Virus record (IMG/VR): IMGVR_UViG_3300042691_023046 | Span: 19,729-83,728 of that record | DNA length: 64,000 nt | Direction: 5' to 3' (one strand) | DNA from: a virus | In this document: piece after piece, positions 1-64,000 of the stretch | How positions within the stretch are numbered: position 1 is the stretch's first letter | Layout: each line of letters opens with the position of its first letter | Made by a program: the position numbers and the translations under genes | The notes under the pieces: model-generated | What the model saw: only the letters and a program-made list of their open reading frames with translations | Told to the model about the DNA's origin: nothing | The model's database searches: none

Positions 1-137
1 TCTGCCCCAATTAAATAAAATTTCTTTTTTTGTATCCCTCTTAAATATTTATCTAATCTAGGAAAACCCATAGGTATTCCTTTATTTAAACCTTCTCTAC
101 CATCTCTCACATACTTTAAAAAATTTTGATACATCAT
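1..137 (-). CDS. dnaB: DnaB-like replicative helicase, N-terminal part (runs off window)
   Basis: Manual translation from ATG 137: MMYQNFLKYVRDGREGLNKGIPMGFPRLDKYLRGIQKKKFYLIGA..., the G-I-P-x-G-F-x-x-L-D...G...LIGA pattern that precedes Walker A in DnaB/SF4 helicases. Confidence 0.8.
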   Translation of the reverse strand, partial: MMYQNFLKYVRDGREGLNKGIPMGFPRLDKYLRGIQKKKFYLIGA

Positions 138-141
138 AATT

Positions 142-795
142 TTAAATATCTCCTATATTGTCTTTATTAACTCCTTCTAATTCTACTTCTTCTTGTATAG
201 CTAACCATAATTTAGATTCTAAAGCTTTTCTAATACCCATACCATTAAATTTACCTTCATTTACATATTTTCTATATTTAGAAAACATTTCTACTATAAG
301 TTTATGTTTAATAATATCACCATTTGTTATAGTATTATAATATTCATAAAATTCATTTCTATCAGGTATAATTTTAATAGCTTGTCTTTTACCATCAATT
401 GTAATCCATGAAGGATAAGCTAATAACATTTCTTCTGCTGCTTCTTCTTTATCAATGTATAGTTTATCTCTAAATGTAGGTGTAACCATGTACATTTCTA
501 AATATTTAGCATCAGAAAATACTGTTTTTCTTACTACTTTTTTTTCTTGTACAGGTATTGTTAGTAAAGTTGCTTTACCTTCTTTATTTTTACCATAATT
601 AAAAATATAATCTTTTTCTTCTAATCCATCTATTTCTTCATAACTAAATCCTCCATAAGCTTTTGTATAATGTTCTAATAATTGTTGTTTTTCTTCAAAT
701 GTTGAAGCCATTAATATTACACAAAAATATAATTGATTTGGTGTAATATCTAATTCTTTCATAATTGAATGAAATCTTTTAGCGTCATATATCAA
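142..795 (-). CDS. Putative replication initiator / helicase-loader-like protein
   Basis: 217 aa with HTH-like N-terminus (ELDITPNQLYFC) and LLAYPS...IDGK C-domain; lies between SF2 helicase and DnaB, as in crAss-like replication modules. Confidence 0.45.
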   Translation of the reverse strand: MIYDAKRFHSIMKELDITPNQLYFCVILMASTFEEKQQLLEHYTKAYGGFSYEEIDGLEEKDYIFNYGKNKEGKATLLTIPVQEKKVVRKTVFSDAKYLEMYMVTPTFRDKLYIDKEEAAEEMLLAYPSWITIDGKRQAIKIIPDRNEFYEYYNTITNGDIIKHKLIVEMFSKYRKYVNEGKFNGMGIRKALESKLWLAIQEEVELEGVNKDNIGDI

Positions 796-826
796 AATTT
801 TCCTCTCTTTCTTATTTTATACATAT

Positions 827-1429
827 TTATTCTATTAATTGTTTATTTTCTGCATTAAATTTTAATCCATGTAAAGGACATTCAATAATTTTTTGCCATT
901 TTCCACCTTTATTATTACGACCTAATTTTTTAAATACAACAGGTTCTTGTGATAAATTATATCCTCTATGAGGACATTTATTGTTTTTAATACATTTATT
1001 TTTTAATTTATCTATTTTAACTTGTCCTGCAATACCATAATTATTTAATCTAATACATTTTAATTCTTTGTATTCTATTTTATAATGTTGTTCAAAATCT
1101 ATATTTAATTTAGGTTCTAAATCATATCGTATATTAGGTGCAAATTCATGATTACTGTGAAGTTTTAAAGGGTTATTATATTTACCTGTTTCTATAAATC
1201 TAAAATCTACATGATAATGTTTATAATTTTGTCCATTTTCTTTGTCTGAATGTAGATGATTTATTATAGGATAAATATGAAGTCTAATAGATTTACGTAA
1301 TTTTAATTTATTTTTACTATTTATATACCAATTTTCATTATTTAAATAATATTTTTTAATAATACAAGGTACTAAATACATTTGTCCTATAATAGGTTGA
1401 GTTTTTAATTCATCTATTTTTTGTAACAT
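827..1429 (-). CDS. Rieske [2Fe-2S] domain-containing protein
   Basis: C-terminal CPHRG...CPLHGLKF matches Rieske CxH / CxxH ligand boxes; His-rich N-domain (HLHSD, HYHVD). Confidence 0.7.
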   Translation of the reverse strand: MLQKIDELKTQPIIGQMYLVPCIIKKYYLNNENWYINSKNKLKLRKSIRLHIYPIINHLHSDKENGQNYKHYHVDFRFIETGKYNNPLKLHSNHEFAPNIRYDLEPKLNIDFEQHYKIEYKELKCIRLNNYGIAGQVKIDKLKNKCIKNNKCPHRGYNLSQEPVVFKKLGRNNKGGKWQKIIECPLHGLKFNAENKQLIE

Positions 1430-1431
1430 AT

Positions 1432-1638
1432 TTATTTTATATTATCTAATGGGTAAGATTCTTTGTGAAATTTTTCAACATCAAGTGTTTCTGAACCTTC
1501 ATCACCTTTTAAAAAATAAGTATAATCTTCTGCTATATTCCTTTTACATTCTTCTACATGTAGTTTAGCAAATTCAATTAACATATCTGTAGTATTATTA
1601 AAATTACCTTTATCTAAAAATTCTGCTGCTGTTATCAT
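1432..1638 (-). CDS. Hypothetical phage protein
   Basis: 68 aa ORF, tightly packed in operon. Confidence 0.7.
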   Translation of the reverse strand: MITAAEFLDKGNFNNTTDMLIEFAKLHVEECKRNIAEDYTYFLKGDEGSETLDVEKFHKESYPLDNIK

Positions 1639-2822
1639 TTTATTTCTTCTATTGTTTTAATCCATTTTACGTTAAAAATCTTTTGTTGTCGTTTTTTTAA
1701 CCATCCTATTTCTACAGTATTTTTTATAAATAAATTTATAAATATAGCTTCTTTACCTTTTACAAATCTAATTGTACGACCTAAACTTTGCAGAGCATCT
1801 ATTCCTGTTGAAGTATAAGCTGCTGCAATACCTACATCTACATTTTCTACATCTAAACCTTCATTTAAAGATTTAACTGATACTAAATGCTGAACATCAT
1901 TATTTACATAATCTTGTAAAATAGCTGCTTTTTCATGTTCATTTTTAATACCAGAATGATATACTTTTGAACTTGGTAATATTTTTTGTACAGCATCAGC
2001 ATATTTTTTAGTTTGACTAAATATTAAAGCCTTCTTTTCTTTTCCTAGATGGTCAAGAATTAATGGTATAATATCAACTTTTGCTTTAGCTCCATATACT
2101 ATAGATTTTCTTGTAGTAGTAGCACCATTATGTCTAACAATTCTCATTTGTATATCTTTATAATTAAAATCATTTTCTTCACAAAAGTTTTTTAAATACT
2201 GTTTGTCTTTTAAAGCTGTAAATGGATTTAATCCTTCTAAATATGGTGAATGAGCTTTTATTAAATTAGTTGCTTTATCATATTTCTCCTGTTCTTCTGG
2301 TGTAAATTCTAGTTCTAAATTGTAAACTTGAAAAGAAGAAACCCATCCTTTAGTTAGAGCTTCTTCTAATGTTACTTCTCCACAACAATAAATACCTTTA
2401 GCGTGTAAAAATGCTATTTTTTGTTTATCTAATGTAGCTGTTACTAAAAATCTATAATCACAAACAGTATTATTTAATAAACTACTAAAATAAAACGCTG
2501 CTTCATTTGTAGCACGATGTACTTCATCTATTATTAATAAATCACATTTTTGTGGTGTTGCTACATAACTATTAATTACAAATACTTTAGCGTTTAATAC
2601 ATTATTATCTATTAATAATTGATTCCATTGTGATTGTAATACTATTGTAGGTACTACTATATGTACTACTTTTTCTGGATTAAATCTTTTAATCGCTAAT
2701 ATACATAAATAAGATTTACCAAAACCTGTAACTGCTGTAATGTATCCATTTGCTTTAAATTTACTTATCCATGTATCTATTATTTCATTTTGTCTTTTAA
2801 GTTTAGATTCATTAATTAACAT
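1635..2822 (-). CDS. Superfamily 2 (DExH) helicase
   Basis: Motifs TGFGKS (I), IIDEVH (II), TAT (III), NEGLDV (V), QSLGRTIR (VI). Confidence 0.93.
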   Translation of the reverse strand: MLINESKLKRQNEIIDTWISKFKANGYITAVTGFGKSYLCILAIKRFNPEKVVHIVVPTIVLQSQWNQLLIDNNVLNAKVFVINSYVATPQKCDLLIIDEVHRATNEAAFYFSSLLNNTVCDYRFLVTATLDKQKIAFLHAKGIYCCGEVTLEEALTKGWVSSFQVYNLELEFTPEEQEKYDKATNLIKAHSPYLEGLNPFTALKDKQYLKNFCEENDFNYKDIQMRIVRHNGATTTRKSIVYGAKAKVDIIPLILDHLGKEKKALIFSQTKKYADAVQKILPSSKVYHSGIKNEHEKAAILQDYVNNDVQHLVSVKSLNEGLDVENVDVGIAAAYTSTGIDALQSLGRTIRFVKGKEAIFINLFIKNTVEIGWLKKRQQKIFNVKWIKTIEEIK

Positions 2823-3315
2823 GGCGGATTATTACATTTTTAAATTTACCACCTATTTCTTTACCTATTAATATATCAATAGTTCTTACTAATCTTTTAT
2901 TTCCAAAATCAGCTATTGTATAATAACCGCTAAATTTACCACAATTAATTAATTGTACTTTTTCTCCACAATAAAATTCTGCTGCTAAATCTCTTGATAA
3001 TCCTATATATCTATGTTTATATGGATTTTTTAAATCAATTTTATTATTACAAGCTGTTCTATCTGGTGAACTATCACATTGATGTATTGTAGGATTATAA
3101 GTTGTAGCTGTTACTAAATAAGCTTCTTTTTCATTACTATCTATAATAGAATAATACATATCTTTATATAAACTGTCATTATATTTATTAATTTTAGTTT
3201 GTTTTACAATATGATTTTCTAATCTAAATATACCTATTATTGTACATATAAATATAAGAACATTTAAAGTTATGTATATTTTTCTATTACTTAGTACTTC
3301 TTCTTCTTCTACCAT
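2812..3315 (-). CDS. Membrane-anchored 3D-domain (MltA-like) cell-wall enzyme
   Basis: N-terminal TM helix; VTATTYNP..QCDSSPDRTA, IGLSRDL, IADFG, TIDIL fit the 3D domain pattern. Confidence 0.7.
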   Translation of the reverse strand: MVEEEEVLSNRKIYITLNVLIFICTIIGIFRLENHIVKQTKINKYNDSLYKDMYYSIIDSNEKEAYLVTATTYNPTIHQCDSSPDRTACNNKIDLKNPYKHRYIGLSRDLAAEFYCGEKVQLINCGKFSGYYTIADFGNKRLVRTIDILIGKEIGGKFKNVIIRHVN

Positions 3316-4070
3316 TTTATTATTTTATTATTTATTATTTCTTGATTTTGATTTATTATTTCTAATTCATCAAAAAAGTTTAATTCTTGCAATTGTTTTT
3401 GCAACTGTTTAAGTTTATAATCATTAGGTACAATATTTCTAATTTGTTTACATAAATCAGAACATTGCATTAATCTTTTAATTATAATATTATAATCAAA
3501 AGTAGGTTCTCCTATTCTTACTTCTAAAGTACCTAAATCATTAAAATACCACCAATTAGCAGTTTTACTATAATCAAAAGCAGTTTCCCATTCTTTTAAA
3601 GATTCAGTAATATAATCATAACCTTTTGGTTGTTGTCTATAACCACTTACATTTATTTCACTCCAAATATCAGTTAAATCTGTATGATAATGTGTGCTTG
3701 ATTCAGTATTATTAATAGACATATCTTTCATTAAATTGCAAATATCATATAAACAAACCATACCTTTTAATCCTGATGGTATTCTATATCTTTGTTCATA
3801 ACTATCAACTTTTACCTCCATTATATTAGGTATTTTTTTAAATGATTCTTCATCATAATTACTCTGTTGAGAACATTCAAATTCCATACCATGACTGTAA
3901 GGTAAATAACTATCAATAATATCTATAATATATTGATTTTTAATATTTAATAAAGGTGTTGGATTATTATAAATACAATCTTCCAACACCTTTAAATGAT
4001 TATCTGTACCCTTCTCCTCTACTACCTTGTTTAGATTGTGCTGGTTTAACAGGTTCTTGTTTCGCTTCAT
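3309..4070 (-). CDS. Putative amidoligase (COOH-NH2 ligase)-like protein
   Basis: GMEFEC, STHYHTD and GTLEVR motifs; start uncertain (ATG 4070 overlaps upstream gene by ~70 nt). Confidence 0.55.
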   Translation of the reverse strand: MKRNKNLLNQHNLNKVVEEKGTDNHLKVLEDCIYNNPTPLLNIKNQYIIDIIDSYLPYSHGMEFECSQQSNYDEESFKKIPNIMEVKVDSYEQRYRIPSGLKGMVCLYDICNLMKDMSINNTESSTHYHTDLTDIWSEINVSGYRQQPKGYDYITESLKEWETAFDYSKTANWWYFNDLGTLEVRIGEPTFDYNIIIKRLMQCSDLCKQIRNIVPNDYKLKQLQKQLQELNFFDELEIINQNQEIINNKIIKW

Positions 4071-4611
4071 CTATTTTAGGTTTTATTTCTTCTACAACTT
4101 TTTTAACTTCTTCTACTTTAACTTTAGGTTTTTCAGTAGCACTTTTTTCAATTAAAGCTTTTTTTTCAATTTTTATTTGAGTTTTGATATTTTCCTTAAC
4201 TTTAGCTTTAGCTACTACTTTAGGTATCATTAAAGTTTCAATTTGTTCTTCTAACTTTTTACCTGTAGGTGTAGAAACATTAGTTAATTTATTATATTTT
4301 TCAATAAGACTTAATGTTTCATTATAATGTTTTTCTGAATAATCAACAGTCATAACAACTTTATTCATAATAACATTAGTTTTACTACCTACTCTTTTAA
4401 TTTTAATAGCTATTGGTTTAACAATAGGTGTTTCAACTTTAGGAGCAACTGTTTTAGTTGCAACTTTTTTAACAGGAACTACTTTTTTAACTGGTGTTAC
4501 TTTTTTTGCAACTGTTTTTTTAGCTACAATTGGTTGAGCAGATTTAACTACTTTTTTAGCTGCTACCTTTTTAGGTGCTACTTTTTTTACTACTTTTTTA
4601 GGTGTTGCCAT
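4000..4611 (-). CDS. Lys/Val/Ala-rich histone H1-like protein
   Basis: N-terminal KKV(V/A)(P/A/K) repeats, highly basic. Confidence 0.55.
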   Translation of the reverse strand: MATPKKVVKKVAPKKVAAKKVVKSAQPIVAKKTVAKKVTPVKKVVPVKKVATKTVAPKVETPIVKPIAIKIKRVGSKTNVIMNKVVMTVDYSEKHYNETLSLIEKYNKLTNVSTPTGKKLEEQIETLMIPKVVAKAKVKENIKTQIKIEKKALIEKSATEKPKVKVEEVKKVVEEIKPKIDEAKQEPVKPAQSKQGSRGEGYR

Positions 4612-4612
4612 T

Positions 4613-5116
4613 TTATTTGTTTGTTATAATTGAAATTGAAAATTCTGTTATTGCTTTTTCTTCATCTTGTTCTATAATTTTAGATTCTACAAAATATGTT
4701 AAAGTATCTAAAAGTTCTAATTTACTTTCATTATCCCATTGTTCATTTATTTCTATATGTGATTCTTCTGGATATTCTTCAATATCTTCTAATGTACGAG
4801 TTTTTTGAATAGAAATAATTTTTGTATTTTCTAATAAATTATTATAATTAGTAACTAATTCATTATAATTATTAGTTAATTCATTATAATTATTAACAAT
4901 TTCTTCATTAACTTTAACTAAAGCGTTATATTCATCAGTTAATTTAGATATTTCTTCATTTTTAACTTCTAATTTTTCTTGTGAATTAGTATAATTTTCA
5001 ATTAACTGGTTATTATTTTTTTCAGTTATTTTATACTGTTCTTTAGATTTTTCTATTAATAAATTTAATTCATTAATTTTTTCATTAGCTTTTCTTAAAT
5101 TGTTTATGTTAAACAT
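4613..5116 (-). CDS. Coiled-coil hypothetical protein
   Basis: Heptad NYNEL repeats. Confidence 0.65.
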   Translation of the reverse strand: MFNINNLRKANEKINELNLLIEKSKEQYKITEKNNNQLIENYTNSQEKLEVKNEEISKLTDEYNALVKVNEEIVNNYNELTNNYNELVTNYNNLLENTKIISIQKTRTLEDIEEYPEESHIEINEQWDNESKLELLDTLTYFVESKIIEQDEEKAITEFSISIITNK

Positions 5117-7767
5117 ACTTCTGTTTCCTCATTTTTTATTTGTGTTGGTGAGTTTAATAATTTAATTGGTTTTGGTGTCCATGTAATTTCTCCATGTCTA
5201 ACACTATAATTAGTTAATGGTATTTCTGTTTCTACTAATTCAAAACTATCTAATACAGGAATTACTTTTTCTTTACCTATATTTATATCTGGTTTATGAT
5301 AAAAATTAATATTAACTTTTTTACCTTTTTCTTTTAAATAATTTACTACATGAGGTAAACTATCTTCATTAATTTTTACATATCTAACTAATTCAGCATT
5401 TTTAAAATAATTATCAATATAATCAATTTTTTCTTTGATTATAGGATTTATTTCTATTTTTAATATTTCTGTATTAGATTTGTATAAACTAATAAGTTCT
5501 CTAAGAGTTTTTTCTATACTACTAGGATATTGTTCTTTAAATTTATATATTTCTTCATAAACTGTTGAAAGATAATAATTAAATTCTTTTATTTCATCTG
5601 CTTCTAAATTAAAAGCATGGTTATTTTTTATTTCTACACTTGTGAAGAAATTTTGTATTACTTTTAAGTCCATAATTTGTGATACATGATAAATGTTTTT
5701 AGTTTTTGTTTTAAGTAATGATTTTAAATTGTTTTTAGCTATTTGATAAACTCTAATAATTTGATGATTTACATTAATACATCTATATGCAGTTCTATCA
5801 TACCAATCTTTATATTTTTCTTTTTTATAAGGTTCATATTCTTTTATTATTTCTGTAAATAATTCTAAACCTTTTCTATCTTCTTGAAAACCATAAACTA
5901 TAATACCATCAAATTTATCTGTTAATTTTGTTTTATCTTTTAACTGATGTTTAGAAGTATAAGGTACAAAATGTAAATCATATCTATCATTTAATATCAT
6001 ATCTTTAACAGAAATAACTCTTTCTAATCTAGTTGATTTATTAGCTATATAAGCTTCTTTAGCAATAGCTTTTTGTTCATCTAACCATGTTTGAGGAATT
6101 TCAAATGTTTCAAAATCTTTAACATTTAATGTTTTAAATAATTCTTCTGTAATAATACGTTTGTATTCATAAACAACTTTAGCTGTACCTAATGGGTAAG
6201 ATTCATAAATATTATGTCTTTTTTCTACTGTATCACTATATGATTGTTTTTTCCAATATCTAGTTTCATCATTAAAAACAATTGAATTATCTGTTATTTT
6301 ATGTATTCCTAAATTATTGCAAAAGTTTTCATATAATATAGTATTATATTGGTGTTTAGTTTTATCTTCATTAGATTTTTTATGTATAAAACCTTTATAA
6401 TCATCTTGCAAAAATACAGCATTTTTTACATATTTTTTAAAATCAAGTGTTAATTCTTTATTTTTATTTTTAAAAAATTGAAATTCATTTTTATTAATTT
6501 TTAAAATACTAGCTTCTGATTGTTTTTCTCTACAATCTTCTAATCTTATTCTTCTAGGAGTAATAAACCAAAAAGGATTTACTCCCTTTTTTAATTTAAT
6601 TGGTAAATGAGCAATAGGTTTATAAGTAATAGGATTTAAATGATATTTTTGTTTATCATTTATTAAAATACTTGTTAAAGCAGTTATATTTAAATTTTCA
6701 AAATTTGGTAATTTTAAATAATGATAAGGACTATCTTCAAATTTCTTTTTTTTATCAGTATATTCAAATAAATCTTCTATTGGTTGTTGTTGCTCATTAT
6801 ATTTATCTACTAATTCTTGTAAAGCTAAATCAATTCTTTCATTAATTAATTTTTTAGCATCATCTGAATATTCAATAAATTCTCTAGTCATACCAACCAT
6901 TAATTCACCTATTTCAAATTTAATACCAATTGGTATATTAATAGGTTCTCTACCTATTATTCTCCAATCAACTGTATAACAAACTTTTCCAAGTATTAAA
7001 TGTATATCTTCTGCATATTGTTTATTTGTTTTATATTTAAAATAAGTTCCTTCTATAATTTTTGAATTATTAAAACTTGCAGCATGATTTCTACTATTAT
7101 AAGTTTTAAAATCAAATACAACATTATCAAAAAAACATAATTCACTTAAAGCTGTTTTAGCTATTAAATCATCTTCTTCAATATATCTTTTACTCCAACC
7201 AGAATAATTAGCATTTTCTACTTTTTCAGTTTTTAAATATATTTTAACTGTAGTACCAGAATGTTCATCAATTGGTTCATTTATAATAACAGGTGATATA
7301 ACAGGTAATTCTGATGTTTCACAATAAATAAGATAATCATTTAATAAACCATCTTTTACTGTTCTTAACTGCATTTGTTTTTGATAACCTAGTCCACTTT
7401 TACTTCCTATACCAAATCCTCCTATAGCATCATTCGTTTGTTCTTTTGTACTATCTAATAAACTACTAAATATTTTCTTCACAAACTCATAAGACATTCC
7501 TACACCTTTATCAATAAAAGCTATAAATATTCCTCCATCATCTTCATCAATTTGAACTATAACTGGTTCTGTTGAATTTATCTCTTTATGAGCATCCCAA
7601 GCATTACTTGTATATTCCCTAATAAACGAACTTCTTATTGATTTATAACTTCCTAATAATAAACTAAATAATTTACTTGTATTTTTAGTGTTTACAGTCA
7701 TTTTTATTTCATCATCTGCTGAAATATTACCTGCTGTTTCTAATAAAACTTCTGTTTTTATTATCAT
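5104..7767 (-). CDS. rIIA: rIIA-like protein with N-terminal GHKL (Hsp90-like) ATPase
   Basis: IREYTSNAWDAH, DKGVGMS, GGFGIGSKS, SGTTV GHKL boxes; 887 aa. Confidence 0.8.
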   Translation of the reverse strand: MIIKTEVLLETAGNISADDEIKMTVNTKNTSKLFSLLLGSYKSIRSSFIREYTSNAWDAHKEINSTEPVIVQIDEDDGGIFIAFIDKGVGMSYEFVKKIFSSLLDSTKEQTNDAIGGFGIGSKSGLGYQKQMQLRTVKDGLLNDYLIYCETSELPVISPVIINEPIDEHSGTTVKIYLKTEKVENANYSGWSKRYIEEDDLIAKTALSELCFFDNVVFDFKTYNSRNHAASFNNSKIIEGTYFKYKTNKQYAEDIHLILGKVCYTVDWRIIGREPINIPIGIKFEIGELMVGMTREFIEYSDDAKKLINERIDLALQELVDKYNEQQQPIEDLFEYTDKKKKFEDSPYHYLKLPNFENLNITALTSILINDKQKYHLNPITYKPIAHLPIKLKKGVNPFWFITPRRIRLEDCREKQSEASILKINKNEFQFFKNKNKELTLDFKKYVKNAVFLQDDYKGFIHKKSNEDKTKHQYNTILYENFCNNLGIHKITDNSIVFNDETRYWKKQSYSDTVEKRHNIYESYPLGTAKVVYEYKRIITEELFKTLNVKDFETFEIPQTWLDEQKAIAKEAYIANKSTRLERVISVKDMILNDRYDLHFVPYTSKHQLKDKTKLTDKFDGIIVYGFQEDRKGLELFTEIIKEYEPYKKEKYKDWYDRTAYRCINVNHQIIRVYQIAKNNLKSLLKTKTKNIYHVSQIMDLKVIQNFFTSVEIKNNHAFNLEADEIKEFNYYLSTVYEEIYKFKEQYPSSIEKTLRELISLYKSNTEILKIEINPIIKEKIDYIDNYFKNAELVRYVKINEDSLPHVVNYLKEKGKKVNINFYHKPDINIGKEKVIPVLDSFELVETEIPLTNYSVRHGEITWTPKPIKLLNSPTQIKNEETEVCLT

Positions 7768-8066
7768 TCTATTTCTCCTAATTCTTTAAGTAATTTTTTA
7801 GTATCTTTTGCGTGTATGTTTATACTAACATCTAAATCATCTAATTCAATAAACATTTTTAAAGCTTCTACTAATTTTTCATAATTATTACAAGCATGTA
7901 CTATAAATTCAATATCTTGTCTTGTGTGGTCAATTAAATCTTCATCAGTATAATCTTCAACTACAGTTATATTTTTTGTATTATCAATAATTTGAAATAA
8001 TAACGGTGTTTCATCTGTATTATTTACCCAATCAAACGGTAATTCACTTTTTGGTCTAATTTTCAT
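7764..8066 (-). CDS. Hypothetical phage protein
   Basis: 100 aa; IEFIVHACNNYEKLVEAL is a common phage small-protein motif. Confidence 0.7.
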   Translation of the reverse strand: MKIRPKSELPFDWVNNTDETPLLFQIIDNTKNITVVEDYTDEDLIDHTRQDIEFIVHACNNYEKLVEALKMFIELDDLDVSINIHAKDTKKLLKELGEIE

Positions 8067-8092
8067 AATAGCTATATTTTTTAATTTTAAAT

Positions 8093-8130
8093 AAAAAAAA
8101 CTCTATTAATATTGCTATTAATAGAGTTTT
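8093..8130 (-). terminator. Intrinsic terminator
   Basis: Minus strand AAAACTCTATTAATA-GCAA-TATTAATAGAG-TTTTTTTT; GNRA loop and U-tract. Confidence 0.85.
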
Positions 8131-8153
8131 ACTAATCAACATTTATTTATTTA

Positions 8154-8594
8154 TTATGAAATAGCTTCTATTTTTTGTTTTAAATTAGAAATAATTTCTT
8201 CAACATTTCTAGTTTCACTATCAATAGTAGTTAAATATAATTTTTTATTTTCTTCTAATTTTTTAATTGTTTGTTGACAATTATCAATATTATCCCAATA
8301 AATATCAGAAAAATTATTCATAGCATCATTAGTTTCTACATCTTTTAAAGTTACTTTTGCATAAGCATCTTCTAATGCTTGTTCAGCATCTTCAATTTGC
8401 TCGTCTAAAGTTTCTATATTATCTCTAATTTCTGCTACAAACTTTTCTAAATTTTTAGTATTAGTTATAATTGATTTTTGTAACATTTTTACTTGTTTTT
8501 CTAAAAAACTTTCTATTTTACCTGCTTCATCTAATTTTAAAATAGATAAAATTTTATCTTTTAAACTTCTAATTGTTATTGCTGTATTTTTCAT
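8154..8594 (-). CDS. Coiled-coil hypothetical protein
   Basis: 146 aa helical ORF. Confidence 0.7.
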   Translation of the reverse strand: MKNTAITIRSLKDKILSILKLDEAGKIESFLEKQVKMLQKSIITNTKNLEKFVAEIRDNIETLDEQIEDAEQALEDAYAKVTLKDVETNDAMNNFSDIYWDNIDNCQQTIKKLEENKKLYLTTIDSETRNVEEIISNLKQKIEAIS

Positions 8595-8871
8595 TTCTTT
8601 GTTGTTTAATCATTTTTAATTGATAAGCTTGTTCAGCATCATTTATCATTCTATTTACAAGACTATTATGTATTTCATAATCTTTAATATAATGATTTAA
8701 GTTTATGTTTATAATAAAACATTTATGATATGTTTCTACATTAATTGTTTCACCAAAAAAGATATATTTTTTCTTTTGTGTAATAATTTTGTCATAAAAT
8801 ATAGTTAAATTATGAATTAAATCTACACTATAATAGTACTTATTGTTTTTTATAAATAAAGGTGTTTTCAT
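8569..8871 (-). CDS. Hypothetical protein
   Basis: 100 aa, operonic overlap. Confidence 0.6.
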   Translation of the reverse strand: MKTPLFIKNNKYYYSVDLIHNLTIFYDKIITQKKKYIFFGETINVETYHKCFIININLNHYIKDYEIHNSLVNRMINDAEQAYQLKMIKQQRNEKYSNNN

Positions 8872-9371
8872 TATTCACTTGAATTATATAATTGTTCAAC
8901 TTCTTTTAAAGTATTGTATAATCTACTTTCTTCATCCATAAAAGGAGCAAGTTTATTTTTTGCAGTAGTTAATTTACTAATCATAGAAGAATGTGTAATA
9001 ACTTTAATTCTTAATTTTAAATCAACAATTATATCTCTTATTAATATATTTTGATTGTTTTTAAGTTCTATAAAACCTGTTTTAAACATTAATTGACTAT
9101 TATGTAATACATTATTATAAATATTTTCATAATGTGCTAATGCTCTATATAACCAAGATATATCAGTACAAACACTAATATTAACAGTATTTTGTGTTGT
9201 TTCAAAATTTGTTATAGCACTACAAATATATTTTATTTCTGGTGGTAAACCTAAAGATGCTAATTTTTCATCTATTTTTTCTATTTCTAATTTAATAGCA
9301 TTTTGCATTTGTTTTTTACTACTAGACTTTTTAATAGATATTTTACTTTCTTTTTTTACAATGTTTGTCAT
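8871..9371 (-). CDS. Hypothetical protein
   Basis: 166 aa, A-rich start context. Confidence 0.7.
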   Translation of the reverse strand: MTNIVKKESKISIKKSSSKKQMQNAIKLEIEKIDEKLASLGLPPEIKYICSAITNFETTQNTVNISVCTDISWLYRALAHYENIYNNVLHNSQLMFKTGFIELKNNQNILIRDIIVDLKLRIKVITHSSMISKLTTAKNKLAPFMDEESRLYNTLKEVEQLYNSSE

Positions 9372-9634
9372 AATTTTTATTGTTTATTGTGATGATTATA
9401 CCATGCTTTAAGTATTAAGTTTTTAACTATTTCGTAAATAATTATTGTTAGTATTATTATTTTTATCATAATTTAATTTTTTTTTGAAAATATACCAAAA
9501 TAATAAGCTTCTACTCTAGGTTTATAAATTTTTCTTTTACTATATAAATGTCTTTGATACCAATATTGTTTACATTGTATTAATCTAATTGTTTGATTTC
9601 TATTTAAATTCATGATTTTGTTTATTTATTTTTT

Positions 9635-9660
9635 AAAAAGAGTATCTGTATCTACTCTTT
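9635..9660 (-). terminator. Intrinsic terminator downstream of tRNA-like element
   Basis: AAAGAGTA / TACTCTTT stem followed by T-run on minus strand. Confidence 0.65.
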
Positions 9661-9716
9661 ATTCACAATTTACTCAATACAGTGAGATTAAAACAATTAA
9701 GTACCACCTTAATTTT

Positions 9717-9822
9717 GAAAAGATTATAGGATTCGAACCTATGGACATAAATATATTGAATATCTAGTTTCATATTTATATCTATTCTAGTTTAACATTT
9801 AACCATTCTGCCAAATCTTTTC
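9717..9822 (-). ncRNA. tRNA-like element A (intact acceptor, D and T arms; no canonical anticodon arm)
   Basis: Minus: GAAAAGATT..AATCTTTTC acceptor, TGGCAGAATGGTTAAATGT D-arm, ATAGG-TTCGAAT-CCTAT T-arm; middle is an 11-bp hairpin GATATAAATAT/ATATTTATGTC. Confidence 0.75.
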
Positions 9823-9825
9823 TTT

Positions 9826-9918
9826 TATTAATTAATAAAGAATCAATGAATAGGAAAAGTCTATTAACCCATTGCTGCTATTCAATATATTTGCAGTTCT
9901 ATCTTTATTAAATTAATA
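9826..9918 (-). ncRNA. Stem-loop cassette closed by terminal inverted repeats
   Basis: tattaattaataaaga ... tctttattaaattaata; internal CTGC/GCAG and CAATG/CATTG hairpins; immediately 5' of tRNA-like A. Confidence 0.45.
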
Positions 9919-10011
9919 TTTTAAATAACAAGCATTAATGTACTACGTTTAACATTTAAGTTTACTTCTTCCATATATTTACTACTTTATCTCTTATTAT
10001 TTAATTTTTTA

Positions 10012-10620
10012 TTAGTAACTAGCAGTAGTGAAATCTTTCACTTCTTCTTTAGTAGGTTCATTAGCTAATTGTAATGGTGTACCTACACTTCTATCAGCTT
10101 TAAATTTAGCTGCATCTAATTCAGTTACTTTTGTAATACTGGCTGCACTATCATAAGTCCATTCTACACTTCTGTACACTGGTAAACCTCCTACTAATAT
10201 ATTTTCATTAGTTGATGGGTTTAATTTAGGTTGTGAAACACCTTTACTACCATCTTTATTTATCCATGTTCTAGGTTCAAAAGATTCCATTTCTTTTAAA
10301 TTAACATGAATTTCTTGTTCTGCTATATTGGTAAATATTTCATCTGCTGTCGTTCCTACTTCAAAATTTACTAATTCAGTTTTAAAGTTTTGCCACATTT
10401 TAATAATATGTGAGTTCCAACCTAAAGCTAAACTCATTGGATTTTTATTACCATTGTCTGCACTTTGTACAAACATTACACTTAAATAATCTGAATTTGA
10501 TGTTTTATCAATAGCTGCTACAAAAGCATATCCACTATTTAATTCTTTTGCAAATTCTTTTTGAATTTCACTGTTTTTTGATTTTCCTGTAATTACTGTT
10601 TTTTCTGTTCCTGTTGTCAT
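10012..10620 (-). CDS. Conserved crAss-like protein, possible ssDNA-binding protein
   Basis: PKLNPSTNENILVGGLPVYRSV resembles (from recollection) crAss-like putative SSBs; beta-rich. Confidence 0.35.
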   Translation of the reverse strand: MTTGTEKTVITGKSKNSEIQKEFAKELNSGYAFVAAIDKTSNSDYLSVMFVQSADNGNKNPMSLALGWNSHIIKMWQNFKTELVNFEVGTTADEIFTNIAEQEIHVNLKEMESFEPRTWINKDGSKGVSQPKLNPSTNENILVGGLPVYRSVEWTYDSAASITKVTELDAAKFKADRSVGTPLQLANEPTKEEVKDFTTASY

Positions 10621-10665
10621 TTTGATTGTTTTTTGTTTTTATTTGTTACTTTATTTTATTTTACT

Positions 10666-11442
10666 TTATTTATATGATTCTTTTAATTGTTTAATAATAT
10701 TTGAACCATAACTATTTTCTACTAATTTTATAAATTCTATTACTGTAAATTTATCTTTTTTAATATTAATATTATTATTTATACAAAAAGAATTTCTTCC
10801 CATATCACAACTTCCTGTTAATTTATAATGCCAATTATAATATTCAATAGCTTTATATTTTTTATTATTATTATTAAAAAATTGTTTAAATTTTATAATT
10901 CTATCTGTAATAGGTAATTTTATTAATAATTTATTTTGTAATTGTTCAACAGCTTCTTTAATTGTGTTTCCATGAGCAAATTCATTTTCTCCTTTAGCTA
11001 TATAACAAGAAATTAAAGATAAATCTTCTTGTACTATAAAACCTTTAGCTATATTATTTTTAACAGATATAATTATAGTTTGAATATTATCAATTAAATA
11101 TATTTTTTGACTATTCAATGAAATTAATCTATCTCCATCTCCATATCCATCTCCATCTCCATATCCATTTTCATATCCATTTTCATCTCCATATCCATTT
11201 TCATATCCATTTTCATTTCCATATCCATATCCATTTCCATATCCATCTCCATATCCATTTCCATATCCATTTCCATATCCATTTCCATTTCCATCTCCAT
11301 ATCCATTTCCATTTCCATCTCCATCTCCATATCCATTTCCATCTCCATCTCCATATCCATTTCCATCTCCATCTCCATATCCATTTTCATTTCTACTTAT
11401 ATATGTAAAATTTCTTTTAATAAAACATTCTATTTTTTCCAT
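10666..11442 (-). CDS. Gly-x (GYGDGNG) repeat protein
   Basis: Long G-[YDN] dipeptide tract, then C-domain FAHG...WHYKLTGSCDMGRNSF. Confidence 0.75.
   Translation of the reverse strand: MEKIECFIKRNFTYISRNENGYGDGDGNGYGDGDGNGYGDGDGNGNGYGDGNGNGYGNGYGNGYGDGYGNGYGYGNENGYENGYGDENGYENGYGDGDGYGDGDRLISLNSQKIYLIDNIQTIIISVKNNIAKGFIVQEDLSLISCYIAKGENEFAHGNTIKEAVEQLQNKLLIKLPITDRIIKFKQFFNNNNKKYKAIEYYNWHYKLTGSCDMGRNSFCINNNINIKKDKFTVIEFIKLVENSYGSNIIKQLKESYK
11131..11391 (-). repeat. Hexanucleotide tandem repeat (plus strand ccat[a/t/c]t)n encoding Gly-x
   Basis: ccatat/ccattt/ccatct units seen directly. Confidence 0.95.
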
Positions 11443-11735
11443 ATAGGCACATTTTCAATATTAATTATTGCTTTATCTGTACATGTAATAATTTGAATAT
11501 AATTACTAATTGTAGCTTCTTTATTTACAACTGTAAATTGACATTCATTTGGATTTTTAACTCCTTCTTCTGCTATTTGCTCAATAGCATTTGCACCAGA
11601 CCAATAATATAATTTTCTTACATTATTTAATTGAACTTCTAATTCATTTTTATTTACTAATGTACCAAAAAATACTCCTGCTTTATCAGCTCTTACAATT
11701 ACTTTTTTACCTATTTGATTATTTATTTTTGTCAT
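11430..11735 (-). CDS. DUF6948-like small beta protein
   Basis: KVIVRADKAGVFFGTL...RKLYYWSGA...IAEEGV; family commonly found just upstream of Gly-x repeat genes. Confidence 0.65.
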   Translation of the reverse strand: MTKINNQIGKKVIVRADKAGVFFGTLVNKNELEVQLNNVRKLYYWSGANAIEQIAEEGVKNPNECQFTVVNKEATISNYIQIITCTDKAIINIENVPIWKK

Positions 11736-11762
11736 AATTTTAATTATTATTTTTATTTAATT

Positions 11763-11798
11763 AAAAAAGCTACTAATATATTATGTATTAGTAGCTTT
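11763..11798 (-). terminator. Intrinsic terminator
   Basis: AAAGCTACTAATA / TATTAGTAGCTTT stem with U-tract on minus strand. Confidence 0.8.
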
Positions 11799-11803
11799 AA
11801 TTT

Positions 11804-11959
11804 TTATTTTTTACAAGAAGCTTTCATTCTTTTTAATAATGTTTTATCTTCTGGTGTTTTTTGAAATATAGTTCTATCTATATTTACTTTATTTTGATTT
11901 ATTTCAGCTTTAATAGCTGCATTGTATTGTGCTGCTTTTAATTTTTCTGCTTCTGTCAT
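11804..11959 (-). CDS. Small hypothetical protein (51 aa, below ORF-track cutoff)
   Basis: Manual translation MTEAEKLKAAQYNAAIKAEINQNKVNIDRTIFQKTPEDKTLLKRMKASCKK*, ends at terminator. Confidence 0.6.
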   Translation of the reverse strand: MTEAEKLKAAQYNAAIKAEINQNKVNIDRTIFQKTPEDKTLLKRMKASCKK

Positions 11960-12170
11960 TTTGATTAATTGGTTTTAATTGTTTTATTTGTTCTAATGAT
12001 AATAGTTTAAATCCTTCTCTTTTACCTAAAAAATCACATGAAATACACGCAACAGTTTTTATACTATTGTATTTTTCATATTCATGTAATTGGTCAAAAA
12101 GTAAATTACTACAATGTGGACAAGCCAACATATTGTAGTGTAATGTTTTGTTAATTAACTCGTTTCTCAT
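11910..12170 (-). CDS. Small Zn-ribbon protein
   Basis: CPHC...CISC; directly downstream of a promoter. Confidence 0.55.
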   Translation of the reverse strand: MRNELINKTLHYNMLACPHCSNLLFDQLHEYEKYNSIKTVACISCDFLGKREGFKLLSLEQIKQLKPINQNDRSRKIKSSTIQCSY

Positions 12171-12202
12171 TGTATTATTCTCCTTTCTTTATTTTAGTAC
12201 TA

Positions 12203-12232
12203 CAAATGTACTACTTTATTTATATAATACAA
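12203..12232 (-). promoter_or_regulatory. Bacteroidota sigma70-type promoter
   Basis: Minus strand TTG-N19-TACATTTG (-33/-7 consensus TTTG...TAnnTTTG). Confidence 0.7.
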
Positions 12233-12261
12233 GTAAATTTTATTTATTTAACAAAAATAAG

Positions 12262-12480
12262 CTAACATTGACTACCTTTACCATGTAAATCTATCCAATA
12301 ATTATTTTTATTTACATATTGTCTTATAAAATGTACACTTAATACTGCTAATCCTATTCCATCTAAAGAGAGAAGAATCAGAAATATATAAACTGGTCTT
12401 ACATTAAAACAAATTGACATTAAAGTAAAAAATTGTAATATAAAAATTAAAAAGATTACTATTTTAATTGATTGTTTCAT
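12262..12480 (-). CDS. Small 2-TM membrane protein
   Basis: Two hydrophobic segments. Confidence 0.55.
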   Translation of the reverse strand: MKQSIKIVIFLIFILQFFTLMSICFNVRPVYIFLILLSLDGIGLAVLSVHFIRQYVNKNNYWIDLHGKGSQC

Positions 12481-12481
12481 T

Positions 12482-12988
12482 TTATTTCCAATTAATTTTA
12501 GGACAATTATTATTATACCAAGATTTAGTATAATTTATTACAATATTATTAGAAGTTTTTTCTTTTATAGTTTTACTTACATCTATTATTTTATCTGCTG
12601 TTTTATATTTTGACCAATAATAACTTATAATTACAAATAAAGCTATAAATATAATTACTTCACTACATATAACAGCATTGTTATCATAACTGTAAGAATT
12701 AAGTAAATATAATACAAAATTATATAAACACCACATTACAAATATTATTCCTGCTGTAAGTATATAACCAGCTATTCCTAAACCTGTTCTACCAGTATCT
12801 ATTTTATCATAGTCTTTTTTTACAAACATACTATATATATTAACTGGTATTCTAAAAATAACATTTGGTATAAATAATAATATTGCTACTACTAATTTCC
12901 AAAATAAAGGACATAAGTTATTTGGTACTTTTTCTGAATATGTATAGTACCATAACCATACATACCATGAGTTTAATTTTAATTCCAT
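12482..12988 (-). CDS. Membrane protein (3 TM)
   Basis: NLCPLFWKLV...CPKINWK with hydrophobic helices. Confidence 0.7.
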   Translation of the reverse strand: MELKLNSWYVWLWYYTYSEKVPNNLCPLFWKLVVAILLFIPNVIFRIPVNIYSMFVKKDYDKIDTGRTGLGIAGYILTAGIIFVMWCLYNFVLYLLNSYSYDNNAVICSEVIIFIALFVIISYYWSKYKTADKIIDVSKTIKEKTSNNIVINYTKSWYNNNCPKINWK

Positions 12989-12991
12989 AAT

Positions 12992-13272
12992 TTATTTAAA
13001 TTTTAAAAAGTTTAACATTCTTGTTAATTTACTTATTTTTTGTGTTTGTTTTCTTTTAGCTTTTTTACTTCTCCATTTAGCTAATTTTTTAAAATAACCT
13101 TTATCACTTTTAAATTGGCTTTTAGGATAATTTTCTCCTGATTTAATACCAGTTCTAAATTCTTTATCTTCTGTAATACTAATATCTGTTTGTATTACTT
13201 CTGTAAAAGCTTTACCTGTTTTTTGTTAATACCTAATCTATGGATAGTAACATTTGTTTGTTGGGTTGTCAT
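12992..13272 (-). pseudogene. Basic hypothetical gene split by -1 frameshift at A6 run
   Basis: MTTQQTNVTIHRLGINKK then, in -1 frame, TGKAFTEVIQTDIS...KWRSKKAKRKQTQKISKLTRMLNFLKFK*; junction at T6 13219-13224. Confidence 0.55.
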
Positions 13273-13312
13273 AATTGTTTTATTTAAATTGTTAATTACT
13301 AAAAGCTTGAGT

Positions 13313-13507
13313 TTAATAACCCAAGCTTTCTAAATATTTTTCATCACATGTTATTATAACACTATTTTTATAATATACTGTGTTTACTGGTGGTGCTTGT
13401 ATATCTTGTTTATTTATTAAACAAAAATGCAAGTATTCTTCTGCTGATAATTCAATTTGTTTTGTTTTTGTTACTTCTTTAGTAGAAGTTGTTGATATGT
13501 TTTTCAT
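13313..13507 (-). CDS. Hypothetical protein
   Basis: 64 aa ORF in co-oriented run. Confidence 0.6.
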   Translation of the reverse strand: MKNISTTSTKEVTKTKQIELSAEEYLHFCLINKQDIQAPPVNTVYYKNSVIITCDEKYLESLGY

Positions 13508-13597
13508 TTTATTTATTAGTTATTTAAATTTATTCATTGTGTATTGTATGAGAATATTTTATAGAAGTATTTACACTTGTCCACTTTGACATAGTAA

Positions 13598-14131
13598 TTA
13601 ATATATTACAGTTAAGTAATTAGTTTTATCTTGTGTGTTAAAATTTCCATTAACTAAAATATTACACATTATATTAGCTAATTTTTCAGTTGTATGTTTA
13701 TCATAAGGATGGTTAAATTCAATATCTTCATACTCTTTTTCTATTAATTTAAATGTACTAAGGTCAAATCCTTTTATATTATCAAAATTTCCATCACTTC
13801 TATAAAAACTATCAGAACATATACTATTACCTAATCTAATTTGACTAAGCATTAATCCTCCTCTGCCACATACATAACATTTTGGTAATTCGTTATTTAA
13901 TATTTCTTGAAATTCTTTAGAATCTTTTGTTTTAATAGTATTTAAAGAATTACTCCAATATTGACAATAACTACCATTTACAATATTATTTACAATTAAT
14001 TGTAAACAATCCCAAGCTATTTCTAATCTTTTTCCTTCATCGTTTAACCAATTAAAATATTCATTTCTTTCTTCAATATTTTGAATTGGTTGTAATACAC
14101 TTTTAAATGTAATATTTGGTATTATTTGCAT
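13598..14131 (-). CDS. Hypothetical protein (CYVC motif)
   Basis: 177 aa; CYVCGRGGLMLS, NILVNGNF. Confidence 0.7.
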   Translation of the reverse strand: MQIIPNITFKSVLQPIQNIEERNEYFNWLNDEGKRLEIAWDCLQLIVNNIVNGSYCQYWSNSLNTIKTKDSKEFQEILNNELPKCYVCGRGGLMLSQIRLGNSICSDSFYRSDGNFDNIKGFDLSTFKLIEKEYEDIEFNHPYDKHTTEKLANIMCNILVNGNFNTQDKTNYLTVIY

Positions 14132-14153
14132 TATGTTTATTTGTTTTAAAAAG

Positions 14154-14345
14154 TTAAAAATATTTTTTCATTTTTGATTGTAGTAGTTTTATAATAATAA
14201 CTAACATTATCCAAATACTCATGTATTGCATAAATGTCATTTTATATCCAATTTCATCTAAAGATAATATTATAATTATTCCTATTAAATAGTATAATAT
14301 ATCTAAAAATATATATATTGTGTTATATAATTTTTTATCTTTCAT
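14154..14345 (-). CDS. Small 2-TM membrane protein
   Basis: 63 aa hydrophobic. Confidence 0.5.
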   Translation of the reverse strand: MKDKKLYNTIYIFLDILYYLIGIIIILSLDEIGYKMTFMQYMSIWIMLVIIIKLLQSKMKKYF

Positions 14346-14354
14346 GTTGTTTAT

Positions 14355-14651
14355 TTAACAATTTGTACCACTTAGTATTTTACTAGCATCTTCTTTATTT
14401 AATTTATCAAAAGTAATAAATTCATTAAAATTGATAATTTGATATTTTGCAGCACTATTTGGATTTTCTAATATATAATCCCATTCAAGAGCAATACTTA
14501 AAATGTTATGATATTCTTTTGGTATTAGTTTTTTAAGTCCTTCTTTATTTTCATCTGTAACCTGTACAATTCTATAAATAGTTGTATCATTGTGTTTTGT
14601 AAATACACCATCAAAGATAGGTGTATGTGAAGTTTGTTTTATATTGTTCAT
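14355..14651 (-). CDS. Hypothetical protein
   Basis: 98 aa ORF. Confidence 0.65.
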   Translation of the reverse strand: MNNIKQTSHTPIFDGVFTKHNDTTIYRIVQVTDENKEGLKKLIPKEYHNILSIALEWDYILENPNSAAKYQIINFNEFITFDKLNKEDASKILSGTNC

Positions 14652-14675
14652 AATTTTTTTAGTTTAAGTATTAAA

Positions 14676-14784
14676 TAAACATTCTACATTATTATAATTA
14701 TTAAGTTAACACATTTCTAGTTGAACCTTATGCTAATAATTCATTCGCTTATAATAATTACCATTTAAGGTAGTAAAATGTTTA
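14676..14784. ncRNA. Intergenic stem-loop cassette with terminal inverted repeats
   Basis: taaacatt...aatgttta closing stem; nested attattataa/ttataataat, ttatta/taataa, gttaac/gttgaac and tacc/ggta stems. Confidence 0.45.
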
Positions 14785-14824
14785 ATATTTTTAAAGATTT
14801 TGTTCAATAAATTAGGCTTTGTTG

Positions 14825-15052
14825 TTATAATTGTTTTTGTATTTTATCAAAATAATCTTTTAATTCTTTATGTGATTCAAAATCATAATTTAAATCATTA
14901 GGATTATCATTTTTATGTGTAAAATATTGTTTTTCACTATTACTATAAGTAATTTCAATACTATCATTAACATAAGGACAACTTTTAGGTGCTGATATTA
15001 AACATATATCTAATATATATTTAATATTATGATTTAATTTAGGTTCATTCAT
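14825..15052 (-). CDS. Hypothetical protein
   Basis: 75 aa ORF. Confidence 0.55.
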   Translation of the reverse strand: MNEPKLNHNIKYILDICLISAPKSCPYVNDSIEITYSNSEKQYFTHKNDNPNDLNYDFESHKELKDYFDKIQKQL

Positions 15053-15054
15053 AA

Positions 15055-15765
15055 TTATAACTTTTGTTCAATAAATTCATCAATAAAAGCAACTCTATCA
15101 TTATCACAAGGTTTACAATAGATTGTTGCTGATTTACAAAACTTAGTATTATAACTGTTTTCAAATTTTCTTAATAATTCTGTTATTTCTAAACTATTCC
15201 AACTATCTTTAATTAAGTTAATATTAATAGTATTGTCAGGATTTATTAATAATTTATTATCACAAGCAGGACAATCATCATTAAAAGCTGTACATAAAGC
15301 GTTTAATTCTTTACATTTAGTTTCATACTCTACCATTACTTTAGTAATTATATTGCCTTTATTGTATTCAGATATAAATATTTCAATAAATGATGTTGGA
15401 ATTTGTTGTACCCATACATTTTCTCCAGACTGTTCTTTTTTATTTACTAGTGAACTATCTGTTGTAGCTATTATTTTTTTACAAAATTCAATTAGGTGAT
15501 TTATTTCTTTATTTGCATTGAATATAAAATTAGAACTAATTCTTATACATTGATAAATAATTTTAGAATAACTTTCTCTTATATCATAAAACCAATCACC
15601 TTCTTCTATTTTATCATTTGAAGTAATATGTAGTTCATAATATTCATTTTTAAATGGATTATATAATTCTTCATCAATTATAGTTAAATATTCTTTATCT
15701 GAATTTAGTTTATTATTTGATTTAATAGCAATTATTGCTATATCATGTTGTTTAAAGTTTTTCAT
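15055..15765 (-). CDS. Hypothetical phage protein
   Basis: 236 aa; LHITSNDKIEEGDW...CKKIIATTDSSL...QIPTSFIE. Confidence 0.75.
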   Translation of the reverse strand: MKNFKQHDIAIIAIKSNNKLNSDKEYLTIIDEELYNPFKNEYYELHITSNDKIEEGDWFYDIRESYSKIIYQCIRISSNFIFNANKEINHLIEFCKKIIATTDSSLVNKKEQSGENVWVQQIPTSFIEIFISEYNKGNIITKVMVEYETKCKELNALCTAFNDDCPACDNKLLINPDNTININLIKDSWNSLEITELLRKFENSYNTKFCKSATIYCKPCDNDRVAFIDEFIEQKL

Positions 15766-15766
15766 A

Positions 15767-15988
15767 TTATTTACTTAGTTTAAGGGTATCTCCAATATTC
15801 CACTTATTAACGGAATCATATATTTCTAAATTTTGCGTACTAGCTCCATTTATAGCAAAGAAATGTATTTCATCAGTATTTCTACTTATTTTTTTTATGC
15901 TAGTTACAACCATTACTTCATTTCTATTGTCAATAGGAAAACAACTACTAGTTATTCCAATTAATAATATTATTATTAGCTTTTTCAT
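15767..15988 (-). CDS. Small lipoprotein
   Basis: MKKLIIILLIGITSSC signal peptide with lipobox-like Cys. Confidence 0.6.
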   Translation of the reverse strand: MKKLIIILLIGITSSCFPIDNRNEVMVVTSIKKISRNTDEIHFFAINGASTQNLEIYDSVNKWNIGDTLKLSK

Positions 15989-16025
15989 TTTATTATTGTT
16001 TAATTGTTAATTTAATTGTTTAATG

Positions 16026-16355
16026 TTAATACAAATCTTCTGATGTTAAACCAATGATATTTGTAGCATAACCTTTATTTGGTCCAATTATTTGATTGGC
16101 TTCAAATGCTATTTTATATGCTTCTTGTCTATTTACAAATCTATTAGTATTTGTAATAAAACCTTGAATACATTTGTTCATTAATTTAACTATATCTTCT
16201 CTATTAATATCTTTCATCATTAATTTAAATGTATATATACAATTATGATGTCTTCTACCACCAATAACAAAACCTGATGTTATATTTATAGGTTGATGAA
16301 TATGTATTATATCATCATTATAATGATTAGCTGCACAAATTATATATTCTTTCAT
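16026..16355 (-). CDS. Conserved phage protein of unknown function
   Basis: IICAAN...GRRHHNC...QGFITNTNRFVNRQEA...LTSEDLY pattern. Confidence 0.75.
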   Translation of the reverse strand: MKEYIICAANHYNDDIIHIHQPINITSGFVIGGRRHHNCIYTFKLMMKDINREDIVKLMNKCIQGFITNTNRFVNRQEAYKIAFEANQIIGPNKGYATNIIGLTSEDLY

Positions 16356-16379
16356 ATTTTTAATTAATTTAATTGTTTG

Positions 16380-16465
16380 TGGAGAAAACAGGATTGGAAC
16401 CTGTACCTAGTAACCAGTCTTAACTTGGTGGACATACCATTACGCCATTTATAACCCATTTCTCC
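16380..16465 (-). ncRNA. tRNA-like element B (degenerate, possible UAA/Leu anticodon)
   Basis: Minus: GGAGAAA/TTTCTCC-A acceptor, ACAGG-TTCCAAT-CCTGT T-arm, GGCGTAATGGTATGTC D-like arm after ~11-nt insertion, ACCAAG-TTAAGA-CTGGT imperfect anticodon arm. Confidence 0.65.
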
Positions 16466-17997
16466 ATTTAATATTACAGGTAATTACTCCTGTTGCACAA
16501 TGTTGCTACATTCGACATGTATTTATATAAGTTGTATAAATACTATTTACTTCTTCAAGCTCTTGTAGTTCCAACTACGATAATATATTACTATATTAAA
16601 GGCATTACATAGGCTCTTATCCCTATTAAGATATTTATAATGCTGCCACCATATCTTTTACTTAAATTATTACTAAATGTTTTTACCATTACAATTCCTA
16701 TCAGTATATCTACCATCGTATATTGCACTTATTAGTATTTTCAAAGATATTTTATATTTCTCTACCATTTAACAGGTATGAATTATTAAACAATAATAAA
16801 TAAGATTTACTATTTCGGCATGATAAAACCATTACGTTATATCTTTCAAATGTCCTAATTATTATTTCAAATAATTACTCATTTATTATTGTTTTTTTTT
16901 TACTACTATTATGTTTTTTGGTAATCATTACATTAGGTCTTTCTCCTAATCTCCCCAAGTCAATTGTAGCTTCTGACTAATATCTTAAAAATGTAGGTTG
17001 TTAATTGCTATTTTTAGAAATTATATTTCACCATATTATTATGGACTAACAACACTACATTTTATATTTTAACATTAAGGTTTTATTTAATTAGACTTTA
17101 TACTATACCTTTTTATGTTAAAATATTTACCTTCTGCACTCAAACTATAAGAAGTAACTTATTATATTATTAAGTTTTACTTTCAAACTTATAGTTTGCT
17201 CATTCTTAGGAATTAATTAACTTAGAGGACATTGCAATCTGTTTAGTCTTAGGTTAATTAAGTAGTTTCACATCTTATACATTTATCTTTAATGTATGCT
17301 ATAAATAAGCTAAATAAGAAGTCTTTATATCTACATAAGTTATGGTGCATTAATATTAAATCCTTTTACACAAATTGTAATACTTACTTGATATTACTTT
17401 TATTGTAATTCAATAGCTCATGCTGCCAGACTTATAGAGATATTACAATTGTGTATTAGGAATATTTTATTTAAATTTAATCTTACAGTAGTTTGTACAC
17501 AGCTATAGTAAGCATAATACCTAGTTCTTGAATCTAAGTTTAACTTTTTGTTTTTGTTTACTGTTAAATGATGTACACCATTTACTTAATCCACAAGATA
17601 TATTGACTAGTTTTTATCTTGGTTTCTCATAATCTTACTAACATATGATTAAGTTTATAATGTTAGCAGCAAGATTTTAAATTTTTTTTATTCATAAGTT
17701 GCTTCTGTTTCTATACAACAGATAAGATTTAATAAAAAACAGTATGATATTACTAAGTTGTGCTATATCATCAAGTAAGTTTTATTTATACTTAGATTAC
17801 GTTATACTCCTGTTTTTTGAGAATTAAACTCTACAAAGTTGCACTTTGTCATGCGGTATTATTTCAACAGCAAGTCCTGCGAATTGGACAGAGTTTAATA
17901 TTTTAAATTAACTGTACAAATTGTAATAGCTGTACAGTAATTCGGGTGCATTAATTTCCCTATCATAATCCGTCACTATTACAACTGTACAGTTAAT
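16466..17997. ncRNA. Gene-free array of structured stem-loop cassettes (candidate ncRNA cluster)
   Basis: No ORF >=60 aa over ~1.5 kb; at least 10 closely spaced modules, each closed by its own inverted repeat (see findings). Confidence 0.6.
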
Positions 17998-18009
17998 ATA
18001 ATTAATGTT

Positions 18010-18429
18010 TTAACTAGTTCTAAGTATTTTATTAAATTGTTCAATTGATATAGTTTTTTCCCAATCAATTCCTCCATGTTTAATAAATACTTCTTCTAAT
18101 ACTGTAATTGGTATATTACCAACTGTTCCTGTAGTATCATTTGGATTATCTCCATATTCAGACATTAATGGTTCATGTTCAGATGTAAATCCAAATTCTA
18201 CTGATTCATAAGTATGTCCTAATGTTCTATATCCATTTTCTGTACCACAATAATTACCATTATGTATTTGTAATGATACATTAAATCCATCTTTAGCATA
18301 TATTCTAGGACAATAAAAGTATTGATTATCATAGGACATTTGTTTTCCCATAAAATCTTTTTTACCTGATGTTATTGATGGTTGAAAAATAGACATTATT
18401 ATTAGTCTAAAAAATAGTGTTAAATTCAT
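18010..18429 (-). CDS. Conserved hypothetical phage protein
   Basis: DGFNVSLQ...YC...VEFGF...KHGGI pattern; real start probably the second Met (MSIFQP). Confidence 0.75.
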   Translation of the reverse strand: MNLTLFFRLIIMSIFQPSITSGKKDFMGKQMSYDNQYFYCPRIYAKDGFNVSLQIHNGNYCGTENGYRTLGHTYESVEFGFTSEHEPLMSEYGDNPNDTTGTVGNIPITVLEEVFIKHGGIDWEKTISIEQFNKILRTS

Positions 18430-18472
18430 AATTTTATAATTGATTGTTAAATTGGTTAGTTAATAAGTTTAA

Positions 18473-18504
18473 TACAACTGCATCAAATTAATGATACAGT
18501 TGTA
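18473..18504 (-). terminator. Intergenic hairpin (terminator or processing site)
   Basis: TACAACTG(T)ATCA / TGAT(G)CAGTTGTA with G-U pair on minus strand. Confidence 0.5.
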
Positions 18505-18510
18505 ATGTTG

Positions 18511-18708
18511 TTATTTTTCAATTGGTTTAACATTAGTAACATTATTACCATGTAACAAACTATTTAAATTAGCATCTAATTCTTCAAGTTGTTTAGTAGT
18601 TATTAATTTTACTTGATGTGCATGATTTAATAATGTAGTTAATTTACCATAAGCTTTCATTGTTTTATGGTCTAATGCTACTTGAATTGCTTCTTGATTA
18701 TGTAACAT
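18511..18708 (-). CDS. Hypothetical protein
   Basis: 65 aa ORF. Confidence 0.6.
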   Translation of the reverse strand: MLHNQEAIQVALDHKTMKAYGKLTTLLNHAHQVKLITTKQLEELDANLNSLLHGNNVTNVKPIEK

Positions 18709-18830
18709 AATTGTATTTATTAGTGTTGTTATTTATGATTAATTGTTTAATTTATTGTTTACAAATGTGAAGTTAAATGATGTGAATATCATGAAGATAT
18801 GTGAATGTGTTATAATAAATGTGCAATTTT

Positions 18831-19079
18831 TATTTAGTGTAATGAGAGTGTAGATTAATATTGTTGGGTTGTTAACATTTAACCAACCTCCATAACATTT
18901 AACTATCACATCAAATAATTATTTATCATATAACTATTATATAATAGCTATACATTTCCATCACATACCTGTTAATTTAATCAACATACATAATTACAAT
19001 TTAAGCTCCTTAAACTAATATTCTCCTACACTTTTAAATTATTATTATGTTATTAACTACACTTCATTCACACTAAATA
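18831..19079. repeat. ~30-bp imperfect inverted repeat enclosing ~190 bp
   Basis: tatttagtgtaatgagagtgtagattaata (18831) vs tattaactacacttcattcacactaaata (19051). Confidence 0.7.
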
Positions 19080-19195
19080 TTATATGTTTACAATTGTAAA
19101 GTTATATAATTTATAACTTGTTGTTAATCACCCATTTCTCTCTTTAGAAGCAAATAGATATACAATTATAGATACACTATTAATACACACAATAA

Positions 19196-19224
19196 AATAA
19201 GGAGAGTTTAACACTCCCCTTATT
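19196..19224 (-). terminator. Intrinsic terminator
   Basis: Minus AATAAGGGGAGT-GTTAA-ACTCTCCTTATT-TT just after stop of 19226-19465. Confidence 0.75.
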
Positions 19225-19225
19225 A

Positions 19226-19465
19226 TTATTTGATTGCTGCTAACAATTCTTCCATTGTAGAATATTCTACTTCGGCTTCAATAACTTTAGCAAAATTAAC
19301 GTATTCTAATCCTAGCTTAGTGAATACTCCTGATTTAATAACTTTATCAGTTTTTAATTGCTTAACAAATTCTGCTTCTGTTCCATTGTAAAACATTACT
19401 GTATTATCCTCAATGAAATCAACTCTAATTCCTTTTTCTGCGTTACTAATTTTAATTTTTTTCAT
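19226..19465 (-). CDS. Hypothetical protein, first gene of leftward arm
   Basis: 79 aa ORF with terminator. Confidence 0.65.
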   Translation of the reverse strand: MKKIKISNAEKGIRVDFIEDNTVMFYNGTEAEFVKQLKTDKVIKSGVFTKLGLEYVNFAKVIEAEVEYSTMEELLAAIK

Positions 19466-19915
19466 GGTACGGTGTATTTAATTGTTGTAGTTTAGTAAGG
19501 GTCGGGTTGTTGATGTGGTAGCCCCTTCTCTACATTTAAAACAAATTTTCAATTTTTACAAAATTTTAAAAAATAATTTTTTTATCAACATAGGGGTCTA
19601 TCATTACTTTTTTCTAATTTTATTAATTTCTTAATTTTTAAATTTTATAAAAAAAATTTTTATTGACCCTACTCATTATCACACTATATAGGTGTAAATT
19701 TATTTTCAATTTGGATTCCTTTAGAAGCCTATTCATAGGCAGTTAAAATACCCATGTTCACAGGAAACACTATATAAGTTATTGATTGTTAGTTGTTAAA
19801 GAAGTTAAATGATTGTATAATAATAAAATCTATAATTTGACAGTTTATTCAATTGATATTCAATTACTTAAAACATATTTTTATAAACAGTATTGTTTTA
19901 TTGAACAATGTTCAT
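19466..19915. other. Strand-switch region with clustered A/T tracts; candidate genome terminus, packaging site or origin
   Basis: Gene orientation flips here; repeated AAATTTT/AATTTTT tracts 19535-19715; GC patches gggtcggg, ggggtc/gaccc. Confidence 0.45.
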
Positions 19916-19922
19916 ATATTTG
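19915..19922 (+). promoter_or_regulatory. Bacteroidota -7 promoter box for rightward arm
   Basis: TATATTTG 5 nt before ATG 19928 (leaderless-like). Confidence 0.6.
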
Positions 19923-19927
19923 TACCC

Positions 19928-20224
19928 ATGCAAGACATAGATATAATTTTACACTTTCAAGAAACATTAAATTTTTTAACTCCTCATAATATACTAAAAA
20001 TAGATATTATATCAATAGATATAAAAGTTAAAAATAATATAGGTACAATAGATATATTAGCACATAAAAATGTAGATGAAAATTTAGAAGAAGTTGGTAA
20101 ATTTAATTATAAAGGTAAATATTCAAGTGATAAAACACAACTAATGAGATATTTAACATCTTGGTGTGAAAAATATAAAGTAGAATATTATATTAATTTA
20201 TCAGATAGTAGAGAATATAAATAA
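19928..20224 (+). CDS. Hypothetical protein
   Basis: ORF 19853-20224; ATG 19928 (MQDIDIIL) preferred over TTG because it follows the promoter box. Confidence 0.55.
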   Translation: MQDIDIILHFQETLNFLTPHNILKIDIISIDIKVKNNIGTIDILAHKNVDENLEEVGKFNYKGKYSSDKTQLMRYLTSWCEKYKVEYYINLSDSREYK

Positions 20225-20225
20225 A

Positions 20226-20390
20226 ATGACAGCACAAAACATAATAGATTATTTAAATAAATTAACTTCATTTGATAAAGAACAGGAGTTAAGTATTTTT
20301 GTTTCTAATGAAAATGGAACATTTAATTATAAAAAGATAAAAGATTTATTTATATCAGCAGAAAACATATTAGTAATTACAAATGAGTAA
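20226..20390 (+). CDS. Small hypothetical protein (54 aa)
   Basis: Manual translation MTAQNIIDYLNKLTSFDKEQELSIFVSNENG...ITNE*, fills gap and overlaps repL start. Confidence 0.55.
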   Translation: MTAQNIIDYLNKLTSFDKEQELSIFVSNENGTFNYKKIKDLFISAENILVITNE

Positions 20391-20919
20391 ACATATACCA
20401 GATTCTCTTAAAGGAGTTAAATCACCATTTATAGATAATTTAGTTATACCTATATTTACTAGATACAACACAGAAGATGTATCTAATCCTTCTAAATCTG
20501 TAATAAAAAATGATATAATAGTAGCAACAGGAGAAACACATAAAATATCAAGAAGTTATACCTTAGAAAAAGATAGAAAAGTTGATTTATATTATGAAAA
20601 TAATGGAGAAGATTTAAAACCTTATTATACAGCTTTATCAAAAGAAGGTAGAATGTTATTAGATTATATTTTATTTTATTGTTTAAGAGAAAATAAGTTG
20701 TTGTGTTATATAGATACAAAAGATTTTATGGATAAATATATGATAAAATCTAGGACAACTCTTTGGAATAGTAAAAAGAATTTAATAAATTTGACTTTTA
20801 TTACAGCTACTTCTTGTCAGAATTGGTATTGGATAAACCCTAAGTTTATGTTTAAAGGTTATAGAAGTAAAGTAATAGAACTAAAAGATAATTTAAAATA
20901 CACAACTAAAGAAGATTAG
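20383..20919 (+). CDS. repL: RepL-like winged-helix protein
   Basis: SRTTLWNSKKNL helix and WYWINPKFMFKG C-terminal motif. Confidence 0.7.
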   Translation: MSKHIPDSLKGVKSPFIDNLVIPIFTRYNTEDVSNPSKSVIKNDIIVATGETHKISRSYTLEKDRKVDLYYENNGEDLKPYYTALSKEGRMLLDYILFYCLRENKLLCYIDTKDFMDKYMIKSRTTLWNSKKNLINLTFITATSCQNWYWINPKFMFKGYRSKVIELKDNLKYTTKED

Positions 20920-20920
20920 T

Positions 20921-21139
20921 ATGTCAATTCAAAAAGAAACAAATAGTTTTAATGGTAGTAGCTTTTCTATAAGTCATATTATAGAAATGTTAGAATTTTC
21001 ATCAAAAACTACAATAACTAAACAATATAATAAATGTAAAAATGAATTAAATTCTAAAATAAAAGGAACAATTTTATTTTATGGTACACCAGGAAAAATA
21101 AACAATAATAATTTTGAAGAATTATGGAAGAAACTATAA
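20921..21139 (+). CDS. Mini-protein resembling a terminase ATPase fragment
   Basis: KGTILFYGTPGKINNNNFEELW vs own TerL SGTIIWFGTGGGKDNNWAGFKEIF. Confidence 0.55.
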   Translation: MSIQKETNSFNGSSFSISHIIEMLEFSSKTTITKQYNKCKNELNSKIKGTILFYGTPGKINNNNFEELWKKL

Positions 21140-21399
21140 TAGAAAAAAGTATAATAGAACAAATAAAAGATGTTAATTCTTACTCTGAATTAACTTTAGA
21201 AACTTTTAATAAATTTATAAAAGATTTAGAAGGAAGTGCTAAACAACAATCTAAACCAGAATTTAAACTACCTTCAAAAGAAGAATTATTAAAATTAGAT
21301 GATAATAAAAGTTATATGTTTGAAGGTAGTATATTTAATGGTAAATTTTTAAAAGAATTAGATAGTTATCTTACAGAACAATTTAATAAAGTTAAATAA
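21124..21399 (+). CDS. Mini-protein with weak similarity to an MCP segment
   Basis: SYSELTLETFNKFIKDL vs own MCP TYSFLTLNKWKNIVREV. Confidence 0.4.
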   Translation: MEETIIEKSIIEQIKDVNSYSELTLETFNKFIKDLEGSAKQQSKPEFKLPSKEELLKLDDNKSYMFEGSIFNGKFLKELDSYLTEQFNKVK

Positions 21400-21401
21400 A
21401 T

Positions 21402-21653
21402 ATGTTTCCATTTATACAATCAACTTTAATATTACCACCTTTATTTGATGAAGAAGGTAATGAAATTAAAAAACAAGAAAATGTAAAATCTTTAATTAAC
21501 TTAGAAGATATACACACAATGTGTAATTATCCTTGTGAAATAGGTACAGCTTTATCTATAATATATAAAACTATAGATGGTAATTTTTTATATCAAGATA
21601 ATTTTTTAAGAATACATCAAGAGTTATTAAAATTTCATAATTGGAAAAAATAA
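21402..21653 (+). CDS. Hypothetical protein
   Basis: 83 aa ORF. Confidence 0.65.
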   Translation: MFPFIQSTLILPPLFDEEGNEIKKQENVKSLINLEDIHTMCNYPCEIGTALSIIYKTIDGNFLYQDNFLRIHQELLKFHNWKK

Positions 21654-21682
21654 ACAAAATTTTATAATAACAAATAATTAAT

Positions 21683-21830
21683 ATGCCAAAAGATAAAGTA
21701 TTTACAATAGAAGAAATTAGAAATTGGTTATCAGAAGAAACAGGAATGTACGTTACTGATTTAAATAATAAAAAAAATTAATGTTCAAGAAAAGTTTGAT
21801 AAATTATTAAAAACAATTAAAAACAATTAA
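21683..21830 (+). pseudogene. Small gene with +1 frameshift at A8 run
   Basis: MPKDKVFTIEEIRNWLSEETGMYVTDLNNKK then +1 frame INVQEKFDKLLKTIKNN*; A8 at 21770-21777. Confidence 0.4.
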
Positions 21831-21837
21831 ATATACA

Positions 21838-22122
21838 ATGACAAATTATTTTAAACCTAAGTATGATTTAAATACATCTTTATATATTATATTAACAAAT
21901 GATATTAATATAACAGAAGTATTTATTAGTAGAATAGAAGTTTCAAAAGGATTTACTAAAGATAGTAATAAAATAAATTATGAATACTATTATAGTATTC
22001 CTCATTATCCAGAATATTTTAAAATAAATATAGATAGTGAAGATAAATTATCAAATAGTAGAAATATAAGATTATATGAATCTGTAGAAGAATTAAAAAA
22101 TAATATAATAGTTAAACAATAA
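21838..22122 (+). CDS. Hypothetical protein
   Basis: 94 aa ORF. Confidence 0.65.
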   Translation: MTNYFKPKYDLNTSLYIILTNDINITEVFISRIEVSKGFTKDSNKINYEYYYSIPHYPEYFKINIDSEDKLSNSRNIRLYESVEELKNNIIVKQ

Positions 22123-22126
22123 AATT

Positions 22127-22639
22127 ATGCAAGAACAAATTAAAAAATTAAGAGTACAAATTGATGGATACTATCAATTAACTAAAGAATTAAAACCTAT
22201 TGATAGAAAGCCAGAACCATTAACTATTGAAATGGTAAATTCTAAAGAAGTAAATGATGCTGCATATTCATTACTATACTCTAAAGCATGGTTAGGTAAA
22301 GTATTAGAAGCATTAGGTACAGAAAATCCTTATGGTAACGGTTATAAAACTAAAGAGGATATTGTACCTACACAAGATGTTTCTAATGGACAAGGATTAT
22401 TTAAAGATAACTTTGAATTATTGTGGTGGAAAAATGAATTAAACCACATAGAAAAGGTAGATTGGTTAAGGTGTTCTATCGAAGATACTATTAAAAATTT
22501 ATTATTAATAGAAAGTTTATTTACAGGACATAAAACAAGAGAGTTTTCTATAGCTAGAACAAATTGTTATAATCATTTGTGCGAGGCTAAATTTGCTTTA
22601 GGGTTTGAATTAGCTAGAGTAAGAGAGGAGAATGTATGA
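22127..22639 (+). CDS. Protein with two Acb2/Tad1-like helical hairpins (candidate anti-defence sponge)
   Basis: SKEVNDAAYSLLYSKAWLGKVL and TREFSIARTNCYNHLCEAKFALGFEL resemble the RE.S.A.T.LE.A.MW pattern. Confidence 0.4.
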   Translation: MQEQIKKLRVQIDGYYQLTKELKPIDRKPEPLTIEMVNSKEVNDAAYSLLYSKAWLGKVLEALGTENPYGNGYKTKEDIVPTQDVSNGQGLFKDNFELLWWKNELNHIEKVDWLRCSIEDTIKNLLLIESLFTGHKTREFSIARTNCYNHLCEAKFALGFELARVREENV

Positions 22640-22857
22640 ACAATAAAGAGATAGAAGAATATATTAAATGTAAAGAAAACCCTTATTACTTTATGACAAA
22701 TTATATGTATGTAACAAATTTTCATACTAATAAAAAAGAATTGTTTACAACACATTTAAATGAAAAAGAGTTTAATGAATTGTTTAAAGTTAAGATAGAC
22801 AATGTAATAACAGATAAGTTAAATAAAGTAAAAGAATTAAATCATGAAAAACTTTAA
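22636..22857 (+). CDS. Mini-protein resembling the N-terminus of T4-type large terminases
   Basis: EEYIKCKENPYYFMTNYMYVT resembles the E(W/Y)xKCxxDxxYFxxxY motif of gp17-type TerL. Confidence 0.55.
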   Translation: MNNKEIEEYIKCKENPYYFMTNYMYVTNFHTNKKELFTTHLNEKEFNELFKVKIDNVITDKLNKVKELNHEKL

Positions 22858-22921
22858 CTTCTTTCTCTTTAGAAGGAAATAAAAAATAAAACAAATCAAT
22901 AAATTTTAAATAAAATAAATT

Positions 22922-23221
22922 ATGAGTAAAACAACAAAAGAAGTTTCTAAAGAAGAAACATCACCTATTGTAGAAACAATAGAAGCAACTACAGAAGTAG
23001 TTGAAACAGTAGAAAATCCTATAACAGAAAGATTAACAGGTGAAAAAGGTGCTGATGGTGTAATGGGTACTGATGGTATATCAGAAGATTTACAAGAAAA
23101 ACAACCAGAAGTTATAGTTCCAGAAACTATAGAAGAATTACAAAAAGAAAGTGAAGTAGAAGAAGCAGAAATACCAACTGCTCCTACAGCAAATTATTCA
23201 CCAGAAAATCATCATTATTAA
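22922..23221 (+). CDS. Acidic disordered protein with short Gxx repeat
   Basis: E/T/P-rich; GEKGADGVMGTDG. Confidence 0.65.
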   Translation: MSKTTKEVSKEETSPIVETIEATTEVVETVENPITERLTGEKGADGVMGTDGISEDLQEKQPEVIVPETIEELQKESEVEEAEIPTAPTANYSPENHHY

Positions 23222-23225
23222 AATT

Positions 23226-23681
23226 ATGCTAGAATTTAAAAATTATATTGGTACAAAAAAGCTTAAAGCTACACCAATGAACAAAGAAGAATACTGTCAA
23301 TATAGAAATTGGATAGTACCAGAAAATGAAGTACCTACAGAAGATGGATATTTAGTAGAATATCAAGATGGTGGAAAACCTAATGATGAAAGACATGAAG
23401 GTTATATTTCATGGTCGCCTAAAGATGTTTTTGAAAAATCTTATATAGAAATAGTAGAAGAATCTTTTTTAGATAGAGTAATTAAAGAAGAATACGAATT
23501 AGGAGTTAAAATAACTGCTTTATCTAACTTTTTAAATAAAGATTATGTAAATAAAATAACAGGTGATTTACAATTTTCTTATTTAAATTTACAAAGAAGT
23601 GCTATGATAGCATACAGACAAATATTAATTATTAGAATAGAAGATTTAAAAAGTAAAGAAGAAAGTAAAGAACAAAAATAA
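23226..23681 (+). CDS. Two-domain protein: YIGTK...SWSPKDVF domain plus crAss001_48-like helical domain
   Basis: YIGTKKLKATPM...DGYLVEYQDG...YISWSPKDVFEKSY; FLDRVIKEEYEL...LQRSAMIAYRQILIIRIE. Confidence 0.65.
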   Translation: MLEFKNYIGTKKLKATPMNKEEYCQYRNWIVPENEVPTEDGYLVEYQDGGKPNDERHEGYISWSPKDVFEKSYIEIVEESFLDRVIKEEYELGVKITALSNFLNKDYVNKITGDLQFSYLNLQRSAMIAYRQILIIRIEDLKSKEESKEQK

Positions 23682-24205
23682 TGGAAAACAAATATTTATT
23701 TGACACAAATTTAGAACCATCAGAATATGATGTTTTAATAAATCCAATACCTTTAAAGAAAACAGGTATTATATTAATGGATAAATCTTTAAACAAAGAT
23801 GAAATATTACCTTATGTGATATTAGAGGTAGGTAGTGAAGTAAAAAATTATAAACAAGGAGATTTTGTTTATGTTTTAGGGGATATAGTAGGTTATCCTC
23901 ATTTAGTAAATGATGAAGGTTTACATGTAGGTCAAGTTAATGTAGGTTTTATAAAATCAAAAATAAAAAATAATAATGAATTTATAAAACTTTATAATGA
24001 AAGAATTGATGCTTTAGTAGCTGAACAAAAAGCTATTAATGAAAGATTATTAGTACCTAAAGAACAAGGAGATATATTTTTAAATGATACTCAAAGAAGG
24101 GAATATTATAAAAAAACTAAAAAAGAACAAGAGGAAATTGATAATGATATTAAATTAAATCAATTATATTTCAAACCTAAAAATAAAAATCAAATAACCA
24201 ACTAG
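23681..24205 (+). CDS. groES: GroES-like co-chaperonin
   Basis: DVLINP..KKTGIIL...VILEVGSEVKNYKQGDFV is the Cpn10 pattern; C-terminal helical extension. Confidence 0.65.
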   Translation: MENKYLFDTNLEPSEYDVLINPIPLKKTGIILMDKSLNKDEILPYVILEVGSEVKNYKQGDFVYVLGDIVGYPHLVNDEGLHVGQVNVGFIKSKIKNNNEFIKLYNERIDALVAEQKAINERLLVPKEQGDIFLNDTQRREYYKKTKKEQEEIDNDIKLNQLYFKPKNKNQITN

Positions 24206-24220
24206 TTAAGAAAAAAATAT

Positions 24221-24251
24221 AAAAGTGCTATACTATGTATGGCACTTTTTT
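24221..24251 (+). terminator. Intrinsic terminator
   Basis: AAAAGTGCTATAC-TAT-GTATGGCAC-TTTTTT with U-G pair. Confidence 0.85.
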
Positions 24252-24253
24252 AT

Positions 24254-24284
24254 TACTTTTGTTTGATTAATAATATTATTTTTG
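24254..24284 (+). promoter_or_regulatory. Bacteroidota -7 boxes upstream of packaging operon
   Basis: TACTTTTG (24254) and TATTTTTG (24277). Confidence 0.5.
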
Positions 24285-24285
24285 T

Positions 24286-24552
24286 ATGAAACATGATAAA
24301 ACTATAACAGATATTGTAGAACAATTAGCTACAGAATATAATTTATTACCTAGTGATGTATTTGAATTAATTAAATTCCAAGAAACACAAACAGTAAAAA
24401 TTATAGAAAACTCAATTGATAAATTACATAATATAAGAGTTGATGTTACAGGAAATTATAATAAAATAAAAATAATACATTTAATTAAACTAGAAATAGA
24501 TGAAACAAAAATTAAGAAAATTAATGATTGGATTACTGCCAATCAGAGTTAA
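24286..24552 (+). CDS. IHF/HU-like small protein
   Basis: IVEQLATEYNL..DVFELI helix pattern and IIHLIKL strand; position upstream of terminase as in crAss-like phages. Confidence 0.45.
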   Translation: MKHDKTITDIVEQLATEYNLLPSDVFELIKFQETQTVKIIENSIDKLHNIRVDVTGNYNKIKIIHLIKLEIDETKIKKINDWITANQS

Positions 24553-24698
24553 TATTAAAATTATACCTGATTTATGGGTATTAAGACCATATAAAGAAAA
24601 AATATTTTATACCATAGATAAAGAAAACTACACACCAATAAGTTACAGAATATTGTGCTTTTCTATTGTTTATGTTACATATAAAGATATAACAAACA

Positions 24699-25292
24699 AT
24701 GATAAAACTAATAATATTAGAAGATAATAAACCAGTATTTAATCCAGAAATAAGAATGTTTAAGCCTTTTAAAAGGCTACTAGAAAGAGATAAAAGTTCA
24801 AAGGGTGATGCAGATGGTAGAAAAAAACTAATAAGTACAAAAGAATTAGCTTTTATTTATTGGTTTATAGACCCTAGAAGTAATTATGTAGATGTTTATC
24901 CTGATGAAAAAATAAGAACAGAAAGAATAAAAAAGCATTTAGATTTACCAGAAGAATGGAAAATAGATGTTGATATAAAAGAAGCTATTGATTTTTATAA
25001 AGAACAAATAAATATTGATTTTGATATGATGTATTTAGAAAGTAATATATCAGCAGCAAGTAAAACTAGAGATTGGTTAATGAGTGTTGATTATAGTTTA
25101 AGAGATAGTAAAGGTAAAATGTTTTATGACCCATTACATGTAGCAAAAATAAACAAAGAAGCTGGTGGAGTTATAGAAGGATTGAAAATGTTAAAAAATA
25201 AAGCATTAAAACCAGAATCTTTAAGTACAAAAATTAGAGGTGGTGGTGAAAAATCTTTATTTGAAGATGCTGATACGGAGGATGATGAATAA
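24699..25292 (+). CDS. Conserved crAss-like protein upstream of TerL (possible small terminase)
   Basis: RDKS...KELAFIYW..DPRS; C-terminal KIRGGGE; TAATG coupling to TerL. Confidence 0.55.
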   Translation: MIKLIILEDNKPVFNPEIRMFKPFKRLLERDKSSKGDADGRKKLISTKELAFIYWFIDPRSNYVDVYPDEKIRTERIKKHLDLPEEWKIDVDIKEAIDFYKEQINIDFDMMYLESNISAASKTRDWLMSVDYSLRDSKGKMFYDPLHVAKINKEAGGVIEGLKMLKNKALKPESLSTKIRGGGEKSLFEDADTEDDE

Positions 25293-27430
25293 TGGAACAT
25301 GTATTATCCCAACCTAAAATAAAAGATTTAACAAAATTAATTGATTTTGGTTTTGATACTAAATTGTTTAGTCCTGTAGCAGAGTTATTTGAAAAAAATG
25401 GTAAATATCCAGATAAAAACCAAGTAGATTGGTGGAAAGAACAAAAAAAGATATTAAAAAAAGGATATACTGTTAATGGTTGGAAAATAACAGGAGAACA
25501 TTATGGTTATTTAAATTTTAATAAAATAAAACTTACCGAAGATAAAGATTTATTAGGTGGTAAAGTTAGTAAAAGAAGAAGTGTAATAGAAAAGAAAACT
25601 GTATTTCCTAAATTTTGGGATGGTGATTATGTCTTTTATTGGTGTAAAGAAATAGCCAAAAAAGGAATGGATGAAGATGAATATCTGAAACTAAAATTAC
25701 CAATTAAAATAAGAGTAGAAACAGATATAGATGGTACAAGATATGTAGGTGGAGGTAAAAACTTATGTGTTGGTAAAAAAAGAAGGTTTGGGGCAAGTTA
25801 TAAATTAGCTTATAATGCAGCACATAATTATGAAACTAAACCTACTTCAATGACTATATTAGCAGCTTATGATATGAAATATCTTACAAAAGATGGTATC
25901 ATGAGTAAAACAAAAAGAGCTATAGATTTTTTTGATGTTAATTGTGAACCATTTAGAAAGAGAAGATTAAAGAATGACACCGAAGATATTATGTCTGGTT
26001 ACAAACAGAATGTTGGTGGTGTTGAAACAGATGCAGGTTATAGAAGTAGAGTAGCAGCAATATCTTTTGGATTAAGTGCAGATGCAGTCAGAGGACAAGA
26101 TGTTACAGATATATTTGTAGAAGAAAGTGGTAAAGCACCTAATCTTATAGCTATGACAAATGCTACAATAGATTCATTGAGTGATGGAGCATCAAAAAGT
26201 GGAACTATTATATGGTTTGGTACAGGAGGAGGAAAAGATAATAACTGGGCAGGATTTAAAGAAATTTTTTATAATCCTACAAGTTATGGAGCATTAGAAA
26301 TAGAAAACGAATGGGATGAAAATGCTTTAGGTACTTATTGTGGTTTATTTATTCCTGATTATTGGAATGTAGTAGGTTACATGAGTGAATATGGAGAAAG
26401 TTATATTAATGAAGCAAGAAAAGTAGAAGAAGCACATCAAATAGAAGTATATTTAAATAAAAATGATGCTAGAGGTTTAACAGCTAGAAAGATGGAACAT
26501 CCATTTTGTCCTGCTGATGCTTTTAATGTTACAAGTAAAAATATATTTGATATACACGCTATAAGAACTTGGAAAAACTATTTAAAATATAGTGGTTTAA
26601 ATAAAGATTTAGCTACTGTAGGAAGATTAGAAAGAAAACAAGATGGTGAGTTAAAATTTGAAATAGATAATAAAATGTTACCTATTTATGAATATCCACC
26701 ACCAAAAGGAGTAACAAAAGGAGCAGTTGTTGTATGGGATTTTCCTAAAAAGTTTAATGGTTTAATACCTGCAAACTTATATATAATAGATGTGGATGGT
26801 TATAGACATGACCAAACATCAGGAGATTCAGTAGGAGCAATATATGTTAGTATGAATACTAATAATTTAATTTCTAAAAATTTAGGAGATAGATTAGTAG
26901 CAAGTTATGTAGCAAGACCACAAAGTCAAGATGATTTTAATAAAGTGTTGTATGATTTAGCAGAATTTTATAATGCTAAAATAGCTTTTGAAAATGATGA
27001 ACCAGCAGGGATAGTAGATTACGGTAAAAGATTTAAAAAATTAGATAGAGTAGAAAGTCAATTTGAATTAGCTTATGATGAAAAACTAAAAACAGGTAAC
27101 ACAATGAAACGTGGTTTTGGTATGCACATGGGTAGTGGTAAAAATAATGAAAGAATATTAACAGGTGATGGTTATATAAAAGATTGGTTAGAAACAACTA
27201 GATATACAGATGAAGATGGTAAAGAAACATTAAATCTTCACACTATATATGATATAGGTTTACTAGAAGAACTTGAAAGATATAATCCAGAAACAGGAAA
27301 TTTTGATAGAGTAGCAGCATTTAGAATAAGAATGTATCATACTAAAGAAATGATATATAAAAATAGACAAGCACAAGTAAAAGCAAAAAGTAATAAGGTG
27401 AGTTTTTTTCACCATAATCATTTTCAATAA
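25292..27430 (+). CDS. terL: Terminase large subunit
   Basis: KKRRFGASY (Walker A), IFVEESGK (Walker B), FGTGG coupling motif, IIDVDGY...DSVGA nuclease, NFDRVAA. Confidence 0.93.
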   Translation: MEHVLSQPKIKDLTKLIDFGFDTKLFSPVAELFEKNGKYPDKNQVDWWKEQKKILKKGYTVNGWKITGEHYGYLNFNKIKLTEDKDLLGGKVSKRRSVIEKKTVFPKFWDGDYVFYWCKEIAKKGMDEDEYLKLKLPIKIRVETDIDGTRYVGGGKNLCVGKKRRFGASYKLAYNAAHNYETKPTSMTILAAYDMKYLTKDGIMSKTKRAIDFFDVNCEPFRKRRLKNDTEDIMSGYKQNVGGVETDAGYRSRVAAISFGLSADAVRGQDVTDIFVEESGKAPNLIAMTNATIDSLSDGASKSGTIIWFGTGGGKDNNWAGFKEIFYNPTSYGALEIENEWDENALGTYCGLFIPDYWNVVGYMSEYGESYINEARKVEEAHQIEVYLNKNDARGLTARKMEHPFCPADAFNVTSKNIFDIHAIRTWKNYLKYSGLNKDLATVGRLERKQDGELKFEIDNKMLPIYEYPPPKGVTKGAVVVWDFPKKFNGLIPANLYIIDVDGYRHDQTSGDSVGAIYVSMNTNNLISKNLGDRLVASYVARPQSQDDFNKVLYDLAEFYNAKIAFENDEPAGIVDYGKRFKKLDRVESQFELAYDEKLKTGNTMKRGFGMHMGSGKNNERILTGDGYIKDWLETTRYTDEDGKETLNLHTIYDIGLLEELERYNPETGNFDRVAAFRIRMYHTKEMIYKNRQAQVKAKSNKVSFFHHNHFQ

Positions 27431-27441
27431 AAGATATATAA

Positions 27442-29811
27442 ATGGATGAAGTTTTAATAAGACCCAAACAAAAAGTTTTACAAGGAGTAAAAAATACAAA
27501 AGATTGGAAACATAACAATATTAGATATTGGGGAAGTAAATGTAATGCCACATTCTTTAATTTTAAAGATATGCTTGTTTTATTTAAAACAGCAGCAGGA
27601 ATATTAGATGAATCTGATTATACTTATATTACTAATCCTTTAAATACTACTGACCCTAAGTTAAAAGGTTATCCTGCAAAAATGAGAAATTTAGATATTG
27701 TTTCTCCTAACATTATGATGTTAATGGGGGAATTAATAGATAGATTTTTTAATCCTGTAGTAGTTATATTAAATAGTGATGTTAAAAATCAAAAACTTGA
27801 AAAAGATTATGAAATTATAAAAAACTATTTAAAACAAGAATTTATTAACGGTTTAGTTTCAGATGGTTTATTACCACAAGAACAAGCAGTAGAACAATCA
27901 CAACAAAAATTAGAAAAAGAATTAAGTAAAGATTATAAAAATGAATTAGCTATTATAGGGCAAAATGCTTTAGAATATATAATGTCGTTTAATGAAGTAC
28001 TTAGAATAAGAAGAAAAACATTTTATGATTTTATAGTATGTAGTAGGTTTTTTACATATAGAGATATATGTAATGAAGATTTAGATTATGAGTACGTTTC
28101 ACCTTTTGAATTATCTTATTTAGCATCACCTAATGTTGATTTTGTAGAAGATGCACAAGCTGTAAGAAAAAGGGTAAAAATGACAATTAATCAAATTATT
28201 GATAAATTTAGAGAGCATCCTGATTTTACAAAAGAGATTATAGATGATTTAGAATTAAATATTAGTTCAATAGGAGGAGCAGGTTTTAGTTTAAATGCAC
28301 CAGATTTAACACAACAATTTAATAGTGTATTTTTAACTAATAATTTACATTCTAGTACAGATGGTACAGGAGTAGAACATATTCAATGGACTAGTATGAA
28401 ACTAATGAAAAAAGTAGAAGGTACTAATATTGATGGTTCAAAATACATTGAAGAATATGATGAATCTTACATTCCTTTAGAAGGAGAAAAAGTAACTGAT
28501 ATATGGGTAAATTCTAAACATGAAGGTTATATTATAAATGATAAATGGGTATTAGGTGGAGAAGCTTTAGAATATCAAAGAGGTAATATTAATAATCCTA
28601 GTAAATGTAAAAATTCATATAATGGTAGAATTTTTGGTAATAATTATGTAATTCCACAATCTATTGTACAAAAAGGTTTAATTTATCAAATTAAATATAA
28701 TACTGTGCATTATTTAATGGAAAAAACATTAGCTAAAAATAAAGATAAGATAACAATCTTTCCTATGGGTTTAGTTCCAGAAAAAGAAGGTTTTGATATG
28801 TTTACTACAATGTATTATGCTGATGCACATGGATTTTTATTTATAGATGAAACTTCTGAAAAAGCTATAGCAGCTTTACAATATATGAAGGTATTAGATA
28901 TGTCTTTAGGTAATTACATACAACAGTCATATCAAATACTACAGCAAATTAAACAAGATTGGGATGATAGTGTAGGAGTTAATAGACAAAGAAAAGGAGC
29001 TATGTTAGCTTCTGATGGTAAAGGAGTATCTGAACAAGCAGAGTATAGAAGTGCTGTAATGAGTGAAGAATTTTTTATGCAGCATGAAGAAGCCATTATT
29101 AAAGATATACAATGTTTAGTTGATTTAAGTAAAGTAGCTTGGCAACATGGTAAAAAAGCATCTTTTTTAAATAGTAATAGTAAAGAAGTAATGTTAGAAA
29201 TAGACCCTACAGTATATAGTGGTTTAGATTTAGGAGTATTTGTTAAAAATAGTAAAAAAGAACAACAAAAAATACAAGCTTTTCAAAGTCAAGTTGGTAC
29301 AATTGCTCAACAAACACAAAATTTTAGTATGTTAGGTAAAATATTAGATAGTACTAATATGGCTGAACTTATTAAAGATATGGAAGAACTTGAAAATAAA
29401 TTAAATGAACAACAACAAGCGCAACAAGAAACAGAAAATAAACTTGAAGCAGCTAGATTAGAAAGTGAAGAAAAAGATAGACAATTAAAAGTTTATGAAA
29501 TTGATGAAAATAATGAACGTGCAAGAGATACAGCTTTAATATCTGCTCAAGCATCTTTATTAGGTAGTCAAGAAGGTGTAGAAGGAGTAGATGATGCTAT
29601 GTTATTAGAAGATATGAATCATAAAAGATTAGAATTAGCTTCTAAAATAGGGATTGAAAGAGAAAAAATATTAGAATCTAAAAATAAAAGAATAGATGAT
29701 AATAAAAATAAAGCAGAAGATAGAAAAATTGATATAAAAAATATGGCTAATGACTTAGCTATTGCAAAACAAAACAAAATCGGCAGAAACAAACCAACAA
29801 GTAAAAAATAA
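27442..29811 (+). CDS. Portal protein
   Basis: 789 aa immediately after TerL; VLDMSL, GVNRQRKG, C-terminal coiled coil as in crAss portals. Confidence 0.88.
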   Translation: MDEVLIRPKQKVLQGVKNTKDWKHNNIRYWGSKCNATFFNFKDMLVLFKTAAGILDESDYTYITNPLNTTDPKLKGYPAKMRNLDIVSPNIMMLMGELIDRFFNPVVVILNSDVKNQKLEKDYEIIKNYLKQEFINGLVSDGLLPQEQAVEQSQQKLEKELSKDYKNELAIIGQNALEYIMSFNEVLRIRRKTFYDFIVCSRFFTYRDICNEDLDYEYVSPFELSYLASPNVDFVEDAQAVRKRVKMTINQIIDKFREHPDFTKEIIDDLELNISSIGGAGFSLNAPDLTQQFNSVFLTNNLHSSTDGTGVEHIQWTSMKLMKKVEGTNIDGSKYIEEYDESYIPLEGEKVTDIWVNSKHEGYIINDKWVLGGEALEYQRGNINNPSKCKNSYNGRIFGNNYVIPQSIVQKGLIYQIKYNTVHYLMEKTLAKNKDKITIFPMGLVPEKEGFDMFTTMYYADAHGFLFIDETSEKAIAALQYMKVLDMSLGNYIQQSYQILQQIKQDWDDSVGVNRQRKGAMLASDGKGVSEQAEYRSAVMSEEFFMQHEEAIIKDIQCLVDLSKVAWQHGKKASFLNSNSKEVMLEIDPTVYSGLDLGVFVKNSKKEQQKIQAFQSQVGTIAQQTQNFSMLGKILDSTNMAELIKDMEELENKLNEQQQAQQETENKLEAARLESEEKDRQLKVYEIDENNERARDTALISAQASLLGSQEGVEGVDDAMLLEDMNHKRLELASKIGIEREKILESKNKRIDDNKNKAEDRKIDIKNMANDLAIAKQNKIGRNKPTSKK

Positions 29812-29849
29812 AAATAAAAGTGTTATATCAAGTAAGGGATATTTTACAC

Positions 29850-29880
29850 TTGCACAGAAATATTAACTAAATTAAATTTG
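29850..29880 (+). promoter_or_regulatory. Bacteroidota sigma70-type promoter for capsid operon
   Basis: TTG-N20-TAAATTTG. Confidence 0.65.
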
Positions 29881-29894
29881 TAACAGAAATCAAA

Positions 29895-30983
29895 ATGGAA
29901 ACAGACAACAATCAACAATTCCAAGTAGCAGCTTCTCAATTAAAAGGTGTACAATTAGATAAACCAGTAGAAGTACCAATTATTACACCAGAACCAGTAT
30001 TAGGTGAAGATGGAAAACCAATAGCAGTAATACCAGAAGTAATAGAACCAGATTTACCTGATTTTATTAAAACTTTAATAGGTAAACAACCAGAAACAGT
30101 AGCAAATAATAATGATGGAAAAACAAAAGGTGATGAACCCCATCCAAATTTTTCAGCTATTGAAAATCTTTTAAATGATTGGGGAATTAAACCCGATGAA
30201 ATAGAAGGAGTAGATATTAAATCAAATGATTTAGATGATATAAAAAAAGTATTTTCTAAACGTGAAGAACTAATAAGAAAAGAAGCAGTTACAACATTAA
30301 GACCAGAAGTACAAGCTTTACATGACCATTTAGAAAGTGGAAAAGGTTTGGATTCTTGGAATAAAAAACAAGAAAGTATTAATTGGGAAAATGTTAAACA
30401 AAATTTAAAACAAGATGATATTGCTACTTTAGAACAAATAGTAAGAAATGGTTTAGTAAGTTCTGGTTTAAAAGATACAGTTATTAAATCTGCAATTGAA
30501 AGTTTAAAAGATGAAGATGCTTTATATACCACAGCACTTGATTTTGTTAATAAATTTGATGCAGCAGATAAAGCAGCTATAAAAGAAATAGAAGATGCGG
30601 AAATTGCTATGAATTTAGCTAATAAATCTGATATTGAAAAAGTTGTTAATACTGTAAGTGATATAGTTAAATCAGGTACTTTTAAATTATCAGATAATCA
30701 TAGTTTTAATATACCAGAAGTAGAAAGAAAAGAATTTTTAGAAACAGTTCTTGACCCTAGTAAAAAAACAGCTTTATATGAAAGTTTAGATTATAATCAA
30801 TCTTTAGCAGTAGATTATATAGTGAGTAAAATTAAAGCAGGTAAAATAGCAGATATAAAATTTGGCACAGTAGTTAAACCAACTATTGTTGTAAAAGGAA
30901 GTAATCCTGTTAAAGTTAATGGTAATGAAGTAGAAGGAGGAGAGTTGTCATTAGAAAAAATGAGAGAACGAATGAGAAACTAA
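29895..30983 (+). CDS. Acidic helical protein between portal and MCP (putative scaffold)
   Basis: Synteny and D/E-rich composition. Confidence 0.6.
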   Translation: METDNNQQFQVAASQLKGVQLDKPVEVPIITPEPVLGEDGKPIAVIPEVIEPDLPDFIKTLIGKQPETVANNNDGKTKGDEPHPNFSAIENLLNDWGIKPDEIEGVDIKSNDLDDIKKVFSKREELIRKEAVTTLRPEVQALHDHLESGKGLDSWNKKQESINWENVKQNLKQDDIATLEQIVRNGLVSSGLKDTVIKSAIESLKDEDALYTTALDFVNKFDAADKAAIKEIEDAEIAMNLANKSDIEKVVNTVSDIVKSGTFKLSDNHSFNIPEVERKEFLETVLDPSKKTALYESLDYNQSLAVDYIVSKIKAGKIADIKFGTVVKPTIVVKGSNPVKVNGNEVEGGELSLEKMRERMRN

Positions 30984-31013
30984 TAAATATAAAAATTTTA
31001 ATAATAAAATAAA

Positions 31014-32516
31014 ATGAACGGAAAAATAGCAAATGAACTAGTCTTAACACAAGACACTTATAAAGATAGTGCTTATTCAAGCATTACTGAATTAAGTAAA
31101 GCTTTACAGACTGATGCAGAATGGTTATCACCTATAGTAACTTTTTTATCTTATACAGATACTAAATACTATATGAAGAAAAACTACCCTTTTTTATACC
31201 AAACAGAAGGTAATAAAAATGTAGAAAGTTTAACTAAATTAGGTAATGCTAATTTTGAATACAAATATCCTATTATAGGTAGATTAAAAACTACTAACCA
31301 AGTAGCAGTTACTTCTTTTTCATCTACAGACCAAGTAGGTAAAAATGGTATGCCTTTCCAAATGATATTTGCAGATAGACAGTTTTCAATAGGACAAACA
31401 GTTTATCCTTATGGTGTAAGTTCTAAATTACAATGTAGAGTATTAGTAGCACCAGAAAAAGTAAGTAATGGATATAAATATACATTTAAAATATTTAATT
31501 CAAGTCCTACTTTGTTTTTACCTTTTCAAAGTTTAATAGCAGGAGCAGTTTGGAGTGCAGGTTTAAGAAAAGTTGCATTTGAAGGTTCAAAAGGAGGAGA
31601 ATCACGTTCTCAATTACCTAGTACAGCAACTAATATGGTAACTTTAACTCGTAATACTTACAAGTTTAAAGGTAACGTAGATAAAAAAGTAATGAAATTT
31701 TCTATTCCTATAGATGGACAGAAATTTACTACTTATATGGATTGGGAATTGTTTTTAAGTAAAATTTATTTTAAAGAAGAACAAGAAGAAGATTTATTAT
31801 GGTCGCAATATGGTAAAACTGCTAGTGGAGATTTCTCTAACTATGATGATGATGCTCCTATTACATCAGGAGCAGGTATTGAGCAGCAAATTCCTAGTAG
31901 TAATTCAGATACTTATAGTTTTTTAACTTTAAATAAGTGGAAAAATATTGTACGTGAGGTAACTTATGGTATTAATGATGATATTACAGATTTACATGTT
32001 TACACAGGTAGAGGTGGTATGGAAGAATTTGATAATGCAGTTAAATCTGGATTTGTTAATTTCTTATCTAGTTCTAATGTATTAGCTAATAGTGATAAAT
32101 TTATACAAGGTGCAAATTCTTGGGATATGACATTTGGTTCATATTTTAATAAATATCGTGTAGTTGATGGACAAGTAATAACAGTACATTATCACCCATT
32201 ATTAGATTTTGGTCGTAGAGCAAAAGCAGCAGTTAAGCATCCTGTTACTGGTTTTCCAATGACATCACATAATTTCTACTTTATAGACCAATCACAAGTT
32301 GATGGTAAACCAAACTTACAATATGTAAGTGAAGATGGTAGAGAAAAAATGAAGATTGTACAAGGTATGACAGGTATGCCAGTAGGATTTACAGATAGTG
32401 TAAATGTTTCAACAGATAAAGATGAAACATCTATAGAATGGATGAAATCACATGGTATTTTAATTCGCAGACCTTCTAGTTGTTTCAAATTAGAATGTAC
32501 ATTAAGCGGATTTTAG
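31014..32516 (+). CDS. Major capsid protein
   Basis: 500 aa; GAGIEQQI, YTGRGGMEEFDNA, HPVTGFPMTS motifs; synteny. Confidence 0.9.
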   Translation: MNGKIANELVLTQDTYKDSAYSSITELSKALQTDAEWLSPIVTFLSYTDTKYYMKKNYPFLYQTEGNKNVESLTKLGNANFEYKYPIIGRLKTTNQVAVTSFSSTDQVGKNGMPFQMIFADRQFSIGQTVYPYGVSSKLQCRVLVAPEKVSNGYKYTFKIFNSSPTLFLPFQSLIAGAVWSAGLRKVAFEGSKGGESRSQLPSTATNMVTLTRNTYKFKGNVDKKVMKFSIPIDGQKFTTYMDWELFLSKIYFKEEQEEDLLWSQYGKTASGDFSNYDDDAPITSGAGIEQQIPSSNSDTYSFLTLNKWKNIVREVTYGINDDITDLHVYTGRGGMEEFDNAVKSGFVNFLSSSNVLANSDKFIQGANSWDMTFGSYFNKYRVVDGQVITVHYHPLLDFGRRAKAAVKHPVTGFPMTSHNFYFIDQSQVDGKPNLQYVSEDGREKMKIVQGMTGMPVGFTDSVNVSTDKDETSIEWMKSHGILIRRPSSCFKLECTLSGF

Positions 32517-32579
32517 TTTATAGTATTAAAGATAGAAATATCTGGTAATATATGGAGGTTCGATACCTCCATAAACTAC
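32514..32579 (+). ncRNA. tRNA-like element C (acceptor plus T-arm, GAAA-capped arm, no anticodon)
   Basis: TAGTTTAT/ATAAACTA closing stem, GGAGG-TTCGATA-CCTCC T-arm, TATTA.AGATA-GAAA-TATCT..TAATA arm; begins at MCP stop codon. Confidence 0.6.
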
Positions 32580-32686
32580 ATTATTACATGTATGAGAAAA
32601 AAAAGATTTAAAGCAAGAGAGTAGTTATATTTTCTCCTTCATACAAGGTAACAAAAACATTATACAAATAATAAAACAACCAAACA

Positions 32687-33781
32687 ATGACACAAACAAC
32701 AACACCAGAAGAAAAACCAAGTTTATTAAAAAATAAAGCAGAAGTAAAACCAGAAATTTTAGTAGATGCTTTAGAAAATTTTACACCTGTAGCAGAATTA
32801 GGTATTAAACCAAAAGTAGATATACCATCAGAAGCAATTCCAGTAATAACTACAACAGATAAAGAAAAAAGAGTTATTAGAAAAGTAATCTTAAAAGTAA
32901 ATAGAATGGAAAATGAACATTCTGTTATGCCTAAAGATTTAAGAGAATATAGACAAAGAATTAGTTCTGAAATTAAAATGTTAGGAGGAATACCTACAAC
33001 AGATTGTATTAAAGGTTTAACAAAAGACCAAGAAGAATACTTATTACCACAAACTTTAGGTATGCGCCCACATGAAAATGGTTGGCAAGCTAGAGTAAGA
33101 GATTTTTGGTTAGATAGAAGTTTTATTATAGAAGGTGAAAAAACTTTAAATGCTAGTGCAACTATTAGAACAATTACTAATTCATTAGGTCAATCAGTAG
33201 AAATAGAAGTTCCTGATAATTTAGATGAATATATTAATTGGGGTATGGCTATGGAAAGTTCAAAAGTAGCTAAAACAAAAATGGAAAAAGATAACAGTTC
33301 GTTATATGCTGTTATAATGGATGATACAGCAGAAATCGAAAGAAAACAAATAGAAGATTTAAGTATATTAGATGCAGCAGATTTAGCTTATGTAAATTTA
33401 ATAAGAGATAGTTCAACCGAAGCTACATCTAATAAAATAGATTGGATTTTAGCTAAAATTAAACAACCTAGTGAAAATTATTATTCAGCTTCACCAGAAA
33501 TTAAAAAATTAAGAATTAGACGATTTAAAGATGAAAATCCTACTTCTTTTATAGAAGAATTAAAAAATCCAAATTTAGAAGCAGAAGCTTTAATTAACAC
33601 AGGATTAAATGAAGGAGTTATTTCATTAGATGGAACAACTTATTTCTTTGGATTAGAAAATTTAGGTACTTACGCAGAAGCAGTACATTATGTAGGAAAT
33701 GCTAATACACCAGAAAAAACAATGATATTGCAAAAATTAAAAAGCACTTTAAAAGTAGCTACTGGAAAAAAAATTAAATAA
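32687..33781 (+). CDS. Conserved crAss-like protein downstream of MCP
   Basis: KGLTKDQEEYLLP..LG...W...FW; synteny. Confidence 0.65.
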   Translation: MTQTTTPEEKPSLLKNKAEVKPEILVDALENFTPVAELGIKPKVDIPSEAIPVITTTDKEKRVIRKVILKVNRMENEHSVMPKDLREYRQRISSEIKMLGGIPTTDCIKGLTKDQEEYLLPQTLGMRPHENGWQARVRDFWLDRSFIIEGEKTLNASATIRTITNSLGQSVEIEVPDNLDEYINWGMAMESSKVAKTKMEKDNSSLYAVIMDDTAEIERKQIEDLSILDAADLAYVNLIRDSSTEATSNKIDWILAKIKQPSENYYSASPEIKKLRIRRFKDENPTSFIEELKNPNLEAEALINTGLNEGVISLDGTTYFFGLENLGTYAEAVHYVGNANTPEKTMILQKLKSTLKVATGKKIK

Positions 33782-33805
33782 AAATTTTAAATAAAATAAA
33801 TAAAA

Positions 33806-35425
33806 ATGAATAAATTACTAATTTTAAGTGGTACAACAAACCAAACTTATGGTAGAAGTGCAGCTTCTACTACTAAAAATACAGGTTTAACAACTGATAT
33901 ATTAAATGCAGGTTGTGTTGGTATATATGGTTTAGTAGGTACTGATGCTACTACAGCAGCTAATAACGGTAAAAACTGTTTAGTAGGTGATGTAGCAGGT
34001 ACAGGAGTTATTACTGGTGCTGCATTTTTAGCAGGAGGTGGAGATTTTGTACAAGTAGTACAAGGTGTTAATCCATTAACAGGTACACCTATATCAACAC
34101 ATATTATAAACCCTCGTAGAGTAACTAGAATTACTAAACAAGTTTATACTAGCCCTATTAATGAAGTTTCATTTTTAGGTTGGAATGGAACAAGTGGTAG
34201 TTTAAATTTACCTACTATTACACAAGGTTCACAAGGTACTTTGTTATCAGTAGGAGTAGAACAAAATGCAAATTTGCAAATCAGAAATCAAGAAGATTAT
34301 GATACAGGAGTTTTATTAACAACTGATACAGGATACACTATATCTTCAAAACTTGTAGTACAAATGAATAGTGCTAATGGTTATTTAACTCAAAGAGGTT
34401 TTGTAACTGGTAATGGTACTCAAGCAGATTTTACAGGTACAGCTACAGCTATTCTTTATACTAAAGATTCTACTACAGCTTCTTTTGTAATTCAAGATGC
34501 TACAAATGGTTGGGTAGCTAGTACAGGTACAGTAGCAGCAGGTGATACAATAGGTATTGCTCATGCTAATATGAAATCAGTAACTTTTACAGCTACACTA
34601 TTAGGTACAGGAGCAGGTAGAACAATCGTAACAATTGGTTCAACAATATATAATATAGCAGATGCAGGTACAGCAGCTCAAAATGCTACAGCTATTGCAG
34701 CAGCTATTAATGCAGGTTCTCAAGCAACAGCCACAGTATCTACAGCAGATGTAACTATAGTATTAAATCCTAGTTCATTAGGTGCTAAAATATTAGTACA
34801 ATTAACTGCTGATGATGCAGCTTGGACTACACCTACTTTAACAGTAAATTCAACTACTGGTGATACAACAAATGTTTTACATAGAGCATTAGCAACAGTT
34901 TCAGCAGCAGCTACTTTTGAATTAGATAGACCATATAGAGGTGAAACAGGTTATTTCTTAGGATTAACTTCTACATCTTTAGGTACAGGTATTGTAACAG
35001 GTACAACTGAATGGGGTGTTAAAATGTTAATTTTAACAGCAGGAGATAAATATGAATATGCTAAACAAGGTGTTTTACAATATGCTACTTTAACTCAAAG
35101 AGAAATAACAGGAGCAGTAAATCCTTCTTATGGTTTTGGTACTGGTCAATCTGTAGCAGATATGGAAAAATTAACTGTAGTTTATCGTGGTCAAATTGAC
35201 ACAATAGATTTAAGAATGAAACAGTTACCTAGATATGCTAATTTAGCAACTAATTATGATTTTTATACTATTCAATACAGCACATTAAATGATAGAGATG
35301 CTTTAGAACAAAGTGTTGTAAATTTAGTAGATGTAGGTTTAGCAGTTCCAGTAGGACATGCAGGACAAGCAGTATTAGAAACAGTAATGAAAGCTTTATT
35401 TAGTTCTGCTGTAGTTAATTTCTAG
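33806..35425 (+). CDS. Virion structural protein (auxiliary capsid / decoration-like)
   Basis: 539 aa G/T/A-rich beta protein in head module. Confidence 0.55.
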   Translation: MNKLLILSGTTNQTYGRSAASTTKNTGLTTDILNAGCVGIYGLVGTDATTAANNGKNCLVGDVAGTGVITGAAFLAGGGDFVQVVQGVNPLTGTPISTHIINPRRVTRITKQVYTSPINEVSFLGWNGTSGSLNLPTITQGSQGTLLSVGVEQNANLQIRNQEDYDTGVLLTTDTGYTISSKLVVQMNSANGYLTQRGFVTGNGTQADFTGTATAILYTKDSTTASFVIQDATNGWVASTGTVAAGDTIGIAHANMKSVTFTATLLGTGAGRTIVTIGSTIYNIADAGTAAQNATAIAAAINAGSQATATVSTADVTIVLNPSSLGAKILVQLTADDAAWTTPTLTVNSTTGDTTNVLHRALATVSAAATFELDRPYRGETGYFLGLTSTSLGTGIVTGTTEWGVKMLILTAGDKYEYAKQGVLQYATLTQREITGAVNPSYGFGTGQSVADMEKLTVVYRGQIDTIDLRMKQLPRYANLATNYDFYTIQYSTLNDRDALEQSVVNLVDVGLAVPVGHAGQAVLETVMKALFSSAVVNF

Positions 35426-35434
35426 TAAATTAAT

Positions 35435-36121
35435 ATGACAGTCAAAGAAGCATATATATATATTCAACAAGGGCTGCAAAATATTGCAGCCTTTGTTTAT
35501 TCTGATGTGTTATTACCAGAATTAGATGTGTTTTGGAATGAAGGTACAAACAAATTAATAGAATTAGCTTTTCCTGATGAAAGTAACGATAATCAAAATA
35601 AAAAATATCAATCAGTACAAGCTAGTTTAGATGATTTAAGAGTATTAGAAATTTTAAATCATAGTCCTACTATAACATCAGAAGCATTAGGTAGTTATAC
35701 TACTAGTTATATAACATTACCTAGTAATTATAGACATTTGTTAAATGATACTACTACAGTTAAAAAAATAGGTTGTGAAACTTATGTACAAGCACCTAAC
35801 AGATTAACTAAAAGTGAAGATATATATAATTTATTAGAAACATCAGTTTTTAAAACAAGTGTTAAAAGTCCTATTTCAAGATTAACAGGAAATAGATTAT
35901 ATGTTTATCAAACATATAAAGGAATAAAACAATTTGATATAGGTGCTATACTTATAGATTATATTAAAAAACCTGATGTTGTTGCTTATGGTAGTACTGG
36001 TAATACAGTATTACAATTTCCAGACCAAGTTTGTTTTAAAATAATAGATATAGTATTAATTTATATAGCTATTGTAGCAGAACAAAACCCAAATAAAATT
36101 CAATTTTTAAGTAAAGTATAA
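35435..36121 (+). CDS. Ring / tail tubular protein
   Basis: ELDVFWNEG, SLDDLRVL, LPSNYRHL, DYIKKP, QFPDQVCFKIID (P22 gp4-like adaptor pattern). Confidence 0.7.
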   Translation: MTVKEAYIYIQQGLQNIAAFVYSDVLLPELDVFWNEGTNKLIELAFPDESNDNQNKKYQSVQASLDDLRVLEILNHSPTITSEALGSYTTSYITLPSNYRHLLNDTTTVKKIGCETYVQAPNRLTKSEDIYNLLETSVFKTSVKSPISRLTGNRLYVYQTYKGIKQFDIGAILIDYIKKPDVVAYGSTGNTVLQFPDQVCFKIIDIVLIYIAIVAEQNPNKIQFLSKV

Positions 36122-36993
36122 TGGTATTAAAAATAGTACAAACAGCAGAACTTAATCAAAAAGGTAATATAATTACTTTAAAAGATATAACAGGAGCAGA
36201 TAATATATTAGATAGTACTAAATATGCTACAGGAAGTACTAATTTAAATAGAAATATACAAAACTCTATTAGTGAAGTAATAATAACTACACCTACTAAT
36301 ACTGTTTACAGTATTGTTGATAATTTAGCTATGACAACATCAAATGCTAATATTATAGCTAAAGGTACTGTGTTTCCTAATGAAAGTACAACTAAACTTA
36401 TTGCACCTACAGATATAGGATTAACTTCAAATTCTTTGTTTCCTGATGGTATTTATAAAATAGAAGTTTATCAACATTATTTGATAGATAATATAGAAGA
36501 TGGAACAGGTTATAGAATAAGTGATTTATCTTTAACTTTAGGAGGATATACTAATACAATTAAATTAGGGTATGTAGATACTTTATTGGGTAAATTTGTA
36601 GCCAATAATGATGGAGGAACACCTGCTTTATTAGCTTCTTATACACAATTTAATAATAATGTTTTAAGTGTTACAGGTGATACAATGTTATGTGATAAAC
36701 CTTTATTTACAAGTGTATTAGGTTATACATGTTTTGCTACATATAAAACAACATTATATGTAAAAAACACAACTAATTTATTAAATTGTTTTCAACCTAA
36801 AATAGCTAAAATAAGTATATCTGAAAAATCATGTTGTGCTAGTTGTAAAGATACACCACAAAAAGCAATAGAAGATATTTTTTATGGTTTGTTTATAATA
36901 GATGCACAATTTGCAGATGGTTTATATGATGAAGCTAATAAAGGTATTTTAACATTAAATAAAATATGTAATAATGAAGGGTGTAATTGCTAA
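36121..36993 (+). CDS. Tail hub-like structural protein
   Basis: FPDGIYKI motif; Cys-rich C-terminus (CNNEGCNC). Confidence 0.5.
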   Translation: MVLKIVQTAELNQKGNIITLKDITGADNILDSTKYATGSTNLNRNIQNSISEVIITTPTNTVYSIVDNLAMTTSNANIIAKGTVFPNESTTKLIAPTDIGLTSNSLFPDGIYKIEVYQHYLIDNIEDGTGYRISDLSLTLGGYTNTIKLGYVDTLLGKFVANNDGGTPALLASYTQFNNNVLSVTGDTMLCDKPLFTSVLGYTCFATYKTTLYVKNTTNLLNCFQPKIAKISISEKSCCASCKDTPQKAIEDIFYGLFIIDAQFADGLYDEANKGILTLNKICNNEGCNC

Positions 36994-37265
36994 TGATAAC
37001 TACAGAAGAATTAAATACTTTAAAATCAAGAACAACAGAATATTTTGCTCAATTAGGTAAAAATAATTTTAATAGTTTAAGATTTGGTACAGAATTATGT
37101 ACTACTAAATTTACTATTTTAAAAGAAGTATTAATGTATCAATGGGTTTTAAGTACATGGCAACAATACTTAGATGGTACAATAGTACCTGATGTTAATT
37201 ATATAACACAATCAGATTTAGATATTATAGTAAATAGGTTAAATTATATAATAGATGGGATTTAA
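36987..37265 (+). CDS. Small tail-associated protein
   Basis: 92 aa in tail module. Confidence 0.5.
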   Translation: MLMITTEELNTLKSRTTEYFAQLGKNNFNSLRFGTELCTTKFTILKEVLMYQWVLSTWQQYLDGTIVPDVNYITQSDLDIIVNRLNYIIDGI

Positions 37266-37989
37266 TATATTTTCTAAAGCTACACATGAATCAGAAGTAG
37301 GAAATACTTCATTTGATAAATTATTTGATTTAAACAAATCAAATGATTGTGGTTGTAAAGATGGTAAAGATGGGCAGTCCATAACTGTAGTTTCTTCTTC
37401 TTTAGATGAAAGTGGAAATACTATTGTATTATTTAGTGATGGTTCAACTGTTACAATTAATAAAGGTAATAATGGGGCAGATGGTTCTAATGGCTCTAAT
37501 GGAATAAATGGTACAGATGGAACAGATGGTACTAATGGTAAAAGTATTTCAGTTTTAAGTCAAACAATAGATAGTAATGGTAATACAATTATTACACTTA
37601 CTGATGGAGTTACTAATTGGAATATACTTGTTAATAAAGGGACTAATGGAACAAATGGAGTAGATGGAACTAATGGTACAAACGGGGTTGATGGTATAGA
37701 TGGAATAAATGGTACAGATGGAACAGATGGTAAAAGTGCTTATGAAATAGCTGTATTAAATGGTTTTGTAGGAACAGAAGCAGCATGGCTTCTTAGTTTA
37801 AAAGGTTTAAATGGAACTAACGGTACTAATGGAACTGATGGTACAGATATATCTACATTACCTTATTACAATGAAGCAGGGACTTTAATATCACCTTCAC
37901 CTAATCCTTGTTCAACTGGTAAAACTTATATTTTAACACATGGTTGTAAAAGTGGTGTGCCAACTTTTTATTGGCAAGAACAACCTTAA
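37255..37989 (+). CDS. Collagen-like fibre protein
   Basis: (G-x-D/N)n tracts and GKSAYEIAVLNGFVGTEAAWLLSLKG motif. Confidence 0.8.
   Translation: MGFNIFSKATHESEVGNTSFDKLFDLNKSNDCGCKDGKDGQSITVVSSSLDESGNTIVLFSDGSTVTINKGNNGADGSNGSNGINGTDGTDGTNGKSISVLSQTIDSNGNTIITLTDGVTNWNILVNKGTNGTNGVDGTNGTNGVDGIDGINGTDGTDGKSAYEIAVLNGFVGTEAAWLLSLKGLNGTNGTNGTDGTDISTLPYYNEAGTLISPSPNPCSTGKTYILTHGCKSGVPTFYWQEQP
37465..37848 (+). repeat. Interrupted Gly-x-y coding repeats
   Basis: GTNGTDG/GINGTDG units; ggaataaatggtacagatggaacagatggta occurs twice. Confidence 0.85.
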
Positions 37990-38024
37990 TACTTTTTTAA
38001 TTTTTAATTATCAAACAATTTAAT

Positions 38025-38032
38025 TATATTTG
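38025..38032 (+). promoter_or_regulatory. Bacteroidota -7 promoter box
   Basis: TATATTTG 5 nt before ATG 38038. Confidence 0.55.
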
Positions 38033-38037
38033 CAATT

Positions 38038-38340
38038 ATGTGGGAATTTATAGAAAAATTAATAACAGATATTACTGTATGTACAGCAGTAACAGTAAAT
38101 AGTACAACAAAAACAGAAGCTTTATTAAATACTAGTAAAAGTTATAAATGTAAAATTATTGAAGTAAGAAATACTTCAAGTACTGATAATATAAGAGTAT
38201 ATACTAATAATTCAACAGAATATTTTACAATGTTACCACTTGAACGTAGAGTAGTTATGGTAAAAAATTTAAGCGATTTAGCATTTAGTTTAGCTGTAGG
38301 TACTACATCTACAAGAATAGAGTTAGTAATAGAAAATTAA
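38038..38340 (+). CDS. Small beta-rich structural protein
   Basis: 100 aa in tail module. Confidence 0.55.
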   Translation: MWEFIEKLITDITVCTAVTVNSTTKTEALLNTSKSYKCKIIEVRNTSSTDNIRVYTNNSTEYFTMLPLERRVVMVKNLSDLAFSLAVGTTSTRIELVIEN

Positions 38341-38353
38341 TAAATAAATTATT

Positions 38354-39055
38354 ATGACTAGACAAACAGCAAGAAGTTCATTAGGTAGTGGAGGAAGTTC
38401 ATTAGTAAATGGAATACTACAAATAGCAGGAGGAGTTGGTTTAGACACTACTTTAAGAAATATAACTGACCGACTAGGAACATTAAGTCCTTTAAATTTA
38501 AGTACAGCACAAGTAAATATAGGTGGTGGTACTTCATTAGGAAGATTAGTTATAAGAGGTGATGGTACAAATCCAATTAATAGATTTGAAGATAGTACAG
38601 GAACTTTATTTTGGAGTTTAAATGCAGCAGCTACTATTCAACGAATAGGAGGTACAACTTCAAGTTTTCCAGCTATAAAAAGAAATGGTTCAGCAATTGA
38701 TTTTAGATTAGCTGACGATAGTGCTTATTGTGCAATTAGTGCTTATGATGTTCAAGTATTTAACAGTAGGTATTTTTTATTAGGTTCAAATTCGTCAGGT
38801 ACAGCAGGAGTATTAATGTCGGGCTTAGGGCAAGGAATACTTAGTTTAACAGATGCAGGAGCAACGAATGGTATTACACAATTAAGATTTGGTAGAGGTT
38901 CAGATATTGGTATTTTTAATGGAACAGGTAGTCCAGAAGGAGTAGTTACAGCACCAGCAGGTTCAATTTATTTAAATAAATTAGGAGGTGTTTTTACTAG
39001 TGTATTTGTTAAACAAACAGGAACAGGTAACACAAATTGGGTAGGTATAGGATAA
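38354..39055 (+). CDS. Tail fibre / spike-like protein
   Basis: Gly-rich; C-terminal GTGSPEGVVTAPAGSIYL...KQTGTGNTNW motif typical of phage fibres. Confidence 0.65.
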   Translation: MTRQTARSSLGSGGSSLVNGILQIAGGVGLDTTLRNITDRLGTLSPLNLSTAQVNIGGGTSLGRLVIRGDGTNPINRFEDSTGTLFWSLNAAATIQRIGGTTSSFPAIKRNGSAIDFRLADDSAYCAISAYDVQVFNSRYFLLGSNSSGTAGVLMSGLGQGILSLTDAGATNGITQLRFGRGSDIGIFNGTGSPEGVVTAPAGSIYLNKLGGVFTSVFVKQTGTGNTNWVGIG

Positions 39056-39074
39056 TATATTAAATAATAAAAAT

Positions 39075-39383
39075 ATGATAGTATTAAATGAAATAAGTGT
39101 AATAGAAACAGGTGCAGAAGTAAGCTACAAAGCTAAAGAACTTACAATTAAGTATGAAGCTGATTTAGAAACTGAATTAATTGATGGAGTTCTTACAAAA
39201 GTAGGAAAAATTAAAAGTTGGATATTTAATGAAACTGGTAACAATATAATGAGTGTTCAAAGAATTGATAATGACAAAGATTTTATTGGTAAAGATATTT
39301 TAGGAGAATTACATAAAATATATATTATACAATTAAAATCATTAAATCCTAATTTAACTTTTATAGATACTTATAATAAATAA
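39075..39383 (+). CDS. Hypothetical protein (possible fibre assembly)
   Basis: 102 aa after fibre gene. Confidence 0.5.
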   Translation: MIVLNEISVIETGAEVSYKAKELTIKYEADLETELIDGVLTKVGKIKSWIFNETGNNIMSVQRIDNDKDFIGKDILGELHKIYIIQLKSLNPNLTFIDTYNK

Positions 39384-39385
39384 TT

Positions 39386-39547
39386 ATGTTAAAAATTGAA
39401 ATATCAGAACAAGAAGCTCAATTAATACTAAATGGGTTAGGAGAATTAAAAGCTAAAGAAAGTATTGAATTTATTTTAAAATTTAGACTAGTTTGTGAAC
39501 AACAAATAGAAGTTAATCGAAATAAACAAATAAATAAAAAAAAATAA
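39386..39547 (+). CDS. Small helical protein (53 aa; tail fibre chaperone-like)
   Basis: Manual translation MLKIEISEQEAQLILNGLGELKAKESIEFILKFRLVCEQQ... Confidence 0.5.
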   Translation: MLKIEISEQEAQLILNGLGELKAKESIEFILKFRLVCEQQIEVNRNKQINKKK

Positions 39548-39573
39548 AAGTTAAATAAAATTAATAAAAAAAA

Positions 39574-39894
39574 ATGACTACATTAGAAATGGCAATAATT
39601 GTGATAGGGGTTTTGTGGGGAATACTAGGAATACTAGTAGGTATAATTTGGAATGATAATAAAGCTAAAATAAAAGCTTTAGAACTAATAACAACTAATT
39701 TAGATTCAAGAGTTCAAAAAGTAGAAGATATTCAAGGTACAGCTATAAAAAATTTAGAAAAAAAGTTTGAAAAACTAGAAGATAAATTTGATATACTTAC
39801 AACAAAAGTAAATGATTTAAGTAATTATATTACAACTTCTACAAAAACTGAATTAAGAATATTAGAAACTTTAGAAAACTTTAATAAAAAATAA
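39574..39894 (+). CDS. 1-TM coiled-coil protein (holin/antiholin-like)
   Basis: N-terminal TM plus coiled coil at start of lysis cluster. Confidence 0.5.
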   Translation: MTTLEMAIIVIGVLWGILGILVGIIWNDNKAKIKALELITTNLDSRVQKVEDIQGTAIKNLEKKFEKLEDKFDILTTKVNDLSNYITTSTKTELRILETLENFNKK

Positions 39895-39895
39895 T

Positions 39896-40117
39896 ATGAA
39901 AACAAATGTATCATTTAAAGATAATCCTATTACTACAACAATAGGTATAATACTTATTATGGTAAGTGTAATATTACTTATTTTACCTTATTTTATAGTA
40001 TTAAATGAAAGTGTACAGTGGTATATACCTGCTGTATTAGGAGGTATAGGTATATTATTTTTGTTAGCACCAGATAAATTAGTTTCAATTGTAGTTTCAA
40101 AATCAGATAAAATATAA
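39896..40117 (+). CDS. Holin-like 2-TM protein
   Basis: NPITTTIG + two TM helices + LLAPD. Confidence 0.55.
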   Translation: MKTNVSFKDNPITTTIGIILIMVSVILLILPYFIVLNESVQWYIPAVLGGIGILFLLAPDKLVSIVVSKSDKI

Positions 40118-40119
40118 CT

Positions 40120-40374
40120 ATGAAAGAATTATTAGCAAAACTATGGGTTAGTATAAACCAATCAGATAGTAAAGATATTAGTATTTTTAATATTTTAAAA
40201 AGATTAAGTGAATCAAGTGAAGTTGAGAAAATTGTTATACCTAGTAAAACAAATGAAGAAATATACGCTATAGTATCTCCTAGTACAGGATTAATGTTTA
40301 TTGATAAAGATATAAATAAAATAGTTTTTTATAATGGAACAGGTTGGGAAACTATAGTATCAGAAGTACAATAA
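40120..40374 (+). CDS. Small protein with fibre-type repeat
   Basis: AIVSPSTGLMFIDKD....FYNGTGW. Confidence 0.5.
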   Translation: MKELLAKLWVSINQSDSKDISIFNILKRLSESSEVEKIVIPSKTNEEIYAIVSPSTGLMFIDKDINKIVFYNGTGWETIVSEVQ

Positions 40375-40385
40375 AATTATAAATT

Positions 40386-40817
40386 ATGGAATTAGAAGTA
40401 AATATATTTAAAAAAGCTGATACTTATAGAGCAGGAAAATTATCTATTAATGGTAAATTTTTTTGTTATACTCTTGAAGATAAAGATAGAGGATTATTAC
40501 AATCAATGTCTATTGAAGAAATAGCTAAAATAAAAGTACCTAAACAAACAGGAATACCTTTAGGAAAATATGAAGTAACAATTACTATTAGTAATAGGTT
40601 TAAAAAACCTATGATTCAATTAATGAATGTAAAAGGTTATGAAGGAGTTAGAATACATGCAGGAAATACATCAGCAGATGTGGAAGGTTGTCTTGCAGTA
40701 GCTTATGAAGATTCATCTGATGGATTTGCAAGTAATAGTAAAGCTTGTGCTGATAAATTATTTAAAGATATTGAATTAGCAATTAAAAAAGAAAAAATAT
40801 GGATAACAATAAAATAA
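40386..40817 (+). CDS. DUF5675-family putative endolysin (L,D-transpeptidase-like)
   Basis: FFCYTLEDKDR, IPLGKY, GVRIHAGNTSADVEGCL. Confidence 0.8.
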   Translation: MELEVNIFKKADTYRAGKLSINGKFFCYTLEDKDRGLLQSMSIEEIAKIKVPKQTGIPLGKYEVTITISNRFKKPMIQLMNVKGYEGVRIHAGNTSADVEGCLAVAYEDSSDGFASNSKACADKLFKDIELAIKKEKIWITIK

Positions 40818-41152
40818 CTAAAACATTATTTTTATTATTATTGTTATTTATAGTATTATTTAGTATAGTAATTTATAAATATATTAATTTATCAAATACA
40901 AAAGATATACAATATGACAATTATGAAATAGAATTACAATTAAAACAAGATAGTTTTAATAATTTACAGAAACATTCTGATAGTATAGAAATTTTATTTA
41001 ATTCTAAACAAGCTACAATAATAAACAATACTTATATATATGAACAACAAAATAAAAAAATTGGTAGTGCTAATGTTACTTTTACTGACAGTTTGTTTAA
41101 AGCAAACTTACAGTCAGATTATAAAAAGTATGGACACCTTATCACAAACTGA
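40799..41152 (+). CDS. Spanin-like inner-membrane protein
   Basis: N-terminal TM plus periplasmic coil, follows endolysin. Confidence 0.45.
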   Translation: MDNNKITKTLFLLLLLFIVLFSIVIYKYINLSNTKDIQYDNYEIELQLKQDSFNNLQKHSDSIEILFNSKQATIINNTYIYEQQNKKIGSANVTFTDSLFKANLQSDYKKYGHLITN

Positions 41153-41438
41153 TAAAAAATTAATTAATATTGTACATAATATAGTTGTACAACAAGATTC
41201 AACTATTAAAAATTTAGATACATTAATTGTTTTTCAAAAACTTATGTTAGTAGATAAAAACAAACAAATAATAGTTTTAAAAGAAATTAATAAAATTAAA
41301 GATAAACAATTAGGACAAACTACTAATCAAATTATAAATTTATCTAAAGAAAATAAAAAATTAAAAGTATATAAACAAATAGTATTTGTTGTAATACCTA
41401 TAGTTATAATAGAAACTTTAATAATTATATTTAAATGA
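41040..41438 (+). CDS. Spanin-like protein (signal + coiled coil + C-terminal hydrophobic segment)
   Basis: Overlaps previous gene in a different frame, Rz/Rz1-like arrangement. Confidence 0.45.
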   Translation: MNNKIKKLVVLMLLLLTVCLKQTYSQIIKSMDTLSQTDKKLINIVHNIVVQQDSTIKNLDTLIVFQKLMLVDKNKQIIVLKEINKIKDKQLGQTTNQIINLSKENKKLKVYKQIVFVVIPIVIIETLIIIFK

Positions 41439-42064
41439 AATTTTCAACTTTTGTAGATATATTAGCTGTAGAATTAAAAAAACCTTTTGATGCTGTTACT
41501 AAAGCTATAGTAACAGAATTAATTATCTCTAGTAGAGAACAATTAATTAGACAGCAGTATGAAAGAGATAAATCATTACCTATTAATGCTATTGTATCTA
41601 CATGTTTTACACTAGAATTAAAACCTAGTATGGATTGTTGTGAATTAGATTTAGGTTGTCAATTTTTAAGAACAGTTGATAAAATACCATTACCAATAGA
41701 TATTAAAGATAATACTTTATTTAACTATGTTGGTGGTATGACAGGAATGGTAGGTTTTACTTATTTAAAACCTGATGAAATAGGAAAAGTTAGATATAGG
41801 AAATTTAGTAGAAATAATATATTTTATACTTGGATAAATCAAAGAATAGTTATTATAAATAGTGTAACACTAGAAGAAGTTAAAGTAAGATATGCTCCTG
41901 CAAATCCTTTAGAATTAGCAGAAATATCTAATTGTAGTGGTAAACCTTGTTATAATTTAGAAGATGAATTATTTATAGAAGGACATTGGGAAGATGCTAT
42001 TACTAAAATGATATTACCTAAATTAATGAATGTACCAGAAGAACAAATAGTAGTAGATAAATAA
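41435..42064 (+). CDS. Ring / tail tubular protein
   Basis: SREQLIRQ, CC...C..LRTVDKIPLP, FYTWINQRI pattern; synteny. Confidence 0.6.
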   Translation: MKFSTFVDILAVELKKPFDAVTKAIVTELIISSREQLIRQQYERDKSLPINAIVSTCFTLELKPSMDCCELDLGCQFLRTVDKIPLPIDIKDNTLFNYVGGMTGMVGFTYLKPDEIGKVRYRKFSRNNIFYTWINQRIVIINSVTLEEVKVRYAPANPLELAEISNCSGKPCYNLEDELFIEGHWEDAITKMILPKLMNVPEEQIVVDK

Positions 42065-42723
42065 TGAAAACATACGGATTACCTCAATTATATATAGATT
42101 ATATAAATACTCCACAACATACAAAATTAGTAGAAAATGTAAAAAGATTATCAGTTAATCCAAATAAACTAATATCTGAACATAGAGTTAGAAAAGAAAA
42201 AATAGAAACAATAACAACTTTAAATCAAGATGTACACGCTGCTATTATAAAAAAATTTAATTTAGCTATTAGAGAAAAAATATTAAAAGGTTATTATTAT
42301 AATTTTGGTAAATTAGGAGGTATTTGTATGGGTAGATTTGAAAGAACTCATACTAAAACAGCAGTAGATTGGAAAAAATCTAATGATTATAAAAAACAAT
42401 TAATAGCAGAAGGTAAAGAACCTGCTAAAAAGATAAGTAAAGATGAAGATGGTAATCTTATAATGACTAATGATAATTATTGGTTATTTTTTAGAACAGA
42501 TGAATATTATGTAGCTTTAACTACAAAAAAATATTATTATCCTCCTAAAGAAAAAGGAGGAAAAGTTAATTACTACAATTGTTTAGTAAAAAATAATTAT
42601 TACTGGAAATATACAGTATTAAGATTATTTACAGCTAGAATGAATGAGTTATTAAACAATGGAATTATAAATCCAAATTTTGTAAGAACATATAAGAAAA
42701 AACCAAAAGTTAATGGAAACTAA
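42064..42723 (+). CDS. IHF-like protein of crAss tail module
   Basis: IIKKFNLAIREKILKG..FGKLGGI...VDWKKS. Confidence 0.55.
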   Translation: MKTYGLPQLYIDYINTPQHTKLVENVKRLSVNPNKLISEHRVRKEKIETITTLNQDVHAAIIKKFNLAIREKILKGYYYNFGKLGGICMGRFERTHTKTAVDWKKSNDYKKQLIAEGKEPAKKISKDEDGNLIMTNDNYWLFFRTDEYYVALTTKKYYYPPKEKGGKVNYYNCLVKNNYYWKYTVLRLFTARMNELLNNGIINPNFVRTYKKKPKVNGN

Positions 42724-43615
42724 AACAATCAGCAGTTACTATATATTACAAAGATTATCAGCTAATCATTCATTTAATTTAAGTGCAGAAGAAGCAAACA
42801 TGATTGATTGGATAGGGCAAGCTATGAGATTTATAGGTAAACATGTTGGTTTTACTACTAATATATGTAGTAATGTTTATGTAGAAAATTATAAAGTGTG
42901 TTATCCTTCTGATTTAGAAGGACTTTTAGCAATTTTATATAATGGGGTTTTATTACCTTTAGGTTCAGATATATCAGGAATAGGTTTTAGTAGAGCTATA
43001 CCACAAGAATCTATTAATATAGTGTCTAACAATGAATATATATTAGAATTAAATGGTTATAAACAACAACAAAAAGAATTAGTTAGTATGTATGCTTCTG
43101 CTCCATTACAATCTACAGCAGATTTAATAAATGAAGTATCAGCTAAAATAAATAGTATTGAAACTTATATATCAGGTATAAATCAATCATTAGCTAAAAA
43201 TGTAAATCAAACAGGACAATTTTATAATACTAAATTAAATTTTATAGAAACTTCATTTGAAACAGGTTATATAGATATTATTTATGTGGGTTTTCCTATT
43301 GATAATAACGGTTATCCTTTAGTAATAGATAATGAATTTTATATACAAGCTATAGAATGGTATATTATTTTAATGATGATACAAAAAGGATATAAACACC
43401 CTATTTTTGATTATAAATATGCTAAAGAAGAATTTTGGGGAAATCCTACACAAAGAACAGTAGGTTGGAGAGCAAAAGCTTCAAATAACGCAGCTTTTCC
43501 ATCTATACAAGATAATGAAAGATTTGCTAGAATGTGGACACAATTTAAATTTAGACGTGAGTTACCACTACAATTATTTAATAGAACAGAACAACCTTAT
43601 GGAACAATATATTAA
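42713..43615 (+). CDS. Ring / tail tubular protein
   Basis: IDWIGQAMRFIG, ETSFETGYIDIIYVGFPIDNNGYPLV..IQAIEWYI. Confidence 0.7.
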   Translation: METKTISSYYILQRLSANHSFNLSAEEANMIDWIGQAMRFIGKHVGFTTNICSNVYVENYKVCYPSDLEGLLAILYNGVLLPLGSDISGIGFSRAIPQESINIVSNNEYILELNGYKQQQKELVSMYASAPLQSTADLINEVSAKINSIETYISGINQSLAKNVNQTGQFYNTKLNFIETSFETGYIDIIYVGFPIDNNGYPLVIDNEFYIQAIEWYIILMMIQKGYKHPIFDYKYAKEEFWGNPTQRTVGWRAKASNNAAFPSIQDNERFARMWTQFKFRRELPLQLFNRTEQPYGTIY

Positions 43616-46600
43616 TGAAACACATTGGATTAGAAAGAGATTTAAGTAATGAAGATATACCAGTTAATCATAGTATTGATGCTAAAAATGGTGTAAACTC
43701 TAAAATAAAAGGAGCTTCTATTAATGAAGGAGGTTTTAAAATTTATCAAAAAGCAGGAACAGCACAATCGTATAAATATAATTTACCTGTTACATTAAGT
43801 TCTGTAGTATATAAAAGAAAACCTATAGGAGAAATACTTATAGATGATGATACTTTTGTTATATTCAGTTTAGGTTATACATCTACTGTAAGTAGTACTG
43901 GTTTATTTAGTTTTAGTGAAATAGGGTTATTACAAAAAAATGGTAATTATATAGCTTTAATAAATGATTATAGTAATACTGAAAAATTTAGTTTTAATCC
44001 TAGTTTTCCTTATACAGGAGAATTTACAAGAAATTATTTAAATGAAATATTAATAGTAGCTACAGATAATAATTTTACTCCTTTATATATTAATATAACT
44101 AAATTATTAAATAATGCTATTTTAACAGGTTCACCTTTAATATCATTTGTGTTAAATGATTATATAATGTTTCCTACTGTAAATATTATAAATACAAGTA
44201 TAAAAATTAATGATACAGGAGGAACATTAGAAAACGGTGTTTATTATTTAAGTTATATTTATGAAAATGAAGATTTATCTATTAATAGTATAGGTTTATT
44301 TGATAATCCTATTAGTATATTTAATACTACTTTAGGTAACACATTATCTTCATATAATAAAGTAAAAGGAGATTTAACTTTAGAAAATACATCTAAATCA
44401 CTAAGTTTAACTTTAACAAATGTAAATACTAATTTTAAAAATATAAAAGTATTAGCTTTAATAAAAAGAAATGGTGTAACATACAGTAAATATATAAGTA
44501 ATATACCTATAACTAGTAGTACTTTAAATTTCACAATATCTAATTCAGAACAAATAGGTAGTGCTATATCATTAAGTGAAGCTTTAACACCTACACTTAA
44601 ATTTAATAAAGTTTATAAATTTACTCAAGTATATAATAGATTATATGCAGCTAGAACAAGTAATAATAGTTTAAGAAGTTTTCAAAAATATGCTAATACT
44701 ATAAATTTAAAATGGTGTAGTAAACTTATTTCTCCTTTAGATGGAGATAATGCAGCTAAAAAAGAATTTAACTATGATAGTAAAACTTTTGCTCATAAAG
44801 AAGTTTATGCTATGTATATACATTTAGTTTTAACTGATGGAACAGTAACAGAAGGATTTCATATACCTTATAATAGATTAAATAGTGCAGCTATAACATC
44901 AGCAGGTTATAGAGCAGCTTCTACTTTAGCTACAAATCAAGGTTTATCTGCTTTAAAATTTCAATTAGAAGATACATCAGTATTAAATTCAGTAAGTGGT
45001 AGTGGTTCAAATAGTGGTGCTATAGGAGAATTTGGATTTTGGGAAAATCAAGATGAATTTTATCCTAATACAGATGATTTTGCTCCTGTTAGTGGCTCAC
45101 AAGATTTAAGAGGACAAAAAGTAAGACATCATAGATTTCCTTCTATTAATTGGTTTAAACAAAATGTATATAATTTTAATAAATATGGTACTTCTCAATT
45201 AGACCAATTAGGAATATTAGTATCTAATGTTAATATACCTACAGCTATAAGACCCTTTGTTAAATCTTGGTTTATAAGTTATGCTCAAAGAGATTATAAT
45301 AATTCTACAGTAGTAGGACAAAGTATAGTTTTATATGAAAGTAGTGATTTTGATGCTGATAATTCTACTTATAATACTTATCCTATAGTTTGGAGCAGTG
45401 GTTTTAATTTTAGAGCTAATTTTGGTACACCAGTAACTCCAACTGAATGTTTAACTGGTGTTTTCTCAAAAACTACAGATAAAACTTTATTAAGATTTTA
45501 TGATTTAAATTTACTTAAAAATAGAGTAGATATAAATCCTAGTTATGTGTCTAATGAATTAATGTTAATATCTGATTGGGATTATGAAGTAATAGCTAAT
45601 TGTAATGGAGGACATATAGATGGTAATAATGCAGCTATATTTGAAATTAATTATATTAAAAAAGCTGGTGCAGAATCTATATCTACACATGCTATAAATT
45701 ATTTAGGTAATAACATAGATGTTAGATATAGAAAAATAAATAGTTATAAATATTTAGAAAATAATGTAATAGACGATATTATAAAAAACAATACTTTAGA
45801 AAATACTTTATTTTTAGATATTGATTCTTCTAATGGTTTTAAATATATGCCTATTAATGTAGGATTATCTTCTGTAAATAATATAGGTTCTTGGTTTCAA
45901 CAAAGTTCTTTTTGGAATACAGTTAAATATAGAACTTATCTAACTACTTTAATGAATTTATATGTTAATTGTTATAATAGTTTAGATAACCAAAAACTTG
46001 TAAATACAGGCATATATTTTGATGTTTCTTTAAATAGTTCTAGTGCTATATATAAAGGAGATAATTTTACTAATTATTATAGTTTTCATACATCAGGTTG
46101 GGGAGGTGCAGGTTCACATCAATTATATGTAAATGCTGATGGTTTTAAAGGTTTAAGAAATATATTTACTCATGTATGTGAAACTCCTGCAAATATAGCT
46201 TTAAGAAGTAGTGATAATAATACACCAACTAATAAATTTTATCCAGAATCAGCAGCAGATTATATTAAAGATATAAATAGAGAAGAAATAGTTGTTAATA
46301 CATTATATAACAGTGATTATTCTAGTATAAATAACATAGGTACATTAATACCTTATCAGTTTAATAAAGAATTTTCTATTGATGATTTTTACAAAATTAA
46401 TAGAAATATAGCTGAACAATCAGAATCTTTAGATATAGGTTGGAGAACATGGTTAGCAAATGATTATTATATAGTAGCTAGAAATAAAGGCAAGATTATC
46501 AACATAGAAGGTTATGATAGAACTTTAATTATACATACAGAAAACTCTTTAATGTTTACAGTAGGTAATGAAGAATTAAAAATTGATACTTCAACAGCTT

Positions 46601-47769
46601 TTGTTGGCTCTGGAAATATTTTTGAAAGACCTGCCTATGAATTATTACCTTCTAAAGAAGGTAATTTTGGTACTCAACATAGATTTTCATGTAAATTAAC
46701 CTCTTATGGTTATTTTGGTATAGATGTGGAATCTGGTATAATGTTTATATTAAGTAAATCAGGAGGAGGATTTAATATAGAAGTAATTAGTAATAATGGT
46801 TTTAAAAGATGGATGTATAATAATTTAAAATATACTAATATTTTAGAATCATTGACAAATGTAACAGTAACAGATGATAATCCTTATTTTGGTTTTGGTT
46901 ATACTGTAGGATATGATAATGAATTTAGAAGATTAATTATAACTAAAAAAGCATATACTCTAACTGATACAGGTTCTATAGCAATAGGTTTAAATTACTT
47001 AGAATATTTAAATAATAGATGGATATTAAATAATAACGAAGAGATTACATTTGACAATGTTACATATTTTATAAATAAAGGGTTTACTATTTCTTATGAT
47101 TTAGATGCAAAAAAGTTTACTTTTTTTCATGATTACTATCCTAATAAATATTTTAATAGCCGAACAGAAATATTTTGTTTTAAAGAAAAACAAACTAGTG
47201 TTTCACAGGATAATAGAATATTTAAATTAAATCAAAGTAATAAAGGTATATATGATAATACAACAATTATAAATGTAGATAGTGGAACAGAATCAGCAAC
47301 ACCATATCCATTTTATATTGTACCTGTAATTAATCATAATTCAGATACTTTTCAAGCTATAAATTTATCATGGATAACTAGAGTTTTTAATAATAGTGGA
47401 GGATTATTACCTCAAGAAACATTTACAAAAGTTTTAGCTTTTACATCATATCAGTCAACACCTGATACAAATGTAGTTATTTTTAACTTTACTAATTATT
47501 TTGATGCTAATACTAGAAATATAAAAAATGAATGGTTTTATAATAAGTTAAGAGATTATTTAGTTGATACTAATTATAACTCTGGTGTACCTTTTATTAA
47601 TAATTATTCTGAACTAAATTCCAGTTTAATTGATGTGTCTAAAAGTTTTGAAAAAATTAGACCTCTGGAAGATAAGTGGTTAGCTGTAAAATTTACTTAT
47701 GACAATATAAATCAAAATGAAATACATATATTGCAAATTAGCGCAATTATAACTCCTATAAATAGATAA
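43615..47769 (+). CDS. Muzzle / tail stabilisation protein (P22 gp10-like)
   Basis: 1384 aa beta-propeller-like; KVRHHRFP, NKGKIINI, FTISYD...FFHDYYP; synteny before cargo genes. Confidence 0.8.
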   Translation: MKHIGLERDLSNEDIPVNHSIDAKNGVNSKIKGASINEGGFKIYQKAGTAQSYKYNLPVTLSSVVYKRKPIGEILIDDDTFVIFSLGYTSTVSSTGLFSFSEIGLLQKNGNYIALINDYSNTEKFSFNPSFPYTGEFTRNYLNEILIVATDNNFTPLYINITKLLNNAILTGSPLISFVLNDYIMFPTVNIINTSIKINDTGGTLENGVYYLSYIYENEDLSINSIGLFDNPISIFNTTLGNTLSSYNKVKGDLTLENTSKSLSLTLTNVNTNFKNIKVLALIKRNGVTYSKYISNIPITSSTLNFTISNSEQIGSAISLSEALTPTLKFNKVYKFTQVYNRLYAARTSNNSLRSFQKYANTINLKWCSKLISPLDGDNAAKKEFNYDSKTFAHKEVYAMYIHLVLTDGTVTEGFHIPYNRLNSAAITSAGYRAASTLATNQGLSALKFQLEDTSVLNSVSGSGSNSGAIGEFGFWENQDEFYPNTDDFAPVSGSQDLRGQKVRHHRFPSINWFKQNVYNFNKYGTSQLDQLGILVSNVNIPTAIRPFVKSWFISYAQRDYNNSTVVGQSIVLYESSDFDADNSTYNTYPIVWSSGFNFRANFGTPVTPTECLTGVFSKTTDKTLLRFYDLNLLKNRVDINPSYVSNELMLISDWDYEVIANCNGGHIDGNNAAIFEINYIKKAGAESISTHAINYLGNNIDVRYRKINSYKYLENNVIDDIIKNNTLENTLFLDIDSSNGFKYMPINVGLSSVNNIGSWFQQSSFWNTVKYRTYLTTLMNLYVNCYNSLDNQKLVNTGIYFDVSLNSSSAIYKGDNFTNYYSFHTSGWGGAGSHQLYVNADGFKGLRNIFTHVCETPANIALRSSDNNTPTNKFYPESAADYIKDINREEIVVNTLYNSDYSSINNIGTLIPYQFNKEFSIDDFYKINRNIAEQSESLDIGWRTWLANDYYIVARNKGKIINIEGYDRTLIIHTENSLMFTVGNEELKIDTSTAFVGSGNIFERPAYELLPSKEGNFGTQHRFSCKLTSYGYFGIDVESGIMFILSKSGGGFNIEVISNNGFKRWMYNNLKYTNILESLTNVTVTDDNPYFGFGYTVGYDNEFRRLIITKKAYTLTDTGSIAIGLNYLEYLNNRWILNNNEEITFDNVTYFINKGFTISYDLDAKKFTFFHDYYPNKYFNSRTEIFCFKEKQTSVSQDNRIFKLNQSNKGIYDNTTIINVDSGTESATPYPFYIVPVINHNSDTFQAINLSWITRVFNNSGGLLPQETFTKVLAFTSYQSTPDTNVVIFNFTNYFDANTRNIKNEWFYNKLRDYLVDTNYNSGVPFINNYSELNSSLIDVSKSFEKIRPLEDKWLAVKFTYDNINQNEIHILQISAIITPINR

Positions 47770-47772
47770 AAC

Positions 47773-49458
47773 ATGGAATATTTAAAAAGCATTTATAATT
47801 ATAAAAATTTATTACCTAAATATGGTAATGGTATTTCATTACAAGGAAGTAATACATTTAATTCATCTATGAATGATAAATCATGGATGAAATCTTTAGC
47901 AAACAAAAATATTGCTAAATCTGGTGTAGGTTTTGGTAATATGGATGCAATAACAGGTGTATCTAATATAGTTATGCCTTTTATAGAAAATGCTACTACT
48001 ACAAGTCAAACTGACATGTACGGTAATAAATTTGAAAAAAAAGATGTAGGAGTAGGAGCATTAAGTGGAGTAGCTAGTGGAGCAGGTTTAGGTACAATGA
48101 TAGCACCAGGAATTGGTACAGCTATAGGAGCAGGATTAGGAGCTATTTGGGGAGGAGCTACTACTGGTATGGAAAATGACGAAAATTTAAAAGCTTTAGC
48201 AGAAAGTAATAAAAAATATTCAAATAGTATGTTTGATAATGCTAAACAAACTCAAAAAAATTTAGTAGCACAAGGTTTTAATTCACAAGGTACAACAGGA
48301 ATGATGTATAAAAAAGGTGGTAATGTTATAAAACCACAGTATGAAGTAGAACAAGGTGAAGTAATACAAGGTAATAATGTTGAATTGGAAGCAGGACATC
48401 AATTAGCTTCTGATATACATAAAGTTGATGGTAAAAAACATGAACAAGGAGGAGTTAATGGTAAAGGTGGAGAAATAGTAAATTCTGATAGTATAGTTAT
48501 TGGTGATGATTTTGCTAATTCTTTAAAACAATATAAATATAATTTTAAACCTACAGATACAGTTGCACAAGTAGCTGAAAAACTAGGTAAAGATAAAGGA
48601 AAGTATGAAAAAAACTTAAATTCTAAAGATGCTTTAACTGTTAAAACAGCTAATGTAATGATTAAAAGAATAGATGAATTAAGTAATGCTAATTTTGAAA
48701 ATCAAGAAAATATTAAAAGAATACAAGAAGAAGGAGAAAATATGCAAGCTTATAAAAAAGGTGGTAATTTACCAATGTATAAAAAAGGTGTTGATATACC
48801 TATAGAACAATTATTAAATACAGGAGTAACAGCAGCTAATTATTTAAATGCTGATAATCAAGGTACTAATATTAAAAGACAAACAGCTACACCTAATTAT
48901 ATAAAAGCACCTAATAATTTAAGTTTTGAAAAACAAAATATTAATAATGAAATAGCTAATACTAAAACTGATATGATTAGAAAATCTGGTAATATCAATG
49001 AAACAAGTGCTAGATTAGCTAATTTAACAGCAGCAGGTTTAGAAGCTACTAATAAAGCAGTAGTTAATCAAAATAATTTAGATTTACAAACTAATAATAT
49101 GAATATTGGTATTGGTAATGATTATAAAAATAGAGTAGCTGAAAATGCTAATGCTGATGCTATTGATATGTTACAAGGTAAAAATGCTATTTTAACTAAT
49201 AAACAAAATGCTATAAATACAGGTTTAGCAGGTTTTATACATAATAGAACTACACAAGAAGCTTATGATATTGAAAAGCAAAAATTAGCTATAGCTAAAA
49301 TGGATGGTGGTAGAGGTACAGCAGATAGAAGTACAGCAGCTATAAGAAAAATGGTAGAAAATGGTAGTTTATCTCCTTCTGATTTTGAAAGAATGACAGG
49401 AGAAAAATATACGGTTAAAAAAGGTGGTTATATAAAATCAGGAAAAATGTATTGTTAA
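47773..49458 (+). CDS. Cargo / ejection protein with glycine-zipper TM
   Basis: GAGLGTMIAPGIGTAIGAGLGAIWGG; EVEQGEV...HEQGGV; repeated YKKGG. Confidence 0.7.
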   Translation: MEYLKSIYNYKNLLPKYGNGISLQGSNTFNSSMNDKSWMKSLANKNIAKSGVGFGNMDAITGVSNIVMPFIENATTTSQTDMYGNKFEKKDVGVGALSGVASGAGLGTMIAPGIGTAIGAGLGAIWGGATTGMENDENLKALAESNKKYSNSMFDNAKQTQKNLVAQGFNSQGTTGMMYKKGGNVIKPQYEVEQGEVIQGNNVELEAGHQLASDIHKVDGKKHEQGGVNGKGGEIVNSDSIVIGDDFANSLKQYKYNFKPTDTVAQVAEKLGKDKGKYEKNLNSKDALTVKTANVMIKRIDELSNANFENQENIKRIQEEGENMQAYKKGGNLPMYKKGVDIPIEQLLNTGVTAANYLNADNQGTNIKRQTATPNYIKAPNNLSFEKQNINNEIANTKTDMIRKSGNINETSARLANLTAAGLEATNKAVVNQNNLDLQTNNMNIGIGNDYKNRVAENANADAIDMLQGKNAILTNKQNAINTGLAGFIHNRTTQEAYDIEKQKLAIAKMDGGRGTADRSTAAIRKMVENGSLSPSDFERMTGEKYTVKKGGYIKSGKMYC

Positions 49459-49494
49459 TAAAAATTAATTCAGTTTTCATACAGTTTAAGTTTT

Positions 49495-49529
49495 AGGCAA
49501 AAAATATTTATTTATTTTTTGCCTTTTTT
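49495..49529 (+). terminator. Intrinsic terminator
   Basis: AGGCAAAAAATA / TATTTTTTGCCT followed by TTTTT. Confidence 0.75.
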
Positions 49530-49546
49530 ATTTGGTTTTTTTCTTT

Positions 49547-49554
49547 TATTTTTG
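49547..49554 (+). promoter_or_regulatory. Bacteroidota -7 promoter box upstream of cargo/RNAP genes
   Basis: TATTTTTG between terminator and ATG 49583. Confidence 0.55.
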
Positions 49555-49582
49555 TATTGCAAAAATTAAACACGCTATAAAC

Positions 49583-51886
49583 ATGGATTATGTAAATAAA
49601 CAAAATTACGTGCCAGTTGTTCGCAACTATGTACAAGGTGCTACAGCAGAATATACAGATTTACAAAATAGACTTAAACAAGATTATGATAATACAGCTA
49701 GTCAATATGATGCTTTACAAGAAGCTAAAGATAGTATGAAATATATAAAAGGTAGTAAAGGTGATGAAGAAGCTTATAAACAAGCTTTTGATTTAGCTTC
49801 TAAAGAGATAGATGAAGCTGCTAGAGTAGGAGATTATGAAAATAGAGGAAGGTTAGCTAGAAAAGCTATTAAAAATTTTCAAGAAAATTATAATCCTATA
49901 TTTAGTAGATATAATCAATATCAAGAAAATATAAAAAAAATTTCAGAAATGAAAGATTTAACAGAAAATGATAAATTTGCAGCTATTAAATCTTTAAATG
50001 AAAATTATATAAATAATCCACAATATAATGAAAAAGGTAAAGTTGTATTAAATAATTGGCAAGAATATTTACCCCATAAAAATGAAGATAGACAAAAAAT
50101 AATAGGTGATTTTGCAGATAAAATAACTAAACAAGAATGGGCTAATTTACCTAATATACAAAATATAAAAGGTTATGATTATTTTGTTAAATTAGCTAGA
50201 GAAGAAAGAACACCAGAAAGAATATATCAATTAGCTTCTGCTTATGCTGCTCAACAACCAGAAATTCAAATGGATTTAGAAAGAGAAGCAAAACTTTTAC
50301 CTTATAAACAAAATATAAAAGATATAACTAATTCTAAAGAATTTCAAAAATGGGTATCACCAAAAATAAATTTTAAAAATAAAGAAGAAGAAGATAATTT
50401 TAATAATAATTTATTAAACGGTAATTTGCAAAAACAATTTTATAAAGAAAAATTATTACATAGTGATTTAGCAACAACAGCAGAAAAATTAAAAATACAT
50501 AATTTTAAATATGATTTAGATGGTATGACTGAATATGATAAATTACGTCTTAAATCTAAATATGATAAAGAAGTAGCTTCTGAAAATACTGTTTTAACAG
50601 AAGTAGGTAATCAAGATATAAGTGAAGATTTTAAAACTCAAAATGAAAATATAAATATTCAAAAGCAATCAATAACTTCTAATTATAATCAAATGTTAGA
50701 AAGTAGAAAATATATTTCTGATTTAGTAAAAAAAGAAAATGAAGATAAAGTTTTAGAAGATTTTTATAATAATAAACCAATAGAAGAAATATCTAAAAAA
50801 TATAATGTTGATGGTATTAAATTATTACAATATTATAATGATTATAAAGAAGCTCAAGATAATTATATAAAAGCTGATAAAAGTAAAAAATATAGTGAAA
50901 GATTTTTAAATGATGTACAACAAAATAAAAATTTAAAAATTAATGAAAAATATGACAATTATTTAAAAAATTTTAGTAATACTGATAATAAAGGTCGAAA
51001 ATATCAAGATAATGGAGAACTTGGTATTATAACAGCTTCTTCAAAAACTAAATTTACAGAAGCTACTTTAAAATATTTAAATGGAGAAATAATAGACCCT
51101 AAAGTATATAGTAGGGATTTAGTTCAATTTGTTGAAAATAACTATGAAAAAGAAAAGGATTCTAAAATTTTAAATAAAGTAGATTTAAAATATGGTATTC
51201 AAGCAGAAGGAACAGCTATAGGAGAACAGATGAATAATATAGCTAAAGGTATTGAAAGTAATCCTATGAATTATAAAATAGCAGGTCAAGATGCTAATGT
51301 TTATACTAAATTAGTAAATGATGGTAAAATAGATGCTTCTGATAATAATCCTCAAATAAAAGTAATAGAAAAAACTTATGGTTTAGGTACAGTTAATAAT
51401 AACCCTTATTATTTAATTAAATTGAAAGTTGGAGAAGGTAAAGACAGTAAAGAAGTTTCTTATAAAATAGATGCTAGTTTAAATAAAGAAGTACATGATA
51501 GAGGTATAAAAGAATTATATGATAAAACTAAAGATAAATCTGTAAAAGAACAAATAGAATTTGATTATGTTCAAAAACAAATGCCAGAATATATTGATGC
51601 TTATAAATTAGAAATTGGTAATAGTCCAGAATTATCTAAAGGTGTTATTATTAACGGTAAAAATGCAGCAGATGGAAAAGTAGCACAATATAAAATAGCT
51701 AGAGCAATTGAACCTTCATCTAAAAACAATTTAATAAATAAAGATGGTAAATATACAGGAAAATATGTGTTATATCAAAATACTCCAAATGGATGGCAAT
51801 CAGTAAAACAACAAAATAATAATCAATTATTATTTAATGATATTGATGCAATTTTTACAGAAATAGGTAATATAGAATTAAATTAA
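49583..51886 (+). CDS. Cargo / ejection protein
   Basis: Helical 767 aa from ATG 49583 (preferred over TTG 49532); synteny before virion RNAP. Confidence 0.65.
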   Translation: MDYVNKQNYVPVVRNYVQGATAEYTDLQNRLKQDYDNTASQYDALQEAKDSMKYIKGSKGDEEAYKQAFDLASKEIDEAARVGDYENRGRLARKAIKNFQENYNPIFSRYNQYQENIKKISEMKDLTENDKFAAIKSLNENYINNPQYNEKGKVVLNNWQEYLPHKNEDRQKIIGDFADKITKQEWANLPNIQNIKGYDYFVKLAREERTPERIYQLASAYAAQQPEIQMDLEREAKLLPYKQNIKDITNSKEFQKWVSPKINFKNKEEEDNFNNNLLNGNLQKQFYKEKLLHSDLATTAEKLKIHNFKYDLDGMTEYDKLRLKSKYDKEVASENTVLTEVGNQDISEDFKTQNENINIQKQSITSNYNQMLESRKYISDLVKKENEDKVLEDFYNNKPIEEISKKYNVDGIKLLQYYNDYKEAQDNYIKADKSKKYSERFLNDVQQNKNLKINEKYDNYLKNFSNTDNKGRKYQDNGELGIITASSKTKFTEATLKYLNGEIIDPKVYSRDLVQFVENNYEKEKDSKILNKVDLKYGIQAEGTAIGEQMNNIAKGIESNPMNYKIAGQDANVYTKLVNDGKIDASDNNPQIKVIEKTYGLGTVNNNPYYLIKLKVGEGKDSKEVSYKIDASLNKEVHDRGIKELYDKTKDKSVKEQIEFDYVQKQMPEYIDAYKLEIGNSPELSKGVIINGKNAADGKVAQYKIARAIEPSSKNNLINKDGKYTGKYVLYQNTPNGWQSVKQQNNNQLLFNDIDAIFTEIGNIELN

Positions 51887-51888
51887 TC

Positions 51889-54800
51889 ATGCCAAAAACA
51901 CCAGAAAAATCAAGAAGAATAGGTATTATACCTATAGATAATTACAACCCTAAATCAAATGTAGTTAAAAATACAATAAGTCCTGATTTAGGTAATTTAA
52001 GTAAAGTTAAAGATTACGGTTTTGACACTTCATTATTTGGAGAAACTTCTTTAAATAATTTAAATGAACCTTTAGCTTTAAATCAAAGTTTTTTAGAAAG
52101 ACGTGCTAGAAATTTAAGTAGAGGATTAGCAACTTTTGGTACAGCAGCAGCAGAAACAATTGGTACTATCGCTAGTTTACCTTATGCTTTATCTAAAATA
52201 GGTACAGAAGAAGGATTTATAGAAGGTTTGACAAATAACTCTTTAATGAAAGGTATAGAAACTTTACATGAAGATATATTACAAAATCAAGAATTATATT
52301 ATACACAAGATGAACTTAATGATAAAACAATATCAGGTTGGCTTACATCAGGACAATTTGCTGATGATGGTGTACAAGGTTTAGCTTTTTTAGCTTCACA
52401 ATTTATACCTATGAAATTAATAGGTAGTTTAAGTAAAAGTGCTACATTTTTAAGTAAAATAGGTAAAAGTGGTAAAATATTACAAGAATCAGGTGTTGTT
52501 TCTAAATTATTAGAAGCTAAAACATTAAAACAATTAAGTAATTTATCACAAGCTGAAAAAGCTGCTATGGCAGCAGAAGGAATAGATTTAGTTAAATTGC
52601 AAAACACTATTGGTAATATTCAAAGAATAAATCAAAAAGTAGGATTAGGAGTTGGTGCTATAGTAGGTAGATTAGGAGAATCTGCTATGGAAAGAAATCA
52701 AACTTATAATGAAATTTATAAACAACAAATAGAAAGTGGTGTTTCAGAAGATGAAGCTAAACAAATAGCTATTTCTCAATCTAATAATGTATTTTTAGGT
52801 AACTTAGCTTTAGCAGCTTTAGATTATCAACAATATACTTCTATGTTTGGTGCTTTTAGTAAAAGTGGTAAAAAAGAAGTTATTAGTAATGTAACTGATG
52901 ATGCTACAAAATTGTTATTTAAAGATGGAGAAAAATTAGCTGCTAAACAATTAAGTAAAGCAGAAAAATTAAGTAATTATTTATGGGGTATAGGTAAAAT
53001 GTCTAGTAGTGAAGCTTATGAAGAATTACAACAATATTCTTTTCAAGAAGTAGCTAAAAACGCAGCTTTAAAATATAATAAAACAGATTATACAGATGAT
53101 ATATTAAATTTTTTATCAGAATCTATAGGAGATTTACCTAAATCTATATCTACTTTAGAAGGACAAAAAGCAGCTATACTAGGAGGTTTACTAGGAGGAG
53201 GAATGACTGCTATTAATACTATAGGTCAACAAACTCAAAAACAAGAAATAGCTAATTCAATAGCTACAGATTATAATAATAATGCTATTTATGAAAAAGA
53301 AAAATTAGACCCTACTAAAAGATATATAAAAGATGCAGAAGGAAGAACTGTTTTAAATAATGAGTATTTATCAGGATTAAATAGATATACTCAAATTGAA
53401 GAAAGAAAAGCTATAGCTGCTAAACAAAAAGATTTTATAACTTGGGATAAATTAAATAATTTACAATTATTTGGACAAGTAGAATCATATAAAAATGCAG
53501 GTATGATTGAAGATTTAAAATCTAAATATGAAGAATATAAAGATTTAACTAATGAAGAATTAGCAACTCAATTAAATACAACTGTAGATAATATTCAAGA
53601 TAGTAGAAAAACAACAGAAGAAATATTAACTAAAATTGATAATTATAGTAATTTATTAGATAATGTTAATTCTGACCCTACATTAGGTGCTTTAAATAAA
53701 GATGCTCAAAAAGTAGCTGCGACAAAGTTATTTAATTATGAAGAAAACAAACATCAATTAAATAAAATAAATAGTAAACTATTGGAATTAGATGCTAAAA
53801 ATACTACTTTTATAGATAATACTACTTTTGATAGTGAAACAGATTTACAACAATTAGGTAACAGACAATCTAAATATGAAAGTTTAGAAGGTTTAAATCC
53901 TAGTGAACAAGTAGAATATAAAAATTTAAAACAACAAAAAGAAGATATTATAAAAGAAAATAAAGAAGTTTTAAATTGGTTTACAAAAGTTAGAAAAACA
54001 GATAATCTTATAAAGTTTAATCAAGGTATAGATGATTTTTCAGCTACTAAAAAAGAAGAATTAGTTCAATCAAAAAAAGATGCTATTTTACAATCACAAT
54101 CAGCTAATGATTTTTATAATGATAATATTATAAAAGATAATGATGGATTTGATTCTAGTGAAATTGAATTGTGGAGTGATAATAGTAATGTACCTATTTC
54201 TTTTTCTTTAGATGAAAATGATAAAACTGTATTAAAATCAAAAGATGGATTTAATTTAAAATTAGATGATTTTTTAGCAAATACAGCAGCTAATGAAGGT
54301 AAGTATGTACAAATTGATGAAAATGGGGAACAAGGTTCATTTACTGTTAAAATAAATCCTGTTAATAGTATTAGAACTAATAGAATAAATAAACAAGAAA
54401 TTGAAAAAACAGAAGCAGCTATACAAGCTTTAGAAATAGCTAGAGAAGATTTAAATAGAAGTATTAATAATATAGAAAACAATAGTTTTACTAAATTACA
54501 AAACGCTTATAAAAAATTAGATGTTTTAACTAAAAAATTATCTTTATTTAGTAATAATTATAAACAAACTAGAGAAGAAGTAATTGCTTTAGTAAAAGAA
54601 AAACAAGAATTAGAAAATCAAATAACTGAATTAGAAAAAGAAGTTAATGCTTCTGAAATTAACTATAGTAATGTATTAGAAGGTTTAGATTATTTAAAAA
54701 CTCAAAGAGATAAAATAACAAACCAAATTAATATATTAAAAAAAGAAATATCTGTTGCTAAACAAAAAAAAGGTGTAAGATATAAATCTGAATTTTTTGA

Positions 54801-57800
54801 TAAATATAACAAACAATTAACTACTACTAATGGTTTAATAAAAGATATAGAAGATATAGTTAATGATTTACAAACTTCTATAAAAGAAAAAAAAGAATAT
54901 TTAGGTAATTTATATAAAGTACTAGAAGCTATAAATCAATTTATAGAAAAATCTTTATATGATATGATTGGTGAAAATAATATTATCAATCAAATATTAA
55001 ATGATAAAGGTATTAACACAACTACTGATTTAGTTAATTGGTTTAAAAATTACAATGATGGTTATAAAACTAATAGTAAAGCAGAACAAACAGAATTTAT
55101 AGAAACTTTTGTAGAAGTGTTAGGTATTATAAAAGATTCTGATTTAAAAAAATATACTAATGAATTAAATAAATTAAAACGTGAAATAAAAGCTTTAGAA
55201 ACAGAAATAGATAAAATAAACGATAATAAAGAATATAAATTATTAAAAACTAATTCTAAAAGATTTGAAAAAGTTTTAAAAGATTATAGTGATATTTTAG
55301 CTAATAAACAAAGAGTTAAAACTGTAGTAAATAAAGGTGAAGAAACTATATTAGTAAGTGAAGCTAAAGATTATGATGAAGGTAAAGATATAGCTGTTTA
55401 TGGAATGTTTTTAACAGCAGGAAATGATTTACCTACTTATAAAGAAGTTGGTAACAAAGAAGCTGTAAAAACATTAAATCCTAATCCTGACCAAAATAAT
55501 TTTTTTAGATGGTTAGAACATGAAAGTCATAATTATAAACCATCACAATTACAGTTAATGACTGTACATATAAATGATAGTGTTTATGGTAAAGGTAAAA
55601 AAGATTCTATATTTAATGATATAACTGATGATAGTCAATATGATAATGTTGATAATATAAGACTTATTTTAATAGATAAATCTACAGGAAAACCTATAAC
55701 TTATTTAAATGGATTACCAGTAAGTACTAATTTAAGAACATCAGAAAATTTAAATTTTTCAAATGGAGCAGGTAAATATTATTCTAGTGAATTTGAAAAA
55801 GGTTCAAAAGAATATAAAGAACAAATAAAAAATGCTCAAATAGAATTAGAAAAAATTAGAACTTTAATTAAAGAAAATCCTAATAAAAACTATTTCACTA
55901 ATGTAACAGAATTAAATAGAGGTAGAACAGTTAATAATGATAAGCCAACTACAATTGTAGGTAGCTTAATTAAAGATTTAAGTGATAAAGAAACTAATAA
56001 AATAGAAATAGTACCAGTTACTATAGCTGTACAAAAAGGAAAAAGGTTTGTTGATATACCTTTAGGTCATGTTGTTATTAAAGATACTAATAGTGATAAT
56101 AATTTTACTACAGCTATAACTAGAAAGTTAAATACTAATGAAGCTAATACTGTATTGTTTTTAGTAAAACAGTATATTAAAACTTATAATGAAACAATAG
56201 GAAGTGATGAAATTAAACATAAAGCAGCTAATGTATTAAATCCTAGCAATACTTCAAAAACAAATACAGATTGGAGTGTACTTACTTATATTAAAAATAT
56301 TGTATATTTAAACTCTAAAAGTATTAATCCTATTTCAATTGAAAGTGGTAAATTATTTATAAATGATAAACTTATAGAAGTAGAAGAATTATTATCTGGA
56401 GAATTAGACCAATCAATAATAACTCATTTATTACAAAAACCTTTACAAGTAAATACTAATGCTAATGTAAATAATAAAAAATATCAAGAAGCTGTTTTAG
56501 AAAACGGTAAAATAAAAATTTACAATCATCCTAGTTATAAACATTATTTATTAACAGGTACTAAAGATGCACAAGGTAATCTGATAAATGAAGCACCATT
56601 AAAAGTAATGGTAAAACCAAATATTAATCCTTCGCAAGCAGATATAGCTACTAAAGGTGAGATTAGAAGATTTGTTAATGGAAGTATAGCTTTTAGTAAA
56701 GATTTTGTAGCAGCAGGAGAAAAAACTACTGAAAATAGTGTTAAAAAAGTAGATTTTACAAAACCAGATTTAACAGAAACAATTTCTACAGAAACTAATG
56801 ATAAAACAACTAAAACTTATAGTAGTGATAAAGGAGATATTACTTTAACTTATGAAGGTGATAAATTAACAAATATATTAATAGAAAATAATGAAACAGC
56901 AGAGCATAATACTAATATATTAAATCAAGTATTAACAAAAGAAGGTGGTCAAAAACAAGTAGAAAATTTACTTAAAACTTTTAATGCTGTTGAAATAACA
57001 GAAAAATTTGAAGAAAAAGAAGTTGAAGTTATACCATTTGTAAATGCTTTAAATATTAATTTTGATGAAATAGAAACAAAAATTGTTGATAAAACTAAAT
57101 TACCTTTGTTAGATAAAGTATATAGTAATAATGGTACTTTAATTAATTTAGATGAAGCTAGACAAAATTTAGCTAATTTATTAGGTATTGATTTTGAAGA
57201 AATAAATGGAGAATTAATTGATGGTATAGCAGGTGGTAGAATTTTACAAGATGGTAGAATATTATTATCTAGTTTAGCTGAAAAAGGTACTGAATTTCAT
57301 GAAGCTTTTCATAGAGTTTCACAATTTATGATTAAACCAGAACAAAAACAAAAACTATATGATGAATATAGAAAAAGAACTGGTTTTAATGGTAATAATA
57401 AAGCTACAGAAGAAATGTTGGCAGATGATTTTATGGATTATATGTTAGATGGTAGTAAAAATATACCTACAATAGAAAAATCATTATTTAATAAAATTAT
57501 TGATTTTATAAGTAAAATATTTAATTTAAATAATCAATATAAAACAAATGATAATATATACAATTTATTTGAAAGTATAAAAAGAGGTGAATTTAAAAAT
57601 CAACCTATGATAAATACTTCAATGGATTATATGATGTTAAATTCTGTTCAACATGATAAAGCTTTACAACTACATGCTTTTTTTACAGAAGTATTGTTAG
57701 ACCCTGCTTATAAAGGAAAAGCTCTATATAAATTATCACATGAAGGTATAAATAGTTTAGAACCATTTTATACTTATATATTTGATAATTATTATCAACC

Positions 57801-60800
57801 TATGAAACAAGAATTAAAAGATGCTATGGTAGCTCAACATGGTATTTATTTAAAAAGTTTAGGTATTAATGCTAAAACTAGAAAAATAGGTATTGATAAA
57901 GATGGTAATGAGTTTTTAGTAGATGACTTTGATACTGATAGTGAATATAATGATAAATTAGAAAATAATGATATAAACGCTTATGAAAGTTATACTAAAG
58001 GTAGTTCTTATAAAGAAAGTTTTACAAAAAGTGTTTCTAGTAATATGTATAAATCTATTAAGTTTATTATATCTAGTGTAACTGAAACTGTTAAAAATGA
58101 TAAAACAGGTAAAATGGAAATAAGAGCAGTTGATTTTGTTAAATTAGTTAATAAAATAGCTAATTTAAGTGCAGATTCAATAAGTTATGACCAAATGATG
58201 AATAAATTAAAATCTAGTGGTGATGCTCAAATTCAACAAGTAGTACAAAAATTAGGTGTTTGGGAACAAGATTTTAGTTGGAATGAAATAGAACCATTTA
58301 GGTCTTTTAATGAAGTGTTTGCTAAAAATAAAAACAATTTTTTTAAAACATTAAAATATGAAGAAGTATTAAATAATAAAAAAACAGGAACAATAAAATA
58401 CAAAGCTGTTAGTGGTAATACTACTAAAAAAGAAAATAATTTAAAACAAGAATTTTTAAATATTATAAATACTTCAACTGATGGTATTATGATAGATAAA
58501 GGTATTAGAAAAATGATACCTTCAATACAAGAATATAAAATTACTACAGTAGAAAATGCAATTCAAGTTTTAAGTGGTTTAGGTATAGAATATTTTAATA
58601 ATTATTTAGATGAAATAAATGATATAAAAGGTTTTGGTCAAGAGTTAGTAGAATGGGTTAAACAATTACAAAAAGATAATAATTTAATACCTGCTTTTGA
58701 TGGTACAGTAGATAATGCTAGATTAAAAAGAGTATTAAGTTTAGCTGCACAATTAACACCAGAAATTGTTGAAAGTAGTGCTAGTACAGCTACAGGTGTA
58801 ACAGTACATGGTTTACAAAATAATAGTTTTTTTACTGATACTATGAACAGTTTAAAAAACGGTATTATCCCTTCTCATTTAGAAGGAGATATGTATGCTA
58901 CTGATTCAATGATATTAAAAGTAGTAAAAGATAAAACACATACTGTTGAAGTGGGTGTTTTAACAGGTATTACTGATGATATAAATCAAGGTGAAGAAAC
59001 AAGTAGTTTACATTTTAATGATTTCCTTAAACAAGAATTTATATCAGTAATTGATGGAAATTTCCCTTTATTACCTACATCTAGTTTAACTACAGCAAGA
59101 ACATATAGTATTGTTAATAAAAAAAATAATAGAAATATGTTATATTTAGACCCTAAAGGTTTAAGTATGGAAAACATAAAAGCTGAATTAGTTGAAAGAT
59201 TAGTAAGTTATTATGATACAGATAAAAATTTAATTCCTGATGAAGCTAATCAAGGTGAATATATTGTTAATGGTACTGATAAATTAGGTAAAATTACATT
59301 ATTTAATGATATAGTTAAAAGTGATAAAACTAAAGTTGAAGATATAACTGATTATGTAAATCAATTAGTAGATGAAACTATAGAATTTTTAAAAGATAAT
59401 CATATTGTAACAAAAACTTATAATCCTGTTAATACAAATGTTTTAGATAATGTTTTTGGTAAAGGGGTTGATAGTGATACTATAGTAGCTGGTTTTGTGG
59501 CTAATTATATGATTAGTAATATAGAACAAACTAAAGTTATATTTGGACATCCTGCTTTATTTAAAGTAAAAAATGATAAAGTAGATATGATTGATATGTT
59601 AAAAAGATATAGAGGTACAGTAGGTGAAACTACACCTTTAATTATTGATGAAACTGTTAATCAGTGGATGGATAAAAATATGCCTAGATTAGATGGTAAA
59701 ACTAGAACTGTTACAGGAGATAGTAATTTAGATAATACTTTTGCTTTAGTTACAGTTGAAGATGTTAAATCATCATTAGCTGATACAGTAGGAGCAGCAC
59801 AAAAAGAATTAAAAGAATTATATATTGCAGAATATGGTAATAATGAAGAAGCAGATGCTTTTGGGTTAGTATTTGATGATTTTTATAGAGATTTTAGATT
59901 TAGGTCTAATAGATGGGAGCAGTTTGAAAATGATAATTGGGTAAAAGAAAACAATGGAGAAAAACCAGATGATAATTATTTTACACCTCCTTTAAAACCT
60001 TTAATTAATGGTAGTCAATCAAGAAGTACTTTTTTACCTATTTTTGGTAAAACAGCTTTTTTAAGAATTTCAAAATCATTAATAGATAGTTTAACTCAAA
60101 AAGATGATAAAGGTAATTTAATATATCCTCAATTAAAGTATTTAATGGACAATATATCAGAATTAAATAAACAAGGTGTTTATTTAGATGTAGTATTGTT
60201 TAGTTCAGCTACTAAAGTAGGAGCAAAAAAGAATAAAACTACTGGTAAATTACAACCTTTTTATGATAAAGAAGGTAAAATAGCTAAAATTGATACTAAT
60301 TATATAGTAAATGTTCCATTAGAAACTTTAGGTATTATTACTGAAAATAAAATAACAGATGATAAAAAATCAGTTACAGCAGGTTCTCAAGTAGCAGTTA
60401 TTCAATTAGGTAATACTTATAATGAAGGTGTAGCAGTAGATGAAAATATTGTAGTTGATGGTAAAACTATATCAATTAAAGATGCTGTAGAAGAATATCA
60501 AAATGTTCAAAATGAATTAACTGATAGTATTAGACATAAGTTAGAAAAAGATTTAGATATTGTACATACAGCTCAAGGTACTAAATTTAAAAATAATGGT
60601 TTAAAATTTAAAAATTTCTTATATTCACAAATTAATGATACTAGACATTCACAAAATAACATAGAAGGTTTAGAAGAAGCTTTAAGAGAATTAAATGAAA
60701 CTAATGATATAGTATTAGAAAGTTTAGTTAATTATAAAAAAATAGAAAATGTTTTATCTTCTATAGTTGAAAGTAGAATAGTAGCACAAAAAAGATTTGG

Positions 60801-63450
60801 TAAAGCTATGGTTCAATTTCCTTCATCTGGTTTAGAATTACAAGCTAGAAAATATGATGAAAAAACAGATACTTATATAGCTAATGGTTTAGAATTTTAT
60901 ACTAATAAAGATGGTAAACATGTAATACAAGTTTATTTACCTTATTATTTTAAAGGTGTTCCTATGACTATTGATAAATATGATAGTAAACTTAAACAAA
61001 TGTTTGGTTTTAGGATTCCTACAGAACAATTAAATTCTATAGATGTTATAGAAGTAGTTGGTTTCTTACCAAAAAGTTATGCTAATACAGTTATTGTACC
61101 ATCAGGAATTTCAACTAAAGTAGGTTCAGATTTTGACTTTGACAAGATTAATATATATTATCCTAATTTTGATGAAAACAATAAATATATTGAATATAAT
61201 GAAGAAAATTTAAATAATGGTTATTTAAGAACTAGAGCTTTACAAAATAGATTATTAGAATTATCAATTGGTATTGTAAGTGCTGATTTTAGAAAAATAC
61301 AACATTTACAACCTAATAGTGTTAAGCAAATTAAAGATGTAGTTGTAGCTAATATTAGAAAAGCTAAAAATAAACTAGGTATAAATGAAAAAGATTATAC
61401 TGATTATAAATTAAGTGATTTATTTTCATTTAAAGTTATATCTGATTTAAAAAATAAATTTTGGTATGGTAAAAGTTTAGTTGGTATGGCTGCTTTACAT
61501 AATAAAAATCATATATTTGGTCAAATAGCAGGTTTAGAATTAAATGGAATATTTAAAGATAAACCTGTAGATATTAATTTTCAAGGTATTGATAAAAATG
61601 ATAAAGGTAACTACCCATTAGGTAAAATAAATGATACAGATGGAAATTTAATAACTGCTACATTAGGACAAACAGTTTCAGTAGTAGTAGATATAGAAAA
61701 AAATCCAGATATTTTACCTGTATTAAATTTAAATTCCGATACTATAAATACAGCAATGTTATTAAATAGATTAGGAGTTTCATCTGAAAATGTATATTAT
61801 TTTTTATCACAACCTGTTTTAATGGAGTATGTAGATTTAATACAAAAAGGTAATTTATCAAAATCAGAAATAAAAAAGAACTTACAAGATAAATATAAAA
61901 AAGAAGTAAAAGATAAAAGCACATGGTTGTTTACTAAAGAACAATTATTAAGTTATGATAGTAAATATCAAGCACAAGTGTTTGCTGATTTTTTAAATTA
62001 TGAAGAATTAGGTAATGAATTAAGTAATTTTCAATCATCAGTTTCATTTGACACAAAAGGGTTTAGAAATAATGTAGAATTAAAACTTAATATTAATAAA
62101 TATAATAAAGCTAAAGATAATGAATTATTTGTAAATAGAGATAAATATATAGATAGTTATTTAAAAGGTTTTATTGATAATGTATCAGCTACAACTAATT
62201 ACTGGAATAGTTTATTTTTAACTCAAAGATTACCACAAGAAATAGATGAACAGATAACAAATTTTTATAACAACTTTTCAGAAAAATGGGGTAAAAATGA
62301 AAAAAAAGTACAACTTGCTATGTTATTTAAAGAAGATTTATTATCTTACATGCTTCAAAGAGCAGAAACTAATAATGGTAAAATGGTTGATAAATATGAT
62401 TATTTATTTAAAGGTGAAAATTCATTACCTAAACGATTATCTAAATTTATTAAAAATAATCCTCAATTTATAAATTTAAGAACAATTGTTCCTATTTTGA
62501 CTAATACAGAAAACGAGTTAAAAGAAACTAAAGATAATTTAAAAATTAATAATAAAAAATTATCACCACAAGAAATAGATAATATAGCAGATAATATAAA
62601 AGATATTATAAATTTAGATATGCAGTTAGCTTTAGATTTATTTGATTTTCAAATAATGCAGTCAGGTTTTAATACTACAACTTTATCATATTTAAGTGTA
62701 TTACCAAATATTAATAAAAATGTACAAACTGGACAACCTATGTTTGGTTTTAAAAATTACATTTCTAATTTATTTAGTAATTTTAACATGAATGAATTAG
62801 ATTTTGAAGAATTTAAAACATTGTTTTATTTAAATAATTATACTAATGAAATATTAGTACCTTTTTTAAAGAAAAATGTAAGTTATGAAAATGGATTTGC
62901 TGAATATTATTATGTTATAAATCCTAATACAGGTTTATTAACAGTACCAGAAAATAGAAGAAATAATGAAGCAGTTAAAACTGGTAATAAAGAAGAAGGT
63001 ATTACTATTTGGGTAAGTGTAGAAAAAACTGATGCTGATGGTAATATTATAAATAAAGGTTTATATAGACCTTTACAACCTAGAGGTTCAACTAGAATAG
63101 GTAAAGATTATAGACCATTGCAAAAAACTATAACTAAACCTACTAATTTAGAAAAAACTACTAATAAAACAGTTGAAAATAATCAACCTACTTCTTTACC
63201 TTTAGAAGCAAAAAAGAGAATTGTTCAAGAATTAGCTAGTTATTATAATAGTTTAAGTGTAACTAGAAAATTAGAATTAAAACAAAAAATAATGCTAACA
63301 GGTGATACTAATATTATCAATGATGTTGAAGATTTTAAAATGTACAGTATGGATATTATAAGTGCTGTTTTAATAAAATCGCCTAATATAACTGAATCAG
63401 ATTTAAAAAAAGAAGTAAGTGAAACTTTAAAAAAATGCTTTAAAGGATAA
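51889..63450 (+). CDS. Giant virion-packaged RNA polymerase (two-barrel type) with zincin-like domain
   Basis: GFRIPTE (~61007) and GSDFDFDK (DFDFD 61129-61143) catalytic motifs; HEAFH...EEMLADDF zincin-like motif at 57298; N-terminal membrane-like helices and coiled coil. Confidence 0.92.
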   Translation: MPKTPEKSRRIGIIPIDNYNPKSNVVKNTISPDLGNLSKVKDYGFDTSLFGETSLNNLNEPLALNQSFLERRARNLSRGLATFGTAAAETIGTIASLPYALSKIGTEEGFIEGLTNNSLMKGIETLHEDILQNQELYYTQDELNDKTISGWLTSGQFADDGVQGLAFLASQFIPMKLIGSLSKSATFLSKIGKSGKILQESGVVSKLLEAKTLKQLSNLSQAEKAAMAAEGIDLVKLQNTIGNIQRINQKVGLGVGAIVGRLGESAMERNQTYNEIYKQQIESGVSEDEAKQIAISQSNNVFLGNLALAALDYQQYTSMFGAFSKSGKKEVISNVTDDATKLLFKDGEKLAAKQLSKAEKLSNYLWGIGKMSSSEAYEELQQYSFQEVAKNAALKYNKTDYTDDILNFLSESIGDLPKSISTLEGQKAAILGGLLGGGMTAINTIGQQTQKQEIANSIATDYNNNAIYEKEKLDPTKRYIKDAEGRTVLNNEYLSGLNRYTQIEERKAIAAKQKDFITWDKLNNLQLFGQVESYKNAGMIEDLKSKYEEYKDLTNEELATQLNTTVDNIQDSRKTTEEILTKIDNYSNLLDNVNSDPTLGALNKDAQKVAATKLFNYEENKHQLNKINSKLLELDAKNTTFIDNTTFDSETDLQQLGNRQSKYESLEGLNPSEQVEYKNLKQQKEDIIKENKEVLNWFTKVRKTDNLIKFNQGIDDFSATKKEELVQSKKDAILQSQSANDFYNDNIIKDNDGFDSSEIELWSDNSNVPISFSLDENDKTVLKSKDGFNLKLDDFLANTAANEGKYVQIDENGEQGSFTVKINPVNSIRTNRINKQEIEKTEAAIQALEIAREDLNRSINNIENNSFTKLQNAYKKLDVLTKKLSLFSNNYKQTREEVIALVKEKQELENQITELEKEVNASEINYSNVLEGLDYLKTQRDKITNQINILKKEISVAKQKKGVRYKSEFFDKYNKQLTTTNGLIKDIEDIVNDLQTSIKEKKEYLGNLYKVLEAINQFIEKSLYDMIGENNIINQILNDKGINTTTDLVNWFKNYNDGYKTNSKAEQTEFIETFVEVLGIIKDSDLKKYTNELNKLKREIKALETEIDKINDNKEYKLLKTNSKRFEKVLKDYSDILANKQRVKTVVNKGEETILVSEAKDYDEGKDIAVYGMFLTAGNDLPTYKEVGNKEAVKTLNPNPDQNNFFRWLEHESHNYKPSQLQLMTVHINDSVYGKGKKDSIFNDITDDSQYDNVDNIRLILIDKSTGKPITYLNGLPVSTNLRTSENLNFSNGAGKYYSSEFEKGSKEYKEQIKNAQIELEKIRTLIKENPNKNYFTNVTELNRGRTVNNDKPTTIVGSLIKDLSDKETNKIEIVPVTIAVQKGKRFVDIPLGHVVIKDTNSDNNFTTAITRKLNTNEANTVLFLVKQYIKTYNETIGSDEIKHKAANVLNPSNTSKTNTDWSVLTYIKNIVYLNSKSINPISIESGKLFINDKLIEVEELLSGELDQSIITHLLQKPLQVNTNANVNNKKYQEAVLENGKIKIYNHPSYKHYLLTGTKDAQGNLINEAPLKVMVKPNINPSQADIATKGEIRRFVNGSIAFSKDFVAAGEKTTENSVKKVDFTKPDLTETISTETNDKTTKTYSSDKGDITLTYEGDKLTNILIENNETAEHNTNILNQVLTKEGGQKQVENLLKTFNAVEITEKFEEKEVEVIPFVNALNINFDEIETKIVDKTKLPLLDKVYSNNGTLINLDEARQNLANLLGIDFEEINGELIDGIAGGRILQDGRILLSSLAEKGTEFHEAFHRVSQFMIKPEQKQKLYDEYRKRTGFNGNNKATEEMLADDFMDYMLDGSKNIPTIEKSLFNKIIDFISKIFNLNNQYKTNDNIYNLFESIKRGEFKNQPMINTSMDYMMLNSVQHDKALQLHAFFTEVLLDPAYKGKALYKLSHEGINSLEPFYTYIFDNYYQPMKQELKDAMVAQHGIYLKSLGINAKTRKIGIDKDGNEFLVDDFDTDSEYNDKLENNDINAYESYTKGSSYKESFTKSVSSNMYKSIKFIISSVTETVKNDKTGKMEIRAVDFVKLVNKIANLSADSISYDQMMNKLKSSGDAQIQQVVQKLGVWEQDFSWNEIEPFRSFNEVFAKNKNNFFKTLKYEEVLNNKKTGTIKYKAVSGNTTKKENNLKQEFLNIINTSTDGIMIDKGIRKMIPSIQEYKITTVENAIQVLSGLGIEYFNNYLDEINDIKGFGQELVEWVKQLQKDNNLIPAFDGTVDNARLKRVLSLAAQLTPEIVESSASTATGVTVHGLQNNSFFTDTMNSLKNGIIPSHLEGDMYATDSMILKVVKDKTHTVEVGVLTGITDDINQGEETSSLHFNDFLKQEFISVIDGNFPLLPTSSLTTARTYSIVNKKNNRNMLYLDPKGLSMENIKAELVERLVSYYDTDKNLIPDEANQGEYIVNGTDKLGKITLFNDIVKSDKTKVEDITDYVNQLVDETIEFLKDNHIVTKTYNPVNTNVLDNVFGKGVDSDTIVAGFVANYMISNIEQTKVIFGHPALFKVKNDKVDMIDMLKRYRGTVGETTPLIIDETVNQWMDKNMPRLDGKTRTVTGDSNLDNTFALVTVEDVKSSLADTVGAAQKELKELYIAEYGNNEEADAFGLVFDDFYRDFRFRSNRWEQFENDNWVKENNGEKPDDNYFTPPLKPLINGSQSRSTFLPIFGKTAFLRISKSLIDSLTQKDDKGNLIYPQLKYLMDNISELNKQGVYLDVVLFSSATKVGAKKNKTTGKLQPFYDKEGKIAKIDTNYIVNVPLETLGIITENKITDDKKSVTAGSQVAVIQLGNTYNEGVAVDENIVVDGKTISIKDAVEEYQNVQNELTDSIRHKLEKDLDIVHTAQGTKFKNNGLKFKNFLYSQINDTRHSQNNIEGLEEALRELNETNDIVLESLVNYKKIENVLSSIVESRIVAQKRFGKAMVQFPSSGLELQARKYDEKTDTYIANGLEFYTNKDGKHVIQVYLPYYFKGVPMTIDKYDSKLKQMFGFRIPTEQLNSIDVIEVVGFLPKSYANTVIVPSGISTKVGSDFDFDKINIYYPNFDENNKYIEYNEENLNNGYLRTRALQNRLLELSIGIVSADFRKIQHLQPNSVKQIKDVVVANIRKAKNKLGINEKDYTDYKLSDLFSFKVISDLKNKFWYGKSLVGMAALHNKNHIFGQIAGLELNGIFKDKPVDINFQGIDKNDKGNYPLGKINDTDGNLITATLGQTVSVVVDIEKNPDILPVLNLNSDTINTAMLLNRLGVSSENVYYFLSQPVLMEYVDLIQKGNLSKSEIKKNLQDKYKKEVKDKSTWLFTKEQLLSYDSKYQAQVFADFLNYEELGNELSNFQSSVSFDTKGFRNNVELKLNINKYNKAKDNELFVNRDKYIDSYLKGFIDNVSATTNYWNSLFLTQRLPQEIDEQITNFYNNFSEKWGKNEKKVQLAMLFKEDLLSYMLQRAETNNGKMVDKYDYLFKGENSLPKRLSKFIKNNPQFINLRTIVPILTNTENELKETKDNLKINNKKLSPQEIDNIADNIKDIINLDMQLALDLFDFQIMQSGFNTTTLSYLSVLPNINKNVQTGQPMFGFKNYISNLFSNFNMNELDFEEFKTLFYLNNYTNEILVPFLKKNVSYENGFAEYYYVINPNTGLLTVPENRRNNEAVKTGNKEEGITIWVSVEKTDADGNIINKGLYRPLQPRGSTRIGKDYRPLQKTITKPTNLEKTTNKTVENNQPTSLPLEAKKRIVQELASYYNSLSVTRKLELKQKIMLTGDTNIINDVEDFKMYSMDIISAVLIKSPNITESDLKKEVSETLKKCFKG

Positions 63451-63454
63451 AAAT

Positions 63455-64000
63455 ATGAAATGTATAAATAGAAATCATCCAAATTATATAGCTATAGCTA
63501 AAAGTTTAAATAACGCTGTAGCAGCTAACATGTTAATTAACAAATGGCAAGAAGAAACAAGTAATGATAATATTATTCCAACTATTAGTGAATTTAATAG
63601 TTGGAAAGAATTAGCACCTACTGAAACAGCTTTTACATTAAATAATGATTTATTAGAAAATGTACTTGTAAAAGGTAATGAACAATTATATAAAGATAAT
63701 AATTTATTAGCTGCTGACGGTCAACTTAAAAATTTAAGTAATTTAAATAAAAAAGCTTTAGATAAATGGGTTGACGAATTAAATATTAAAACTGAATATA
63801 AAGGTAAATATCATTTTAAAGTAAGTTATATGCCTAGTGGTACTAAAATCCTTATACAAAAATATAAAGATAATAAAGCATCACAATTAGAAACAAAAGG
63901 AGTACCTGATGAACAGTTACATGAGTTAATGCAACAATTTTGTGATAAATTAGGTATTAATGTTAATATAGTTGATGCTGTTGATAGAGATGGAAATCTA
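63455..64000 (+). CDS. Large cargo-type protein, N-terminus (runs off window)
   Basis: Manual translation MKCINRNHPNYIAIAKSL...KWQEETSNDNIIPTISEF, open to window end. Confidence 0.7.
   Translation, partial: MKCINRNHPNYIAIAKSLNNAVAANMLINKWQEETSNDNIIPTISEFNSWKELAPTETAFTLNNDLLENVLVKGNEQLYKDNNLLAADGQLKNLSNLNKKALDKWVDELNIKTEYKGKYHFKVSYMPSGTKILIQKYKDNKASQLETKGVPDEQLHELMQQFCDKLGINVNIVDAVDRDGNL

What the first reader, a model, noticed from the sequence alone, without database searches (positions are those of the whole stretch)
16466..17997. ~1.5 kb gene-free array of self-closed stem-loop cassettes: candidate polycistronic phage small-RNA system
Seen: in an otherwise densely coding genome this stretch has no long ORF. 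It is tiled by modules each closed by its own inverted repeat: 16651-16750 (atatcttt/aaagatat), 16788-16894 (14 bp perfect), 16988-17063, 17064-17126 (12 bp perfect), 17141-17198 (11 bp perfect), 17213-17261, 17367-17455, 17631-17676, 17734-17818, 17823-17899 (10 bp perfect) and 17907-17997. Several have internal multi-way junctions, and some minus-strand loops are GNRA (GTAA ~16588, GAAA ~16865). The modules share architecture but not sequence, so this is not a CRISPR array or tandem repeat. The array ends in a tRNA-like element. Inference: an early transcript processed (RNase III/RNase P) into many structured RNAs acting as decoys or sponges, or one large ncRNA like the tRNA-linked phage GOLLD/ROOL classes. 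Caveat: several mismatches are G-T on the plus strand, so the functional strand (or an ssDNA role) is unresolved.
Basis: partly seen in the sequence, partly recalled or inferred. Interest (0 to 1): 0.82.

Follow-up and report, generated by a model that had tools for sequence, protein, structure and literature searches.

The report
Abundant structured noncoding RNA, crAss-like phage
A 1.65-kb gene-free, hairpin-packed stretch of an uncultured freshwater crAss-like phage is real, and its left half builds up as RNA far above the neighbouring genes, like the unexplained long non-coding RNAs of the model crAss-like phage phi14:2.

Summary
Observation confirmed. Window 16356-18009 has no credible ORF. 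It is the densest cluster of long-range perfect inverted repeats in the 83.7-kb genome: 12 observed against 2.1 +/- 1.5 in shuffles, reached by 0 of 300.

New here: in two metatranscriptome runs from different studies, contigs 100% identical to the window cover only 16472-17342. They form two pieces (about 312 and 527 nt, depth 15-21 in run X7). The other roughly 7 kb laid is almost silent. The RNA edge lies 7 nt from a tRNA-like element (16379-16465, minus strand). The right 0.67 kb, which holds the strongest hairpins, was not seen as RNA.

No Rfam family matches. No homologue was found in 26 related loci, in IMG/VR or in GTDB genomes, so covariation could not be tested. The RNA strand is unresolved.

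The phage is a distant crAss-like phage. A homologue of phi14:2 gene g004 lies about 0.7 kb away. In phi14:2, g004 borders a 1.7-kb ORF-free region that is published as two abundant, early, persistent lncRNAs of unknown function.

Verdict: a new member of that poorly understood kind, here with environmental RNA support. The scan has noted similar stretches in other crAss-like phages, none with RNA data.

One RNA contig closes on itself, so the 312-nt piece may be circular or a head-to-tail repeat. This is unexplained.

The parts
16379..16465 (-). tRNA-like element, 87 nt. It has a perfect 7-bp acceptor stem, a 5-bp T-arm with a TTCCAAT loop, a weak anticodon stem and an extra arm. It is a candidate RNase P/RNase Z processing signal.
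   Evidence: ARAGORN finds it only at a relaxed threshold and finds nothing at default. Rfam tRNA scores 21 bits against a gathering score of 29, over 16380-16446. RNA contigs do not cover it.
16472..16783 (.). RNA piece A, about 312 nt, present in metatranscriptomes. The contig closes on itself across a 5-nt TATTA microhomology.
   Evidence: a 311-nt X7 contig at depth 15.5 aligns to 16472-16774 with 0 differences and carries 8 loose letters. X9 has a contig at 16506-16761; those 8 letters occur on the + strand of the window only at 16776 and 26850. Fold z is -2.2 (+) and 0.0 (-).
16784..16815 (.). A/T-rich spacer missing from the RNA contigs of both runs. It contains the left arm of the 16788-16894 repeat.
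   Evidence: X7 contigs end at 16774 and restart at 16816. X9 contigs end at 16761 and restart at 16822. Contigs only, so this is a weak hint of processing.
16816..17342 (.). RNA piece B, about 527 nt, strongly structured. It holds four complete cassettes: 16988-17063, 17064-17126, 17141-17198 and 17213-17261.
   Evidence: one 527-nt X7 contig at depth 20.8 with 0 differences. X9 contigs cover 16822-17122 and 17134-17328. Both runs stop at 17328-17342, while a DNA contig of X5 runs on (16952-18014). Fold z is -5.4 (+) and -2.4 (-), with 0 of 40 shuffles as low.
16788..16894 (.). 107-nt module closed by a 14-bp perfect stem (17 nt at 94%), followed on the + strand by a T-run.
17343..18009 (.). 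Right half, rich in inverted repeats and not seen in RNA contigs. I infer that it holds the control region of the ncRNA and the terminator of the upstream gene. Modules: 17361-17461, 17575-17663, 17734-17818, 17823-17899 (a four-way junction) and 17903-18003.
   Evidence: Fold z is -5.0 on both strands. RNA depth is 0 in X7 and X9 for bins 17539-19140. Repeats are listed.
17361..17461 (.). Module A of a paralogous pair. Its arms carry ACAAATTGTAATA / TATTACAATTGT, and each arm holds a mini-palindrome. It is a possible operator or promoter element about 25-40 nt from the RNA edge.
   Evidence: The 13-mer TATTACAATTTGT occurs exactly twice in 64 kb, both on the minus strand, at 17370-17382 and 17916-17928. 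Alignment. MFE is -27.6 (+) and -23.5 (-).
17903..18003 (.). Module B of the pair, directly after the stop of the 139-aa gene. It is the strongest hairpin of the stretch.
   Evidence: MFE is -25.4 (+) and -32.3 (-). Window z reaches -5.8..
15055..15765 (-). Context: a 236-aa gene homologous to phi14:2 g004, the gene that borders the phi14:2 lncRNA region.
   Evidence: tblastn gives 34% identity over 167 aa, E 7e-11, and 33.5%. It matches phrog_15656.
18010..18429 (-). Context: the upstream 139-aa gene of unknown function. It is widespread in phages but never in the same neighbourhood.
   Evidence: 5 viral and 21 metagenome loci at 45-66% identity. No other gene of those loci matches this neighbourhood.

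Best explanation
The stretch is a non-coding RNA locus of a distant, uncultured freshwater crAss-like phage. It is the positional counterpart of the early, persistent long non-coding RNAs reported for Cellulophaga phage phi14:2.

Shown:
- There is no coding capacity.
- Long-range perfect inverted repeats are in extreme excess.
- The left 0.87 kb (16472-17342) accumulates as RNA at least 8-fold above the flanking genes in two independent metatranscriptomes.
- That RNA appears as two pieces of about 312 and 527 nt. A 32-40 nt spacer between them is absent from the RNA.

Inferred:
- The RNA is made leftward, in the same direction as the early/replication arm, from a start near 17350-17370. That start lies just downstream of palindromic module A. 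I put the minus strand at about 55-60%.
- The adjoining tRNA-like element is cut by RNase P. This would set the 3' end of piece A a few nucleotides from 16466.
- The spacer is removed by a host endonuclease.
- The stem-closed domains make the products compact and exonuclease-resistant, so they outlast the mRNAs.
- The right 0.67 kb acts at the DNA or nascent-RNA level. It would serve as terminator of the 139-aa gene and as operator/promoter region.

Function is not shown. My best guess, at about 35%, is a trans-acting protein-binding scaffold or decoy. It would engage a host RNA-binding or RNA-degrading factor during takeover, rather than act as an antisense regulator, since no gene lies opposite it.
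For: - ORF-free under three genetic codes, and the micro-ORFs have poor codon scores.
- Inverted repeats: 12 against 2.09 +/- 1.45, reached by 0 of 300 shuffles. This is the densest window of the whole genome.
- Fold z is -5.4/-2.4 for 16816-17342 and -5.0/-5.0 for 17343-18009. Four coding controls give -2.2 to +0.65.
- RNA runs: 7 of the 19 runs that hold words of 15800-18600 are RNA libraries, with shares of 0.09-0.28. I laid two of them.
- In X7, contigs cover 16472-16774 (depth 15.5) and 16816-17342 (depth 20.8) with 0 differences. In X9, contigs cover 16506-16761, 16822-17122 and 17134-17328 (depth 3-5).
- In the rest of 13000-21000, X7 has one perfect 151-nt piece (19288-19438, depth 2) and otherwise only pieces of 27-40 nt with 3 mismatches. 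X9 has one such short piece. DNA runs X5 and X6 cover all 30 bins. DNA carry-over therefore does not explain the pattern.
- No cellular copy: two exact 23-27-mers from the RNA are absent from 185,579 species genomes.
- The tRNA-like element lies 7 nt from the RNA edge.
- crAss-like kinship: the major capsid protein's best reference hits are crAss-like phages at about 28% identity over 97-98% of its length.
- The g004 homologue lies 0.7 kb away.
- phi14:2 has a 1.7-kb ORF-free region right after g004. The preprint says this region is transcribed above most genes, early and persistently, with function unknown (10.1101/2020.03.07.982082, passages read).
- The phi14:2 region is also enriched in inverted repeats: 17 against 5.6 +/- 2.2 at 8 bp, reached by 0 of 300 shuffles.
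Against: - No relative carries the stretch, so there is no conservation or covariation test. It is absent from 26 loci around homologues of the neighbouring gene, from five whole related virus records, from INPHARED, and from IMG/VR exact-word scans.
- There is no sequence similarity to the phi14:2 region: top blastn score 32.6 bits against 37.9 +/- 4.2 for shuffled queries.
- In phi14:2 the ORF-free region lies downstream of g004. Here it lies upstream, with two small genes between. g004 homologues in three other phage types have no such region.
- The closing stems are pure Watson-Crick with no G.U interruptions. The only two candidates lie in overlapping alternative helices. This fits a DNA-level palindrome or young elements as well as RNA.
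- Contigs give neither strand nor ends nor level. Only 2 of 7 RNA runs and only 8 kb were laid. Capsid mRNA was not compared.
- Piece A is not more foldable than a coding control, and on the minus strand its z is 0.0. Fold z favours the plus strand, against my strand inference. The same measure fails to pick the known strand in phi14:2, even for its tmRNA.
- The left arm of the 16788-16894 stem is missing from the RNA while the right arm is present. That cassette is therefore not an intact unit in the mature RNA.
- Promoter-like matches are not above chance: 48 against 51 +/- 6.6.
- Nothing here bears on function.
Confidence: 0.6

Rival explanations
1. A DNA-level element. In this reading the perfect inverted repeats act in DNA, as a replication origin or primosome-loading region, as recombination or cassette-exchange hairpins, or as hairpin promoters for the injected virion RNA polymerase as in phage N4. 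The RNA would be a by-product such as an origin or primer transcript.
For: - The closing stems are perfect Watson-Crick and strand-symmetric, with no G.U.
- Fold z is equal on both strands in the right half.
- The right half, with the strongest repeats, is not seen as RNA.
- Two modules share palindromic arms that look like protein-binding half-sites.
- The stretch lies about 2-3 kb from the divergent gene switch and the cumulative GC-skew minimum near 19.7-19.9 kb.
- The phi14:2 preprint found no common motif upstream of early transcripts, and the virion polymerase transcribes denatured DNA (passages read).
Against: - RNA from the left half accumulates 8-fold or more above neighbouring genes in two studies. 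That is unusual for a mere by-product.
- Loops of 36-79 nt are too long for easy cruciform extrusion (established knowledge, not tested here).
- There are no ORFs between hairpins, so this is not a gene-cassette array.
- There is no shared core motif across cassettes.
- GC skew and gene orientation are confounded, so the skew minimum does not locate an origin.
Confidence: 0.15
2. No dedicated function. In this reading the RNA pieces are nuclease-resistant leftovers of a long untranslated part of the leftward operon. They survive only because the hairpins block exonucleases, while the DNA is a drifting spacer that gathers quasi-palindromes.
For: - No relative keeps the stretch.
- Stems without G.U suggest recent, template-switch-type origin rather than long purifying selection.
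- Piece A is no more foldable than a coding control.
- The contig breaks cut through one cassette.
Against: - A phage of 83.7 kb with tightly packed genes keeps 1.65 kb of it.
- The inverted-repeat density is the genome-wide extreme, 5 sd above the mean.
- The analogous ORF-free, highly transcribed region in phi14:2 argues that such loci are maintained in this phage group.
Confidence: 0.15
3. A decayed or highly divergent tRNA/tmRNA array. In this reading the cassettes are remnants or mimics of tRNAs, or parts of a tmRNA-like RNA whose tRNA-like domain is 16379-16465.
For: - The tRNA-like element adjoins the stretch.
- A second non-canonical tRNA lies at 9718-9820.
- Several cassettes are tRNA-sized (58-107 nt), and 17823-17899 folds into a four-way junction.
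- In phi14:2 the analogous region holds a tmRNA.
- ARAGORN at an 80% threshold proposes a permuted tmRNA at c[16379,16946].
Against: - Rfam at E up to 10 finds no further tRNA and no tmRNA in 16000-18400.
- A tmRNA search of the whole genome finds nothing at E up to 10.
- A tRNA search finds only the two known elements.
- The acceptor stem has A3-U70, not the G3.U70 needed for alanine charging (read).
- The closing stems are 9-14 bp, not 7.
- RNA contigs exclude the tRNA-like part.
- The 80%-threshold ARAGORN call is not trustworthy.
Confidence: 0.07

Closest known systems
Early long non-coding RNAs of Cellulophaga phage phi14:2 (g004-g005 and g005-g006 intergenic regions; Drobysheva et al., bioRxiv 10.1101/2020.03.07.982082; passages read)
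   Same: - Both are in crAss-like phages.
- Both are a 1.65-1.7 kb ORF-free block near the start of the early/replication arm.
- Both lie within 1 kb of a g004-family gene.
- RNA is more abundant than from most or neighbouring protein genes.
- Inverted repeats are in excess of shuffles.
- Function is unknown.
   Different: - No sequence similarity.
- The order relative to g004 is inverted.
- phi14:2 carries a tmRNA in its block, and this phage has none.
- This stretch is much more strongly self-complementary: z about -5 against -0.4 to -2.6.
- Timing and strand are known for phi14:2 only.
GOLLD (RF01998) and ROOL (RF03087), large ornate ncRNAs often carried by phages and often next to tRNAs (family accessions and biology recalled)
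   Same: Both are large (0.5-0.9 kb), multi-domain, phage-borne and tRNA-adjacent RNAs of unknown function.
   Different: No match to either model at E up to 10. No conserved family could be assembled. Here the RNA appears as two pieces.
tRNA-punctuated transcript processing: mitochondrial tRNA punctuation, plant t-elements, MALAT1-mascRNA (recalled from established knowledge)
   Same: A tRNA-like fold with an intact acceptor/T-arm and a degenerate anticodon arm sits exactly at the edge of an accumulating RNA. This is the arrangement in which RNase P cleavage creates the 3' end of the upstream RNA.
   Different: Cleavage was not observed. The RNA strand is unknown. The contig edge is 7 nt from the predicted site.
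RNase III processing stalks of the phage T7 early transcript and of rRNA operons (recalled)
   Same: Long-range stems close RNA domains in a polycistronic early transcript.
   Different: The stems here are 9-14 bp, shorter than the roughly two helical turns that RNase III prefers. The one contig break cuts only one arm of a stem.
Integron attC arrays and CALINs, hairpin sites conserved in structure but not in sequence (recalled)
   Same: Tandem units of 50-110 bp are each bounded by their own inverted repeat, with no shared sequence.
   Different: There are no genes between the hairpins, no shared core triplets were found, no integrase lies nearby, and the left half is an abundant RNA.

Membership tests
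phi14:2-type crAss-like phage lncRNA locus | Carried by a crAss-like (Crassvirales-type) phage | tested here: met
   The major capsid protein's best reference hits are crAss-like phages at about 28% identity over 97-98% of its length. Terminase, portal and capsid PHROGs match. A g004 homologue is present. The kinship is distant: IMG/VR capsid relatives reach 36% or less.
phi14:2-type crAss-like phage lncRNA locus | A long ORF-free block (over 1 kb) in the early/replication arm beside a g004-family gene | tested here: met
   16356-18009 is ORF-free. The g004 homologue lies at 15055-15765. phi14:2 is ORF-free over 2905-4601 after g004. The order relative to g004 differs.
phi14:2-type crAss-like phage lncRNA locus | RNA more abundant than most protein-coding genes | tested here: inconclusive
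   Met for the 8 kb laid: depth 15-21 against 0-2 in X7, and the same pattern in X9. These are contigs, only neighbouring genes were compared, and the right half is silent.
phi14:2-type crAss-like phage lncRNA locus | Transcribed in the same direction as neighbouring early genes; early onset and persistence | not testable with these tools
   Contigs carry no strand and no time course.
phi14:2-type crAss-like phage lncRNA locus | Sequence or structure homology to the phi14:2 RNAs | tested here: not met
   The top blastn score is 32.6 bits against 37.9 +/- 4.2 for shuffled queries; 58 of 60 shuffles score at least as high.
GOLLD / ROOL and all other Rfam families | Match to the family covariance model | tested here: not met
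   Nothing at gathering score in the stretch. At E up to 10 there are six weak hits: four miRNA-family matches, one ssNA-helicase sRNA match (16.5 bits, E 9.5) and a 21-bit tRNA hit.
tRNA (element 16379-16465) | Rfam tRNA score at or above 29 bits, or an ARAGORN default call | tested here: not met
   21 bits. ARAGORN at default finds 0 genes. It is found only at an 85-90% threshold.
tRNA (element 16379-16465) | A 7-bp acceptor stem stacked on a 5-bp T-arm with a T-loop (the minimal RNase P substrate) | tested here: met
   The ARAGORN drawing shows 7 Watson-Crick acceptor pairs and a T-arm ACAGG/CCTGT with loop TTCCAAT.
tmRNA | Match to RF00023 or an ARAGORN tmRNA call; G3.U70 in the acceptor stem | tested here: not met
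   No hit in the whole genome at E up to 10. The acceptor stem has A3-U70. Only an untrustworthy call appears at an 80% threshold.
CRISPR array / tandem repeat | Repeated units of shared sequence at regular spacing | tested here: not met
   No multi-copy direct-repeat family, only chance-like two-copy matches.
Integron-like attC cassette array | Genes between hairpin sites; a shared core at the hairpin bases | tested here: not met
   No ORFs between the hairpins. The arms share no core, except in the two modules 17361-17461 and 17903-18003.

The most novel reading that the evidence does not exclude
The roughly 312-nt piece A (16472-16783) is a covalently closed, or circularly permuted, RNA made by a double-stranded-DNA phage. 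It would be excised from the early transcript next to a tRNA-like element and ligated at a TATTA microhomology. It would belong to a class of stable crAss-like phage RNAs that persist through infection.

The basis is one 311-nt metatranscriptome contig. Its 8 unaligned leading letters equal window 16776-16783, which lies two bases beyond the contig's other end. The contig is therefore a 312-nt cycle that lacks only position 16775.
Probability: 0.2. Interest if true: 0.8.

Novelty: new member of a known kind. Interest (0 to 1): 0.55.

Why it matters
crAss-like phages are among the most abundant viruses in guts and are common in waters. The only transcriptome of a cultured member, phi14:2, showed long non-coding RNAs that outnumber most mRNAs and persist through infection, and nobody knows what they do.

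This window shows that an unrelated-in-sequence, far more hairpin-rich block at the equivalent place in a very distant freshwater relative is also a dominant RNA in nature. It adds three things:
- approximate RNA boundaries;
- a tRNA-like element at one boundary;
- a silent, palindrome-rich control half.

This suggests that an abundant structured early RNA is a general but fast-evolving feature of the group. It also gives concrete molecules (about 312 and 527 nt) to test. If the 312-nt piece is circular, it would be an unusual RNA form for a DNA phage.

A by-product is that one of the two unexplained phi14:2 RNAs coincides with a tmRNA gene.

Tried and rejected
Alternative genetic codes. No frame opens specifically.

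Micro-ORF string. Rejected on codon scores.

Known RNA families. None apart from a weak tRNA hit. The miRNA-family hits only reflect hairpins.

tmRNA. Rejected. The ARAGORN 'tmRNAp' calls at an 80% threshold are not credible.

Split gene or intron. The 109-aa ORF matches only positions 79-174 of the 253 positions of phrog_839 (the six-frame genome search, reads through stops to 77-220). No other piece of that family lies in the genome, so the stretch is not an intron of it.

Homologues:
- INPHARED blastn found none.
- Five related virus records gave only chance 20-46-nt matches.
- 26 loci around homologues of the 139-aa gene gave no similar DNA above noise and no ORF-free block. Some of these loci are the same contig in two collections.
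- Homologues of the 109-aa and 236-aa genes gave one distant locus each.
- Exact-word scans of IMG/VR and of GTDB genomes found none.
- Loci in hand were scanned for comparable repeat-dense blocks. The maxima were 8-10 per 1.5 kb, in partly coding DNA. One apparent ORF-free hit, L009, proved to be an open-ended 715-aa ORF.

Natural variation. DNA runs X5 and X6 gave only identical pieces, so there were no substitutions to test pairing with.

Strand:
- G.U counts in closing stems and in MFE structures do not discriminate.
- Whole-segment z favours the plus strand, but the same measure fails on phi14:2, where the strand is known.
- Sigma-70-like promoter matches are at chance.
- The 13-mer is not a general promoter: 25 matches with up to 2 mismatches against 22 expected.

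Accessory enzymes. Pfam scans of 30 proteins of the leftward arm and the switch region found no RNA ligase, RtcB or RNase III. No reverse transcriptase is in the genome. PDB sequence searches of the two flanking proteins gave nothing.

Parts without RNA cover (16379-16471, 16784-16815, 17343-18009 and the flanking genes). Absence from contigs is weak, and I use it only as a contrast to the covered part.

Joints listed for X5 and X6 have sides of 21-24 letters. I treat them as noise from other organisms.

Literature. Searches for crAss/Crassvirales with lncRNA, ncRNA or tmRNA found only the phi14:2 preprint passage. 'Crassvirales' plus 'long non-coding RNA' gave 0 papers in the held library. 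PMC8375218 has no relevant passage. PMC9226505 mentions crAss only for RT-bearing phages. Supplementary tables of the phi14:2 preprint (transcript abundances, primer-extension sites) were not seen and may bear on the comparison.

Full report
WHAT THE WINDOW IS

The window is bases 19729-83728 of an 83,728-bp virus record with direct terminal repeats. Its G+C is about 22-24%. Genes run leftward from about 19.5 kb of the window and rightward from about 19.85 kb.

The capsid, portal and terminase genes match PHROGs. The major capsid protein's best hits among reference phages are crAss-like phages, at about 28% identity over 97-98% of its length. That search matched 93 records, all under 60% identity. 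In IMG/VR the best capsid relatives reach only 33-36% (128 relatives, best 80 listed). The phage is therefore a distant, poorly sampled crAss-like phage.

THE OBSERVATION

Coding capacity. 16356-18009 has no ORF above 45 aa under table 11. TAG=Q and TGA=W open nothing convincing. TAA=Q opens 34 overlapping frames in every phase, which is not specific. Fifteen micro-ORFs of 25 aa or more score -0.91 to +0.36 in codon log-odds. The 38 long training ORFs have a median of 0.81.

Inverted repeats. The stretch holds 12 such repeats, against 2.09 +/- 1.45 in 300 dinucleotide shuffles, none of which reaches 12. The five densest 1.5-kb windows of the whole genome all lie here: maximum 14, against a mean of 3.1 and sd of 2.1.

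Folding z-scores:
- 16816-17342: -5.4 / -2.4.
- 17343-18009: -5.0 / -5.0.
- 16472-16783: only -2.2 / 0.0.
- Four coding controls: -2.2 to +0.65.
- The 120-nt sliding profile is patchy rather than uniformly low.

The structure signal is carried mainly by the long closing stems.

KNOWN FAMILIES

Rfam at gathering score finds nothing in the stretch. At E up to 10 it finds only hairpin-type noise and a 21-bit tRNA match at 16380-16446 on the minus strand.

ARAGORN at default finds no tRNA in the window. At a relaxed threshold it draws an 87-nt tRNA-like element at 16379-16465 on the minus strand. That element has a perfect 7-bp acceptor stem, a good T-arm and a poor anticodon stem. The genome has one other non-canonical tRNA, at 9718-9820 with a 42-nt insert. 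It has no tmRNA and no reverse transcriptase.

RELATIVES

The upstream 139-aa gene has homologues at 45-66% identity in 5 IMG/VR and 21 metagenome loci. Some of these are the same contig in two collections. None shares any other gene of this neighbourhood. None has an ORF-free block after the gene, and none has similar DNA.

INPHARED, IMG/VR word scans and GTDB genomes gave nothing. DNA runs that hold the stretch are identical in sequence. Conservation and covariation therefore could not be tested. This is the main weakness of any RNA-structure claim here.

RNA EVIDENCE

Nineteen public runs hold words of 15800-18600, and seven of them are metatranscriptomes. I laid two RNA runs from different studies and two DNA runs on 13000-21000.

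- RNA run X7 has a 311-nt contig on 16472-16774 (depth 15.5) and a 527-nt contig on 16816-17342 (depth 20.8), both without a single difference.
- RNA run X9 has contigs on 16506-16761, 16822-17122 and 17134-17328 (depth 3-5).
- Across the other roughly 7 kb, X7 has one perfect 151-nt piece (19288-19438, depth 2). Otherwise it has only 27-40-nt pieces with three mismatches. X9 has one such short piece.
- Both DNA runs cover all 30 bins, and a DNA contig of X5 runs straight through 16952-18014.

DNA carry-over would give even cover, so the left 0.87 kb is present as RNA well above its neighbours.

Both RNA runs lack about 16775-16815 and stop at 17328-17342. The left edge is 7 nt from the 5' end of the tRNA-like element, which is itself not covered. 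Contigs give no strand, no true ends and no level. The silent parts are only a contrast, not proof of absence.

AN UNEXPLAINED DETAIL

The 311-nt X7 contig starts with 8 letters that do not align. Those 8 letters occur on the plus strand of the window at only two places, and one of them is 16776-16783, two bases past the contig's other end. The contig thus reads 16776-16783, then 16472-16774. That is a 312-nt cycle lacking only position 16775, joined at a 5-nt TATTA shared by both sides.

In a k-mer graph this is what a closed path with a variant or a break at 16775 would give. It could mean a circular RNA, a head-to-tail repeat in RNA or in the DNA of that population, or reverse-transcriptase template switching between abundant molecules. 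It rests on one contig in one run. DNA cover of that bin was too low to check.

THE PUBLISHED COUNTERPART

A full-text search led to the phi14:2 preprint. [quoted passage not shown] They say these RNAs are present at the first time point and do not decline. [quoted passage not shown]

In NC_021806 the block 2905-4601 after g004 is now annotated without genes. The window's 236-aa gene at 15055-15765 is a g004 homologue: 34% identity over 167 aa, E 7e-11. It lies 0.7 kb from the stretch. The phi14:2 block is also enriched in inverted repeats: 17 against 5.6 +/- 2.2 at 8 bp, reached by 0 of 300 shuffles. At 9 bp the figures are 6 against 1.5, reached by 3 of 300.

Against a simple equivalence:
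- The two blocks share no sequence.
- The order relative to g004 is reversed.
- g004 homologues in Leptolyngbya phage Lbo-JY46 and Cellulophaga phages phi4:1 and phi17:2 show no such block. I looked at Lbo-JY46 and phi4:1.
- phi14:2's block folds less strongly.

SIDE RESULT

phi14:2 4031-4500 is called a tmRNA by ARAGORN at default. The call has G3.U70 and a canonical T-arm. Rfam RF00023 scores it 46 bits against a gathering score of 47, E 1.6e-16, over the full model length. This region lies inside the g005-g006 interval. It is not annotated in the record stretch I saw and is not named in the passages I read.

STRAND AND MECHANISM

For a leftward (minus) RNA:
- All neighbours are leftward.
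- The phi14:2 RNAs run with their neighbours.
- The tRNA-like element is on the minus strand at the RNA's edge, the arrangement in which RNase P makes the 3' end of the upstream RNA.
- Base skews match those of the leftward genes.

For a plus RNA: fold z is lower on the plus strand for both pieces. That measure does not pick the known strand in phi14:2. G.U counts are uninformative. I put the minus strand at 55-60%.

The right half is not seen as RNA. It carries two paralogous modules whose arms share an exact 13-mer found nowhere else in 64 kb. One sits right after the stop of the 139-aa gene. The other sits 25-40 nt from the RNA edge. I read them as terminator and control elements, which is inference only.

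The closing stems have no G.U at all. This fits DNA-level palindromes or young stems as well as RNA stems, so a DNA role for part of the stretch remains a live rival.

VERDICT

The feature is real and non-coding, and its left half is an abundant RNA. It is best filed as a new, sequence-unrelated member of the crAss-like phage lncRNA loci first seen in phi14:2.

The scan has noted similar repeat-dense ORF-free stretches in other crAss-like phages. Those notes are unchecked, and none had RNA data.

The 'large ncRNA next to a tRNA-like element' reading is supported. Membership in GOLLD or ROOL is not. Function is unknown. The scaffold/decoy mechanism I commit to is a guess at about 35%.

Noticed in passing
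L118 (NC_021806, Cellulophaga phage phi14:2) 4031-4500: A 470-nt tmRNA gene with G3.U70 and a canonical T-arm lies inside the g005-g006 interval that the preprint reports as an abundant lncRNA of unknown function. ARAGORN calls it at default, and Rfam scores it 46 bits against a gathering score of 47. It is not annotated in the record stretch I saw.
   Followed up: partly
window 9718-9820 (-): A tRNA match of 31.2 bits, above the gathering score, with a 42-nt insertion in the anticodon-arm region. ARAGORN misses it at default. It lies in a 640-bp ORF-free gap.
   Followed up: partly
window 18756-18781 and 19085-19110 (+); also 19801-19813: A 26-nt motif occurs twice on the plus strand, against 0 expected in 100 shuffles. 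Part of it (GAAGTTAAATGAT) recurs just upstream of the first rightward gene. These are candidate rightward promoters in a second ORF-poor zone, 18430-19850.
   Followed up: partly
window 16713 (run X7): Another RNA contig matches up to 16713 and then runs on for 255 or more letters that occur nowhere in this genome. It may come from a relative with a mosaic breakpoint inside piece A, or from a chimera.
   Followed up: partly
window 18010-18429 (-): The 139-aa gene of unknown function has homologues at 45-66% identity in phages from gut, freshwater and other metagenomes, always in a different gene neighbourhood. This suggests a mobile accessory gene.
   Followed up: partly
window 16026-16355 (-): The 109-aa ORF matches only the middle of phrog_839 (positions 79-174 of 253). 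No other piece of the family is in the genome, so it is a shortened form or a domain-only relative.
   Followed up: partly
window 13261-13500: The ORF-free gap 12989-13597 has strongly negative fold z-scores, reaching -4.2 on the minus strand and -3.9 on the plus strand. It may hold another structured element.
   Followed up: no
window 16448-16470 and 19124-19146: A 23-nt direct repeat at 83% identity covers the 5' acceptor side of the tRNA-like element and recurs in the second ORF-poor zone. No tRNA-like fold was called there.
   Followed up: no

Follow-up and report, generated by a model that had tools for sequence, protein, structure and literature searches.

A crAss-like phage carries, in an accessory small-gene array, a free-standing relative of the N-terminal segment of T4-type large terminases

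Introduction

Small accessory proteins of mobile elements can bind the subunits of a phage terminase: Ppi of the SaPIs is described as binding the small subunit (TerS) of phages, and Gpi of the PLEs as binding the large subunit (TerL) of ICP1 (PMC11417361). By analogy, the same mechanism may apply to a phage protein that we call ORF C. The two would be likened by mechanism alone; as far as that source tells, Ppi and Gpi are not fragments of TerL, and they are borne by satellites whereas ORF C is borne by a phage. TerL is also among the phage proteins sensed by Avs/STAND receptors, which are described as recognizing conserved core folds (PMC13581612). Compared with the proteins that these receptors sense (TerL, portal, major capsid protein (MCP) and others), ORF C is related to TerL but is without its ATPase core. 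A further comparison is offered by TerL genes split through homing-endonuclease or intein insertions, as in locus L015, where the N-terminal piece is a separate ORF with the same motif as ORF C. The L015 piece has 232 aa and runs into the ATPase domain, and the remainder of TerL follows after an HNH domain. In contrast, the ORF C family ends before Walker A, and no TerL remainder was found in two near-complete carrier genomes.

The DNA analyzed here is a stretch of 64,000 nucleotides (the window) from IMG/VR record IMGVR_UViG_3300042691_023046. A preliminary description of it had proposed that three mini-ORFs form a cluster of terminase and capsid fragments that might serve as immune decoys. 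Our analysis supports one real free-standing fragment of the TerL N-terminal type, ORF C; it does not support a cluster of decoys, and the likenesses claimed for the other two ORFs are at chance level.

Results

The small-gene array and its landmark genes

The window belongs to the genome of a crAss-like phage of 83,728 bp (83.7 kb) with direct terminal repeats, scored as 100% complete and with a GC content of about 23%. The features that matter for the argument are the following.

19853..24205, plus strand: small-gene array of about 14 tightly packed genes, opening the rightward arm (from ORF list, codon usage and skew)
20921..21139, plus strand: ORF A, 72 aa, an ORFan with coding-like codon usage
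21124..21399, plus strand: ORF B, 91 aa, an ORFan with coding-like codon usage
22127..22639, plus strand: 170-aa ORF, its stop codon overlapping the ORF C start codon (ATGA)
22636..22857, plus strand: ORF C, 73 aa, belonging to a conserved stand-alone family, with a conserved core (residues 1-50) and a variable C-terminal helix
23226..23681, plus strand: crAss001_48-related protein (PF21825, E 4.3e-13; phrog_872, E 1e-26)
24221..24249, plus strand: intrinsic-terminator-like hairpin (13-bp stem, then a run of T) separating the array from the terminase genes; recognized by consensus alone
24699..25292, plus strand: 197-aa TerS-like protein directly upstream of TerL, conserved with TerL in related phages
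25292..27430, plus strand: the phage's own TerL, crAss-type, 712 aa (phrog_6681, E 2.9e-96)
31014..32516, plus strand: crAss-type MCP (PF23898, E 5.5e-56; phrog_11589, E 2.9e-63)

A strand switch near 19.8 kb is visible in the GC and AT skew, and the array is probably a transcription unit of its own. The terminator-like hairpin comes after the last ORF of the array; four such sites are observed in 18400-25400, against 0.8 expected from shuffled sequences. The hairpin hints that the array may be expressed early or in the middle of infection. Each of the 15 small ORFs in 19853-25292 has in-frame codon usage like that of the large genes, and all 30 shifted-frame controls were negative; these ORFs thus look like genes and not debris. 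The three mini-ORFs exist with the coordinates and lengths first given for them. Wherever the listed pieces of contigs from four further runs cover ORFs A, B and C, they agree letter for letter with the window, and the sole variant stretch in these contigs lies within the ORF at 20383-20919.

The crAss001_48-related protein marks the array as crAss-like accessory genes. The stretch with the three mini-ORFs is the front of this accessory array, not fragments of the phage's own structural genes. The 170-aa ORF that runs into ORF C had no PHROG or Pfam match at E ≤ 1 and no PDB sequence match at E ≤ 10, and is not conserved beside ORF C homologues elsewhere. The 197-aa protein, for which PHROGs (E ≤ 0.001) and Pfam (E ≤ 0.01) gave no match, is suggested by its position to be the small terminase.

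The likenesses of ORF A to TerL and of ORF B to MCP

ORF A had been said to match the phage's own TerL, and both the matching strings and the count of 23 identical nucleotides in a 30-nt core are correct; as a real resemblance, the match does not stand out from the background. BLASTP of ORF A against TerL gives eight identities in 15 aa and 21.2 bits (E 0.007 for that single comparison). When 35 small ORFs of the window were compared with 13 large ones, six unrelated pairs outscored the ORF A/TerL pair and three tied with it. At the nucleotide level, 39 pairs of 30-mers with at least 23/30 identity link ORF A to other places on the plus strand, the best of them at 26/30, compared with 2-27 pairs (mean 16.4) for codon-shuffled versions of ORF A. 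Against TerL alone there is one such pair where the shuffles have a mean of 0.4, and at least one is reached by three of the 20 shuffles. By these comparisons the likeness of ORF A to TerL is at chance level. The E-value of 0.007 looks borderline only if multiple comparisons are ignored.

The likeness of ORF B to MCP falls lower still. The claimed stretch scores 17.3 bits (E 0.18), below each of the 25 best arbitrary pairs of window ORFs, all of which have at least 19.6 bits. No match to PF23898 or to an MCP PHROG was found at E ≤ 1, and no PDB capsid chain at E ≤ 10. Judged on these scores, the likeness of ORF B to MCP is at chance level and weaker than that of ORF A to TerL. Short likenesses of both kinds are what any pair of ORFs gives by chance at 23% GC.

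Profile and homologue searches give the same picture for both ORFs. ORF A has no match to a TerL profile in PHROGs and none in Pfam, each at E ≤ 1. Its single homologue cluster has 93% identity, with five substitutions among the final 32 residues, one of which (T50I) alters the claimed GTI core; ORF A is absent from five related records and has no relative in a metagenome scan. ORF B matched only itself in 5.8 billion proteins, and neither ORF is present among the ORFs of 16 loci. The homologue searches for both were word-seeded and used single sequences, and a very distant relationship to something may have escaped them. Both are lineage-specific ORFan genes. ESM Atlas structural neighbours of ORF A, found with a poor model (pLDDT 0.42), include no TerL; its feature matches (0.78-0.84) are unnamed clusters and sigma-70 region-4 clusters, in a score range that shuffled proteins reach as well, and a helix-turn-helix (HTH) reading of ORF A is a weak lead.

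Of the three ORFs, ORF C alone shows profile similarity to one of the protein families named for them, T4-type TerL, and recurs as a stand-alone fragment, in 43 clusters and dozens of loci.

ORF C and the segment before Walker A of T4-type TerL

A phmmer search with ORF C over 1.84 billion representatives gave 43 matches at E ≤ 1e-3, all of them 47-160 aa long. The alignment of the resulting 44 family members has a sharp motif, E..KC..PYYF..Y...FTT.L.E.EFN, with invariant columns P16, Y18, T39, F46 and N47. Most members (39/44) match phrog_5989, 'terminase large subunit', with a best E of 2.6e-8, and when the family profile was run against 177,635 PDB sequences three chains of T4 gp17 came top (E 0.011-0.018). 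In a tblastn search 525 of 50,697 phage records matched; for 31 of the 40 listed, the matching region falls within an annotated terminase, chiefly from T4-like cyanophages and jumbo phages. Flavobacterium myoviruses are also among the records matched, and the T4-type phages with the closest TerL N-termini are marine and freshwater myoviruses. Of 23 longer proteins that match the family profile at E ≤ 1, 20 carry both PF03237 and PF17289. Alignment of the ORF C family with T4-type TerLs in hhalign gave a probability of 96.9% (E 1.5e-10, 39 columns), a value that is partly circular because the TerL alignment was built from TerLs already picked by the family profile.

The AF2 model of ORF C (pLDDT 89.5) has an H-H-E-E-H topology. 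Its conserved surface residues are K11, T39, E43 and N47. T4 gp17 is its top Foldseek match in the PDB, with an rmsd of 2.1-2.2 Å over 38-39 columns (probability 0.63-0.77, E 1.2). The top named matches of a fold search in BFVD are TerLs (best E 0.11), and structural neighbours in the ESM Atlas are mostly Terminase_6N clusters. A wide fold search of the PDB gave no informative match, its best Z of 4.1 being driven by the long C-terminal helix. Taken singly, each of these statistics is modest (PDB E 0.011, Foldseek E 1.2, BFVD E 0.11). We accept the homology because several modest statistics agree: the predicted relationship of the ORF C family to the helix-helix-hairpin segment before Walker A of T4-type (Terminase_6) TerL is confirmed by sequence profiles together with modelled folds. 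This bears out the initial reading of ORF C as resembling the N-terminus of a T4-type TerL, a family other than that of the phage's own enzyme, with which ORF C gives no match.

The likeness to T4-type TerL (gp17, Terminase_6N/6C, phrog_5989) consists of the motif E..KC..P.YF...Y followed by a hairpin, and of the predicted helix-helix-hairpin fold. The differences are equally clear. T4-type TerL has a Walker A/B ATPase domain and a nuclease domain, and ORF C has neither: it gives no PF03237 match, ends where TerLs start the Walker A strand, and has no PF17289 nuclease region. Where T4-type TerL has a 'YPFQ' helix, the ORF C family instead has the invariant signature TT.L.E.EFN. The TerL sequences that we compared show the order YPFQ...RQTGKST, and in gp17 we take the adenine-binding Q to lie just after the ORF C-like segment, with Walker A behind it.

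Two ways of deriving ORF C from a broken TerL gene were considered and rejected. It is not the missing N-terminus of a split version of the phage's own TerL, which already possesses such a region and aligns to phrog_6681 from residue 42 onwards; there is no likeness between the two, and five ORFs and the terminator-like hairpin lie between them. Nor is it an exon or other piece of a split T4-type TerL, for a profile search of the whole phage genome gave no match to PF03237, and none was found in five related records (one of them 96% complete).

Conservation and distribution of the ORF C family

When the family HMM was run on the fetched loci it found 46 stand-alone ORFs, ORF C included, of 46-248 aa in 45 of 50 sources. 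Ratios of dN/dS lie between 0.15 and 0.47 (15 pairs, 8 of them distinct), so that the family is not evolving neutrally and is under purifying selection. No Pfam or NCBIfam model covers the family; among its 44 members there are just single-member zinc-ribbon matches. ORF C itself contains 12 K, no R and 12 D+E, and has no net positive charge. Conserved positions of the family (P, Y, Y, F, Y, T, E, F, N) hold aromatic, acidic or polar residues rather than basic ones.

The family is carried at variable positions, in many cases by crAss-like phages, and moves around genomes. Of the 12 stand-alone IMG/VR loci, 7 have a crAss-type TerL within the locus itself or elsewhere in its record. A single match to the family was found in prokaryotes, searched with one genome for each of 185,579 species. 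Homologues of ORF C adjoin a DNA polymerase (L004, L013) or a ribonucleotide reductase (L017). Their frequent place by genes of replication and nucleotide metabolism gives no pointer to packaging. Clustering of the ORFs within 4 kb of ORF C in 12 sources revealed no conserved partner family except the TerS-like/TerL pair, which is present in five. Where the family occurs in fusions, the partners match phrog_15656 and phrog_11079, whose annotations give no function, and have no Pfam match.

Discussion

It is probable, in our judgement, that the array is made up of accessory genes and not of structural-gene fragments, that ORFs A and B are ORFans, and that ORF C belongs to a conserved family of the T4-type TerL N-terminal kind. 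Protein binding is the most likely activity of ORF C because it is not basic and has no catalytic motif. In our reading, ORF C corresponds to the opening structural element of T4-type TerL (roughly its first 50 residues) encoded by itself: two short helices, a beta-hairpin and the next helix, ending just before the Walker A strand, without ATPase or nuclease parts. The N-terminal module of TerL has become a separate gene family, kept by purifying selection. As to what it does, we suggest tentatively that ORF C may present the surface of the TerL segment to a partner in a terminase machinery, that of its own phage or of a competitor, and may thus modulate or block packaging and not act as an enzyme. 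A predicted co-fold of ORF C with the TerS-like protein (24699-25292) scored 0.01 against a mark of 0.32, and speaks neither for nor against such a partnership.

A more pointed version of this proposal makes ORF C an inter-phage weapon, in which an N-terminal module facing TerS or a neighbouring subunit titrates the TerS, or poisons the terminase assembly, of T4-like co-infecting phages. The producer's crAss-type terminase would be immune, being non-homologous. ORF C is most similar to the TerLs of T4-like phages, and a T4-type TerL is missing from both of the near-complete carrier genomes searched. Against it, the ORF C-like segment of gp17 belongs to the ATPase domain and is not an obvious free tail. 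Precedents exist in the established packaging-blocking action of Ppi (through TerS) and Gpi (through TerL), and the distal N-terminus of lambda TerL is described as a TerS-binding site (PMC11417361). On balance we regard a weapon of this kind as unlikely. Its most specific form, limited to a subset of crAss-like phages, is more doubtful: a domesticated T4-type N-terminal module would act as a dominant-negative weapon against T4-like phages in the same cell, titrating their TerS or capping their motor subunits and leaving the producer immune, or would jam a host sensor for that type of TerL.

ORF C could instead be a small nucleic-acid-binding regulator of transcription or replication, its helix-helix-hairpin being winged-helix-like. 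The H-H-E-E-H topology would suit this role, as would the zinc ribbons found in some members of the family (P0012, P0028, P0036 and L007) and the DNA polymerase or ribonucleotide reductase genes that adjoin some homologues. The conserved positions are not basic, however, ORF C has no net positive charge, and no HTH or winged-helix match was found in Pfam or NCBIfam among the 44 members, all of which make a regulator of this type improbable.

The phage's own terminase is another conceivable partner, for instance through an adaptor or regulatory role of ORF C towards the TerS-like protein or the crAss-type TerL. In the window and in L011, L012 and L014, the TerS-like/TerL pair follows ORF C within 4 kb on the same strand; the pair is less than 4 kb away on the opposite strand in L008 (of which L010 is a copy), and about 5 kb downstream in L005. 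This proximity does not hold throughout the family, however, and in other phages homologues adjoin replication genes, with every TerL over 10 kb away. In the window the terminator-like hairpin parts ORF C from the terminase genes. The family is absent from, or not detected at a meaningful E-value in, the cultured crAss-like phages of the phage collection, where matches at E < 1 lie under T4-type TerLs; ORF C is thus not a core part of the packaging machinery, and we give a role with the phage's own terminase little credence.

The decoy proposal cast the three ORFs as non-activating decoys of, or dominant-negative ligands for, host immune sensors of terminase or capsid, such as Avs/STAND NTPases and CapRel. 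If true, a cluster of such decoys would be a new principle of counter-defence, but two of the three genes owe their place in it to chance matches. ORF C does give it some footing, as a truly free-standing piece of TerL fold that is conserved under purifying selection and is encoded in an accessory array of small genes, where anti-defence genes are usually housed. The premise nevertheless fails for ORFs A and B, which have no real likeness to TerL or MCP, and ORF C resembles a type of TerL that the phage does not use, so that mimicry by it could give the phage's own enzyme no protection. None of our results points specifically to an immune decoy or to a packaging inhibitor. Our literature search found no TerL-fragment decoys or dominant-negative TerL fragments in the partial texts that it covered. 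We consider the decoy reading very improbable. Equally remote, and largely refuted, is the reading of ORF C as a product of convergence or chance, or as the decaying remains of what was once a TerL gene. The alignment is short, at about 39 columns, and the E-values of single searches are modest, but PHROGs, PDB sequences, tblastn, longer proteins and three fold searches all lead to one segment of one TerL family. Debris is excluded by the 43 clusters, which have invariant residues and dN/dS below 0.5.

What stands is that a piece of the T4-type packaging ATPase has turned into an independent, selected and mobile small-protein family in phages that package their DNA with a different enzyme. Its partner would reveal what second use has been made of part of a core virion-assembly enzyme, and might bring to light an inhibitor of packaging that one phage directs against another. 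The family is at present lumped with TerL in PHROGs, and matches to phrog_5989 can cause its members to be mis-annotated as 'terminase large subunit'.

Organization and coding potential of the small-gene array

The 64,000 nucleotides under study are bases 19729-83728 of a complete virus record of 83,728 bp, which has direct terminal repeats and a completeness score of 100%; the GC content is 20-31% across the window. Genes to the left of about 18.4 kb point leftward, and those from 19853 onward point rightward. The closest named phages are those of the Flavobacterium FpV4 group, with a TerL (large terminase) identity of only around 32%; FpV4 shares the layout of the window, with several small hypothetical genes and a gene of about 190 amino acids followed by TerL, portal, and major capsid protein (MCP). 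The relevant features are:

19853-24205, all same strand: array of about 14 tightly packed small ORFs, including A, B, and C
20921-21139: ORF A, 72 aa
21124-21399: ORF B, 91 aa
22636-22857: ORF C, 73 aa
23226-23681: crAss001_48-related protein (PF21825, E 4.3e-13)
24221-24249, + strand: strong terminator-like hairpin, 13-bp stem and T run, directly after ORF 23681-24205
25292-27430, rightward arm: crAss-type TerL (phrog_6681, E 2.9e-96)
27442-29811, rightward arm: portal (phrog_6547, E 2.4e-81)
31014-32516, rightward arm: crAss-type MCP (phrog_11589, E 2.9e-63; PF23898, E 5.5e-56)

The hairpin precedes the terminase genes, and is one of four terminator-like sites found in the region against 0.8 expected from shuffles; its position suggests that the array may be transcribed apart from the terminase and structural genes. 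The rightward arm also holds an ORF of 3853 amino acids at 51889-63450.

ORFs A, B, and C are present exactly where the preliminary description placed them. A codon-usage log-odds score, trained on nine large genes, was positive in frame for 15 of 15 small ORFs (A, +0.67 to +0.71 nats per codon; B, +0.87 to +1.17; C, +0.23 to +0.65) and negative in all 30 shifted-frame controls. By codon usage, the small ORFs look like real genes.

The likeness of ORFs A and B to the terminase and capsid proteins is at chance level

It had been proposed that ORF A resembles the phage's own TerL and ORF B its own MCP, and that A, B, and C may form a cluster of immune decoys. The strings quoted for ORF A and TerL, and the count of 23 identities in 30 nucleotides, are correct. 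BLASTP aligns the two proteins with 8/15 identities at 21.2 bits; the E-value of 0.007 obtained as a lone comparison overstates the match, because many small ORFs had in effect been compared with many large ones. When all 35 small ORFs of the window were compared with all 13 large ones, the ORF A-TerL score was outranked by six unrelated pairs and tied by three; the claimed ORF B-MCP match (17.3 bits, E 0.18) scored below the top 25 arbitrary pairs. At the nucleotide level, comparing the 30-mers of ORF A with those elsewhere on the + strand yields 39 pairs of at least 23/30 identity, the best at 26/30; after codon shuffling the number is 2-27, with a mean of 16.4. When only TerL is considered there is one such pair, for a shuffle mean of 0.4, and 3 of 20 shuffles reach at least one. 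Searches of PHROGs and Pfam (E<=1) gave no TerL or MCP match for either ORF, PDB searches (E<=10) hit no terminase or capsid chain, and the ESM Atlas neighbours of ORF A include no terminase. Both likenesses are therefore attributable to chance, and most of the supposed decoy cluster falls away with them.

A word-seeded search of 5.8 billion proteins returned only the self-match for ORF B, and for ORF A a single cluster at 93% identity, whose five substitutions all lie within the last 32 residues and in which the claimed 'GTI' core reads 'GII'. ORF A was not found in five related crAss-like records, nor a relative of it in one metagenome scan, and neither ORF was found among the ORFs of 16 fetched loci. 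A and B thus lack both the profile similarity and, beyond that one variant of A, the recurrence by which the preliminary description proposed to judge them; they are ordinary lineage-specific small phage genes. Residues ~14-40 of ORF A resemble a helix-turn-helix, and sigma-70 region-4 clusters are among its feature neighbours in the ESM Atlas, though at scores (0.78-0.80) that shuffled proteins also reach.

ORF C is related to the N-terminal region of T4-type TerL

Direct comparison gave no likeness between ORF C and the phage's own crAss-type TerL. In PHROGs, ORF C alone had weak matches to two TerL families, at E 0.0017 and E 0.014. Searching 1.84 billion cluster representatives by phmmer gave 43 proteins at E<=1e-3, all of 47-160 amino acids. 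In the alignment of ORF C with these stand-alone relatives (the C family), P16, Y18, T39, F46, and N47 are invariant, and E8, K11, C12, Y17, F19, Y23, and E43 nearly so. Of the 44 aligned sequences, 39 match the 'terminase large subunit' family phrog_5989, with a best E-value of 2.6e-8; a Pfam or NCBIfam family common to the 44 was not found.

Against all PDB sequences, the top three matches of the C-family profile are chains of T4 gp17 (E 0.011-0.018), aligned at chain positions 122-155 of 2o0h and 97-130 of 3ezk. By tblastn, 525 of 50,697 phage records match ORF C, with a best single E-value of only 0.01; among the best 40 of the 525, mostly T4-like cyanophages and jumbo phages, 31 matches fall under an annotated terminase. 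The profile also matches 23 proteins of 281-2000 amino acids at E<=1, of which 20 carry Terminase_6N and 6C and three are fusions of uncharacterised function. An hhalign comparison with ten T4-type TerLs gave 96.9% probability (E 1.5e-10, 39 columns), a partly circular result since the ten had been chosen by the C-family profile itself. Read side by side, the C-family 'FTT.L.E.EFN' stands where TerL has its 'F..YPFQE..' helix, just before Walker A, with the nearly invariant E43 at the TerL Q position; this last correspondence is an unscored, ungapped extension of the hhalign alignment.

The AlphaFold2 model of ORF C, built with the family alignment (pLDDT 89.5), has the topology H3-14, H16-23, E25-28, E33-36, H43-72. 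Its top Foldseek matches in the PDB are T4 gp17 structures (rmsd 2.1-2.2 Å over 38-39 columns, probability 0.63-0.77, E 1.2-6.4), the top named matches in BFVD are terminases (best E 0.11), and its structural neighbours in the ESM Atlas belong for the most part to Terminase_6N clusters (TM by query 0.53-0.56). No single statistic is strong, yet the independent routes all converge on one segment of one TerL family. The proposed resemblance of ORF C to the T4-type TerL N-terminus, rather than to the phage's own TerL, is thus real, with sequence and fold searches in agreement.

Distribution and selection of the C family

Twelve of the 14 loci found in IMG/VR are stand-alone genes; the other two, L015 and L016, are true T4-type TerLs with the C-family motif at the N-terminus. 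The L015 TerL is interrupted by an HNH-domain ORF: at L015:1737-4897 it is apparently split into a 232-aa N-terminal ORF (phrog_5989/phrog_2) and a 655-aa ORF with matches both to the TerL C-terminus and to HNH endonucleases. Seven of the 12 stand-alone genes (L004, L005, L008, L010, L011, L012, L014) share their locus or record with a crAss-type TerL, and L007 has eight replication-module proteins in common with the window; no crAss-type TerL was found in the remaining four records, which are fragments, 5-37% complete. Neither the window's complete genome nor five related records (one 96% complete) contain a Terminase_6N match.

A metagenome scan added 37 loci, and prokaryote genomes, taken one per species (185,579 species), a single match on a 6.4-kb MAG contig. 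Across sources, the C-family HMM finds 46 stand-alone ORFs of 46-248 amino acids in 45 of 50. Among the 38 new loci (nine of at least 10 kb), a T4-type TerL query matched in three, each time through query residues 14-82 only and coinciding with the C-family ORF. None of the 38 showed a complete TerL, whether T4-type or crAss-type. Source names are nearly all 'hypothetical protein', with one 'predicted amidophosphoribosyltransferase'. Nei-Gojobori dN/dS was 0.15-0.47 in 15 pairs of 73-94% protein identity, amounting to eight distinct comparisons; one further pair had a single synonymous difference.

The position of the gene varies among phages: it lies upstream of a TerS-like (small terminase)/TerL pair in the window, L005, L011, L012, and L014; in L004 and L013 it is next to a DNA polymerase gene, and in L017 it precedes ribonucleotide reductase. 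No neighbour family travelling with it was found. Some members bear zinc ribbons or uncharacterised domains.

Possible role of ORF C

ORF C is a domesticated, free-standing form of the module that precedes Walker A in T4-type TerL, kept by selection in phages whose packaging, where examined, relies on a non-homologous terminase. ATPase and nuclease functions are excluded for it. At the conserved positions the residues are aromatic, polar, or acidic and not basic, which suggests that it binds protein more probably than DNA. Excerpts of PMC11417361 describe small mobile-element proteins that bind TerS (SaPI Ppi) or TerL (PLE Gpi), and place the TerS-binding site of lambda TerL at its distal N-terminus; given these precedents, the most natural guess is that ORF C may modulate or interfere with packaging. 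Weaker still is the proposal that it is an immune decoy: ORF C mimics a TerL type absent from its own phage, and excerpts of PMC13581612 report that Avs sensors read a core fold, which ORF C does not have. Entries and passages returned by full-text literature searches held no description of free-standing TerL-N proteins or TerL-fragment decoys. What survives is a family of small proteins that derives from a known TerL element and is encoded on its own, open to test and of modest interest; no Pfam or NCBIfam model for it was found.

Neighbouring genes and related loci

ORF 22127-22639 (+ strand, 170 aa) is translationally coupled to ORF C through an ATGA overlap; neither Pfam nor PHROGs (E<=1) nor PDB sequences (E<=10) gave a match for it, and no homologue was found beside the C-family genes of other loci. 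The uncharacterised phrog_15656 family (window ORF 15055-15765) occurs near the C-family gene in L008 and L011, and is fused to a C-family domain in a 248-aa protein at L033:9389-10135. L023, a 2.3-kb contig, carries two tandem C-family paralogues (770-937 and 1299-1499). The crAss-type TerL at L012:5746-9060 is 1104 amino acids long, with an insert of about 330 residues (~610-943) that looks like an intein and has matches to PHROGs of other TerLs, primases, and helicase loaders; at L014:6715-9756 the TerL match falls in two pieces about 1.1 kb apart.

ORF 20383-20919 (178 aa), just upstream of ORF A, belongs to no known family but is well conserved in the related contig L005 (56% identity); the C homologue of L005 is located some 300 bp upstream of it. 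Window 20383-22900 is letter-identical, wherever covered, in contigs of four further public runs from different studies, three labelled fungus metagenome and one freshwater metagenome; the only variation seen is a diverged stretch at 20641-20864, inside ORF 20383-20919.
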